A program made the position numbers and the translations under genes. From the NCBI GenBank assembly GCA_044368015.1, contig JBIPLF010000006.1, positions 1 through 61,251 on the forward strand: a DNA stretch of 61,251 nucleotides, given 5' to 3'. The notes beneath the pieces were generated by a model that was given only the letters and a program-made list of their open reading frames with translations, was not told where the DNA came from and made no database searches. The first letter of the stretch is position 1. Each line of letters begins with the position of its first letter. This document shows, in pieces, positions 1 through 61,251 of the stretch. The stretch comes from Rickettsiales bacterium. Its GTDB lineage: Bacteria > Pseudomonadota > Alphaproteobacteria > Rickettsiales > RI-342.

Positions 1-324
1 CACTTTATCCAACCAGAGACCAAACAATTCGCAGGATTCTTTGCCTGCTTCATGGTGCTGTTCACCACCACTGGCATCGCCAACGGATCTGTTTTCCGCA
101 TGATTGGTGTGATTTTCCCACCCAAGGAAAAAGCACCTGTTCTGGGTTTCAGCGCGGCCATTGCTGCTTACGGCGCATTCGTACTGCCCAAATGCTTCGG
201 CTGGTCGATTGAAGCAACCGGTGCCGCTGACACCGCCCTATGGGGTTTCATCGGCTACTACGTCACCTGCCTGTTTGTGACCTACATCTGGTATTTCCGC
301 AAAGGAGCCGAGGTAAAATGCTAA
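1..324 (+). CDS. narK: Nitrate/nitrite MFS transporter, C-terminal part (5' end outside window)
   Basis: Frame open from base 1; nitrate signature-like TGIANGSVFRMI and GFSAAIAAYGAF; directly upstream of narG. Confidence 0.9.
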   Translation, partial: HFIQPETKQFAGFFACFMVLFTTTGIANGSVFRMIGVIFPPKEKAPVLGFSAAIAAYGAFVLPKCFGWSIEATGAADTALWGFIGYYVTCLFVTYIWYFRKGAEVKC

Positions 325-345
325 ATTTCATGAAAAAGCGAGAAG

Positions 346-359
346 TTGATCCACATCAA
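346..359. promoter_or_regulatory. FNR/DNR-family binding site upstream of narG
   Basis: Perfect TTGAT-CCAC-ATCAA, 60 bp before the narG start. Confidence 0.9.
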
Positions 360-419
360 TCACGCGAGGCAGTTCGCCACCTAACATCCAGCAGCATAAC
401 ATCCTAGGAAGAGCACAAT

Positions 420-3400
420 ATGAGCTATTTAATCGACAAGCTGACCTTCTTCAAACAAGCGAAAGAGCCATTCGCAAACGGTCACGGTATCACCACCGAT
501 GAGTCGCGCGAGTGGGAGCACACCTACCGTGATCGCTGGCAGCATGACAAAATTGTGCGCTCCACCCATGGCGTGAATTGCACTGGCTCGTGCAGCTGGA
601 AGATTTATGTGAAAAACGGTCTTGTCACATGGGAAACGCAACAAACGGACTATCCGCGCACCCGCCCGGATATGCCGAACCATGAGCCGCGTGGTTGTTC
701 GCGTGGCGCAAGCTATTCCTGGTATCTCTATAGCGCCAACCGCTTGAAATACCCGCTCATTCGCAGCCGCTTGCTGAAAGCCTACCGCGATGCCAAGAAA
801 ATCGCCAAAGACCCTGTAAATGCATGGGCAGCGGTGGTGGGTAACGAGCAAACCCGCAAATCCTATCAGAAAGTGCGCGGTCTGGGCGGCTTTGTTCGCA
901 CCGATTGGGATGAAGTGAATGAAATCATTGCTGCCGCCAACGTCTATACGGCAAAGCAGCACGGACCCGACCGTATCATCGGCTTCTCGCCGATTCCTGC
1001 CATGTCAATGGTGTCCTACGCCGCAGGATCGCGCTACCTGTCGCTGATTGGTGGCGTATGTATGAGCTTTTACGACTGGTATTGCGATCTGCCTCCTTCC
1101 AGCCCGCAAACATGGGGCGAGCAGACAGACGTGCCAGAATCCGCTGACTGGTATAACTCCAATTTCATTATTGCCTGGGGCAGCAATGTGCCGCAAACGC
1201 GCACGCCGGATGCCCACTTCTTCACCGAGGTGCGCTACAAAGGCGCAAAAACCGTGGCCGTTACGCCCGATTATTCCGAAGTCGCCAAACTCTGCGATTT
1301 GTGGATGCACCCCAAACAAGGTACCGACGCCGCACTCGCCATGGCGATGGGGCATGTGATTGCCGCCGAATGGCATGTGAAAGGCAAAAGCGATTATTTC
1401 GATGATTACTGCCGCATGTACACGGACATGCCGTTTCTTGTGCGCTTAATCAAAAATAAGGATGGCTATCTGGTGCCGGAGCGTATGCTGCGCGCCTCCG
1501 ACTTTGAAGGCAATATGGGTACGGACAATAATCCGGACTGGAAGCCAGTGATTATGTGCGGCCATGAAGAGAAAGTGCGTATCCCGAATGGCACGATTGG
1601 TTCGCGCTGGGGACAGAAAGGCAAATGGAATCTGGAGCCGAAAGACGAAGTCACGGGTGAAGAACTCTGGCCATTGCTTTCGCTCATGGAGCACAGCAAG
1701 CGCGAAGTAGTAAGCGCAGCGTTCCCTTATTTCGGCAATCTGGAGCATGAGCATTTTAATTCGACCGATCATGCCAGTATTTTAGAGCGCAATATTCCTG
1801 CGATTAAAATGAAACTCAAAGACGGTGAAGCCATCGTTACCACCTGCTACGATTTGTTCATTGCCAATTATGGCGTGGATCGTGGCCTTGGCGGCGGCAA
1901 TGTTGCCAGCTCGTTTGACGATGATGTGCCTTATACCCCCGCTTGGCAGGAGCATATTACTGGCGTCAAGCGTGAGCATGTGATCAACGTGGCGCGTCAG
2001 TTTGCAGAGAATGCCCATAAAACCCACGGCAAATCGATGGTGATTATCGGTGCGGCGATGAACCACTGGTATCACATGGACATGAACTACCGCGCGATCA
2101 TCAATATGCTGGTGATGTGTGGGTGTATCGGTAAATCGGGCGGTGGCTGGAGCCATTATGTAGGTCAGGAAAAACTCCGCCCACAAACCGGCTGGGCACC
2201 GCTGGCCTTTGCGACCGACTGGAATCGCCCACCGCGTCAGCAGAACTCCACCTCGTTCTTCTATGCCCATACCGACCAATGGCGCTATGAGAAGCTCAAA
2301 ATGGAAGAGATTCTCTCGCCGCTGGAAGATAATACGGATTGGAAAAATGCTTCTTTCATTGACTGCAATGCCAAGTCCGAGCGTATGGGCTGGTTGCCTT
2401 CTGCGCCTCAAATGGAGCGTAACCCGCTAGAGCTGGGTAAAATTATCAAAGATTCGGGTGAGGCCGTGGGGGCTGCGGTTGCGGCTGGGCTGAAATCGGG
2501 CGAACTAAAACTCTCCTGCCATAATCCCGATGCACCGCAAAACTGGCCGCGCAATATGTTTGTCTGGCGCTCGAATATTCTAGGCTCTAGCGGTAAAGGC
2601 CATGAATATTTCCTCAAGCATTTGCTGGGTACGCAGCATGGCGTTCAGGGCAAGGATTTAGGCGAAGAAGGAAGAAGCCTAAGCAAGGAAGTGGTCTGGC
2701 ACGATAAAGCCCCTGAAGGCAAACTCGACCTGCTGGTTACACTCGATTTCCGCATGTCCACGACGTGTATGTACTCGGATATCGTGCTGCCGACCGCGAC
2801 CTGGTATGAAAAGCACGATCTGAATACTTCCGATATGCATCCCTTCATTCACCCGCTTTCTGCGGCAGTTGATCCGGCATGGGAATCACGCACAGACTGG
2901 GATATTTATAAAGGCATTGCCAAGAAATTCTCTGAAGTTTGCGTAGGGCATTTAGGTGTCGAGCAGGATGTGGTCTTAAACCCCATCAAGCACGATACAC
3001 AAAATGAAATTGCCCAAGGTATTGATGTCAAAGACTGGATGCGTGGTGAGTGTGAGCCTATTCCAGGTAAAACCATGCCAAGTGTACATCTGGTAGAGAG
3101 GGACTATCCAAATACCTATAAGAAATTCACCTCGCTTGGGCCAATGCTTGCCAAACTAGGCAATGGCGGCAAAGGCGTCTCGTGGAATACCGAGCATGAG
3201 CTGAAGGCGCTAGCGGATTTGAACTACACTGTTACCGAAGAAGGCATCAGCAAAGGTCAACCGCGTATTGAAACTGCGATTGATGCGGCGGAAACCATCA
3301 TGATGCTGGCACCGGAAACCAACGGTGAAGTGGCGGTGAAAGCGTGGAAAGCGCTCGGTGAGGCCACAGGGCGCGATCATACGCATCTGGCGGATACCCG

Positions 3401-4217
3401 CGAGGATGAGAAAATCCGCTATCGTGATATTCAGGCGCAACCGCGCAAGATTATCTCGTCACCGACATGGAGCGGGATTGAATCTGAGCATGTGAGTTAC
3501 ACGGCAGGCTACACCAACGTGCATGAGCTGATTCCGTGGCGCACACTGACAGGCCGTCAGCAGCTTTATCAGGATCATTCGTGGATGCGGGCATTCGGCG
3601 AGCAGCTTTGCACCTACAAACCGCCGGTAGATTTGAAAACCACGGACGAGGTGAGCAAGCGCTTCGGCAAAGGCCGTAAGGAGGTGGTGCTGAACTTCAT
3701 CACGCCGCACCAGAAATGGGGTATTCACTCGACCTATACAGATAATCTGCTGATGCTAACGCTATCGCGTGGTGGACCAATCATCTGGGTTTCGGAGATC
3801 GATGCGAAAAAAATCGGTGTCATCGATAATGACTGGGTGGAAGCCTACAATGCCAACGGCGCGCTAACCGCACGCGCGGTAGTCAGTCAGCGCGTACCGG
3901 AAGGCATGATGATGATGTACCACGCGCAGGAGAAAATTGTGAATGTACCGGGCAGTGAAATCACCGGAGCACGCGGTGGTATCCACAATTCCGTTACACG
4001 CACCGTACTAAAACCTACGCACATGATTGGTGGCTATGCACAGCTTTCGTATGACTTTAACTATTACGGAACGGTAGGCAGTAACCGCGACGAATTTGTC
4101 GTGCTGCGTAAGATGGATAAGGTGGAATGGATGAACGAAGACAGCTACGGCGACAAGCTCTTCCACGGCGAGATTCCACGCTTAGAGCAAACCGCACTTG
4201 GCAAACAGGGAGCATAA
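420..4217 (+). CDS. narG: Respiratory nitrate reductase alpha subunit
   Basis: 1265 aa; RSTHGVNCTGSCSW...PRGC FS0 motif; Mo-bisPGD family motifs; no Tat signal. Confidence 0.99.
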   Translation: MSYLIDKLTFFKQAKEPFANGHGITTDESREWEHTYRDRWQHDKIVRSTHGVNCTGSCSWKIYVKNGLVTWETQQTDYPRTRPDMPNHEPRGCSRGASYSWYLYSANRLKYPLIRSRLLKAYRDAKKIAKDPVNAWAAVVGNEQTRKSYQKVRGLGGFVRTDWDEVNEIIAAANVYTAKQHGPDRIIGFSPIPAMSMVSYAAGSRYLSLIGGVCMSFYDWYCDLPPSSPQTWGEQTDVPESADWYNSNFIIAWGSNVPQTRTPDAHFFTEVRYKGAKTVAVTPDYSEVAKLCDLWMHPKQGTDAALAMAMGHVIAAEWHVKGKSDYFDDYCRMYTDMPFLVRLIKNKDGYLVPERMLRASDFEGNMGTDNNPDWKPVIMCGHEEKVRIPNGTIGSRWGQKGKWNLEPKDEVTGEELWPLLSLMEHSKREVVSAAFPYFGNLEHEHFNSTDHASILERNIPAIKMKLKDGEAIVTTCYDLFIANYGVDRGLGGGNVASSFDDDVPYTPAWQEHITGVKREHVINVARQFAENAHKTHGKSMVIIGAAMNHWYHMDMNYRAIINMLVMCGCIGKSGGGWSHYVGQEKLRPQTGWAPLAFATDWNRPPRQQNSTSFFYAHTDQWRYEKLKMEEILSPLEDNTDWKNASFIDCNAKSERMGWLPSAPQMERNPLELGKIIKDSGEAVGAAVAAGLKSGELKLSCHNPDAPQNWPRNMFVWRSNILGSSGKGHEYFLKHLLGTQHGVQGKDLGEEGRSLSKEVVWHDKAPEGKLDLLVTLDFRMSTTCMYSDIVLPTATWYEKHDLNTSDMHPFIHPLSAAVDPAWESRTDWDIYKGIAKKFSEVCVGHLGVEQDVVLNPIKHDTQNEIAQGIDVKDWMRGECEPIPGKTMPSVHLVERDYPNTYKKFTSLGPMLAKLGNGGKGVSWNTEHELKALADLNYTVTEEGISKGQPRIETAIDAAETIMMLAPETNGEVAVKAWKALGEATGRDHTHLADTREDEKIRYRDIQAQPRKIISSPTWSGIESEHVSYTAGYTNVHELIPWRTLTGRQQLYQDHSWMRAFGEQLCTYKPPVDLKTTDEVSKRFGKGRKEVVLNFITPHQKWGIHSTYTDNLLMLTLSRGGPIIWVSEIDAKKIGVIDNDWVEAYNANGALTARAVVSQRVPEGMMMMYHAQEKIVNVPGSEITGARGGIHNSVTRTVLKPTHMIGGYAQLSYDFNYYGTVGSNRDEFVVLRKMDKVEWMNEDSYGDKLFHGEIPRLEQTALGKQGA

Positions 4218-4221
4218 GGCA

Positions 4222-5751
4222 ATGAGAGTAAGAGCACAAATCGGTAAAGTCCTCAATCTGGACAAATGCATCGGTTGCCACACCTGTTCGGTCACCTGCA
4301 AAAACGTATGGACGTCGCGTCGTGGCGTGGAATATGCGTGGTTTAACAACGTCGAAACCAAGCCGGGTATTGGTTATCCCAAAGACTGGGAGAACCAAAA
4401 ACGCTGGAATGGCGGCTGGACGCGCAAGAAAAACGGCAAGCTGCAACCCAAGCAAGGCGGTAAATGGCGGAGCTTGGCAAATATCTTCGCCAATCCGAAT
4501 ATGCCGTCTATCGATGATTATTACGAGCCGTTTACCTTCGATTACGAGCATTTGCAGAAATCGCCGGAATCGAAAACCATGCCTTCTGCCCAACCCGTAT
4601 CGGTGATTACTGGCAAGAAAATGGATAAGATTGTGGGTGGGCCGAACTGGGAAGAAATTTTGGGTGGCGAATTCGAGCATCGCAGCAAGGATTACAATTT
4701 CGAGAACGTGCAGAAGGAAATGTACGGTCAGTTCGAGAATACCTTCATGATGTATTTGCCTCGTTTGTGCGAACATTGCCTAAATCCTACCTGCGTTGCT
4801 GCGTGCCCATCAGGTTCGATCTATAAGCGCGAGGAAGATGGCATTGTGCTTATCGATCAGGATAAGTGTCGTGGTTGGCGCATGTGCGTTTCGGCATGCC
4901 CGTATAAAAAAATCTACTTCAACTGGGAGTCTGGCAAGTCAGAGAAATGTACCTTCTGTTATCCGCGTATTGAAGCGGGTGAGCCAACTGTTTGTTCAGA
5001 AACCTGTGTGGGACGCATCCGCTATTTAGGCGTGCTGCTCTATGATGCCGATAAGATTGAGGCAGCCGCAAGCACCGAAGATGAGAAAGATTTGTATCAG
5101 GCACAGCTAAACATGTTCCTTGATCCAAATGATCCAGAAGTGATTGCTGCCGCGAAAGCCGAGGGGATTCCTGATAGCTGGATGGAGGCGGCCAGACGTT
5201 CCCCCGTTTATAAAATGGTAATGGAATGGAAGATTGCATTCCCGCTACACCCTGAATATCGGACGTTACCGATGGTATGGTATATCCCGCCGCTCTCACC
5301 CATTCAGAATGCCGCAGAAAGTGGCGAGATGGGCATGAACGGGGTGATTCCCGATGTAAAAAGCCTTCGCATTCCGGTGATGTATCTGGCAAATCTGCTC
5401 ACGGCTGGTAAAGTTGAGCCGGTAGTGGTTGCGCTCGAGAGGATGCTTGCGATGCGTAGCTTCATGCGCTCCCGCCATGTGGACGGGGTCGTGAACACCG
5501 AAGTGCTCAAGCAAACCAATACGAGCGAAGCCATGGTCGAGGAGATGTATCGCTACATGGCTATTGCAAACTACGAAGATCGCTACGTCATCCCCACTTC
5601 GCACAAGGAATATGCGATGTCGGCATTTGATGTGCGTTCTGGCTGTGGCTTCTCGTTCGGCGATGGCTGTAACAGCGGCGGCAACGATTACAACATGTTC
5701 AGTAAACCAAAACGTAAGAACCTATTCGGAGGCACCCATGCCAGTAGCTAA
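4222..5751 (+). CDS. narH: Respiratory nitrate reductase beta subunit
   Basis: MRVRAQIGKVLNLDKCIGCHTCSVTCKNVW; four Fe-S Cys clusters; ATG at 4222. Confidence 0.99.
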   Translation: MRVRAQIGKVLNLDKCIGCHTCSVTCKNVWTSRRGVEYAWFNNVETKPGIGYPKDWENQKRWNGGWTRKKNGKLQPKQGGKWRSLANIFANPNMPSIDDYYEPFTFDYEHLQKSPESKTMPSAQPVSVITGKKMDKIVGGPNWEEILGGEFEHRSKDYNFENVQKEMYGQFENTFMMYLPRLCEHCLNPTCVAACPSGSIYKREEDGIVLIDQDKCRGWRMCVSACPYKKIYFNWESGKSEKCTFCYPRIEAGEPTVCSETCVGRIRYLGVLLYDADKIEAAASTEDEKDLYQAQLNMFLDPNDPEVIAAAKAEGIPDSWMEAARRSPVYKMVMEWKIAFPLHPEYRTLPMVWYIPPLSPIQNAAESGEMGMNGVIPDVKSLRIPVMYLANLLTAGKVEPVVVALERMLAMRSFMRSRHVDGVVNTEVLKQTNTSEAMVEEMYRYMAIANYEDRYVIPTSHKEYAMSAFDVRSGCGFSFGDGCNSGGNDYNMFSKPKRKNLFGGTHASS

Positions 5752-6448
5752 ATTTCAAACTTTCAAAGCACTTGGCATCTTGCTGTGCTACCCTACGGCA
5801 GAGTGGCAGCAAGGTGTGGTAGAACTCGCCGAGCTTATTAACCGCGAAGCTATCTTAAAGCCGCAGGACAGAGAGGCAATTCGTGCCTTTGCGGCAGATG
5901 CAGCGGAAAGCGACCTGTTTGATTTACAGGAGGCTTACGTGGATGCGTTTGACCGCGTACGCTCCTTGTCTTTGCATTTGTTTGAGCATGTGCACGGCGA
6001 GTCGCGGGATCGCGGTCAGGCAATGGTTGATCTAGCTGGAGTGTATGCCGAACATGGCTACGAATTATCGGCCAGTGAATTGCCAGACTATCTCCCCGTA
6101 TTTCTAGAGTTTCTCTCCATACTTCCGAACCATGAAGCCGTTGAAATGCTGGGTGACCCACTGCATGTGATTGAAGCACTCAGTAAACGTCTGGCCGAGC
6201 GTGGAGCGGCGCAGCACATCATCCTCGATAGCCTGATCCGGTTTATGGGCAAAGAACCTGTAAAAGTAATACCAAGACCGCGAGCAGAGGTGATTGATTT
6301 CGCTGCGATGGATAAGGAATGGGAAGAAAAGCCAATAGAATTCTTAGGTGCCAGCGCACCAGCTGCAACAGGTGGCTGCGGCGGCGGAAGCTGTGGTGGC
6401 GGTGGATGTGGCGGAGGGAAACCACAAGCAATGGAGCAACGGATATGA
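5738..6448 (+). CDS. narJ: Nitrate reductase Mo-cofactor assembly chaperone
   Basis: SLHLFEHVHGESRDRGQAMVDL and ELPDYLP motifs; ATG 5738 after GGAGG; overlaps narH end. Confidence 0.96.
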   Translation: MPVAKFQTFKALGILLCYPTAEWQQGVVELAELINREAILKPQDREAIRAFAADAAESDLFDLQEAYVDAFDRVRSLSLHLFEHVHGESRDRGQAMVDLAGVYAEHGYELSASELPDYLPVFLEFLSILPNHEAVEMLGDPLHVIEALSKRLAERGAAQHIILDSLIRFMGKEPVKVIPRPRAEVIDFAAMDKEWEEKPIEFLGASAPAATGGCGGGSCGGGGCGGGKPQAMEQRI

Positions 6449-7134
6449 GTACTTTCTTTCATGAATTTTTCTTTGGCATGTTGCCCTACATCGTGCTGGT
6501 GGTGATGGTGCTTGGCACAATCATCCGTTATGACCGCGAGCCTTATTCATGGCGCGCTGCCTCAAGCCAGATTCTGGCGGATAAAGGCTTGCGTGTCGGC
6601 AACATCCTGTTTCATATCGGCGTGATTTTCCTGTTTTTCGGGCATCTCGTCGGCCTGCTGACACCGCACAGTATTTACCATCACGTCATCAGTGCAGAGA
6701 ATAAGCAGATGGTGGCGATTGTGATGGGTGGGCTTTTCGGCACGATCTGTTTTATCGGCCTCACCATTTTGTGTGTTCGCAGATTGTTTGTAGCACGGGT
6801 ACGCGTGACCAGTGCACCGGCAGATGTCGCAATTCTGGTCATCCTCTGGGTGCAGTTGGTGCTTGGGCTGACGACGATTCCATACTCACTCGGCCATTCT
6901 GATGGCAGTGTGATGATGGCGCTGTCAGAATGGTGCCAGAGTATCATCACCTTCCAGGGCGCACATCCGGAGTTGATTGAGCCGCTGGCATGGCCTTACA
7001 AGGCGCACCTGATTTTGGGGATGTTCATTTTCTTCCTGTTTCCCTTCACCCGTCTGGTGCATATTTTAAGCGCACCCGTGCGTTATGTCTGGCGCCCTTA
7101 TCAGGTGGTGCGTAGCCGAGCAGCGAGGAGATAG
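6445..7134 (+). CDS. narI: Respiratory nitrate reductase gamma (cytochrome b) subunit
   Basis: Five TM helices; FHIG..GHLVGLLTP and PFTRLVH haem ligands; ATGA overlap with narJ. Confidence 0.97.
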   Translation: MSTFFHEFFFGMLPYIVLVVMVLGTIIRYDREPYSWRAASSQILADKGLRVGNILFHIGVIFLFFGHLVGLLTPHSIYHHVISAENKQMVAIVMGGLFGTICFIGLTILCVRRLFVARVRVTSAPADVAILVILWVQLVLGLTTIPYSLGHSDGSVMMALSEWCQSIITFQGAHPELIEPLAWPYKAHLILGMFIFFLFPFTRLVHILSAPVRYVWRPYQVVRSRAARR

Positions 7135-7136
7135 TC

Positions 7137-7607
7137 ATGCCCGTATTTGTGAATAAAGTAGAAATCACCGACGATGAGGTGTTTGCAGAAATGCAATACC
7201 ATCCTGCCGAGAATGTTGCCGAAGCACAATATCAGGCAGCACTCGCACTCACCATTCGTGAGCTTTTATGTCAGGAAGCGTCACGGCTTGGCATCACACC
7301 TCCGGTGGAGCAGGACGATACGGAGCTCACACGCGAATATCTGGTGAACAGCCTTCTTGAGCAGGAAATCACCGTGCCCACTCCGACGGAAGAAGAATGC
7401 GAGCGTTATTATCAGCGCAATCCGTCCATATTCAGAGATCAGGGCGGCAACGTCGTGCCTTTTGCCGCCGTGCGTGAGTCGATAGCGGAATATCTGCAGG
7501 AAGCCAGCGAACAGCAAGCGATGAAACACTATGTGAAGATACTGGCTGGACAGGCAAGCATTGCGGGTATTACGCTTGAGCGTGCCACCAGTCCTCTGGT
7601 GAATTAA
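7137..7607 (+). CDS. nar-associated NifM/PpiC-like protein, apparently lacking the parvulin domain
   Basis: V.I...EMQYHPA N-terminus and ATSPLV C-terminus typical of the PPIase-like gene after narI; only 156 aa. Confidence 0.75.
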   Translation: MPVFVNKVEITDDEVFAEMQYHPAENVAEAQYQAALALTIRELLCQEASRLGITPPVEQDDTELTREYLVNSLLEQEITVPTPTEEECERYYQRNPSIFRDQGGNVVPFAAVRESIAEYLQEASEQQAMKHYVKILAGQASIAGITLERATSPLVN

Positions 7608-7706
7608 TTTACAAAGCACGTTGCAGGACTTGGTGTTGCCGAGCATCTGATCGCGCAAGTAATCGCGATTGCGGGCAGCACACGCAATGAAGTGCTGAAT
7701 CGCTAA
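7606..7706 (+). pseudogene. C-terminal remnant of a group I truncated haemoglobin (GlbN/trHbN-like), frameshifted
   Basis: Two frames join to NLQSTLQD/LGVAEHLIAQVIAIAGSTRNEVLNR*, resembling the G-H helices of trHb1; no start or 5' part. Confidence 0.7.
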
Positions 7707-7709
7707 CGC

Positions 7710-8957
7710 CTAAAACTTCACCTGCACATACGGCATGATTTTCGTGGTATCGGTTGAGAAGTTATCGGCCTCGTAATGGCCAGCCTGCATACCGATGGTG
7801 TAATGCGACTCAATCGTTTGCTCGAAGAATAGGTTCCACTCATTGCCGTAGTGCGTATCGCCTTTTTCTGCCCTAAAGTCATGGTAGCGCACCATAGCAC
7901 GCGTTCCGTTAAGCCATTTCTGCTCGGAGGCAACGGTGTAATTGACTGCGATGTTCATATCGATGAGGCCATTCGCCGGTGTCGTCAGGAACTTATCCAC
8001 CCAGCCATCAAACGCATGGTTGGTGCCGATGGCAAATTGCATGGCATTGGTGCCATCACCTTCGATTCGCTCATACTGACCTAAGATTTTCCACTGGCCA
8101 AAGGCAATGCCCGGCTCAATCATATAATAGTTAAAGCTCGTATTATTCGGGTTATTAGCGTAGTCTATTTGATGGGCATATTCGAGCGATAACAATCCCG
8201 TGAAGGTTTTGTCTATGGGCTGTTTTCCTTCAAACCGTGCGCCATAGGTGGCGCTCGACAAGGCAGCAGAGTCGGGAATATCCAGCAGGTAACTATACCC
8301 CACCAGCTTCCCGTAAGGTAGACCCGTGTAGGAAGCGTTGATCAGGTGAATATGGCTATCATCCCACACCCCAACAGGTGAGTTTGTACCCTGAACACGA
8401 TTGACCTGATTAGCGTAGGCATAATAGAGCGTCGTATCGGGCAGTGAGGTGTTAGATACTGAGAGCGCATCGAAGGTCTGGTCGTTTTGCCGCCATGCAA
8501 TGCCACCAACGAATCGCTGATTGTCGAGTTGAATCGTTTGCCGCCCCAGAATAGCCTTGGTATCTGGAAGACCTGCATAGGTCAGCATTAGCCGATTGAG
8601 ATTGGTATCTTCTGGATCAACAACGACAGGGTAGCGCGTTTTGCCGTTAATGCTGTCGTTGAAGCGTTCCGTCCCCAAACTCTCCAGATGCTCAAATTCA
8701 ATGAGTGCCGAAAAATCTTTATAGGCACCGGTTTCATAGCCAAGCCGTGTGACCAATGTGTGCGCGTGGGCGTCTTCCGGCAGCCCGTCCTGATCGACAT
8801 ACTCATAACGGTAACGCGAGAGGAACAGAGGTTTTCCGTCCATCAACGCTCTTTCAAACTCGCTTTTTACAGCTGTTGGCTCTGCCGCATAGGCTGGAAA
8901 GCTGGCAACGATGCATAGGGTAAGTGCGCTTGTCAGTAGTAGTCGGCGGTTCGTCAT
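7710..8957 (-). CDS. Outer-membrane beta-barrel porin, alginate-export (AlgE-like) family
   Basis: Signal peptide; RYRYEYVDQ, GRQ.I.LDNQRFVG...WRQN.QTFD and H.F.GW.DKFL motifs; C-terminal Phe. Confidence 0.8.
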   Translation of the reverse strand: MTNRRLLLTSALTLCIVASFPAYAAEPTAVKSEFERALMDGKPLFLSRYRYEYVDQDGLPEDAHAHTLVTRLGYETGAYKDFSALIEFEHLESLGTERFNDSINGKTRYPVVVDPEDTNLNRLMLTYAGLPDTKAILGRQTIQLDNQRFVGGIAWRQNDQTFDALSVSNTSLPDTTLYYAYANQVNRVQGTNSPVGVWDDSHIHLINASYTGLPYGKLVGYSYLLDIPDSAALSSATYGARFEGKQPIDKTFTGLLSLEYAHQIDYANNPNNTSFNYYMIEPGIAFGQWKILGQYERIEGDGTNAMQFAIGTNHAFDGWVDKFLTTPANGLIDMNIAVNYTVASEQKWLNGTRAMVRYHDFRAEKGDTHYGNEWNLFFEQTIESHYTIGMQAGHYEADNFSTDTTKIMPYVQVKF

Positions 8958-9018
8958 AGTGTCCTCATTGAAGTGGTAATCATGCGCGAAAACCTAATGG
9001 GTAAAAGCGTCATACGAA

Positions 9019-9032
9019 TTGATCCGGCTCAA
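9019..9032. promoter_or_regulatory. FNR/DNR/NnrR-type box between divergent porin and nnrS
   Basis: TTGAT-CCGG-CTCAA (1 mismatch). Confidence 0.75.
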
Positions 9033-9093
9033 GTGTTTTTATGTGTTTGAGCCGTAGCATCGCCATCACATCCCAATATGGAAGGCGCTGCAC

Positions 9094-10272
9094 ATGACCT
9101 TAATCAATATCTCCGAGCCTGAAAGACCATTGCTAAACGGATTTGCCCTGTTCCGGCTTGGCTTTCGCCCATTCTTTCTGCTTGGTAGTCTGTGTGGACT
9201 CTTGGTGCTTGGCTATTTCATCCTGCTGATAAGCGGCATGGCGACGGAGCTGCCAAGCAGATGGGATATGGTGGAGTGGCATCGCCATGAAATGCTGTTT
9301 GGTTTTGTGGGTGCAATTGTTGCAGGGTTTTTGCTCACGGCAGTACCCAACTGGACGGGACTGCCCACCGTAAAAGGATCACGTTTGGCAGCCCTCACGG
9401 GGCTTTGGTGCGCCGGACGTGCATGCGTGTTCATGTCAGCGTCGCTGCCTGAAGCGTTAGTTATGGCGGTAGATGCCAGTTTTTTCGTGGGCTGTGCGCT
9501 TGCGATTGCGCCTGCGCTCATTCGTTCAAACAATAAACGCAACTATGGATTCATCGCGTTATTACTACTTTTGGCCTTGGCATCTGGGCTCACGCACGGT
9601 GAATATGCCGATGCAGGCATCCGCCTTGGCCTTGGTGTCGTCACCCTCATGATGACGCTGATAGGTGGGCGGGTGATTCCCTTCTTCACCGAGCGACGGC
9701 TGGGTATTAGCATCACACGCAACCCACGCATCGAAAAGCTCACGATGATTTGTACGGCGCTTGCTGTTCTGTGCAACGCCATTGCACCCGATGCGCCATG
9801 GCTGTATTTGCTTTTCATCGCAGCGGGCGTAGTGAATCTCTGGCGGTTTACTTCCTGGCAAACAGCCAAAACCTTCAGCATTCCGCTGCTATGGGTGCTG
9901 CATGCAGGCTACATCTGGCTGATCTTCAGCTTCTTTGCCAAAGCAGCCGTGCTGATGGGGCTTTCAGTGCCTGCAGCCTTTGCCACCCACAGCCTGACCG
10001 CTGGGGCGATGGGCACTCTCATTCTCGGTATGATTGCGCGTGTATCGCTGGGGCATAGCGGCAGGCCTCTGGAAATCGGAAAAGCCATGCATATCGCATT
10101 TGTGGCGATTAATTTGGCCGCATTGCTTCGCGTGTTTGGCTGGTGCCTGCCGATAGATACGATGACAGGATTTCAGCTTGCGGCCTTGTGCTGGATCACT
10201 GCCTACGGCCTCTTTGTGGTGATGTATACGCCGATTCTTCTTCGCCCAAGACTGGATGGCAAAGATGGATAA
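9094..10272 (+). CDS. nnrS: NnrS family membrane protein (NO stress)
   Basis: GFRPFFL, WHRHEMLFGF, GFLLTAVPNWTG, GGRVIPFFT and RVSLGHSGR motifs. Confidence 0.95.
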   Translation: MTLINISEPERPLLNGFALFRLGFRPFFLLGSLCGLLVLGYFILLISGMATELPSRWDMVEWHRHEMLFGFVGAIVAGFLLTAVPNWTGLPTVKGSRLAALTGLWCAGRACVFMSASLPEALVMAVDASFFVGCALAIAPALIRSNNKRNYGFIALLLLLALASGLTHGEYADAGIRLGLGVVTLMMTLIGGRVIPFFTERRLGISITRNPRIEKLTMICTALAVLCNAIAPDAPWLYLLFIAAGVVNLWRFTSWQTAKTFSIPLLWVLHAGYIWLIFSFFAKAAVLMGLSVPAAFATHSLTAGAMGTLILGMIARVSLGHSGRPLEIGKAMHIAFVAINLAALLRVFGWCLPIDTMTGFQLAALCWITAYGLFVVMYTPILLRPRLDGKDG

Positions 10273-11701
10273 TCAACCACCACTTCTGACGCTGCCCGAA
10301 GATGACATGCGCCGTATGGCGGAGAAGGTATTTGGCCTGATTGTTGATCATTTCGCTGGTCTTAAGGACTTACCCGTCACCACACCATCCACGCTGGAGC
10401 ATATCACCGAGGGCCTGCACGAGCCGATGCCGACGCAGCCAGTGCCTGTCGAGCAGCTTCTTGCGCAGCTTAAAACCCATGTGTTCGACCAGATGACGCA
10501 TCTGGATCATCCGCGTTATTTTGCCTTCGTGCCAGGGCCAAGCAACTTTGTCAGCGCGATGGCGGACGCGATTGCTTCCTCGTTTAACGTCTTCAGCGGG
10601 GCATTTATCGGCCCGTCTGGTGTGGCGCAGATCGAAGTCACTACCATTGAGTGGCTGCGTGAGCTATTCCGCTTTCCGCAAGATGCAGGCGGGTTATTTG
10701 TCAGCGGCGGCTCGATGGCGAATATGACAGGGCTAGCGGTGGCACGGCATGTGATGTTGGCAGGCAATACCACCAACGCCACGGTGTATTTCTCGGATCA
10801 AACCCATTCATCCGTAGCCAAAGGTCTCAAGATTCTTGGTTTTCAGCAGTTCCAGCTGCGCAAGATTGCTTCCGACGCGACCTTTCGCCTTTCAGCGGAT
10901 GCATTGCGCCAGCAGATCGCGACGGATCGGCTGCAAGGGCTGGTGCCATTTTGCGTGGTGGCCAATGCAGGAACCACAAATGCTGGTGCGGCTGATCCTA
11001 TCAAGGAACTCTCGGCATTTTGCAAAGCCGAAGGCTTATGGCTGCATGTGGACGGTGCCTATGGCGGTAGCGCAGCCATTACCGAGCGTGGACGCAAAGT
11101 GCTCGAAGGTATAGAGCTGGCAGACTCGCTGGGCATCGACCCGCATAAATGGATGTTCCAGCCTTATGAGATCGGCTGCGTGTTGGTGCGTAACCGCGAG
11201 CATCTGAAAAACACCTTCCGCTTCTCGGCGGAATATCTGAAGCTCAATGAGCAATGCGCCGAGCAGATCAATTTCTGTGATTACGGTGTACAGCTGACAC
11301 GCGGATTCCGTGCGCTGAAGCTCTGGTTATCGCTCAAAGCCTTTGGCGTGGAGGCGTTCCGGGCAGCCATCACCAAGGGCATAGAGAACGCCGAAGTTGT
11401 CGAATCGCTACTACGCAACGATAGCTGCTGGGAGATCATCACGCCCGCACAGCTGGGAATCATCGCTTTCCGTTACCGCGCAGATGGGTTGGATGAACCG
11501 TCGCTGAACGAACTGAATAATCGTATCGCGCAAGACATCATCTATTCCGGCTATGCGATGCTCAGCCCGACCATCCTCGGCGGCAAACATGTGCTGCGCA
11601 TGTGCACGATCAACCCCCGCACCACCTATGACGACTTGAAGCAAACGGTCGGGATGCTGAAATCCTTCGGCGAGCATATCGAAGTCAAACCAGTATCTTA
11701 G
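10265..11701 (+). CDS. Group II PLP-dependent amino-acid decarboxylase (aromatic-L-amino-acid/DABA decarboxylase-like)
   Basis: HPRYFAFV, GLFVSGGSMAN, WLHVDGAYGG and DPHKW (PLP Lys); overlaps nnrS stop (alternative ATG 10256). Confidence 0.9.
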   Translation: MDNQPPLLTLPEDDMRRMAEKVFGLIVDHFAGLKDLPVTTPSTLEHITEGLHEPMPTQPVPVEQLLAQLKTHVFDQMTHLDHPRYFAFVPGPSNFVSAMADAIASSFNVFSGAFIGPSGVAQIEVTTIEWLRELFRFPQDAGGLFVSGGSMANMTGLAVARHVMLAGNTTNATVYFSDQTHSSVAKGLKILGFQQFQLRKIASDATFRLSADALRQQIATDRLQGLVPFCVVANAGTTNAGAADPIKELSAFCKAEGLWLHVDGAYGGSAAITERGRKVLEGIELADSLGIDPHKWMFQPYEIGCVLVRNREHLKNTFRFSAEYLKLNEQCAEQINFCDYGVQLTRGFRALKLWLSLKAFGVEAFRAAITKGIENAEVVESLLRNDSCWEIITPAQLGIIAFRYRADGLDEPSLNELNNRIAQDIIYSGYAMLSPTILGGKHVLRMCTINPRTTYDDLKQTVGMLKSFGEHIEVKPVS

Positions 11702-11738
11702 AGGAAATGTCACACCGTTTATCCCTTTTTTAGAGAAC

Positions 11739-11752
11739 TTGATCTGGGTCAA
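11739..11752. promoter_or_regulatory. FNR-type box upstream of nrdD
   Basis: TTGAT-CTGG-GTCAA (1 mismatch). Confidence 0.75.
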
Positions 11753-11765
11753 ATGCACCCATTAG

Positions 11766-11812
11766 ACACAAGATGTAGTATCAACTCCGCCTAAAGCACC
11801 AACATATAGTCA
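11766..11812. promoter_or_regulatory. Tandem NrdR boxes
   Basis: ACACAAGATGTAGTAT (11766) and CACCAACATATAGTCA (11797), 31 bp apart, matching acaCwAtATaTwGtg. Confidence 0.75.
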
Positions 11813-11828
11813 AAACAAGGGGGATTCT

Positions 11829-14063
11829 ATGCAACTAACCGAAACTGCCACACCAACGCCCACCACCACCCAATTGCCGCGCACGCTGCAGCCCGCCGCT
11901 CAGAAGCCGAATGTATTTTCACTCTCGGTGCATGCGAGCCTGAAGGAGGCGTTTGTGGCCTCGGGCGAAGGCAGTTTCGATGCGTTCATGTCGTTACTTT
12001 CTACCTCGAAAGAAGCGCTGGCTGACAGCGCGATGGAAAGCGTGATCGAGGACGAGTTGGCAGCAGCAGGTTACGTTAAAACCCTTAAGTCATTCATCCT
12101 GAACCGCAACCGTGCCACCGCACAGGACACGCTGGTGAGCTGCAAACAGGCGGTTGAGGAATATATTTTGCAGCAGGATTGGCGGGTCAATGCCAATGCG
12201 AACACCGCTTACAGCAATGCGGGGCTAATCAATAACTCGGCAGGCAAGATTATCGCCAATTACTGGCTCGATAATGTCTATTCGCCCGAAGAAGGTCAGG
12301 CACATCGCCGCGCGGATTACCATATCCATGATCTTGACTGCCTTACGGGATACTGTGCGGGCTGGAGCCTGCGCGCGCTGCTCGATGAAGGCTTCAACGG
12401 TGTTGCTGGGAAAGTGTCGAGCCGTCCGCCGCGCCATTTCCGCGAGGCGTTGGGGCAAATGGCGAATTTCCTCGGTATTCTCCAATCCGAATGGGCGGGT
12501 GCACAGGCCTTCAGCTCGTTCGATACTTACCTTGCGCCCTATGTTTTCAAAGACAGGCTACCTTTCATCGAAATCAAAAAGGCCATCCGCCAGTTCGTCT
12601 ATAACTTGAATGTTCCGGCGCGTTGGGGGCAAAGCCCGTTCACCAACATCACGCTCGACATCACCGTGCCGCCAGATCTTCGTGATAATTTCCCAACCGC
12701 GAACTGCACCCATCTGTTCCGCGATATTGATGATCCTGAAATTATGGCGGAAGCAGCTAAACGTGGAGTCACCAACCTCGAAGACATGACCTACAAACAT
12801 TTCCAGCCGGAGATGGAGCAAATCGTCATCGCGTACTACGAGGTGATGACCGAGGGTGACTCGCACGGCCAGCCCTTTACCTTCCCGATTCCGACCGTCA
12901 ATGTGATGGAGGATTTCGATTGGGAAAGCCCTGTGGCCAAGGCACTGTTCGAGAACACCGCTAAAATCGGCAGCTCCTATTTCCAGAACTTCATCGGCAG
13001 CCAGTATATGCTGAACGATAAGGGGGAGAAAGTGCAGAACCCCGATGCCTATGCGCCGCACGCGGTGCGCAGTATGTGCTGTCGCTTGCAGCTTGATTTG
13101 CGTGAGCTGATGAAACGTGGCAACGGCCTGTTCGGTTCGGCAGAGATGACGGGGTCGATAGGCGTGGTGACGCTCAACATGGCGCGGCTTGGCCACCGTT
13201 ACAAAGGCGATATGCTTGGGCTGATTCAGGAAACCGAACGGCTGATGACCCTCGCTAAATCCACGCTGGAGAAAAAGCGCGTGTTCATTCAGGAAATGTA
13301 TGATCGCGGCCTGTTCCCCTATACGCGCCGCTACCTGCCGCATCTTCGCAACCATTTCAGCACGATTGGTGTGAATGGCATGAACGAGATGGTGCGTAAC
13401 TTCACCGGCGATACCTACGACATCACCGATCCGCGCGGCATGAAAATGTGCGAGGAAATTCTGGATTATATGCGCGTTGAGCTAAAGAAGTTTCAGGAAG
13501 AAACAGGGCATCTCTACAATCTCGAAGCGACACCCGCCGAAGGCACCACCTACCGCTTTGCCAAAGAAGACCGCAAGGCGTATGGCAATGCCATCATCCA
13601 GGCGGGCTGCGAGGAGAATATCTACTACACCAACTCTACGCAGATTCCCGTGGGCTATACCGAAGACCCATTCGAGGCACTGAATCTGCAGGATAAGCTG
13701 CAATGCAAATATACAGGCGGCACGGTGCTACACCTGTATATGAGCGAACAGATTTCCTCTGGTGAGGCCTGCAAACGGTTGGTGCGGAAGGTGATTGAGA
13801 ATTATCGCTTGCCTTACATCACCATCACGCCCGTGTTCTCGGTGTGTGAAACCCACGGCTATCTCACGGGTGAGCAATCCCATTGCCCGGATTGCGGCAA
13901 AGAGACGCTCGTATGGACGCGGGTGATGGGCTATCACCGCCCGGTGGCCAGCTTCAATCTCGGCAAGAAAGGTGAGCATAAGGAGCGCAAGCATTTCAAA
14001 GAAAATGCGTCGCCACACCTGCCGCTCTTTACCACGGAGAGCGCGTGTTGCAGCGGGCATTAA
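11829..14063 (+). CDS. nrdD: Anaerobic (class III) ribonucleoside-triphosphate reductase
   Basis: YHIHDL, SMCCRL finger loop, LEATPAEG, YTGGTVLH, Zn site CETH..CPDC, glycyl radical motif RVMGY. Confidence 0.97.
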   Translation: MQLTETATPTPTTTQLPRTLQPAAQKPNVFSLSVHASLKEAFVASGEGSFDAFMSLLSTSKEALADSAMESVIEDELAAAGYVKTLKSFILNRNRATAQDTLVSCKQAVEEYILQQDWRVNANANTAYSNAGLINNSAGKIIANYWLDNVYSPEEGQAHRRADYHIHDLDCLTGYCAGWSLRALLDEGFNGVAGKVSSRPPRHFREALGQMANFLGILQSEWAGAQAFSSFDTYLAPYVFKDRLPFIEIKKAIRQFVYNLNVPARWGQSPFTNITLDITVPPDLRDNFPTANCTHLFRDIDDPEIMAEAAKRGVTNLEDMTYKHFQPEMEQIVIAYYEVMTEGDSHGQPFTFPIPTVNVMEDFDWESPVAKALFENTAKIGSSYFQNFIGSQYMLNDKGEKVQNPDAYAPHAVRSMCCRLQLDLRELMKRGNGLFGSAEMTGSIGVVTLNMARLGHRYKGDMLGLIQETERLMTLAKSTLEKKRVFIQEMYDRGLFPYTRRYLPHLRNHFSTIGVNGMNEMVRNFTGDTYDITDPRGMKMCEEILDYMRVELKKFQEETGHLYNLEATPAEGTTYRFAKEDRKAYGNAIIQAGCEENIYYTNSTQIPVGYTEDPFEALNLQDKLQCKYTGGTVLHLYMSEQISSGEACKRLVRKVIENYRLPYITITPVFSVCETHGYLTGEQSHCPDCGKETLVWTRVMGYHRPVASFNLGKKGEHKERKHFKENASPHLPLFTTESACCSGH

Positions 14064-14764
14064 ACAAGCTCCCCATCACGAGCATCACTCCCTTCACCTT
14101 TCAGGATTACCCTGAGCATACCGCCTGTATTTTGTGGTTCTCTGGGTGCAATATGGCATGCAGCTACTGTCATAATCCTGAACTGGTGAAGGGAGAGCTT
14201 GCCAAATTGCCTCCGCAGCAGGTGATCGAATTTCTTGAATCACGTAAAGGCCTGCTCGAAGGCGTGGTGCTATCGGGCGGTGAGTGCATGATGAGCGCGC
14301 AGCTTCCAGAATTCGCCCGATACCTGAAAATGCTCGGCTTCAAGGTGAAGGTGGATACTAACGGCACCAACCCCGATATGCTGGAAAAAATGCTCGGCGA
14401 GAACATGATTGACTATGTGGCGCTCGATTACAAAGCACCGCCCGATCTGTTCCAGAGCATCACAGGGTTTGATGGCTATGCGCTGTTCGAGCGATCCCTT
14501 AATCTGCTTATCGCGTCCGGCATTTCGCTTGAAATTCGCACCACCGTCCACGCTGACCTGCTGGATGAAGAAGACATCAATTCCATATTGAAACATCTGG
14601 AAAATCTTGAATTCAGTGGCACCTATTACGTGCAGAATTTCCGTGCTGGAAAAACGTTGGGCAATTTGGATGAGCCGTTTAATCGCTTCGATGTCAGCCG
14701 CTTGAACAAGCACACTATCCGATGTGAAACACGAGGATTTGGAAGGGCAGTGACAAACCAATAA
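14045..14764 (+). CDS. nrdG: Anaerobic RNR activating radical-SAM protein
   Basis: CNMACSYCHNP, GVVLSGGE, KVDTNG; overlaps nrdD end. Confidence 0.93.
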   Translation: MLQRALNKLPITSITPFTFQDYPEHTACILWFSGCNMACSYCHNPELVKGELAKLPPQQVIEFLESRKGLLEGVVLSGGECMMSAQLPEFARYLKMLGFKVKVDTNGTNPDMLEKMLGENMIDYVALDYKAPPDLFQSITGFDGYALFERSLNLLIASGISLEIRTTVHADLLDEEDINSILKHLENLEFSGTYYVQNFRAGKTLGNLDEPFNRFDVSRLNKHTIRCETRGFGRAVTNQ

Positions 14765-14865
14765 GTTGCACAAACCTTATCCATATCAATTATGGGTTGT
14801 CGGCTCGTGAATATGGTTATCTCCCCGCTTGGGGAATTTCATCAACCATATCACAGGAGTAGACC

Positions 14866-15153
14866 ATGGAAAATCCTTATTTAAAATTCGCCGATCATTT
14901 TTATAGCCTCAGCCCCTATGACCTTCAGCATTTGAGCGAATGCGTGCTTTGCAAGATAGAGCAGGTCTTTGAAGACAAGCTCTGCAGCAAATGTACCCAT
15001 ATCGAGCTGACCGAGAAGGATATCAAATTCGCCATCACCGAAGCGATGAAAGATATCGTCCTCGATCTGCGAAAGCAGGAGCTTGAAATCAAGAGAATCC
15101 AGCTTCAGCAGGCCGAAGCCTTACTGCATGTCGACAGACGAATTGTTGGCTGA
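14866..15153 (+). CDS. Hypothetical protein (95 aa)
   Basis: AGGAG RBS, ATG start; no recognised family. Confidence 0.6.
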   Translation: MENPYLKFADHFYSLSPYDLQHLSECVLCKIEQVFEDKLCSKCTHIELTEKDIKFAITEAMKDIVLDLRKQELEIKRIQLQQAEALLHVDRRIVG

Positions 15154-15158
15154 TTGCT

Positions 15159-15187
15159 TTGACATTGATTGCTCAACATTTTATCGT
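15159..15187 (+). promoter_or_regulatory. Sigma70 promoter driving the C4-like RNA
   Basis: TTGACA-17 bp-TATCGT. Confidence 0.7.
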
Positions 15188-15193
15188 ATCACC

Positions 15194-15358
15194 CGAGGGG
15201 GCTGTAATCCCCTAAATACTGCGATTAAGTTTTTAAAGTAGGCTCGTATCACAAAGCCCTGCTTCCGCACGCTCATGCGTCGGGAGTAGGCTCAATACAA
15301 TACCCGAAAGGGGAATAGGCCTGCGCTCGTATTTAGGCGATTACAACTCCCGGCACCA
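15194..15358 (+). ncRNA. C4/CI antisense-RNA-like element (phage P1/P4 immunity type)
   Basis: GTCGGGAG(15279)...CTCCCGGC-ACCA(15358) tRNA-like closing stem; CCC-GAAA-GGG hairpin flanked by AATACAATA/GAATA; 15329-15350 is complementary (19/22) to upstream 15198-15219. Confidence 0.65.
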
Positions 15359-15392
15359 TGCCGAGGTGTGGTAACTTAAAGATGATATCTGA

Positions 15393-15428
15393 ATCCGCGT
15401 AGCAGCAATGCTCGCGGATTTTTATTTT
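15393..15428 (+). terminator. Rho-independent terminator
   Basis: ATCCGCG(T)AGCA-GCAA-TGCTCGCGGAT followed by TTTTATTTT. Confidence 0.75.
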
Positions 15429-15447
15429 GACAATTTTCTGAGGGAAA

Positions 15448-15523
15448 TGGTGCCGCTTAGGTGACTCGAACACCTGACCCCATCATTACGAATGATGTGC
15501 TCTACCAACTGAGCTAAAGCGGC
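15448..15523 (-). tRNA. tRNA-Thr(CGT), complete, CCA encoded
   Basis: GCCGCTTTAGCTCAGTTGGTAGAGCACATCATTCGTAATGATGGGGTCAGGTGTTCGAGTCACCTAAGCGGCACCA; putative promoter TTGCAA-17-TAAATC at 15533-15561. Confidence 0.97.
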
Positions 15524-15665
15524 CCATGAGGAGATTTACAAATACTCACAAGCACTTGCAAACCTTTTGCTGACATGGCGCTGATACAAGAGATGCATCA
15601 GCGATATGATTACTTCCTAACTCTTTGTCCTTCCAAACTTACTTCCCGCTCACGCCGCTGTCGCT

Positions 15666-15710
15666 CCCCGCATTACGAATGCGGTGCTCTACCAACTGAG
15701 CTAAGACGGC
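15666..15710 (-). pseudogene. 5' half of a second, different tRNA-Thr(CGT) gene (probable island junction)
   Basis: GCCGTCTTAGCTCAGTTGGTAGAGCACCGCATTCGTAATGCGGGG, then non-tRNA sequence; upstream TTGAAA-17-TAAAGA. Confidence 0.9.
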
Positions 15711-15783
15711 ATCAGAAAAAACACTTGCAGGAGCCGGTCTTTACCCGGAATCGACGCCGGTTTCAAGCGAAAGGGTGAGGCGG

Positions 15784-16539
15784 CTACCGCGAAACCGGTT
15801 TCTGCGACTGCACCCCGAAATACAAATAGGCGCAGATGACCATCAGCACGGTGGTTTCGGGCGAGGCCATGAAGGGCCGCAGCCAGCTATCCACCAGAAG
15901 GGCGGGGGTAATGACCACGGCGCTCAGCCGGACTGCCTGCCCGAAGGAGGCCGGGCGTTTAGCTACAAACAACACCCACATGGCAAACAGCGCGGTGATG
16001 ATGAGGTGCGAAAGGGCGCTGCCCATCCCCATCACCAGCAGGGTGGGTAGCAGCCCCAGCAGCAGGTAGTAGGGCGCACGCTCAAACAGGCGAGCGACCT
16101 TCTCTGCCGTGATGGTGAAGGATTCAAACCGGGCAAGCGGCAAGGATTCCACAACCGTTCCCTGATAGCGCAGGCTGAGCGTATGGGAGGTAAGCACCAG
16201 CCCACTGGTGAAATCGGCGGGTATTTTGGCTTTCCTGGCGGTATCCACCAGCAATATCGGTTCGCCTTTAGAGGTGGCCACCCGGACAGCCCCCTCCTGC
16301 ACGGCCTTTGCCACCCCCTGATCCACGGTAATGGTGGGGATTTGCGAGGCGATAAACGGCCCTTCATCCCGTGCAAACGCGGCCATTTGAGCATGCACCA
16401 CCGCGTAGAAAGGCACCACTGCGACCACCACCGCCACACACAGATAGCCAAACCATCCGCCGGGGATGGCTTTCCCCGCGTCACGGTAAAGCGACGGATC
16501 GTACAGGCTACGAAACACAGCGGCGAAAAGACGGAACAT
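15784..16539 (-). CDS. Membrane protein, DUF1189-like
   Basis: N-terminal RSLY.P..Y, TM-IP.I.V..G soluble domain-three TM layout. Confidence 0.6.
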   Translation of the reverse strand: MFRLFAAVFRSLYDPSLYRDAGKAIPGGWFGYLCVAVVVAVVPFYAVVHAQMAAFARDEGPFIASQIPTITVDQGVAKAVQEGAVRVATSKGEPILLVDTARKAKIPADFTSGLVLTSHTLSLRYQGTVVESLPLARFESFTITAEKVARLFERAPYYLLLGLLPTLLVMGMGSALSHLIITALFAMWVLFVAKRPASFGQAVRLSAVVITPALLVDSWLRPFMASPETTVLMVICAYLYFGVQSQKPVSR

Positions 16540-16561
16540 GGGGCAATCTATAACCGGAACG

Positions 16562-16798
16562 CTAGCGTTCGTCGCCATGTTTTTGCGTGCGGTATTGGCG
16601 ATAGAGGGAGAACAGTAAGCGGAGCGCTCCCCCTCCGCACAACACCAGCACACAGAGTCCGATGCCGATTCCCTGCCCAGTATCTCCAGAACCGCTCAGG
16701 GCGTCGAATATCAGAACCGCGCCGATGAAGGCTCCTGCCAGCAGCCACAGGGTCAGCAACAGTTTGGCGGCAAACACACCCCACTGGAGCGCATGCAT
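16562..16798 (-). CDS. Small two-TM hypothetical protein
   Basis: 78 aa hydrophobic ORF starting 6 bp after the folD stop. Confidence 0.55.
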   Translation of the reverse strand: MHALQWGVFAAKLLLTLWLLAGAFIGAVLIFDALSGSGDTGQGIGIGLCVLVLCGGGALRLLFSLYRQYRTQKHGDER

Positions 16799-16804
16799 AT
16801 CGGC

Positions 16805-17677
16805 TTACCCAACGCCCAACTGCCGACGGCAGGCGATCAGCGTGTTTTCCAGCAGGCAGGCGATGGTCATCGGCCCTACCCCGCCGGGCACGGGAGTAAT
16901 CGCCGATGCACGCGTGAGGCTGCTGGCAAAATCCACATCTCCCACCAGCATATCCTTGCCGCCCTCCTGAATGCGGTTGATGCCCACATCCAGCACGATC
17001 GCGCCCTCTTTCAGCCACGCGCCCTGCACAAAGAGCGGCTTGCCGATTGCCGCCACCACAATATCGGCCTCTGCCACCAGAGCGGGGAGGTTCTGCGTGC
17101 GGGAATGGGCCACCGTCACCGTGCAATCGGCATTGAGTAATAGCGCCGCCATCGGTTTACCCACAATCGCCGAACGGCCAATCACAAGCGCCCGCTTGCC
17201 GGAGAGATCTGGGCATACACTGCGCAGCAGCAGCATGGAACCTCTGGGGGTGCAGGGAATCAGCGCTTCCGGTTCGCCGGTGAGCCAGCGTCCGCGATTG
17301 ACGGGATGAAAGCCATCCACATCTTTCTCCGGCAGAATGGCTTCCACCACCTGTTTTTCGTCCAATCCTTTGGGCAGCGGCAACTGCACCAATATGCCAT
17401 GTACGGATGGGTCGGCATTCAGCGCGGCCACGGTTTCCATGAGGACGGCCTGCGAGGTATCAGCCGGGAGCCGGTGCTCGATGGAGTGAATCCCCGCCTC
17501 GCTCGCCGCTTTCACCTTGTTGCGCACATAGACCTGACTGGCAGGGTCATCGCCCACCAGCACCACGGCAAGGCCGGGGGTGATGCCATGCGCGGCGCGG
17601 AGCTGCGCCGTGTGAGTGGCAATGTCAGCGCGCAATGCAGCGGCAATCGCCTTGCCGTCGATGATGTGGGTGGTCAT
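16805..17677 (-). CDS. folD: Methylene-THF dehydrogenase/cyclohydrolase
   Basis: [20 protein letters not shown] and [12 protein letters not shown]. Confidence 0.98.
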
Positions 17678-17735
17678 GGAGTGTCCTTATGCCAGTAGGG
17701 TCAGGTCTTCACTTAGACGAAATCTGCGTCTGTTG

Positions 17736-18236
17736 CTACCCAGAGTGTGCAGATTTGAGATCCTTCAACAGGACATACAAATGCCACGGATCAGATGGCG
17801 AGGGAGTAAAATTAAAATGCGTGTAAAATCGGTGGGCCTGTTCATGTTTCGCGTGCACCATGAAGGCACGAATACCCGCAATATCGGCAGCTTGCAGGGT
17901 GCGACGCATGGCATCCTTGAGCAGGCCCGCCCCTATTCCTTTCCCCTGCCAGGTGATATTCACCGCCGAACGCGCGAGCAGCATAATCGGCACGGCATGA
18001 CGTGCCAGACCTTTGGTGATGCGTTCCGGTGCGTCATCATAGGACACTTCTCCTACCACCAGCGTGTAGAATCCGATCACGGTCTCTTCAGCCATCGCCA
18101 CATAGGTTTGCGAGGCATTGGCTTGCTGGTTGGGTAGGGCAAAACGTACCAGAAAACGGTTCAACGCTTCCTCTCCACACTCAAACCCATCCACGGCATG
18201 CAGACGGGTGAGTTTTTCAATCCGCAGGCCCGTCAT
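17736..18236 (-). CDS. GNAT acetyltransferase toxin (TacT/AtaT-like)
   Basis: F.CG.E.LN.FL, GFYTL, QGKGIGAGLL and FY..F.F; ATGA overlap with antitoxin. Confidence 0.88.
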   Translation of the reverse strand: MTGLRIEKLTRLHAVDGFECGEEALNRFLVRFALPNQQANASQTYVAMAEETVIGFYTLVVGEVSYDDAPERITKGLARHAVPIMLLARSAVNITWQGKGIGAGLLKDAMRRTLQAADIAGIRAFMVHAKHEQAHRFYTHFNFTPSPSDPWHLYVLLKDLKSAHSG

Positions 18237-18517
18237 GCAGAGGAAGAGGCATCAAAGAGGCTGGGTTCGCTAAGTAGCTGGTCCAAACGTGGTTTGGGTG
18301 CTGAAGGTGCGTCGAGTGCTGCCATGAATGCCTGCCACTGCGCGGCATCCAGACCAAAATACCGCCGATCTGGCAAGGTTTCCTCGGCACGGGCGAGCGC
18401 GCTCTCAAGCACAAAATCGGAAACCGAACGTTTGGCCGCCAGCGCCGCCTGACAAATCACAGATTTAGCGGCGGGCGTGAGGCGCAGATCCAGTTTTTCC
18501 GAGCGGGTGGTGGTCAT
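18233..18517 (-). CDS. DUF1778 RHH antitoxin (TacA-like)
   Basis: RSEKLDLRL...AA...SVSDFVLESA...F.AALD.P. Confidence 0.9.
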   Translation of the reverse strand: MTTTRSEKLDLRLTPAAKSVICQAALAAKRSVSDFVLESALARAEETLPDRRYFGLDAAQWQAFMAALDAPSAPKPRLDQLLSEPSLFDASSSA

Positions 18518-18541
18518 TGCTATTCCCCATAATGCAAAGCC

Positions 18542-18574
18542 ATCTTAGCACAAACCCCCGACAATGTCATGACA
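18542..18574 (-). promoter_or_regulatory. TA promoter with palindromic operator
   Basis: ATGACA-17-TAAGAT with extended -10 TG; palindrome TGTCATGACA 18565-18574 over the -35. Confidence 0.55.
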
Positions 18575-18600
18575 AATTGCCGTCAAGCAGCCACACTAGA

Positions 18601-18796
18601 TAGCGTCATCACATTCGCCAGAGCGTAGCGAAAATGCGGGGTTTTGAGAACCGGAAGTTCCAGTGTATTCAACATACATGAAAGCCGGAAGCGCAGAAAC
18701 CCCGCACCGGAAGTTCCAGTGTATTCAACATACATGAAAGCCGGAAGCGCAGAAACCCCGCATTTGCAGCAAGCTATGGTAGAATGTGAGATGCTA
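18601..18796. repeat. TA-bounded palindromic MITE (RPE-like) with an internal 56-bp tandem duplication
   Basis: TAGCGTCATCACATTC...GAATGTGAGATGCTA inverted ends; 18650-18705 identical to 18706-18761. Confidence 0.8.
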
Positions 18797-19807
18797 TCTG
18801 GCGTTGCCCGGCACGCCTTTGGTGGTGGAATACTCAAAATGCACCACCTCGTCGGGACGCAGATAGGCGCGCACGGCATGCATGGCCTGAGCCGCTTCCG
18901 CGAAGCCACACAGGATGAGTTTCAGCTTGTGTGGATAGGTGGCGATGTCGCCAATGGCATAAATCCCCGGTAGATTGGTGGCACAGGTGCCGGGATCTAC
19001 CGTGATATGGGCGTGATCCAGATTCAGACCCCAGTCGGCGATCGGTCCCAGTTCCATGGCAAGGCCGAAGAAAGCGAGGAGGGTATCGGCCTCCAGACGC
19101 CGCACCTCGCCTTCCAGTGTTTCGACACAGACGGCGGAGAGCTGCGCGCCCGTTCCTTCCAGCGCGGAAAGCTGGTACGGCACCACTAGCTCCAGCACTT
19201 TCCCGCTGGCGGCAAGCGCTTCCAGACGCGCCACGCTCTCTGGAGCGGCACGGAATTTCGGGCGACGATGCACCATGTAAATATGCTCGGCGATATCGGA
19301 AAGGGCCAGCGCCCAATCGACAGCGGAATCCCCCCCCCCGGCGATCACGATGCGCTTGCCGCGAAAGGATTCGCGCTTCTGCACCATGTAGTGGACGGAC
19401 GTACCTTCAAACGCCTCCAGCCCTTCCAGCGGCGGGCGGTTGGGACCAAAGGCCCCGCATCCGGCGGCAATCACCACCGCCTTGCTGCGCAGTTGCGTGC
19501 CTTTGCTGGTGGTGAGCAGCCATGTGTCGCCCTCGCGGGTGAGCGAGGTCACCGATTGATCGAGATGATAGGTGGGGTGAAAGGGGTTTCCTTGCGCCAC
19601 CAGATTTTCAACCAAGGCTTCCGCCAGAATGGACGGATAACCGGGAATGTCGTAGATGGGTTTTTCCGGATAGAGCGCCGCGCATTGTCCACCCGGCACA
19701 GGGAGCGCGTCCGCGACTTGCGTGGTCAGTCCCAGCATCCCGGCCTGAAACACGGCAAAAAGCCCCACCGGACCCGCGCCGATAATGGTGATGTCTGTTT
19801 CGTGCAT
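18794..19807 (-). CDS. Ferredoxin-NADP+ reductase, TrxB-like (YumC type)
   Basis: IIGAGPVG, GGQC.ALYPEK.IYDIPG, GGGDSA.DWA, KLIL.GF.EAA; no CxxC. Confidence 0.9.
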   Translation of the reverse strand: MHETDITIIGAGPVGLFAVFQAGMLGLTTQVADALPVPGGQCAALYPEKPIYDIPGYPSILAEALVENLVAQGNPFHPTYHLDQSVTSLTREGDTWLLTTSKGTQLRSKAVVIAAGCGAFGPNRPPLEGLEAFEGTSVHYMVQKRESFRGKRIVIAGGGDSAVDWALALSDIAEHIYMVHRRPKFRAAPESVARLEALAASGKVLELVVPYQLSALEGTGAQLSAVCVETLEGEVRRLEADTLLAFFGLAMELGPIADWGLNLDHAHITVDPGTCATNLPGIYAIGDIATYPHKLKLILCGFAEAAQAMHAVRAYLRPDEVVHFEYSTTKGVPGNAR

Positions 19808-19982
19808 GGAGGCCTACTTACCGCACTATAAGTCTGGCAGCAATCACTCTCTATTTTTTGTGCCAACAGAGGCAATAGATTAAAGTTTAGTGACATCCTG
19901 TTTGTCGGCAAAAAAATTTAGTAGTGTGAGCAGGCTGCAATCAGCAACCATTTATATCACAACAATCTACGGAGCAACATCT

Positions 19983-20213
19983 ATGGCTATTACACTTGAG
20001 CAGGTTCAAACACTTCCCGAAGGTAGAATTGTTGGAGACACTATGTTCGGTCGCCAAGAACTAACTATTTTTCCGAGTAATCTTCAGAAAGCAGTCGATG
20101 CACTGAATGGGGCGGGCTACGATGGCCCGGTGAATAGTCAGGCAGATTTGGTTAAACTTGCCGCTGAGAAGGCAGGCCTCAATGCAGACATGAACTACAA
20201 CGTGGTGGGATAA
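19983..20213 (+). CDS. Hypothetical protein (76 aa)
   Basis: GGAG RBS, ATG 19983, AT-rich codons, fills an otherwise empty gap. Confidence 0.55.
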   Translation: MAITLEQVQTLPEGRIVGDTMFGRQELTIFPSNLQKAVDALNGAGYDGPVNSQADLVKLAAEKAGLNADMNYNVVG

Positions 20214-20251
20214 CCCACACCCTCTGCGGGTAGGGGGAGGAATTCTTCTCC

Positions 20252-21031
20252 CTACCACAATCCCATTTGGCTCGCAGCCACAAAAAACCCGTTGAGCATC
20301 CCCGTTTTGCCATAGAGGAACGGCCCGCCTTCCGGCGTCACCACCACCCCGCCGGATGCGACCAGAATCGCGTGACCGGCGGCGGTATCCCATTCCATGG
20401 TCGGGCCGAGGCGGGGATAGAGGTCGGCTCTGCCTTCCGCCACCACGCAGAATTTGAGCGAACTGGCGGCTTTCACGCGGCTGCGGACGGTCATCTGCGT
20501 TAGCAGCGCGTCGGTCATCGGTGATCCGTGCGAGGTGCTGGTGACGACATCCATCCCTTCCACGGGCACCTCCCGCACGTGGATGGGGGTATAGTCGGAC
20601 TCACCCGCGCCCTGCCGCCAGGCACCACGGGCCACATCGCCGAGATAGAGCACATCCTGCACCGGAACGTAAATCGCTCCCAGCACCGGTATGCCATTTT
20701 CAATCAGCCCGATATTCACCGTAAATTCGCCGGTGCGTTGGATGAAGCTCTTGGTCCCATCCAGCGGATCCACCAACCAGAAGCGCGATGCGTCAATAGG
20801 TTGGTCCGAAGGATGGGTGCCACCTTCCTCGGCGATGATGGGAATATCAGGGGTCAGGGTGGAGAGCGCTTCCACAATCAGTGCATTGGCGGCGAGGTCG
20901 GCCCCGGTGACGGGACTATCATCCTCTTTGCGGTTCACCGTGATCGGCTGGGCGTAATGCTCCAGAATTAAAGCCCCGGCATCCCGGGTGATACGGGCCA
21001 GCTCCAAAAGCAGCGGCGAAAGCGAGGGCAT
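20252..21031 (-). CDS. cysQ: 3'(2'),5'-bisphosphate nucleotidase
   Basis: K.D.SPVT.AD, WLVDPLDGTK, SSLKFC, YPRLGPTMEWDTAAGHA. Confidence 0.96.
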   Translation of the reverse strand: MPSLSPLLLELARITRDAGALILEHYAQPITVNRKEDDSPVTGADLAANALIVEALSTLTPDIPIIAEEGGTHPSDQPIDASRFWLVDPLDGTKSFIQRTGEFTVNIGLIENGIPVLGAIYVPVQDVLYLGDVARGAWRQGAGESDYTPIHVREVPVEGMDVVTSTSHGSPMTDALLTQMTVRSRVKAASSLKFCVVAEGRADLYPRLGPTMEWDTAAGHAILVASGGVVVTPEGGPFLYGKTGMLNGFFVAASQMGLW

Positions 21032-21105
21032 GAAATCTCCGTACTTGTGGCGTCGCGCAGGCGTGCTATAGGAAACAGCATCATATCACATCAGGGACCT
21101 GACCC

Positions 21106-24100
21106 ATGTCCGAAGGATACACTCGCGCCCAGCACCGTTGGGTAGATAGCATCGTTGCCTCCGTTCCCCAAGCAAAACGTGCAGAAGATGTCGTGGGCGA
21201 ACAATTCGTGCGTCAGTTTTATGCGCATGTGACGCTGGACGATCTGGACGATCTGCACGCCGAAACCGCTGCCGAAACGGCGCTTTCCGCCTGGGCCTTC
21301 ATGCAGGAATACCAGCCGGGCGCTACCAAAATGCGTATCTTTTCGGCGGCGACCAAAGGGCAGGCCCCCCGCGTGATTGTGGAAATCCTCAATGACGATA
21401 TGCCGTTTCTGGTGGATTCACTTTCCAGTGAACTGACCCGTCAGGGGTTTGTGATTTTCTCCTCCATTCACCCGCTGCTGGATGTCACGCGGGATGCGGA
21501 AGGCAAGCTCCTCACCTGCGTACCGCACGGCAAAGGGAATTCCGGCAGCCATACGGAATCGCTGCTGCATTTTGAAATTTCCACCCTCCCCACCGGACAC
21601 ACGACCGAACAACTGGCGGCAGATTTAAATCAGGTACTGGACGGGGTGCGGCTGGCGGTGCGCGACTGGCGTGCCATGGTGGTGCGTGCGAAAGACGTGA
21701 TGGCCGAACCGCGTCAGGGAGCCATGGCCGAGGAAACCACGGCCTTTCTGGAGTGGCTCTGCGCCAATAACTTCGTATTTCTGGGCTATGAAGCCTCGCG
21801 CATGGATGCAATCAGCCTGAATGGGCTGGTGGCGGAATCCGGCTCGGCGCTGGGGCTGTTCCAAAGCCTGCATCCGCGCATTCACCCGCATGGGCTGGAA
21901 GGCAATGCCGGTAGTGAGCAGGAATTTCTGCACGGCGCGGCACTGCTGGAAATCACCAAATCCAAAAATCCGGGGGTGGTGCATCGCCCGGTGCATATGG
22001 ATCTGGTGATCGTCAAGCGGCAGGACGCAGACGGCAAGGTAATCGGTGAGCACCGGTTTGTGGGGCTGTTCACCTCCACCGTCTATTACCAGAGCACGGA
22101 TGTAATTCCGGTCATTCGCCGGAAAGTGGCCCTGGCGCTGGAGAAATCCGGATTCGATCCCAAGGGGCATGACGGCAAAGCGCTGAAAACCATTCTGGAA
22201 TTTCTGCCGCGTGACGAGCTGTTCCAGATCGACGAGGACGAACTCTTCGCCATGTCGATGGGGATTCTGGCGCTGGAAGGCCGTCCACGGGTCAAGATGT
22301 TCACCCGCACCGACCGCTATGAACGCTTCATCAGTTGCCTGGTGTTTGTCCCCCGCGAGCATTTCAGCACGCATATGCGCTTCCGCATTCAGGATGCGCT
22401 GTGCGAAGCCTACAACGCGACGGTGGATGGCTTTACCACCCAGCTTTCCGATGCGCCACTGGCGCGGCTTCAGGTGGTGCTGCGCACTCAGCCCGGCGCG
22501 ATCCCGGAAGTGAACACCCTCGCCCTGCAAACCAAAATCCGCCTGATCGCCAGCCATTGGCAGGACAGCCTGCTGGAGCAGCTCACCGCCCATCATGGCG
22601 AGGCGGAGGGGGCCAAGATTTTCCACCAATACCGCGAGGCTTTTCCCTCCACCTATATCGATAACTACACCGCCAAGAACGCGCTCTACGACCTTGCCAA
22701 AATCGAGGAAGCCCATGCCGGGCACGGGCTGGCGCTGGATTTGTTTGAAAAACCCGCCGATCCGGAAGGGGTTTTCCGCATCAAAATCTACAATCCCGAT
22801 GTGCAGATTGACCTCTCCCACATCCTCCCCATGCTCGAAAATATGGGCCTCAAAGTGGTGGATGAGTTCCCCTGTCTCGTCACCCCCATGCATTACCCGC
22901 AGGGGATCTGGATCCGCGATTTCCGTCTGCGGGCTGAAAACGGCATCAAGCCGGACATCGCCGAGGCCAAGGCACGGTTTGAGGAAACCATCGCCCGCGT
23001 TTGGCGTGGCGAGGCCGAAAACGACCCCTACAACAAGCTGGTGCTGCTCGCCGGGCTGACCTGGCGTGAGGTCGGCGTACTGCGGGCCTATGGGAAATAT
23101 TTCCGTCAGGCGACCTTCCCCTACGCGCAGGAAACCATCACCGGCACGCTTGTCGCGCATCCGGACGTGGCACGCATGATCGTGGCGCTGTTTATGGCGC
23201 TCTTCGACCCCAAATCCGGCCATGACGGCATGGATCAGGCCGCCACCCTGCTGCATGGCATGGAGGGGAGGCTCGCGGGTATCTCCAACATCGACGAGGA
23301 TAAAATCCTCCGGCATTACATGAATGTGATCCGGGCAACACTCCGCACCAATTATTTCCAGATGAACGAGCAGGGTCAGCCCAAACCCTACCTCTCCATG
23401 AAATTTCGTTCATCGGAAGTGCCGGGACTGCCGCTGCCGCAACCCTTCGCCGAGATTTTTGTGTATTCGCAGCGGTTTGAGGGCATCCATCTGCGCGGGG
23501 GGAAAGTGGCGCGGGGAGGCTTGCGCTGGTCGGATCGCCGCGAGGATTTCCGCACCGAGATTCTGGGCCTCATGAAAGCCCAGATGGTGAAAAACGCCGT
23601 GATTGTGCCGGAAGGTTCCAAGGGCGGATTCGTACTCAAAAACCCGCCCACCACCGGCGGGCGCGACGCGCTGATGCAGGAGGGTATCGCCTGCTATCAG
23701 AATTTCCTACGCGGGTTGCTGGATCTCACCGACAATGTGGTGGATGGCAAGGTGCAGCCTCCCCGCGATGTGGTGCGGATGGATGGTGACGATCCCTATC
23801 TGGTGGTGGCCGCCGATAAGGGAACGGCGACCTTCTCCGACATCGCCAATGGGGTTTCGGCGGAATACCGTTTCTGGCTGGGGGATGCGTTTGCTTCCGG
23901 CGGATCGGTGGGGTATGACCATAAAAAAATGGCAATTACGGCGCGTGGCGGCTGGATCAGCGTGCAGCGCCATTTCCGCGAAATCGGTGTGGATGTACAG
24001 TCGCAGGATATCACCGTCATCGGCATTGGCGATATGGCGGGCGATGTGTTCGGCAACGGGATGCTGCGCTCGCGGCACATTCGGCTGGTCGGCGCGTTTA

Positions 24101-25902
24101 ACCATCTGCATCTGTTCCTCGACCCCACTCCCGATCCGGAAGCGAGTTTCAAAGAGCGGGAACGGCTGTTTAACCTGCCGCGCTCCAACTGGACAGACTA
24201 CGATGCAAGCCTCATCTCCCCCGGCGGCGGCGTGTTTGAGCGCAGCGCCAAGGTGATTCCCCTCTCCCCGCAGGTGCAGCAGGTGCTGGGTATCACGGCC
24301 AATAGCCTCAGCCCCAACGAGCTGATTCAGGCGATGCTGAAAGCCCCGGTGGATTTGTTGTGGAATGGTGGCATCGGCACCTATGTGAAAGCGCAGTTTG
24401 AATCCAACGCCGAAGTGGGCGATAAATCCAACGACAACCTGCGTATCAACGGTGCGCAACTGCGCTGCAAAGTGATTGGCGAGGGCGGCAATCTCGGCTT
24501 TACCCAACTGGGGCGGATTGAGGGGGCACTGAAGGGCGTGCGGCTCAATACCGATGCCATCGACAATTCCGCCGGGGTGGATTGCTCCGACCATGAAGTA
24601 AACATCAAAATCGCCCTGCAAAGTGCGATGGAAAGCGGCAGCCTCACCCGCGAAGCCCGCGATACCTTCCTCGCCGGGATGACCGACGAAGTGGCGGATC
24701 TGGTGCTGCGCGATAACATTCTGCAAACGCAGGCGATCACCATCGCGGAGCAACAGGGGGTGGCGTTGCTGGAACCGCAGGCGCAGCTCATCCGCCGTCT
24801 GGAGCGGGAGGGGCTGCTCAACCGGGCGATCGAATTCCTGCCCGACGAGGAAACCATCAGCCAGCGCCACAGCAAAGGGCAGGGGATGACCCGTCCGGAA
24901 CTCGCGGTGCTGCTCGCCTACAGTAAAATGGCGCTCTACCGCGAGTTGCTGAACGCCAAATTGCCGGATGATCCTTATTTTGAGGCGGACCTGTTCCGCT
25001 ATTTCCCGAAGGCCATGCAGGATTCCTTCGCCACGCAGATTCGCTCGCACCAGTTGCGGCGGGAGATTATCGCCACGGTGGTGACCAACAGCATCATCAA
25101 CCGCACCGGCAGCACGTTCTTCTATCAACTGACCGAAGATACGGGGATGGAAAGCTGCGACATCGCCCGCGCCTATGTGATTGCCCGCGACGCCTTCGGA
25201 CTGCGCGAGTTATGGCGGAAGATCGAGGCGCTGAACGGCACCGTGCCGGTGGAGGCGCAGGTGGAAGCCTTCGCCGAAATCAACCGGTTTGTGTACCGCA
25301 TGACCCTGTGGCTGCTGCGTCATGCGCCGCAACCGCTGGCGGTGGGCGATGTGGTGCAGGAACTGGCAAGCGGAGTCGCACTGCTCTCCGATGAATTCGA
25401 CGCCATCACGGCGGAAACCACCCGCCAGGCCTTTGAAGCGCGGCGCGACAAGCATCTGGCCGGTGGCATTCCGGAGCCGCTCGCCGTGCAACTGGCGCGG
25501 CTGGAGGCATTGGCCTCCGCGCCCGATATCCTGATGGTGGCGCGTGAATACCAGCTCTCGCCGATTGCAGTGGGGAATCTCTATTTCGCGCTGGGGATGC
25601 GGATGAAATTCGGCTGGCTGCGCCGCACCGCAATCCGTATGCCGGTGGACGCCCGCTGGCCGAGGCTCGCTGTCACCGCCGTTATCAGTGACCTGTTCGA
25701 CCAGCAACGGCGGCTGGCATCAACGATGATCAAACATGCGGGCGGCAAAGCCGACGACCAGACCATCCGTAGCTGGATCGACGCGCACGCCACCATCATC
25801 GGCCGTTACGACAGCTTCATGCAGGACCTCGCCAGTCAGGATAGCCTCGACTTCGCGATGCTGACCGTGGCCCTGCGGCATATTCAGGCGCTGGGGGAGT
25901 AG
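21106..25902 (+). CDS. gdhB: Large NAD-specific glutamate dehydrogenase (GdhB/GdhZ type)
   Basis: 1598 aa; RGGLRWSDRREDFRTE, KAQMVKN, AADKGTATFSD, GYDHKKM. Confidence 0.97.
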   Translation: MSEGYTRAQHRWVDSIVASVPQAKRAEDVVGEQFVRQFYAHVTLDDLDDLHAETAAETALSAWAFMQEYQPGATKMRIFSAATKGQAPRVIVEILNDDMPFLVDSLSSELTRQGFVIFSSIHPLLDVTRDAEGKLLTCVPHGKGNSGSHTESLLHFEISTLPTGHTTEQLAADLNQVLDGVRLAVRDWRAMVVRAKDVMAEPRQGAMAEETTAFLEWLCANNFVFLGYEASRMDAISLNGLVAESGSALGLFQSLHPRIHPHGLEGNAGSEQEFLHGAALLEITKSKNPGVVHRPVHMDLVIVKRQDADGKVIGEHRFVGLFTSTVYYQSTDVIPVIRRKVALALEKSGFDPKGHDGKALKTILEFLPRDELFQIDEDELFAMSMGILALEGRPRVKMFTRTDRYERFISCLVFVPREHFSTHMRFRIQDALCEAYNATVDGFTTQLSDAPLARLQVVLRTQPGAIPEVNTLALQTKIRLIASHWQDSLLEQLTAHHGEAEGAKIFHQYREAFPSTYIDNYTAKNALYDLAKIEEAHAGHGLALDLFEKPADPEGVFRIKIYNPDVQIDLSHILPMLENMGLKVVDEFPCLVTPMHYPQGIWIRDFRLRAENGIKPDIAEAKARFEETIARVWRGEAENDPYNKLVLLAGLTWREVGVLRAYGKYFRQATFPYAQETITGTLVAHPDVARMIVALFMALFDPKSGHDGMDQAATLLHGMEGRLAGISNIDEDKILRHYMNVIRATLRTNYFQMNEQGQPKPYLSMKFRSSEVPGLPLPQPFAEIFVYSQRFEGIHLRGGKVARGGLRWSDRREDFRTEILGLMKAQMVKNAVIVPEGSKGGFVLKNPPTTGGRDALMQEGIACYQNFLRGLLDLTDNVVDGKVQPPRDVVRMDGDDPYLVVAADKGTATFSDIANGVSAEYRFWLGDAFASGGSVGYDHKKMAITARGGWISVQRHFREIGVDVQSQDITVIGIGDMAGDVFGNGMLRSRHIRLVGAFNHLHLFLDPTPDPEASFKERERLFNLPRSNWTDYDASLISPGGGVFERSAKVIPLSPQVQQVLGITANSLSPNELIQAMLKAPVDLLWNGGIGTYVKAQFESNAEVGDKSNDNLRINGAQLRCKVIGEGGNLGFTQLGRIEGALKGVRLNTDAIDNSAGVDCSDHEVNIKIALQSAMESGSLTREARDTFLAGMTDEVADLVLRDNILQTQAITIAEQQGVALLEPQAQLIRRLEREGLLNRAIEFLPDEETISQRHSKGQGMTRPELAVLLAYSKMALYRELLNAKLPDDPYFEADLFRYFPKAMQDSFATQIRSHQLRREIIATVVTNSIINRTGSTFFYQLTEDTGMESCDIARAYVIARDAFGLRELWRKIEALNGTVPVEAQVEAFAEINRFVYRMTLWLLRHAPQPLAVGDVVQELASGVALLSDEFDAITAETTRQAFEARRDKHLAGGIPEPLAVQLARLEALASAPDILMVAREYQLSPIAVGNLYFALGMRMKFGWLRRTAIRMPVDARWPRLAVTAVISDLFDQQRRLASTMIKHAGGKADDQTIRSWIDAHATIIGRYDSFMQDLASQDSLDFAMLTVALRHIQALGE

Positions 25903-25915
25903 CTTCTTCTGAATG

Positions 25916-25950
25916 AAAAAGGGCGCCGCAACAACCGTGCGGCGCCCTTT
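25916..25950. terminator. Hairpin terminator between convergent gdhB and ndk
   Basis: AAAAAGGGCGCCGCA...TGCGGCGCCCTTT. Confidence 0.8.
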
Positions 25951-25974
25951 GGGTATTTCCGGAAAGTGGGCCTG

Positions 25975-26394
25975 TTACCCCACAATTTCCATATCGCTGA
26001 AAAAGAAGCGTATTTCGGCGGCGGCGTTTTCCGCGCTGTCGGAACCGTGCACGGAATTTTCGCCAATCGACAGCCCATGCACTTTGCGGATAGTGCCTTC
26101 GGCGGCGTTTTCCGGGTTGGTAGCGCCCATCAGTTCGCGGTAGCGTTCCACGGCGTTGGCGCCTTCCAGCACCTGCACCACCACGGGTTCGGAGACCATA
26201 TATTCTACCAGTTCGTCAAAGAAGCTGCGCTCCTGATGCACGGCGTAGAAGCTGCGCGCCTGCAAACGGCTGAGGCGAATGCGTTTTTGCGCGACGATGC
26301 GGAATCCCGCGCCTTCGATCATGGTGTTGATGGCCCCCGTTACGTTGCGGCGGGTGGCGTCGGGTTTCAGAATGGAAAAGGTACGGTTGGTCAT
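25975..26394 (-). CDS. ndk: Nucleoside diphosphate kinase
   Basis: [24 protein letters not shown]. Confidence 0.98.
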
Positions 26395-26499
26395 AGATAT
26401 CCTTTAGCGTAAACGATTTTTCGCCGCGAGCTTTACGCCGATGCGCACAGGGATGCAAGGATTTTTGTGCTGCGGGCCTCGCGCTACTCACTGAGAGCT

Positions 26500-26595
26500 G
26501 TCATGCTGAACGGAGTGAAGCATCTCTCTACTTGCGTACACTTATCCGCGTTTCGTACGCGGCGGGATCCTTCAGGGTAAACCCTTCAGGATGAC
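26500..26595. repeat. GTCAT...ATGAC palindromic repeat (REP/RPE-like), copy 1
   Basis: GTCATGCTGAACGGAGTGAAGCATCT...GGATCCTTC..TTCAGGATGAC; related copies at 34763, 37774 and 46235. Confidence 0.85.
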
Positions 26596-26632
26596 GCGAG
26601 AAACCACGCTCCCGCCAATCTAGACACCGTTG

Positions 26633-27583
26633 TTACACCGCTTTGGCCTGACTGCTCAAATAGCGATCCACTTCCAGTGCCGCCATGCAACCCGTGCCTG
26701 CGGCAGTGACCGCCTGACGGTACACATGATCCTGAATATCCCCGGCGGCGAAGACCCCCGGAACATTGGTCGCGGTGCTGTCTGGCTTGGTGAGGATGTA
26801 ACCCTGCGCGTCCAGCTCCAGATAGTCCTTGAACAACCCGCTATTGGGAGTGTGGCCAATGGCGATGAAAATCCCCTCTGCGGGAATCTCCTCGGTTGCG
26901 CCGGTTTGCACGTTTTTGATGCGCGCCCCGGTCACACCCAGAGGGTTTTCGGTGCCCAGCACTTCGTCCAGCACGCTGTTCCACACCACCCGAATGTTGG
27001 GGATCGCAAAGAGCCGGTCTTGCAGCACTTTCTCGGCGCGGAGACTATCCCGGCGATGCACCAGCGTGACGTGGCTGGTAATGTGGGAGAGGTATATCGC
27101 CTCCTCCACCGCCACATTGCCACCGCCGATAATTACCACCGGCTTGTTACGAAAAAAGAACCCGTCGCAGGTGGCGCAGCCCGATACCCCAAAATTACGG
27201 TATTTATCCTCCGACGGCAGTCCCAGCCGCCGCGCCGAGGCACCGGTGGCGATAATCACCGCATCGGCGCTGTAGGTATCGCCCGACTCACCGGTAAAAT
27301 GGAACGGATGCTCGTCCAGTTTCGCTTCCGTGATGGTATCGTACAGCATAGTGGTGCCGACATGCTCGGCCTGCTTCTGCATCTGCTCCATCAACCACGG
27401 CCCCTGAATCACATTGGGGAAACCAGGGAAATTCTCGACATCGGTGGTGGTGGTCATCTGGCCACCAGGCTGCATTCCCTGCACCAGCACCGGCTTCAGA
27501 TTGGCACGCGCCGCATAAATCGCCGCCGTGTAACCCGCCGGCCCGGAACCGATAATCAGCACGCGTGTATGGGTGTGGGTCAT
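26633..27583 (-). CDS. trxB: Thioredoxin reductase
   Basis: IIGSGPAGYTAA, GVSGCATCDGFFF, YRQAVTAAG.GC. Confidence 0.98.
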   Translation of the reverse strand: MTHTHTRVLIIGSGPAGYTAAIYAARANLKPVLVQGMQPGGQMTTTTDVENFPGFPNVIQGPWLMEQMQKQAEHVGTTMLYDTITEAKLDEHPFHFTGESGDTYSADAVIIATGASARRLGLPSEDKYRNFGVSGCATCDGFFFRNKPVVIIGGGNVAVEEAIYLSHITSHVTLVHRRDSLRAEKVLQDRLFAIPNIRVVWNSVLDEVLGTENPLGVTGARIKNVQTGATEEIPAEGIFIAIGHTPNSGLFKDYLELDAQGYILTKPDSTATNVPGVFAAGDIQDHVYRQAVTAAGTGCMAALEVDRYLSSQAKAV

Positions 27584-27597
27584 GGTGTGTACTTTCT

Positions 27598-27882
27598 TTA
27601 AGGGGCAGGGTGTTGGGATATCCACGCTTTCAGCGCGGCATTCATCTGGGTTTGCCAGCCTTTACCATAGGCCTTGAAGCCAATCAGCACCTCTTCGTCC
27701 AGGCGAATGCTGACACTGCGCTTGGGCTTTGCAACCGGCGGACGGCCCTTGCGTTGAGCGTTTAACACAGCCTCACGCGCCTCCGGAGGAAGTGCTGAGA
27801 CGCCCTGCATAACCGGCCCCAATGCCTGCCATTCGGCATCGGTCAGCGGCTTATGGGGATCCGGTTCCTGTGTGTATCGCAT
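27598..27882 (-). CDS. brnA: BrnA antitoxin
   Basis: GRPP..PK..VSIRLD.EV...FK..G.GWQT.MN.AL. Confidence 0.88.
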   Translation of the reverse strand: MRYTQEPDPHKPLTDAEWQALGPVMQGVSALPPEAREAVLNAQRKGRPPVAKPKRSVSIRLDEEVLIGFKAYGKGWQTQMNAALKAWISQHPAP

Positions 27883-28129
27883 AATGTCGTCTTTCTCGTA
27901 GATTCGCTTTTCGCAAGCTGATCGGTCGCACATCCCCGTTTCTGGGCGTCCATACCAGCACATGTAACCGCTCGCCGATGAAGCCATAACTGACAAACCG
28001 CTGTTCACCGTAGTCGTACCGCGTATCCTGTAGCGTTATGGATGCCGTCCATTCGAAGTGCCGTGCCTCCTCCAGATTCATCCCGTGCTTTGCCAGATTA
28101 AAGCTGCTTTTGGCGGGATCAATCATCAC
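27851..28129 (-). CDS. brnT: BrnT ribonuclease toxin
   Basis: D..K...N..KHG, D.R.DYGE.R, ISLRKAN.RE; upstream palindrome TGTATATACA (28144-28153). Confidence 0.9.
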   Translation of the reverse strand: MMIDPAKSSFNLAKHGMNLEEARHFEWTASITLQDTRYDYGEQRFVSYGFIGERLHVLVWTPRNGDVRPISLRKANLRERRHYAIHTGTGSP

Positions 28130-28159
28130 ACGGACGCCCTAAGTGTATATACAATAAGT

Positions 28160-29614
28160 CTAGGGCGCAAGCAGCTTTATCAGCAAATCATTGACGGCTT
28201 TGGGATTGGCCTTGCCGCCGCTTTCCTTCATCACCTGCCCGACGAAAAAGCCAAACAGCTTGTCTTTCCCGCTACGGTATTCGGCTACCTTATCGGCGTT
28301 TGTCTCCATCACCTTGCGGATCACGGCCTCAATCGCGCCCGTATCCGATACTTGCGTTAGCCCTTGTGCGGCGACGATGGCGGCGGCGTCCTGCCCGGTC
28401 TCCCACATGGACTCAAACACCTGCTTGGCGATCTTCCCTGAGATGGTGTCGTCGGCAATCAGTGTCAAGAGGCCCGCCAGTTTTTCTGCCGCAATGGGCG
28501 AGGCGTCGATGGGGGTATCCTCCTTGTTCAGCCGGGCGAAGAGTTCTCCTGTCACCCAGTTGGCGGCGAGTTTGGGGTCCGCTTTGGCAGCCACGGCATC
28601 GAAATACGCCGCCACCTTCTGCTCGGCCACCAGCACGCTGGCGTCATAGGGGGTGAGACCGTATTGCGCGATGTAACGCTGTTTTTTGGCGTCGGGCAGT
28701 TCCGGCAGGGCGGCGCGCACTTCCTCAATGAAGCCGGGAGCGAGTTCCAGCGGCAGCAGATCGGGATCGGGGAAATAGCGGTAATCATGCGCGTCTTCCT
28801 TGGAGCGCATGGTGCGGGTTTCATTCAGTGCGGAATCATAGAGCCGCGTTTCCTGATCCACCGGCTTGCCTGCTTCCAGCAGCGCCACCTGCCGGTGGGC
28901 CTCAACCTCAATGGCCTTCATGAGAAAGCGCACCGAATTGAGGTTTTTGATCTCGCAGCGCGTGCCGAATCCATCCCCCGGACGGCGCACGGAGACGTTC
29001 GCATCGCAGCGCAGCTCGCCCTTTTCCATGTCGCCGCCACAGGTACCGAGGTACCGCAGGATGGAGCGTAGTTTTTTCACGTAGGCGGCGGCCTCCTCCG
29101 GGGTACGCATATCTGGTTCGGAGACGATTTCCATCAAGGCCACACCGGCGCGGTTGAGGTCGATATAGCTCCAATGCGGGCTGTGTTCGTGTAGGCTTTT
29201 GCCGGCATCCTGCTCCAGATGCAGCCTTGTGATACCGATTTCGCGGCTGGAGCCGTCTTCAAGGTCGATGGTGAGCGTCCCCTTGCCGACAATCGGGTCC
29301 AGATATTGCGAAATCTGGTAGCCCTGTGGCAGATCGGGGTAAAAATAATTTTTACGGTCAAACACCGAGCGCTGGTTCACCTGCGCCTGAAGCGCGAGTC
29401 CCGTCCGCACCGCCTGACGCACCGCCTCGCGGTTAATCACCGGCAGCATACCGGGCATGGCGGCATCCACCAGCGACACATGATGGTTGGGTGCCGCGCC
29501 AAACCCGGTCGAGGCACCGGAAAAGAGCTTGGATCTGGTGGTGATCTGCGCGTGCACCTCCAGCCCGATCACCAGTTCCCATACGCCGGTATTGCCCTGA
29601 ATTTGGTAGGTCAT
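28160..29614 (-). CDS. gatB: Asp/Glu-tRNA amidotransferase subunit B
   Basis: [38 protein letters not shown]; GGAG RBS before ATG 29614. Confidence 0.98.
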
Positions 29615-29644
29615 GCGTTGCTCCGTCCTTCTCGCACCCGATAC

Positions 29645-29790
29645 TCGACCTCTTTCGAAACTCGCTGTGGTGAGGAAAGCGCGAGGAGAAATCGCCCACA
29701 GAACCGGAATGTACATTTGGGTACATGAGGATTCGAGGACGATTGCGACAAGCAGATTTTCCACCACAGTAGAGTTACAAAAGAGGTCTA
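29645..29790. repeat. Rickettsia palindromic element RPE-1-like MITE
   Basis: TCGACCTCTTTCGAAACTC...GAGTTACAAAAGAGGTCTA inverted ends; translates to RPLSKLA...RTGMY..VHEDS.T, like the RPE1 peptide. Confidence 0.8.
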
Positions 29791-29917
29791 CTGTGTTCTC
29801 AGTACCCGCCGCAGACCCCAGATGCAAGTGTCTGGTAAGGGTATTTTAATCTTCCTCCCTTACATTCAAGCATGGATTTCTCTATATTCGCCTCGGAAAC
29901 ACGGTATCATGTCAGAT

Positions 29918-30766
29918 ATGAACGATAGCACGTCGCACTATTACCTCATTGGATCGCATCAGGAGCGGCAGGGACCGTACGACCTGGTGGCCATGGTGCG
30001 CAAAATCCGCACCGGCAAGCTGATGGCGGATAATCCCGTGGTGATGGGCAATAACGACAGCGCCAAACCCGCCGCTGAATGGCCGGAATTGAAGCCCTTC
30101 TTTGCCGAAGCGGAAGAAAGCGATTCCATCATTGCGGTCAATCCCCGCAAGCCGCTCTCTTTTGTAGCACTGGTGCGCGATGGGCTGGAAATTCTCAGCC
30201 ACAACCCCCGCATTTATCTCTATACGGGTGTGTATCTGCTGGTGAATCTTGGGCTTACTATGGCGAGCATCGACCTGCCATTTCTGATAAAATATGCAGT
30301 GTTTTTGGGGTATCTGATCGCGCTATGTTTTTATATGCATGTCATGCATCGCAGCATCAACGGTCAGGTGATTGATTGGAGTTATGCCGCACTTCGTCTG
30401 CGGCAGAGCATCAAGGATATCGCCATTGCCGGCAGCATTGCTTTCATCCCCTTCATCGCCGTGTATGTGTTGCCGCCCCGCGTGGTGTTGCTGATTACCG
30501 TGCCGCTGTTGACGCTGCTCATCACCTTCTATCTGTTCACCCCCCTGCTGTTGATTGAAGGGAAGCAGAAATTCTGGCCTGCCCTTGAAAACAGTCGCCT
30601 GAAGGTAATGCAAATGGGAATCCATAATTTCACGGTGCTGTTTGGGTTGATCGTCGCCAATTATGCGGGGCTGTTGATTCTGGGGGTGCCGGTACTTTTT
30701 ACCCTACCGCTGACCGTGATCGCCATCTGCCGGATTTACGAGGAAATGTTCCCGGCTGCTTTATAA
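29918..30766 (+). CDS. Membrane protein with N-terminal GYF_2 (DUF4339)-like domain
   Basis: YY......QGPY...M...I..GK....WPEL followed by ~6 TM segments; alternative start 29909. Confidence 0.65.
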   Translation: MNDSTSHYYLIGSHQERQGPYDLVAMVRKIRTGKLMADNPVVMGNNDSAKPAAEWPELKPFFAEAEESDSIIAVNPRKPLSFVALVRDGLEILSHNPRIYLYTGVYLLVNLGLTMASIDLPFLIKYAVFLGYLIALCFYMHVMHRSINGQVIDWSYAALRLRQSIKDIAIAGSIAFIPFIAVYVLPPRVVLLITVPLLTLLITFYLFTPLLLIEGKQKFWPALENSRLKVMQMGIHNFTVLFGLIVANYAGLLILGVPVLFTLPLTVIAICRIYEEMFPAAL

Positions 30767-30836
30767 GGCCATTTACACATTCAGGGGGCGTCCACCATGC
30801 GTTCCAAACCAAGACTAACCCATGTGGCGGAGAGTG

Positions 30837-31002
30837 CTAGGGCGTGTGGTCAGTTGGGTTTATGGGATGTTTTGCGGTATTTTTGAGCGAAAATGGGAGG
30901 AGATTTTTCATCGTAGCGGTACTACGTTGAACAAATCGAGTCACATGTGCAGCCCAAAAGACTCAAAATCAGGAAATGAACCCAATTGACCACACGCCCT
31001 AG
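30837..31002. mobile_element. MITE with 24-bp terminal inverted repeats, CTAG at both ends
   Basis: CTAGGGCGTGTGGTCAGTTGGGTT ... AACCCAATTGACCACACGCCCTAG (1 mismatch); no ORF. Confidence 0.85.
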
Positions 31003-31008
31003 GCCAAC

Positions 31009-31512
31009 TTAGGCAAGGCTTTGACTTGTGTGAACCACCGCTTTCCAAGGCGCCAGCTGGGCGTGGGTGAGAGCGATGGCCAGCGCATCGGCTTCGTCGG
31101 CGGTTTTAGCGGTGGCGGAGGGCAGAAAGAACCGCACCATCTGCGCCACTTGCGTTTTATCCCCTTTGCCCGATCCGGTAACGGTTTGCTTCACTTCGCG
31201 GGGGCTATAGGCATGGACCGCCAGCCCTTCCAGCCCCAGAAGCGTCAGGATTGCCCCCCGCGCCTGCCCCAGTTTGAGGGTGGAGGCACCGTTGACGCTG
31301 ACGAATACTTCCTCCAGCGCAACGCTATCGGGGCTGTGGAGGGACACCACCTGCTTCAACCCGCGATGAAGGGTGGCCAGCCGCTCCTGCATCGCGTCCT
31401 CCTTGCGCGTGGTGATGTGTCCGCAGGCAACAAACGAAAGCTGGTTGCCGGTGGCGGTAATCACCCCCCATCCGGTTCGTTGCAGGCCGGGATCAATACC
31501 GAGAATACGCAT
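31009..31512 (-). CDS. ruvC: Holliday junction resolvase
   Basis: RILGIDPG...GWG, LKLGQARG, D.ADALAIA. Confidence 0.97.
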   Translation of the reverse strand: MRILGIDPGLQRTGWGVITATGNQLSFVACGHITTRKEDAMQERLATLHRGLKQVVSLHSPDSVALEEVFVSVNGASTLKLGQARGAILTLLGLEGLAVHAYSPREVKQTVTGSGKGDKTQVAQMVRFFLPSATAKTADEADALAIALTHAQLAPWKAVVHTSQSLA

Positions 31513-31563
31513 GGGTGTTCATCCAGTACGAGAGAGTTCCTCCCCCTCAAGCAGGGGAGGGAT

Positions 31564-32313
31564 TCACGCCTCGCTCAGTTTCTGCAACAGAGCATCCGGA
31601 ATATCGGCGTTGGTGTAGACACGCTGCACGTCGTCATGGTCTTCCAGTGCCTCCACCAGGTCGAGCAGGGATTCGGCTTTTTCCTCATCCAGCGGAGTGG
31701 TGACGGAGGCAATCCACACCATCCGGGCGGTGGAGGGATCGCCGCAACGGGCGGCCATGCCCTCGCGCACCAGATTGAGATCGTCGATGGCGCAGGTGAC
31801 GGTATGCTGCTCGCTATCGGAGGTGCAATCCTCGGCGCCCGCTTCAATCGCCGCTTCCAGCACCCTGTCCTCGCTGCCTGCGCTGGCGGGGTATTCGAGC
31901 ATCCCCACACGCTGAAACTGAAACGCCACACTGCCGGTTTCGCCCAGATTCCCGCCCTTTTTGGTGAAAATGCTGCGCACATCGGCGGCGGTACGGTTGC
32001 GGTTATCGGTGAGGGCTTCCACAATCACCGCCACGCCGCCGGGACCGTAGCCTTCGTAGCGGATTTCCTCGTAATCCTGCCCACCGGCGACTCCAGAGGC
32101 GCGCTTGATGGCGGTATCAATTTTATCACGCGGCATGTTCTGCACGCGGGCGGCCTGAATGGCGCTGCGTAGCCGGGGATTGGACGCGGGATCGACGTTG
32201 ATTTTGGCCGCAATGGTGATCTCCTTACCCAGCTTGGTAAAGAGCTTGGCGCGCTTGGCATCCTGCGCGCCCTTGCGGTACATGATGTTTTTGAACTGTG
32301 AATGTCCGGCCAT
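31564..32313 (-). CDS. yebC: YebC/PmpR family protein
   Basis: [32 protein letters not shown]. Confidence 0.97.
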
Positions 32314-32592
32314 AATCAGGGGTCAGGGTTCGGGATTCAGGAATCAGGGAAGACAGAAAGAGAGGGGGCCGGGGGGTAAGAAGCGTTTGCTAAATTGCGT
32401 GACCTAGTCCCCTCCCCTGCTTGCGGGGGAGGGTTAGGGAGGGGGTGTCGTAAACAAAAAAGCCTTTGTCATTATAAAGAACACCCTCCCCCTGCCCCCT
32501 CCCGCAAGCGGGAGGGGAGAGATGTGGAAACGTCGAGGGAAAACCACTTAGGAAACACTACACCTGAATCCTGACCCCCGAATCCTGAATCC
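32314..32592. repeat. Inverted heptamer (CCTGAAT/CCTGACC) arrays enclosing a CCCTCCCC-type palindrome (32408-32518)
   Basis: AATCAGG GGTCAGG... on the left, CCTGAAT CCTGACC... on the right; inner TCCCCTCCCCTGCTTGCGGGGGAGGG...CCCTCCCGCAAGCGGGAGGGGA. Confidence 0.8.
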
Positions 32593-32594
32593 TT

Positions 32595-33524
32595 CTAGCG
32601 TGCCCCCGCCATCGCAGAGACTTCGGCGGCGAAATCGCTTTCTTCCTTCTCAATACCGTCACCCAGCACAAACAGGCAGAAATCACGGATCACGATCGGC
32701 TTGCCGAGTTCTTTTTCCTTGGCGGCCACGGCTTCTTTGACCTTGGCTTTGCCGTCGATCACGAAGATTTGCTCCGGCAGAATCACTTCCTCAAAATATT
32801 TGCGGATGCCGCCTTCGACCATTTTTTCAATGATGTCAGCTGGTTTGCCGGAATTCTGCGCTTTCTCGCGCAACACGGCGCGTTCGCGCTCTACTTTGGA
32901 AGCCTCGATTTGCTCGGCACGCATCGCTTCCGGCTTGGCGGCGGCGATATGCATGGCGATCTGACGGCCAAACGCTTCCAGCTCCGCGCGCGGTGCTTCG
33001 GATTCCAGCGCCACCAGCACGCCGATTTTTCCCAGACCCGGTGCGACGCTGTTATGCAGGTAGCTCGCCACCACGCCTTTATCGGCAGAGAGGCTGTGGG
33101 TGCGGCGCAAATTCATGTTTTCGCCGATCACGCCAATCTGGTGCGCGATTTCGTCCGTCACGCTGCGGCCCGTGCCGGGGAAGGCGGCGGTTTTGAGTTG
33201 TTCCAGGTCGCCCTTAACCTTGAGGGCACAAGCGGCAATGGCGGTAACCATGGATTGGAACTGGTCGTTCCGTGCCACGAAATCGGTTTCGGAGTTCACC
33301 TCCACCAGTGCGGCGCTGTTGCCTTCCACTTGCAAGCCAATCAACCCTTCGGCGGCGACGCGTCCGGCTTTTTTGGCGGCGGCGGCAAGCCCTTTGGCAC
33401 GCAGCCAGTCGGTCGCGGCTTCCATATCACCGTTGCATTCGGTGAGGGCTTTTTTGCAGTCCATCATGCCTGCGCCGGTTTGTTCACGTAAGGATTTGAT
33501 ATCCAATGCAGAAATTGCGGTCAT
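32595..33524 (-). CDS. tsf: Elongation factor Ts
   Basis: LREQTGAGMMDCKKAL, EVNSETDFVARN. Confidence 0.98.
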   Translation of the reverse strand: MTAISALDIKSLREQTGAGMMDCKKALTECNGDMEAATDWLRAKGLAAAAKKAGRVAAEGLIGLQVEGNSAALVEVNSETDFVARNDQFQSMVTAIAACALKVKGDLEQLKTAAFPGTGRSVTDEIAHQIGVIGENMNLRRTHSLSADKGVVASYLHNSVAPGLGKIGVLVALESEAPRAELEAFGRQIAMHIAAAKPEAMRAEQIEASKVERERAVLREKAQNSGKPADIIEKMVEGGIRKYFEEVILPEQIFVIDGKAKVKEAVAAKEKELGKPIVIRDFCLFVLGDGIEKEESDFAAEVSAMAGAR

Positions 33525-33546
33525 AACGATCATCCTTGTTCAGAGC

Positions 33547-34449
33547 TTAATCAGCAGCTTTTTTCTTCGCTGCGGGCTTCTTCGCCGGTTTGGCGGTAGA
33601 TTTTTCCTCGGCCAGTTTGGCCAGCGCCTCGCCGGACGCCTGCTCTTTCGGAGCGGCTTTGGCTTTTTTGGCGGTGGCGTCGTTGGCGGCTTCACCGGCG
33701 GCGGCCCCTTCGGTGACGCTCACCACTTCGGCACGGCCCATATCGACGCCAGAGCGGGACATTTCGGCCTGAATCCCGGCCAGCACCGCGTCGGACATCA
33801 AGCGGCAATACATGGAGATGGCGCGGAGTGCGTCGTCATTCCCCGGAATCGGGAAATGGATACCGTCCGGATTGGAATTGCTGTCGAGCACCGCGATGAT
33901 CGGAATCCCCAGACGGCTGGCTTCGGCAATGGCGATATGCTCTTTGTTGGTGTCGATGACAAAGATGATGTCCGGCAGACCGGCCATGTCCTTGATCCCA
34001 CCGAGCGAACGCTCCAGCTTATCGCACTGGCGTTGCAGCTCCAGAATTTCTTTCTTGGTGAGGCCTTGCAGATCGCCCGCCAGTTGTTCTTCCATCTTCT
34101 TCAAGCGACGGATCGAGCGCGAAATGGTACGCCAGTTGGTGAGCATCCCACCCAGCCAGCGGTAATTCACATAATACTGGCCGCAACGTTTGGCTTCAGC
34201 AGCCACCACTTCCTGTGCCTGACGCTTGGTACCGACAAACAGCACGCGGCCACCTTTGGTGACGATATCGCGCACCGAATGCAGGGCGCGGTGCATCAGA
34301 GGAACGGTTTGTTGCAGGTCAATGATATGCACATCGTTGCGAATGCCGAAGATGAACGGCGCCATGCGCGGATCCCAGCGTTGGGCGCGGTGACCGTAAT
34401 GGACGCCAGCGTCCAGAAGTTCCTGAATGGTAAAAGCGGGAAGAGACAT
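33547..34449 (-). CDS. rpsB: 30S ribosomal protein S2
   Basis: [28 protein letters not shown]. Confidence 0.99.
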
Positions 34450-34465
34450 GTTGTTTCCTTATGTT

Positions 34466-34535
34466 CTCGGTTAAGCCGCCGCACGGGAGAGGAAGCGCTT
34501 GCGACGCTTCACCGGAACAGCCCGTGCGTGTGAAT
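34466..34535 (-). ncRNA. rpsB leader (t44/S2-binding element)
   Basis: TTCACACGCACGGG...CCCGTGCGGCGGCTTAACCG directly upstream of the rpsB RBS. Confidence 0.65.
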
Positions 34536-34537
34536 TC

Positions 34538-34610
34538 GGTGCCATTTCCCATTTCTGCCTACACCGCGTCCTGCATCGGACTCCCCGTGTACACAAAAAG
34601 CGAAAACACC
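34538..34610. repeat. Short derivative of the 50158-50259 MITE family in the rpsB leader
   Basis: Shares ATTTCCCATTT and AAAAAGCGAAAACAC end motifs. Confidence 0.55.
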
Positions 34611-34762
34611 CCCTTACAATAATAGAAGGGACATGGCCGTTACCCCATATCCACCCAAAACGCAAGCACAAACCCGCTCCCCATGCGGCGGTGCAACAAC
34701 GAATTTTCTTGTCATGTGGCGCACGCACGGGATACAGAATGGCTCGTTTCCTGAGGCGAGGT

Positions 34763-34858
34763 GTCATCCTGACGCAGAGCGTAGCGAAGCGGAAGGATCT
34801 CTCATCCTACCAAGCCGTTGGTTCAAGTAGAGAGATGCTTCACTCCGTTCAGCATGAC
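34763..34858. repeat. GTCAT...ATGAC palindromic repeat, copy 2 (inverted)
   Basis: Last 35 nt are the exact reverse complement of 26500-26534. Confidence 0.85.
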
Positions 34859-34907
34859 GCGAGATACTGCCGCCTCTTTCCAATATCCATGTGAAGGAGC
34901 ACGCCTA

Positions 34908-35633
34908 ATGACCCGCCTAGCAGTCGTCACCGGAGGTACACGCGGTATTGGCGCGGCGATTTGCCGCAAATTGAAAGAGGATGGCTATCTGGTCGCCGCC
35001 AACTACGCCACCAACCATGAAATGGCGGAGAAATTCCGCAAAGAGACCGGCATTCATACCTTTTCCTGGGATGTTAGCTCACTGGATGCCTGTCGCGACG
35101 GTGTGGCAAAGGTGGTCGCGGAACTCGGCAGGCCGGTGGAAGTGCTGGTGAACAATGCCGGGATCACCCGCGACCGCGCCATCCATAAAATGGAGGTCGA
35201 GGAATGGACTTCCGTGGTGCATACCAACCTCGATTCCTGCTTCAACATGACGCGGGTGGTGATTGAGACGATGCGTGAGCGGCAATTCGGGCGCATCGTC
35301 AGCATCAGCTCGGTGAATGGCCAGTTGGGGCAGTTCGGCCAGACCAATTACTCCGCCGCGAAATCGGGGATTTTCGGCTTCACCAAGGCGCTTGCCCGTG
35401 AATCCGCGGCGAAGGGGATTACCGTGAACGCTGTTGCCCCCGGATACATCGCCACCGAAATGGTCGCGGCGGTAAAGCCCGATGTGCTGGACCAGATCGT
35501 CTCGCAAATTCCGGTGCGGCGTTTGGGCCAGCCGGAGGAGATCGCCCGCTGCGTGGCGTTCCTCGTCTCCGATGACGCGGGGTATATCACCGGCGAGACG
35601 CTTTCCATCAATGGTGGCTTGCACATGGAGTAG
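34908..35633 (+). CDS. phbB: Acetoacetyl-CoA reductase (PHB synthesis)
   Basis: TGGTRGIG, NNAGITRD, GQFGQTNYSAAK; AAGGAG RBS. Confidence 0.93.
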   Translation: MTRLAVVTGGTRGIGAAICRKLKEDGYLVAANYATNHEMAEKFRKETGIHTFSWDVSSLDACRDGVAKVVAELGRPVEVLVNNAGITRDRAIHKMEVEEWTSVVHTNLDSCFNMTRVVIETMRERQFGRIVSISSVNGQLGQFGQTNYSAAKSGIFGFTKALARESAAKGITVNAVAPGYIATEMVAAVKPDVLDQIVSQIPVRRLGQPEEIARCVAFLVSDDAGYITGETLSINGGLHME

Positions 35634-35636
35634 GTT

Positions 35637-35816
35637 TTAGCTGATTCCGTGCTCGTTTGACATATCCTGCCGTAAGGATGCATCCAGCTCTCCGAGGGGA
35701 AAGAGGCGATTGCCGAGCGCGTAAGCCGCGCTTGACACCGCCCTCGGCCATCCGAAATTAACCCCAGTATCGCCGACTAGGTACAGAACCGCGGCCGCTT
35801 CCTTCTTGATATCCAT
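35637..35816 (-). CDS. Hypothetical small protein (59 aa)
   Basis: G-rich RBS before ATG; ends convergently next to the phbB stop. Confidence 0.35.
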   Translation of the reverse strand: MDIKKEAAAVLYLVGDTGVNFGWPRAVSSAAYALGNRLFPLGELDASLRQDMSNEHGIS

Positions 35817-35985
35817 AGCCCCCCCCCTCACTCTCTCTTCCTCAGAATACATTTGAAACATGTCACTTTTATGACACCGCCCGCCCACTCGCCATTTATA
35901 CCCACTGGCCGTTCTGCCGGTTGATATCCCTCTTCCCGTTGTGTTGCATTTGCTGTATAATGCGCCACATAAAAGGAGAAGCCTG

Positions 35986-36243
35986 ATGCAGGATCAAATC
36001 AGTGTGCGCATTGACCATGCCACCAAAATAGCGGCAGAAGGAGTCTTTCAGGCGCTGGGGCTTTCGGCGACCGATGCCGTGCGTATGTTTTACAAGCAGG
36101 TGGTGTTGCATCGCGGATTGCCCTTTCCGGCGAAACTCCCCAATGCCGAAACACTGGAAGCCTTTCAGGAACTGGATGCAGGCGGCGGCCATGTTTCGAC
36201 GCTGGAGGATTTCAAGGCTGAATTGCGGCACCTTCAGTCGTGA
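35986..36243 (+). CDS. dinJ: RelB/DinJ antitoxin
   Basis: VRID...K..A..VF..LGLS..DAVRMF......GLPF...PN.ET; AAGGAG RBS. Confidence 0.9.
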   Translation: MQDQISVRIDHATKIAAEGVFQALGLSATDAVRMFYKQVVLHRGLPFPAKLPNAETLEAFQELDAGGGHVSTLEDFKAELRHLQS

Positions 36244-36506
36244 AGCAGATTATCCAGTCCAGCGCCTTTCAGCGAGACCTGCGAAAGATGGTGCGTCGCG
36301 GTAAGGAGATGGCGAAGCTCTACGCCATTGTGGAGTCCTTGGCGAAGGGAGAGGCACTGGCGGCCCGGCACAAACCCCATCCACTGACTGGCGACTGGAA
36401 ACCCAAATGGGATTGCCATATTGAACCGGACTGGCTGCTCATTTACGAAGTTACCGAAGATGCCGTGAAACTGGCTCGGACGGGTACCCATGCCGACCTC
36501 TTCTAG
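36240..36506 (+). CDS. yafQ: YafQ/RelE-family mRNA interferase
   Basis: H.LTG.W...DCHIEPDWLLIY...RTGTH.DLF; GTGA overlap with antitoxin. Confidence 0.92.
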   Translation: MKQIIQSSAFQRDLRKMVRRGKEMAKLYAIVESLAKGEALAARHKPHPLTGDWKPKWDCHIEPDWLLIYEVTEDAVKLARTGTHADLF

Positions 36507-37761
36507 GGCTTCCCCCCTCGCCATTTACATCCATTGGCCGTTTTGCCGGTCGAAATGTCCCTATTGCGACTTCAACAGCCATGTGCGAGACGCGGTGGAT
36601 GAGGCGGCGTGGGAGGAGGCGTTGCTTCAGGAGTTAGGGGTCGGGTGCCCCCCCTTGGAGGGCGTGCCCCCTCTCCCTCTGGGAGAGGGCAGGGTGAGGG
36701 AAAAACCACACACTGATCAGAATGCCCTCACCCCGGCCCTCTCCCAGAGGGAGAGGGAGCCCAGCCACTCTCTCGTCACCTCCATCTTCTTCGGCGGGGG
36801 AACGCCGTCCCTCATGCCGCCGCGCATTGTGGAGCGGTTGATTGCGCAGATTCACCGCCAATACCGGGTGGCGGAGGATGTGGAGATCACGCTGGAAGCC
36901 AATCCTACCTCGTCGGAGGCTTCGCGTTTCCGGGATTTCCGCGCCGCCGGGGTGAATCGCCTGTCCATGGGGATTCAGTCGCTGGATCCGGCATCTCTAA
37001 CCTTTCTCGGCCGCACCCATTCGGTGACGGAAGCCTTGCACGCATGGGAGGCAGCGCGGAGCATTTTCCCCCGGCACTCCTTCGATATGATTTACGCCCG
37101 TCCGGGGCAGACCGCCCTTCAATGGGAGCGGGAATTACAGCAGGCGCTAACGCACGCGGGCGATCATCTGTCGCTCTATCAATTGACCATCGAACCGGGT
37201 ACCGCCTTCGCCCAGCAATACCGGAAGGGGACGCTCACCCTGCCGCCGGATGACGAGGCCGTCGCCCTCTACAGCCTCACCCGCGAGATGATGGAGGCGG
37301 CGGGGCGCCCCTGGTACGAAATCTCCAATTACGCAGCACCGGGCGAGGCATGCCGCCACAATTTGAATTACTGGCGGAGCGTGGAGTATCTGGGGATTGG
37401 TCCCGGCGCACACGGTCGGGTGATGCATCAGGGCATCCGCCATGCCACCGTCACCGAGCGCAGCCCGGAAAAATGGCTGGAACGGGTGCAGCAACACGGC
37501 CATGGCAGGGTGGAATGCACGCCACTCACCCAAACCGAACGCGCCGAGGAAGTGCTGCTGATGGGATTGCGTTTGCGGGAGGGAATCCACGCCGAGGATT
37601 TTGCGCAACGCGCCGGGATGAAGCTACTGGAAGCCATCAACGAGGCGGCGCTTTCCATGCTGGTGCGGGAGGGGCTGCTGACCTTCGACGCGAACCGACT
37701 CGCCACCACTACGTCCGGGATATTGGTGCTGAATCGTGTGATTGCGGAGTTGGCGGCGTGA
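36490..37761 (+). CDS. hemW: Radical SAM heme chaperone HemW, carrying an in-frame repeat insertion
   Basis: [42 protein letters not shown]. Confidence 0.93.
36668..36757. repeat. CCCTCTCCC-type palindromic element inside the hemW CDS
   Basis: CCCTCTCCCTCTGGGAGAGGGCAGGGTGAGGG...CCCTCACCCCGGCCCTCTCCCAGAGGGAGAGGG. Confidence 0.9.
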
Positions 37762-37773
37762 AGATAGCCGTGC

Positions 37774-37871
37774 GTCATGCTGAGAGGGCTTGCCCTCGAA
37801 GCATCTCCCCGCTTGCGTCAACCTCTCTGTGTTTCGTAAATGGAGAGATCCTTCACTTCGTTCAGGATGAC
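37774..37871. repeat. GTCAT...ATGAC palindromic repeat, copy 3
   Basis: GTCATGCTGAG..GAAGCATCT...AGATCCTTCACTTCGTTCAGGATGAC. Confidence 0.85.
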
Positions 37872-37877
37872 GCCTCT

Positions 37878-37906
37878 CTTGATTTCCTCTCTCCCCACAC
37901 TATATA
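37878..37906 (+). promoter_or_regulatory. Probable RpoH/sigma70-type promoter, likely leaderless htpX
   Basis: CTTGATT-16-TATATA, 7 nt before the ATG; no SD. Confidence 0.5.
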
Positions 37907-37913
37907 CCCCCTC

Positions 37914-38795
37914 ATGAACACACTCCGTACCGGTCTGTTACTCGCTGGCATGACCGCCCTGTTTCTGGTGATCGGCCAGATGCTCGGCGGCAGTCAGGGC
38001 ATGATGATGGCGTTGGTGTTTGCTGTTGGCACCAACCTGTTCGCCTATTGGAACTCCGATAAGATGGTGCTGCGCATGTATGGCGCGCAACCGGTGGGGG
38101 AAGGGCATCCCCTGCATCGGATTGTCGCGGAACTGGTGGCGCGGGCGGGCATTCCCATGCCCAAAGTGTTTGTGATGGAAAACCCTCAGCCCAACGCCTT
38201 TGCGACGGGTCGGAACCCGGAAAACGCCTCGGTCGCGGCCACCACGGGGCTGCTTTCCATCCTCACCGAGCGCGAGATCGCCGGGGTGATGGCGCATGAA
38301 CTGGCCCATGTGAAAAACCGTGACACCCTCACCATGACTGTCACGGCGACGCTCGCCGGAGCGATCGGGATGCTCGCCAACTTCGCCGGGATGTTTGGTT
38401 CTATGGGACGCAGCCGCGAGGGCGAGGGGCGCAGCGGCGGTATGGTGAGCAGCCTGCTCGTCATGATCCTCGCCCCCATGGCGGCGATGCTGGTGCAGAT
38501 GGCGATTTCCCGCACCCGCGAATATCAGGCCGACCGGATTGGCGCGGAAATTTGTGGCGATCCGCTGGCGCTCGCCTCGGCGCTCGCCAAGCTGCATCGC
38601 GGTGCGCAGACGGTGGATAACATCGCCGCCGAGCACAACCCCGCCACCGCGCATCTGTTTATTGTGAACCCGCTGCATCTGCGGAGTATGGACGGGCTTT
38701 TTTCTACCCACCCCAGCATGGAAAACCGCATCCGGCTACTACAGGAAATGGCGGGAACCGTTCAGGCGAACCCGGCGAAAGGGCCGTGGGGTTAA
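37914..38795 (+). CDS. htpX: Membrane zinc metalloprotease HtpX
   Basis: [29 protein letters not shown]. Confidence 0.96.
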
Positions 38796-39874
38796 TGCTC
38801 CGCCCGCTTCTTCTTCACCCGTTCGCTGTCGGATCGCAACTGCCCACAGGCGGCGAGGATGTCCCGTCCTCGCGGGGTGCGGATGGGAGCGCTATACCCT
38901 TCCGCCGCCAGAATATCGGCAAAGCGGTGCACCTGATTATTCGATGAGCATTCATACTGCGTCCCCGGCCAGGGGTTGAAGGGGATCAGGTTGATCTTCG
39001 CCGGAATGCCGCGCAATATTTTGGCGAGTTCATGCGCGTCAGCACTGGTATCGTTCACGCCCTTCAGCATCACATATTCAAAAGTAATGCGCCGGGCGTT
39101 GCTCGCCCCCGGATAATTGCGGCAGGCTTCCAGTAATTCAGCAATCGGATATTTTTTGTTGAGGGGTACCAGTTCGTTGCGTAAATCATCGCGCACGGCG
39201 TGGAGGGAGATGGCCAGATTCACGCCCAATTCTTCCCCGCAGCGCTCAATCAGCGGCACCACTCCGGCGGTCGAGAGGGTGATGCGCCGCTTGGACATCG
39301 CAAAGCCTTCGTCATCCACCAGAATCCGCACGGCTTTGGCGACTTCCTCATAATTAAACAGCGGCTCGCCCATGCCCATAAACACGATGTTGGTGAAGCG
39401 CCGCCCTTCGCGGGTGGAGGGCCATTCCTCCAGCGCGTCGCGGGCGAGCATCCCCTGCCCGACGATCTCGCCGGCGGTGAGGTTGCGCACCAAGAGTTGC
39501 GTGCCGGTATGGCAGAAGCTACAGGTGAGCGTGCACCCCACCTGCGAGGACACGCACAGCGCGCCGCGATCCTCATCGGGGATGAACACCATCTCGGCTT
39601 TATTATCATCGGCGAAGTTCAGCAGCCATTTGCGGGTGCCGTCTTCCGATACCAGCGCACGGGTAAAGCCGGGGCGGGCGAGGCTATGGGTTTCGCTGAG
39701 CTTCTGCCGCAGGGATTTGGAAAGGGTGGTCATGGCGTCGAACGAGGTCGCGCCGCGATCATAGATCCACTGCCAGAGCTGTTTGGCACGGAATGCCGGT
39801 TCGTCCCGTTCCGCAAGCAATGCGTGCAGTTCCTCGCGTGACAGGCCGATGAGGGTGGGTAATCGTTGCTCCAT
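38792..39874 (-). CDS. rlmN: 23S rRNA/tRNA m2A methyltransferase
   Basis: CVSSQVGC...CSFC.TG, MGMGEPL, RG.DI.AACGQL. Confidence 0.98.
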
Positions 39875-40078
39875 GCGCGGTTGCATAGCGGGGTTGGAGG
39901 GGCGACGCAATCGGGATAATCATTTGTAATGCAAACAGAGCACAAGATGTCACACCCCCAGAGTCATTCAGATCAGAAATGGTGACCGCAGCGGGTTGGT
40001 GCGGTGACTGTTCAGCATTGGGATGATAGCATGCGGGCCGTTCATAGTGCCGTCACCTCATATATATAGGTCGCTACA

Positions 40079-40804
40079 ATGCTCCCCTTTTTTCGAAATG
40101 CATGTGCGCAACGGCCTCGCGGCTTCACGCTGGTGGAAATCTCCATCGTGCTAGTGGTTGTCGGCCTGATTCTAGGCGGTGTGATGGTGGGGCAGAGCAT
40201 GATTCGCAGCAGTCAGGTGGGCAAACTCAATGCAGAAGTGGAAGCATATCGTGCCGCCGTTGCCTCATTTCAGGATAAATACGCTACCCTGCCAGGTGAT
40301 CTCACCAATGCATCCCGCTATTGGACCGGCGCATCCAGCGGAGATGGCGACGGAAGACTGGATAATTTCGCCGAAAATTTCAACTTCTGGCGGCATCTCG
40401 CACTCTCCGGGCAAATCAAAGGAAGCTTTACGGGGGTCACTGGTCCCGGTTCGGCATATGACGCGGTGATACACGCCAATGTCCCGGAAAGCGCTCTTGG
40501 TGACGCTGGTTACATGCCTTTAAACAGCTATAACACCGGAGTGAATTATTTTTATGCCGACGGGGATATAGGGCTGTTGCTCGGCCGCGATGTAGGAGGT
40601 TCCTACACGTTTGCGCCCGCGCTCACCGTGGGTGAGGCTTATGCCATGGATCAGAAATTCGATGACGGGTTGGCGGTTTCCGGCATCATAAAGGCGGCCA
40701 ATCAGGCGTTTGCCCCTAATTGCACGACCACTAACCTTCCTGCCACTGCCGTGTATAGCACGGCGTATACCGACATTGCCTGCACATTATTTTTTCTTCT
40801 GTAG
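40079..40804 (+). CDS. Prepilin-type N-terminal cleavage/methylation protein
   Basis: RG|FTLVEISIVLVVVGL, LPGD, D.K.DDG, C-terminal Cys pair. Confidence 0.85.
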   Translation: MLPFFRNACAQRPRGFTLVEISIVLVVVGLILGGVMVGQSMIRSSQVGKLNAEVEAYRAAVASFQDKYATLPGDLTNASRYWTGASSGDGDGRLDNFAENFNFWRHLALSGQIKGSFTGVTGPGSAYDAVIHANVPESALGDAGYMPLNSYNTGVNYFYADGDIGLLLGRDVGGSYTFAPALTVGEAYAMDQKFDDGLAVSGIIKAANQAFAPNCTTTNLPATAVYSTAYTDIACTLFFLL

Positions 40805-40916
40805 GCAATGCCTCTCTCGTTTTTCTAACGATATGGCCATGCAGCGCCTTCCCAGCCCCTTGCATCCGGGGCAGCAACATGCTACCAAGCGCCAGTTTTA
40901 GAGGAAGATTTACCCC

Positions 40917-41483
40917 ATGCCCGCATCCCGGTCTACCGCCGCACGGCTTGCAGAGCGCTACGCAAAGGCGCTCTATGCCCTTGCGTCTGAACAAAAAACC
41001 GTTCCCGCGCTGGCGAAGGACAGTGCCGATTTTCAGGCGCTTGTCGCCTCGCATGCAGGGCTTGCACGCCTGCTGCGCGATCCGTCGCTGAATGCGGATG
41101 ATCAGGCGCGGGCCATCGCCGCGATCACGAAACCTGCCTCGCCCTTGCTGGGAAAACTGGCGGCGGTGATGGCGCGTCGCAACCGGTTGAGCATTCTGCC
41201 GGAGGTGCTGGCTGCGTTCCAACGCATGGTGCGCGAGGCAGATGGCGAAACCGATGTAACGGTGACCTCCGCGCATCCGCTGAAAGCGCCGCAGAAAAAA
41301 CAGATTGAAGCCATGGTGGTCAAGGCCGCCGGGAAGAAAGCGCATATCACCTACCGCGAGGATGCAAGCCTCCTTGGTGGGTTTCAGATTCACATGGGGT
41401 CGGTGCTTGTCGATGCCACGTCTAAACAATGGTTGGCCCGTCTGGAGCAACGGCTCCTGTCTGCGGTCGCCGCGTCAGCATAA
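40917..41483 (+). CDS. atpH: ATP synthase delta subunit
   Basis: A.RYAKALY, V.VTSA.PL, LLGG......VDAT; precedes atpA. Confidence 0.92.
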
Positions 41484-41496
41484 GGAGCACACACAG

Positions 41497-43029
41497 ATGG
41501 ATATTAACGCCGCAGAGATTTCCGAGATCCTCAAACGTGAGATTGCAGGCTTCGACGCCGCTGCCGAACTCGCCGAAGTCGGCGAAGTGGTGGCCATTGG
41601 CGACGGGATTGCGCTCATCCATGGGTTGAATCAGGTGCAGGCCGGGGAAATGATCGAGTTTCCGGGCGGCATTAAGGGCATGGCGCTCAACCTCGAAACC
41701 GATACGGTCGGGGCCGTGATTTTCGGCGAGGATCGCAATGTAAAAGAGGGCGATACCGTCAAGCGTACCGGCACGATTGTGGACGTTCCCGTGGGGAAAG
41801 CTCTGCTCGGTCGCGTGGTGGACGCGCTCGGCAATCCGATCGACGGCAAGGGCACACTCAAAGCCAAGGAGCGTCGCCGGGTGGAAACCAAAGCGCCGGG
41901 GATTATTCAGCGGAAATCGGTGCATGAACCGATGCAGACCGGCATTAAATCCATCGACGCGCTGATTCCGATCGGCCGCGGCCAGCGGGAACTCATCATC
42001 GGCGACCGGCAAACCGGCAAAACCACCATCGCCATTGATACGATCATCAATCAGAAAAGCATCAATGCCGGTGCCGACGAATCCAAAAAACTCTATTGCG
42101 TCTATGTGGCCATCGGGCAAAAACGCTCGACCGTCGCGCAGGTGGTGAAGCGTCTGGAAGAAGCAGGCGCCATGGAATACACGATTGTGGTTTCTGCCAC
42201 CGCGTCTGAGCCCGCGCCGCTGCAATTCCTCGCCCCCTACACAGGCTGCACCATGGCGGAATATTTCCGCGATAACGGGATGCACGCGCTGATTGTGTAT
42301 GACGATCTCTCCAAGCAGGCCGTGGCTTACCGCCAGATGTCGCTGCTGCTGCGCCGTCCGCCGGGACGCGAAGCCTATCCGGGCGACGTGTTCTATCTGC
42401 ACTCCCGTTTGCTGGAGCGCGCTGCGAAAATGTCCGACGATCAGGGCGCGGGTTCGCTCACCGCGCTGCCGATCATCGAAACGCAGGCGGGCGACGTCTC
42501 GGCTTATATTCCCACCAACGTGATCTCCATCACCGACGGGCAGATCTTCCTGGAGAGCGAGCTGTTTTATAAGGGGATTCGCCCGGCGGTGAATGTCGGG
42601 CTTTCGGTGAGCCGCGTGGGTTCGGCTGCGCAAATCAAAGCCATGAAGCAGGTGGCGGGTTCCATCAAGCTGGAGCTGGCGCAATATCGCGAAATGGAAG
42701 CCTTCGCGCAGTTTGGGTCAGATCTCGATGCCTCCACCCAGAAGCTGCTCGCACGCGGGCAACGGTTGACGCAGCTCCTCAAGCAGGCGCAATACTCGCC
42801 GCTGACGGTCGCCGAGGAAGTGGTGGTGATCTATGCCGGGGTGAAGGGGTATCTGGATACCATCCCCGCCAAAGAAGTGAATGCGTTTGAGCAAGCCCTG
42901 CTGAAAGAGCTGCGCGGTGTGCATCAGGATCTGTTGCAGGAGATCGCTAAGGAAGAAAAGCTCACCGATGCGATTGAAGCGAAAATCAAAACGGTGATTA
43001 CGGCAGTGGCCAAACGGTTTGAGGGGTAG
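41497..43029 (+). CDS. atpA: ATP synthase alpha subunit
   Basis: [29 protein letters not shown]. Confidence 0.99.
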
Positions 43030-43033
43030 AGAA

Positions 43034-43242
43034 ATGTCGGGAAAAGTAACGGCGACCACTGGAGCTTGGCAGGACGTTCGGACTGTGCTTCGGGTTGATT
43101 CTCGCGCTGATGTTGCAGTGGAGGGGGATCGCCCTAAGCCTTGGCAAGTGGATGAACGTGTTGCTGAAATAACCGTTGACGCAAGCACACTGGCAAAGCT
43201 GCCCCCTGAATTAAAAGAAAAATTCAAGCCCGCTGGAAGCTA

Positions 43243-43243
<1 letters not shown>
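43034..43243 (+). CDS. Orphan 69-aa protein inside the F1 operon
   Basis: ATG 4 nt after the atpA stop, with GAGGGG upstream; TAATG coupling to atpG. Confidence 0.65.
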
Positions 43244-45625
<2,382 letters not shown>

Positions 45626-45700
45626 GGGAGAGGGCAGGATTTGGGAGGCAGAAGGAATGTTCTTTCTTCCTGACCTCTGGACCCTGAATCCTGATCCCTA
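45626..45700. repeat. Degenerate inverted heptamer array
   Basis: CCTGACC TCTGGAC CCTGAAT CCTGATC. Confidence 0.6.
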
Positions 45701-45705
45701 CTAAA

Positions 45706-45782
45706 GGGTGATTAGCTCAGTTGGTTAGAGCGCTGCCTTCACACGGCAGAGGTCACAAGTTCGAGTCTTGTATCACCCACCA
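45706..45782 (+). tRNA. tRNA-Val(CAC)
   Basis: GGGTGATTAGCTCAGTTGGTTAGAGCGCTGCCTTCACACGGCAGAGGTCACAAGTTCGAGTCTTGTATCACCCACCA. Confidence 0.97.
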
Positions 45783-45851
45783 TTGCACCATAGAGATGGT
45801 TTACGCGCAGAGGTTACTGGCGAAGTCATATCAACGCATAAGGAGGCAAAC

Positions 45852-46196
45852 ATGGGTATTTTAGACGGTGTCGTGGGCGGTCTGGTCAGCGCAGGCATTA
45901 CCTCGGTGGTGAGCAAAATGCTTGACCAGCATGGTGGTGTGCAAGGGCTGGTGAACCAGTTTCAGGAAAAAGGCCTGGGGGATATTGTCCAATCCTGGGT
46001 GGGGACCGGTGCGAACCAACCGATTGCCCCGACGCAAGTGCAACAAGCCTTTGGCTCGGATATTATCCAGCAGCTCGCCGAAAAGAGCGGCCTTTCCGCC
46101 AGCGATCTGACGCAAAAGCTCTCGGAAATCCTGCCCGATGCGATTGATAAACTGACCCCCGGCGGCGTGGTTCCTACCAGCGCAGCGGCGGCTTAG
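45852..46196 (+). CDS. YidB (DUF937) family protein
   Basis: GG..GL...F...GLG..VQSWVGTG.N.PI, LP..IDKLTP.G; AAGGAGG RBS. Confidence 0.88.
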   Translation: MGILDGVVGGLVSAGITSVVSKMLDQHGGVQGLVNQFQEKGLGDIVQSWVGTGANQPIAPTQVQQAFGSDIIQQLAEKSGLSASDLTQKLSEILPDAIDKLTPGGVVPTSAAAA

Positions 46197-46234
46197 TCGA
46201 CTTCTGCCTTCACCCCTCCCTGAATGGGAGGAGT

Positions 46235-46332
46235 GTCATCCTGAGCATAGCGAAGGATCTCCCCATTTGCGTAAACCTATCCATGTTTCGTAAAGGGTGA
46301 TATCCTTCTGGGATACATCCCCTCAGGATGAC
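46235..46332. repeat. GTCAT...ATGAC palindromic repeat, copy 4
   Basis: GTCATCCTGAGCATAGCGAAGGATCT...ATCCTTC...CTCAGGATGAC. Confidence 0.85.
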
Positions 46333-46361
46333 GCTGCTCAACATCTCTCCCTTTGTTACGC

Positions 46362-47045
46362 CTACCCCTTCTCCTCCGGGTCCATCAGCACCCGCAGCAC
46401 ATTGGAGCGGAACTCCCGGCGATAGAGCACAAACACCACCCACAGGGTGGCCACCATAAACAGCAGTGGATGCAGAAACCAGCTGATGGTGGCGAGTCCA
46501 AAATAATAGGCGCGCAGTCCCAGATTAAAATGCCGCCCGGCATTGCTGATGAGTTTCCCCGTCCGCCGGGCGAAGAGTTCATGCACGGAGCCATCGCCCG
46601 CAGGGTCGGGAGCCGCCCCCACCAAAATTCCCGCATAGTTATACTGCCGCAGCGACCAAGTATATTTGAAGAAGGAATAGGTGAAAATAACAATGAGGAG
46701 CAGCACCCTCACCCCCCATCCCTGCTCGTTGATCTCCATGGTGAGCGGCACGGCGGCCAGCATATGCTGCGCCTGTTCCTCGAAGCGAAGGATATTCATC
46801 AATCCCGCAATGATGAGGATGGAAGTGGAGGCAAAAAACGAAATACTCCGCATCAAATTACCGATCAGCGTTGCATCCACCATGCGATTGTCACGCGTGG
46901 TCATGCGGCGCATCCACTCATGGCGATAACGCCCCATCACGGTAAAAATGCTGGGGATTTTGCGGCTGAGCCGTACCGAATACCACTGATACCCAAACCA
47001 GGCGATGCCAAACCAACTGAGGGCGATCAGGTCAAGCATATGCAT
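46362..47045 (-). CDS. DUF599 family membrane protein
   Basis: R..WM..M..R.NR..D, FFAST, FN.GLRAYYF, RREF.S. Confidence 0.88.
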   Translation of the reverse strand: MHMLDLIALSWFGIAWFGYQWYSVRLSRKIPSIFTVMGRYRHEWMRRMTTRDNRMVDATLIGNLMRSISFFASTSILIIAGLMNILRFEEQAQHMLAAVPLTMEINEQGWGVRVLLLIVIFTYSFFKYTWSLRQYNYAGILVGAAPDPAGDGSVHELFARRTGKLISNAGRHFNLGLRAYYFGLATISWFLHPLLFMVATLWVVFVLYRREFRSNVLRVLMDPEEKG

Positions 47046-47193
47046 GGTGCGGCTCCTTGAGTGGCAACGCTAGCAGCGACGCCCTCCTTTCGCCAACGCT
47101 TTCTTGACTTTCGGCGCGGGCTGGGGCAGCGTCCTTCCCTGACCGATGCCATGATGCCATGGCGGCCTGCCTGTAAACCATTACGGAGCGTTC

Positions 47194-48030
47194 GTGCTTC
47201 CCCGTCTTGTCTCCCGCACCGTGATACCCGGCTTTGTGCCCACACTCGGATTCACCATCCTGTATCTGGTGCTGGTGGTACTGATTCCGCTTTCCGGGCT
47301 GTTTGCCCATAGTATGGAGCTAAGCTGGACGCGCTTTGTGGAAACCGTGACCGATGAGCGGGTGGTGCATGCCTATCAGGTGACCTTCGGTGCGGCATGT
47401 GCGGCGGCGCTCATCAATCTGGTATTTGGGCTGATGGTGACCTGGATGCTGGTGCGCTACCATGTGCCGTTCCGCCGGTTCTTTGATGCACTGGTAGACC
47501 TTCCCTTCGCCCTGCCCACTGCCGTGGCGGGGATTGCACTCACCGCGCTTTATGCCCCCAAAGGTTGGATTGGGCAGTATCTTGATCCGCTGGGTATCAA
47601 GGTGGCGTTTACACCGATTGGGATTGTGCTCGCCATGGTGTTTGTAGGCCTGCCCTTTGTGGTACGCACCGTGCAACCGGTGCTGGAGGATATGGAACGG
47701 GAAATGGAGGAAGCCGCCGCAAGTCTGGGCGCATCGCGCTGGCAGATTTTCCGCTATGTGCTACTACCGCATATCCTCCCTGCACTGCTGACCGGTTTTT
47801 CCATGAGTTTTGCGCGGGGACTCGGCGAATATGGGTCGGTGATTTTCATTGCCGGGAACATGCCGGGTGTCTCCGAAATTATCCCGCTGTTGATTGTGGT
47901 GAAGCTGGAACAATATGAATATGCCGAAGCAACCGCCATTGCGCTGGTGATGCTGATGGCCTCGTTCCTGATGCTGCTGGTGGTGAATCTGCTGCAAAAA
48001 TGGAGCCAAACGCGAGGGTTCAACAGCTAA
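47194..48030 (+). CDS. cysT: Sulfate ABC transporter permease
   Basis: [34 protein letters not shown]. Confidence 0.95.
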
Positions 48031-48854
48031 TGACGCAATCGCACCTCACTGAATCGTTCCTGATCCGCGGCTTGATCTCGCTGCTGGGCGGTGGATTTCT
48101 GCTGCTGGTGGTGGGGATGCCGGTGCTTGCCGTGTTTGTGGAGGCCTTCCGCAAGGGGGCGGATGCCTATCTGGCGAGCATCATGGATGAGGATGCGCTT
48201 TCGGCCATGCGGCTCACCCTGCTGGTGGCGGGCATCGCCGTGCCCTGCAACCTGGTGTTTGGCGTCGCCGCAAGCTGGGCGATTGCCAAATTTAACTTCA
48301 TCGGCAAGCGGTTGCTTATTACCCTGATCGACCTGCCTTTTTCGGTGTCTCCGGTGATTTCCGGGCTGATTTATGTCCTGCTGTTTGGCGCGCATTCGGT
48401 GATCGGTGAGTGGCTGATTGAACGGGATATTCAAATCCTCTTTGCCGTGCCGGGGCTGGTGATCGCCACTTTGTTTGTCACCTTTCCTTTCGTGGCGCGG
48501 GAGCTGATTCCGCTGATGGAAGAACAAGGGACGGAAGAGGAAGAAGCCGCGCTGCTGCTGGGTGCTTCGGGGTGGAAAACCTTCTGGAACGTGACCCTGC
48601 CCAATATTCGCTGGGGGTTGCTCTATGGCGTGCTGCTGTGCAATGCCCGCGCCATGGGCGAATTCGGTGCGGTTTCCGTGGTTTCCGGGCATATCAAGGG
48701 CGAAACCAACACCGTACCCTTGCAGGTGGAAGTGCTGTATAACGAATATAATTTTGTTGCGGCCTTTGCCGTGGCTTCGCTCCTCACCTTTCTGGCGCTG
48801 GTGACGCTGGCACTGAAACGGTTGGTTGAGCGGCAATGCGGAGACGAAAGGTAA
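48030..48854 (+). CDS. cysW: Sulfate ABC transporter permease
   Basis: [36 protein letters not shown]. Confidence 0.96.
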
Positions 48855-48858
48855 GGAT

Positions 48859-50055
48859 ATGGGGATACATGCGCGCCACATCAGCAAACAATTCCGCGAC
48901 TTCACCGCGCTCGACGATGTGAGTCTGGAGGTCAAATCCGGCGAGCTGGTAGCGCTGCTTGGCCCGTCCGGTTCGGGGAAAACCACGCTGCTGAGGATCA
49001 TCGCGGGGCTGGAATTCCCCGATAGCGGCAGCGTGCTGCTGGATGGCGAAAAAGTGCATAGCAAAGCCGTGCAGGAACGCAAAGTAGGGTTTGTGTTCCA
49101 GCATTACGCACTGTTTAAGCATATGACGGTGTTCGATAACGTGGCATTTGGGCTGAAGGTGCGGCCCAAAGACCAGCGCCCCTCCGATTACCAGATTCGC
49201 CGCAAAGTGATGGAATTGCTGGAGCTGGTGCATCTGGACACGTTCCATGACCGCTATCCGCGTCAGCTTTCCGGTGGGCAACGGCAGCGGGTGGCGCTCG
49301 CCAGAGCGCTCGCCGTGGAACCCAAAGTGCTGCTGCTGGATGAACCCTTCGGTGCGCTAGACGCCAAGGTGCGCAAAGAGCTACGCCGCTGGATGCGCCG
49401 CCTGCATGACGAAATGCACATTACCAGCCTGTTTGTCACCCATGACCAAGAAGAGGCGATGGAAGTCTCCGATCGTGTGGTGGTGATGAGCAATGGCAAG
49501 GTGGAGCAACTGGGTACGCCGGAGCAGGTATGGCAGCACCCCGCCAATGCGTTTGTGTATGATTTTCTTGGCAATTACAACGAGTTCGACGGCTGGAAAG
49601 ACGCGCAAGGCGCGATCCATCTGGCGGAAACCGATCTGGTGGAAGTGCCCGAAAGCGTGCTCACCCCCACCACGCGCCCCAGCGGGTGGTTGAACCGCTA
49701 TCCGGAAATCGGTAGCCTGTTCTCCCGCGTGGTGCCGGGGCTGGTTGCTACCCCCTCCCCCCCCTCCCTGCCGCTGAAACGCAAGGAAGTGCGCCGCCCG
49801 CTGGATGGTAAGGCCGTGAAGCTCTATGCCCGCCCGCACGAGATGTGGGTGAGCAAAACGCACGACCATCATGAATCCATTGAAGCGCGGGTGGTGCATC
49901 TCAACCCCGCCGGATCGCTGGTGAAGCTGGAGCTGGAGCGCTCCAGCGGGCCGGTGCTTCAGGTGGAGATCCCCAAAAGCGTGCTAGACCGGTTGCAGAT
50001 CGCCAAGGGGGATTTGCTGTTTGTACGGCCCAAGCAGACGAAGGTGTTTGAGTAG
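48859..50055 (+). CDS. cysA: Sulfate ABC transporter ATPase
   Basis: [35 protein letters not shown]; C-terminal TOBE-like domain. Confidence 0.96.
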
Positions 50056-50057
50056 GT

Positions 50058-50288
50058 AAGATTTCTACTATGGCTTGCTGCAAATGGCAGGATCGTCTCC
50101 GCTCCTCATGTCATGTACCCAAACGTACACTCATTCCGGTGCTCGCCGACCCTGCTATAGTATTTCCCATTTTCACTGAGAGTGCGTCGCCTTTCGGCTC
50201 ATGTAGGATTTCTACACGTCGCCTCAGGCTCCTGCTCTCATTAAAAAGCGAAAACACTATATTTTCGCTTGCGCCCTAGCGAAATCTT
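50058..50288. mobile_element. MITE of the 18601 family interrupted by a second MITE (50158-50259) with TA duplication
   Basis: Outer ends AAGATTTC...GAAATCTT; inner TAGTATTTCCCATTTT...AAAAAGCGAAAACACTA flanked by TA at 50156 and 50260. Confidence 0.75.
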
Positions 50289-50304
50289 GGGAGAGCAGCG
50301 TTCC

Positions 50305-51177
50305 TCAGCTATCCCCCTCTACATCCAGCCCGATATCCACCGCCGGGGCGCTGTGGGTGAGGCGGCCGACGGAGATGCACTCCACACCCGTTTCCGCGAT
50401 TGCACGCACCGTTTCCAGCGATACGCCGCCGGAGGCCTCTAGCTGCACCGACGGCGCCAGCCGATTCCGCAATGCCACCGCCTCGCGCAGCATTGCAAGC
50501 GGCATGTTATCGAGCAGGATCCGGTCCACCCCGGCGGTGAGTGCTTCTTCCGTTTGCGCCAGCGTGTCGCATTCGACGATTAAAGACATTCCCTGACCCC
50601 TGACCCCTGAACCCTGATTTCTGGCCCGCGCTACGGCTTCCGCCAGCGTACACCCCGCCAGCGCCAGATGGTTATCCTTGATGAGAATCGCATCGTCCAG
50701 CCGCATGCGGTGATTCACGGCTCCTCCCGTACGGGTGGCGTATTTATCAAGCGTCCGCCAGCCGGGGAGCGTTTTGCGTGTATCGAGAATCGTGACACCC
50801 GTCCCCGCCACCGCCTCCACATACCGCCTTGTGAGGCTCGCCACCCCACACAGGCGTTGCAGGATATTCAGCGCGGTGCGTTCCAGCGTTAGCAGGGTAT
50901 GGGCATCGCCGGAGAGGGTGAGGAGCGTTCCCCCCGCCGCCACGGCCTCGCCGTCTGCGGCCTGTGGCTCCACCCTGCACGCGGATTCCGGCTGGAGCAT
51001 GGTGAGCAGCGTGGGCACCACCCAGTCCCCACACATGACAATCCCCTCACGCGCCCGCATCGCCAGTCGCGCCTGCGTGCTAGGCGGCACCACCAGACGC
51101 GTGGTGATGTCGCCGGCGCCGATATCCTCGTCAAGGGCGGCACGTAAAAGCAAAAGCGTGGCGGCGTCGGGGAACAT
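50305..51177 (-). CDS. nadC: Quinolinate phosphoribosyltransferase
   Basis: ED.G.GDIT, DTRKTLPG.R, LIKDNH, LLDNM, EASGG. Confidence 0.97.
   Translation of the reverse strand: MFPDAATLLLLRAALDEDIGAGDITTRLVVPPSTQARLAMRAREGIVMCGDWVVPTLLTMLQPESACRVEPQAADGEAVAAGGTLLTLSGDAHTLLTLERTALNILQRLCGVASLTRRYVEAVAGTGVTILDTRKTLPGWRTLDKYATRTGGAVNHRMRLDDAILIKDNHLALAGCTLAEAVARARNQGSGVRGQGMSLIVECDTLAQTEEALTAGVDRILLDNMPLAMLREAVALRNRLAPSVQLEASGGVSLETVRAIAETGVECISVGRLTHSAPAVDIGLDVEGDS

Positions 51178-61251: not shown

Follow-up and report, generated by a model that had tools for sequence, protein, structure and literature searches.

A split tRNA-Thr(CGT) gene and its substitute as the probable left junction of a family of integrative islands in Alphaproteobacteria

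Why does the 5' half of a tRNA-Thr(CGT) gene stand 142 bp away from a complete gene that has the same anticodon and other stems? The question is raised by the window, that is, the whole stretch of 61,251 nucleotides analysed here, which makes up an entire contig (C34) of an 87-contig, 1.92-Mb assembly (genome G000) of a Rickettsiales bacterium. An initial annotation of this DNA had read the pair as a resident gene cut in two by an integrating element that brought a whole substitute with it. We consider it very probable that positions 15448–15710 are the left junction (attL) of a large integrative island, one of a family whose target is tRNA-Thr(CGT) and which is known from environmental alphaproteobacterial MAGs. 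In the predicted mechanism, a P4/lambda-type tyrosine integrase with an arm-binding domain would recombine attP with the host gene inside the sequence TTCGTAA, leaving the host 5' half at the left end (15710–15673) and carrying the host 3' half to the far right end, and the loss would be made up by the island's own complete tRNA-Thr(CGT) (15523–15448), located 142 bp inside the left arm with a conserved upstream sequence. Neither junction rebuilds a tRNA, because the identity between attP and the target extends over only 7–14 bp. From the sequence comparisons described below, we infer that this cut is the work of the integrase and that the cell expresses the substitute tRNA and depends on it.

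Anatomy of the junction

The features of the window and the evidence for them are as follows.

15710–15666, minus strand: 5' half of tRNA-Thr(CGT) as first delimited; it reads as tRNA over 15710–15668
15680–15710, minus strand: host-derived 5' part, tRNA positions 1–31 (acceptor GCCGTCT, D arm, stem strand CCGCA); from the sequence, Rfam and the stop of homology to genome G038 at 15711
15673–15679, minus strand: common core TTCGTAA, the anticodon loop and putative attL crossover region; the only block common to attL and attR in all seven comparable pairs (of eight pairs)
15524–15672, minus strand: island left arm (P' arm), TGCGGGGAGCGACAG...; from spacer identity across genomes
15603–15579: hairpin in the left arm
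15561–15533, minus strand: promoter-like TTGCAA-N17-TAAATC in the left arm, 9 nt before the full tRNA
15448–15523, minus strand: complete tRNA-Thr(CGT) with encoded CCA; ARAGORN, and Rfam tRNA at 69.9 bits
15279–15362, plus strand: sRNA-Xcc1 family RNA, the first cargo feature; Rfam RF02221 at 55 bits (gathering score 53)
1–15447, no single strand: island cargo to the contig end (narGHJI, PpiC-like, porin, NnrS, PLP decarboxylase, NrdD, NrdG, 95-aa ORF); Pfam and ORF order
15784–16653, minus strand: host flank, DUF1189 gene; Pfam
16805–17677: host flank, folD, next to the DUF1189 gene; Pfam

The complete gene passes the gathering threshold of the Rfam tRNA family (RF00005) and forms a complete cloverleaf over model positions 1–71. 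The half (15710–15668, minus strand) consists of the acceptor strand GCCGTCT, a D arm, the anticodon stem CCGCA/TGCGG and the loop TTCGTAA, after which the sequence is no longer that of a tRNA; Rfam scores it as a truncated tRNA without a T arm (31.1 bits against a gathering score of 29; E-value 2e-4 in an 801-base search), and 40 nt of it align with the 5' part of the complete gene at 90% identity. The island letters that follow the anticodon loop, TGCGGGGAGCGACAGCGG..., contain neither a T arm nor the 3' strand of an acceptor stem, and the split tRNA is not restored by island sequence at the window junction, as it would be in an island of the Islander type. On these points the initial annotation was accurate: the half at 15710–15666 is recovered by Rfam and from the sequence itself and the complete gene at 15523–15448 by ARAGORN and Rfam, the distance between the end of the half (15666) and the start of the full gene (15523) is 142 bp as given, and the stems do differ, the full gene having GCCGCTT and CATCA/TGATG. 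The description "promoter-bearing" is not confirmed: a scan for sigma-70 consensus promoters returned no minus-strand site in 15350–15850; the TTGCAA-N17-TAAATC motif, recognisably kept with substitutions in the relatives' loci, is no more than suggestive of a promoter for the full tRNA. The word "isoacceptor" is better replaced by "isodecoder", because the half and the full tRNA share their anticodon. According to ARAGORN and a pattern search of the genome, the island-borne gene is the sole tRNA-Thr(CGT) of the assembly, other contigs of which carry tRNA-Thr(GGT) and, on C63, tRNA-Thr(TGT). The latter tRNA might read ACG by wobble.

A joint between two similar tRNA pieces could also arise in the computer, for example if two tRNA-Thr loci had been fused via common k-mers, and the initial annotation had itself named a misassembly at 15665 as a possibility to be excluded. 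Many MAG contigs do stop inside the spacer, and in the probable source run (X1) the Logan contigs are interrupted at the pieces of tRNA. Such a chimera is nevertheless vanishingly improbable, because contigs from two other studies cross the joint at 15665/15666 with more than 31 letters on either side (the X2 contig covers 15478–15712 and the X5 contig 15495–15703, each with one difference), and the identical junction is found in 16 independently assembled genomes. Five MAG contigs (L030, L033, L035, L036 and L037) end within the 142-bp spacer, which makes the junction a frequent assembly breakpoint, and none of X2, X5 and X8 gives cover beyond 15748. Another joint, leading from 15479 to 15669 with "TA" in between and a short side of 24–33 letters, resembles an intact native-type tRNA of some organism in the sample; neither this joint nor the limit of cover enters the argument.

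Horizontally transferred DNA and recurrence of the junction

The extent of the incoming DNA is revealed by genome G038, which belongs to another family of the same order. An alignment of 15,740 columns runs collinearly between window positions 1–15711 and G038:C3 at 86.5% identity; it ends on the half-tRNA's first base, with no DNA homology to G038 beyond 15711; a second copy in the same genome (G038:C4) is 90–94% identical to the window island. At the amino acid level, NrdD of the window genome is 99% and 96% identical to its G038 counterparts, whereas FolD, encoded in the host flank, is only 60% identical, and the GC content is 52.1% in the island part as compared with 58.1% in the rest of the window. 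The nar–nrd block, the tRNA and the spacer are therefore horizontally transferred DNA, and the edge of this DNA coincides with the half-tRNA. Leftward from the full tRNA, the cargo comprises the sRNA-Xcc1 RNA, the 95-aa ORF, nrdG, nrdD, the PLP decarboxylase gene, nnrS, the porin gene, the PpiC-like gene and narIJHG, which reaches the contig end, so that window position 1 falls inside the island; Pfam was run on seven ORFs (7137 to 15153), and narGHJI is named from ORF sizes and order alone. It appears that nitrate respiration travels on these islands, as a nar–nnrS–nrdDG module passed between families. Beyond the point where the window contig ends, G038 has two narK-sized ORFs (437 and 438 aa, named by size). 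The sRNA-Xcc1 RNA lies directly after the hairpin of the island tRNA, and the block is also found behind both G038 island copies.

The junction recurs well beyond these two genomes. With a spacer query of 145 bases, scored in 400 genomes of the order (one further genome was not scorable), the spacer was detected in 16 genomes of five families, the window genome included; its identity is 90–98% in six other genomes from three other families (the group comprising G000, G038, G247, G283, G298, G305 and G363) and 74–87%, or partial, in nine more. The combination of a half with a different full tRNA, for which the initial annotation had proposed a survey, proved to be the common arrangement. A 5' half lies directly upstream of the spacer in 16 of the 17 loci of these 16 genomes, the exception being G350, whose contig ends in the spacer; downstream of it are 11 complete tRNA-Thr(CGT) genes, one partial tRNA at a contig end, four contigs ending within the spacer and, in G375, a second half. 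A 23-nt spacer motif retrieved 12 further genome contigs, recorded as MAGs of Rickettsiales, Alphaproteobacteria, Rhodospirillales or Azospirillum, and eight metagenome contigs; the 5' half is present in 19 of these 20 public loci, the one without it being cut by the contig end, and a complete tRNA as well in 16. The 5' halves amount to 19 distinct sequences, and the spacer and the full tRNA are conserved.

The position of the break can be read from G038, where the anticodon stem has a 5' strand, ACGGA, that finds no pairing partner in the TGCAA after the loop; the junction therefore lies within the anticodon loop or at it. The left arm of G312, G253 and G139 still resembles a variable loop and the first strand of a T stem, as would fit descent from a canonical attP that degenerated after the element had acquired a complete tRNA; decay of this kind is one of the scenarios discussed in section 11 of PMC10865867.

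Displaced 3' halves, integrase and nested islands

The 3' halves that are missing at the left junctions were found elsewhere in the relatives, in nine events from eight genomes (two in G375 and one each in G247, G298, G180, G312, G283, G363 and G038). In all nine, the acceptor strand of the orphan 3' half pairs at 7/7 positions with the 5' half of its own genome (including one G–U pair in G038), and among the eight pairs compared for the anticodon stem the pairing is 5/5 in seven and 4/5, judged by eye, in G038. In seven of these events the two halves come from separate contigs of a metagenome bin, and linkage is proven in G375 only. Orphans with upstream sequence are preceded by a conserved right arm ending ...AATGGCT-TTCGTAA, apart from the inner insert of G375, whose arm differs; the orphan of G363 is cut at a contig end. 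The block identical between attL and attR measures 7 bp in G038, 8 bp in G283, 10 bp in G247, G298 and G180, 12 bp in G312 and 14 bp in G375, and its common denominator is TTCGTAA. No matching 3' half was recovered by pattern from G305, G198, G253, G350, G139, G176 or the second G363 locus, in a search that covered the loci other than that of G351. The joined arm motif expected of attP or of a circle junction has a single match in 401 genomes, which is an attR (G357), and the two arm motifs have no exact match in IMG/VR. The G357 locus (L101; G357:C76:5684–5709, minus strand) has a right arm and a 3' half in a genome with no spacer match; the left end of this island may be unassembled.

A 410-aa integrase with Arm-DNA-bind_3, SAM-like and Phage_integrase domains is encoded 2.3–5.9 kb inside the right end, in the orientation of the tRNA, in G247, G038, G283, G298, G312 and G180. 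It is 94–97% identical among G247, G038, G283 and G298, which belong to three families, and 76% and 69% identical in G312 and G180, respectively. The 426-aa integrase of the inner insert of G375, likewise within 2.3–5.9 kb of its orphan 3' half, is only 26% identical to this main type, and the outer island of the same genome (E1) has no recognisable integrase of its own.

In the window genome, the search for the displaced 3' half and an adjacent recombinase, by which the initial annotation had hoped to complete the picture, yielded neither; the best integrase match is 27% identical, and the island runs off the contig. A tRNA-like 3' half ending AGACGGCACCA is absent from the assembly, in which the bare 11-mer occurs twice (C59 and C82) with no preceding T arm, a degenerate 3'-half pattern (up to two mismatches) matches the full tRNA alone, and the right arm of the relatives was not found. 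The missing right end presumably resembles those of the relatives. At G000:C82:28000–29662, a tRNA-Ile has as neighbours an integrase ORF of 390 aa and, on the other strand, a weak tRNA-like match (29.3 bits); the three probably mark another tRNA-linked island in the window genome. In G005 (C63; locus L044), a complete tRNA-Thr(CGT) at 4020–4098 is followed 2.7 kb downstream by an orphan 3' half (6780–6826) of the island type, starting at the anticodon loop; this looks like a small insert of canonical style at that site.

The left arm (15524–15672) and the right arm of the relatives (L050, 8794–9023) have a 36-nt block in common, 28/36 identical and including the TTGCAA-like hexamer, with a similarity score of 32 against 16 ± 2.1 for shuffles. 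Tentatively, the block may represent arm-type binding sites of the integrase or a duplicated promoter.

The foregoing observations also bear on a simpler history, in which a chromosomal tRNA-Thr was duplicated locally in tandem and its upstream copy decayed, with no site-specific integration at all. The tandem arrangement of two pieces that are 90% identical over 40 nt is what such a duplication would leave. We reject it as highly improbable, as the homology to the genome of another family begins exactly at the half, the halves vary across families as the spacer stays conserved, and the missing 3' halves are present elsewhere, with matching stems and beside an integrase. Break-and-replace integration with a whole substitute, as the initial annotation proposed, is instead supported by the comparison, in view of the stop in homology, the variable halves and the displaced 3' halves with integrase in eight relatives.

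Direct evidence that the substitute itself becomes a target is provided by a 442-kb contig of G375 (C20), on which two pairs of halves with matching acceptor strands are nested together. The order begins with 5' half no. 1 (GCCGCCT), the spacer and 5' half no. 2 (GCCGTCT), continues with a 21-kb insert that has its own inverted tRNA-Thr(CGT) and the 426-aa integrase, followed by an orphan 3' half that ends in AGACGGC-ACCA, and closes, after about 52 kb more of cargo, with another that ends in AGGCGGC-ACCA; on the host side, the array is flanked by obg and a rhomboid gene. G038 offers a similar case at C4:4487, where the orphan 3' half belongs to a tRNA of the island type and follows a right arm that matches the arm of G247 at 95% identity. 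The suggestion that the substitute would resist re-targeting is contradicted by these cases, because the substitutes of G375 and G038 are split in turn, and the TTCGTAA block is retained in the substitute; the companion suggestion, that it could serve as a new landing site for further islands, is borne out by the same two genomes.

Nesting raises the question of which gene was broken in the window. The half at 15710–15666 may be a remnant of an earlier island's substitute, in an array that repeat recombination between spacers or halves had collapsed to one half and one spacer. Over the first 38 nt it matches island-borne tRNAs exactly (G375 tRNA no. 2 and L097), so that an earlier substitute, and not the ancestral gene, may have been broken; several halves on metagenome contigs equal island tRNA types, re-targeting is seen in both nested genomes, and in G038 a single 5' half accompanies two right arms and two orphan 3' halves, an imbalance indicating that arrays do lose units. 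Against this, the stretch upstream of the half (15711–15783) does not resemble the island spacer and borders on a host gene, and the leftmost half of any array is expected to be the original host gene. On balance we regard the earlier-substitute history as improbable; it would leave the mechanism unchanged and alter only the identity of the broken gene. The epithet "resident" given to the half by the initial annotation is backed by its position beside a host gene; the assembly holds no 3' half, right arm or orthologous integrase, no island-free close relative was found, and the 38-nt identity with an island-borne type tells against it. Members of the bacterial family have no close DUF1189 homologue (17–31% identity), and the tRNA-Thr(CGT) of G002 is of a GCCGAAG type in a different context. 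In G038, the right-end features lie at C3:36,709, C4:4,487 and C4 about 84,033, one orphan 3' half being of the island type and one native, with a single 5' half plus spacer; the missing 5' half was perhaps lost by recombination between repeated spacers.

We speculate, with rather less than even confidence, that a whole tRNA combined with a core of only 7 nt adapts these islands to a broad range of hosts and to stacking, by which island tRNA alleles sweep through families. If this is true, one integrase lineage (94–97% identical) can enter hosts with differing tRNA-Thr(CGT) stems since no hybrid tRNA has to fold, and, as every arrival renews the landing pad, islands nest and a few island tRNA alleles progressively displace the native tRNA-Thr(CGT). 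The tRNA itself would then be a horizontally sweeping passenger across the families of an order. With many host alleles and near-identical integrases at hand, the idea that a short core widens the host range becomes testable.

Published systems and the cargo of the islands

Phage P22 at thrW is a canonical tRNA-gene prophage. Canonical elements restore the gene by means of a 3' copy of about 40–50 bp in attP, whereas here the identity is 7–14 bp and the gene stays unrestored; the phage Hestia, at tRNA-Thr-CGT, is listed with a 52-bp core (PMC10865867, Table 2). With canonical tRNA-gene islands, the kind collected in the Islander database (PMC4383910), the present islands have in common the tyrosine integrase, the tRNA target and crossover in the anticodon loop, and in both a 3' fragment has been displaced to mark the far end. 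Islander-like finders would miss or misbound this class of island, because they require a restored tRNA together with a displaced fragment.

The break-and-replace strategy has been published before, under the name of tRNA-dependent lysogeny (PMC10865867), and was also noted in two Sinorhizobium prophages (PMC11476347). tRNA-dependent lysogeny is described for the actinobacteriophages Fionnbharth, LeBron, Gaia and others (Guerrero-Bustamante & Hatfull 2024, PMC10865867), whose cores are 8–17 bp and for which the cognate phage tRNA was shown to be required. An arm-binding tyrosine integrase (in the islands, that of six relatives), an attB overlapping a host tRNA, a short core and an element-borne tRNA of the same anticodon are common to these phages and the present islands, the last being carried by the window, by 11 of the 17 genome loci and by 16 of the 20 contig loci. 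The differences lie in the cargo of the islands (nitrate respiration, nrdDG, copper resistance, Thoeris and a methylase, with no HK97 capsid in the mapped parts), in their uncultured alphaproteobacterial hosts, in the tRNA-Thr(CGT) target and in the placement of the substitute, 142 bp from the core inside an attP arm. The same article speculates that a second copy of an element may use the element's own tRNA as attB, and the nested islands described here show just such integration. A Lactobacillus johnsonii prophage, Lj965, also leaves the tRNA unrebuilt at the junction and encodes a cognate tRNA, according to section 11 of PMC10865867; it is a Firmicute prophage, unlike the alphaproteobacterial islands. 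A further case is that of two Sinorhizobium meliloti prophages that, like Mesorhizobium phage vB_MloP_Lo5R7ANS, inactivate tRNA-Leu(UAG) and carry a replacement (PMC11476347). An alphaproteobacterial host, a centrally broken tRNA and a replacement of foreign type are features in common, but that report, in what it says of them, concerns two intact prophages of one species, whereas the islands here occur in at least five families and have their core, arms, integrase and nesting mapped.

In a full-text search for "tRNA-dependent lysogeny", which covers articles without their supplements, no title among the matches listed dealt with non-phage islands or with this order. What is notable here is the cargo, the spread across families and the natural nesting. 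A strategy shown experimentally only in actinobacteriophages is extended to apparently non-phage cargo islands of uncultured Alphaproteobacteria; the natural nested arrays are field evidence that a substitute tRNA is re-used as a landing site; and modules of anaerobic respiration (nar, nnrS, nrdDG) are moved together with defence genes between families, at 96–99% protein identity for NrdD.

As for the type of carrier, the mapped island intervals of G375, G038, G247, G298 and G312 hold no PF02534 coupling protein or PF03432 relaxase, the search being confined to this one relaxase family; all matches to the two families in these genomes fall outside the mapped island parts, and the islands do not classify as ICEs on this evidence. 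Likewise, no PF05065 (HK97) capsid was detected in the mapped island parts of the five genomes, terminase and portal families lying outside the search. From its gene content, the carrier looks like a cargo island and not a phage.

Near the integrase of the relatives, the backbone holds HTH regulators and a DUF1376 protein that matches PHROG "primosomal protein" families; the surrounding genes also include a C5 methylase, DUF6456, copper-resistance genes and a GIY-YIG protein. The right end of both G038 island copies carries a Thoeris ThsA (SIR2 + STALD) with two ThsB TIR proteins, located beside the C5 methylase and the GIY-YIG protein as follows.

L043, 1836–4224: Thoeris genes
L092 (G038:C4), 9260–11771: Thoeris genes
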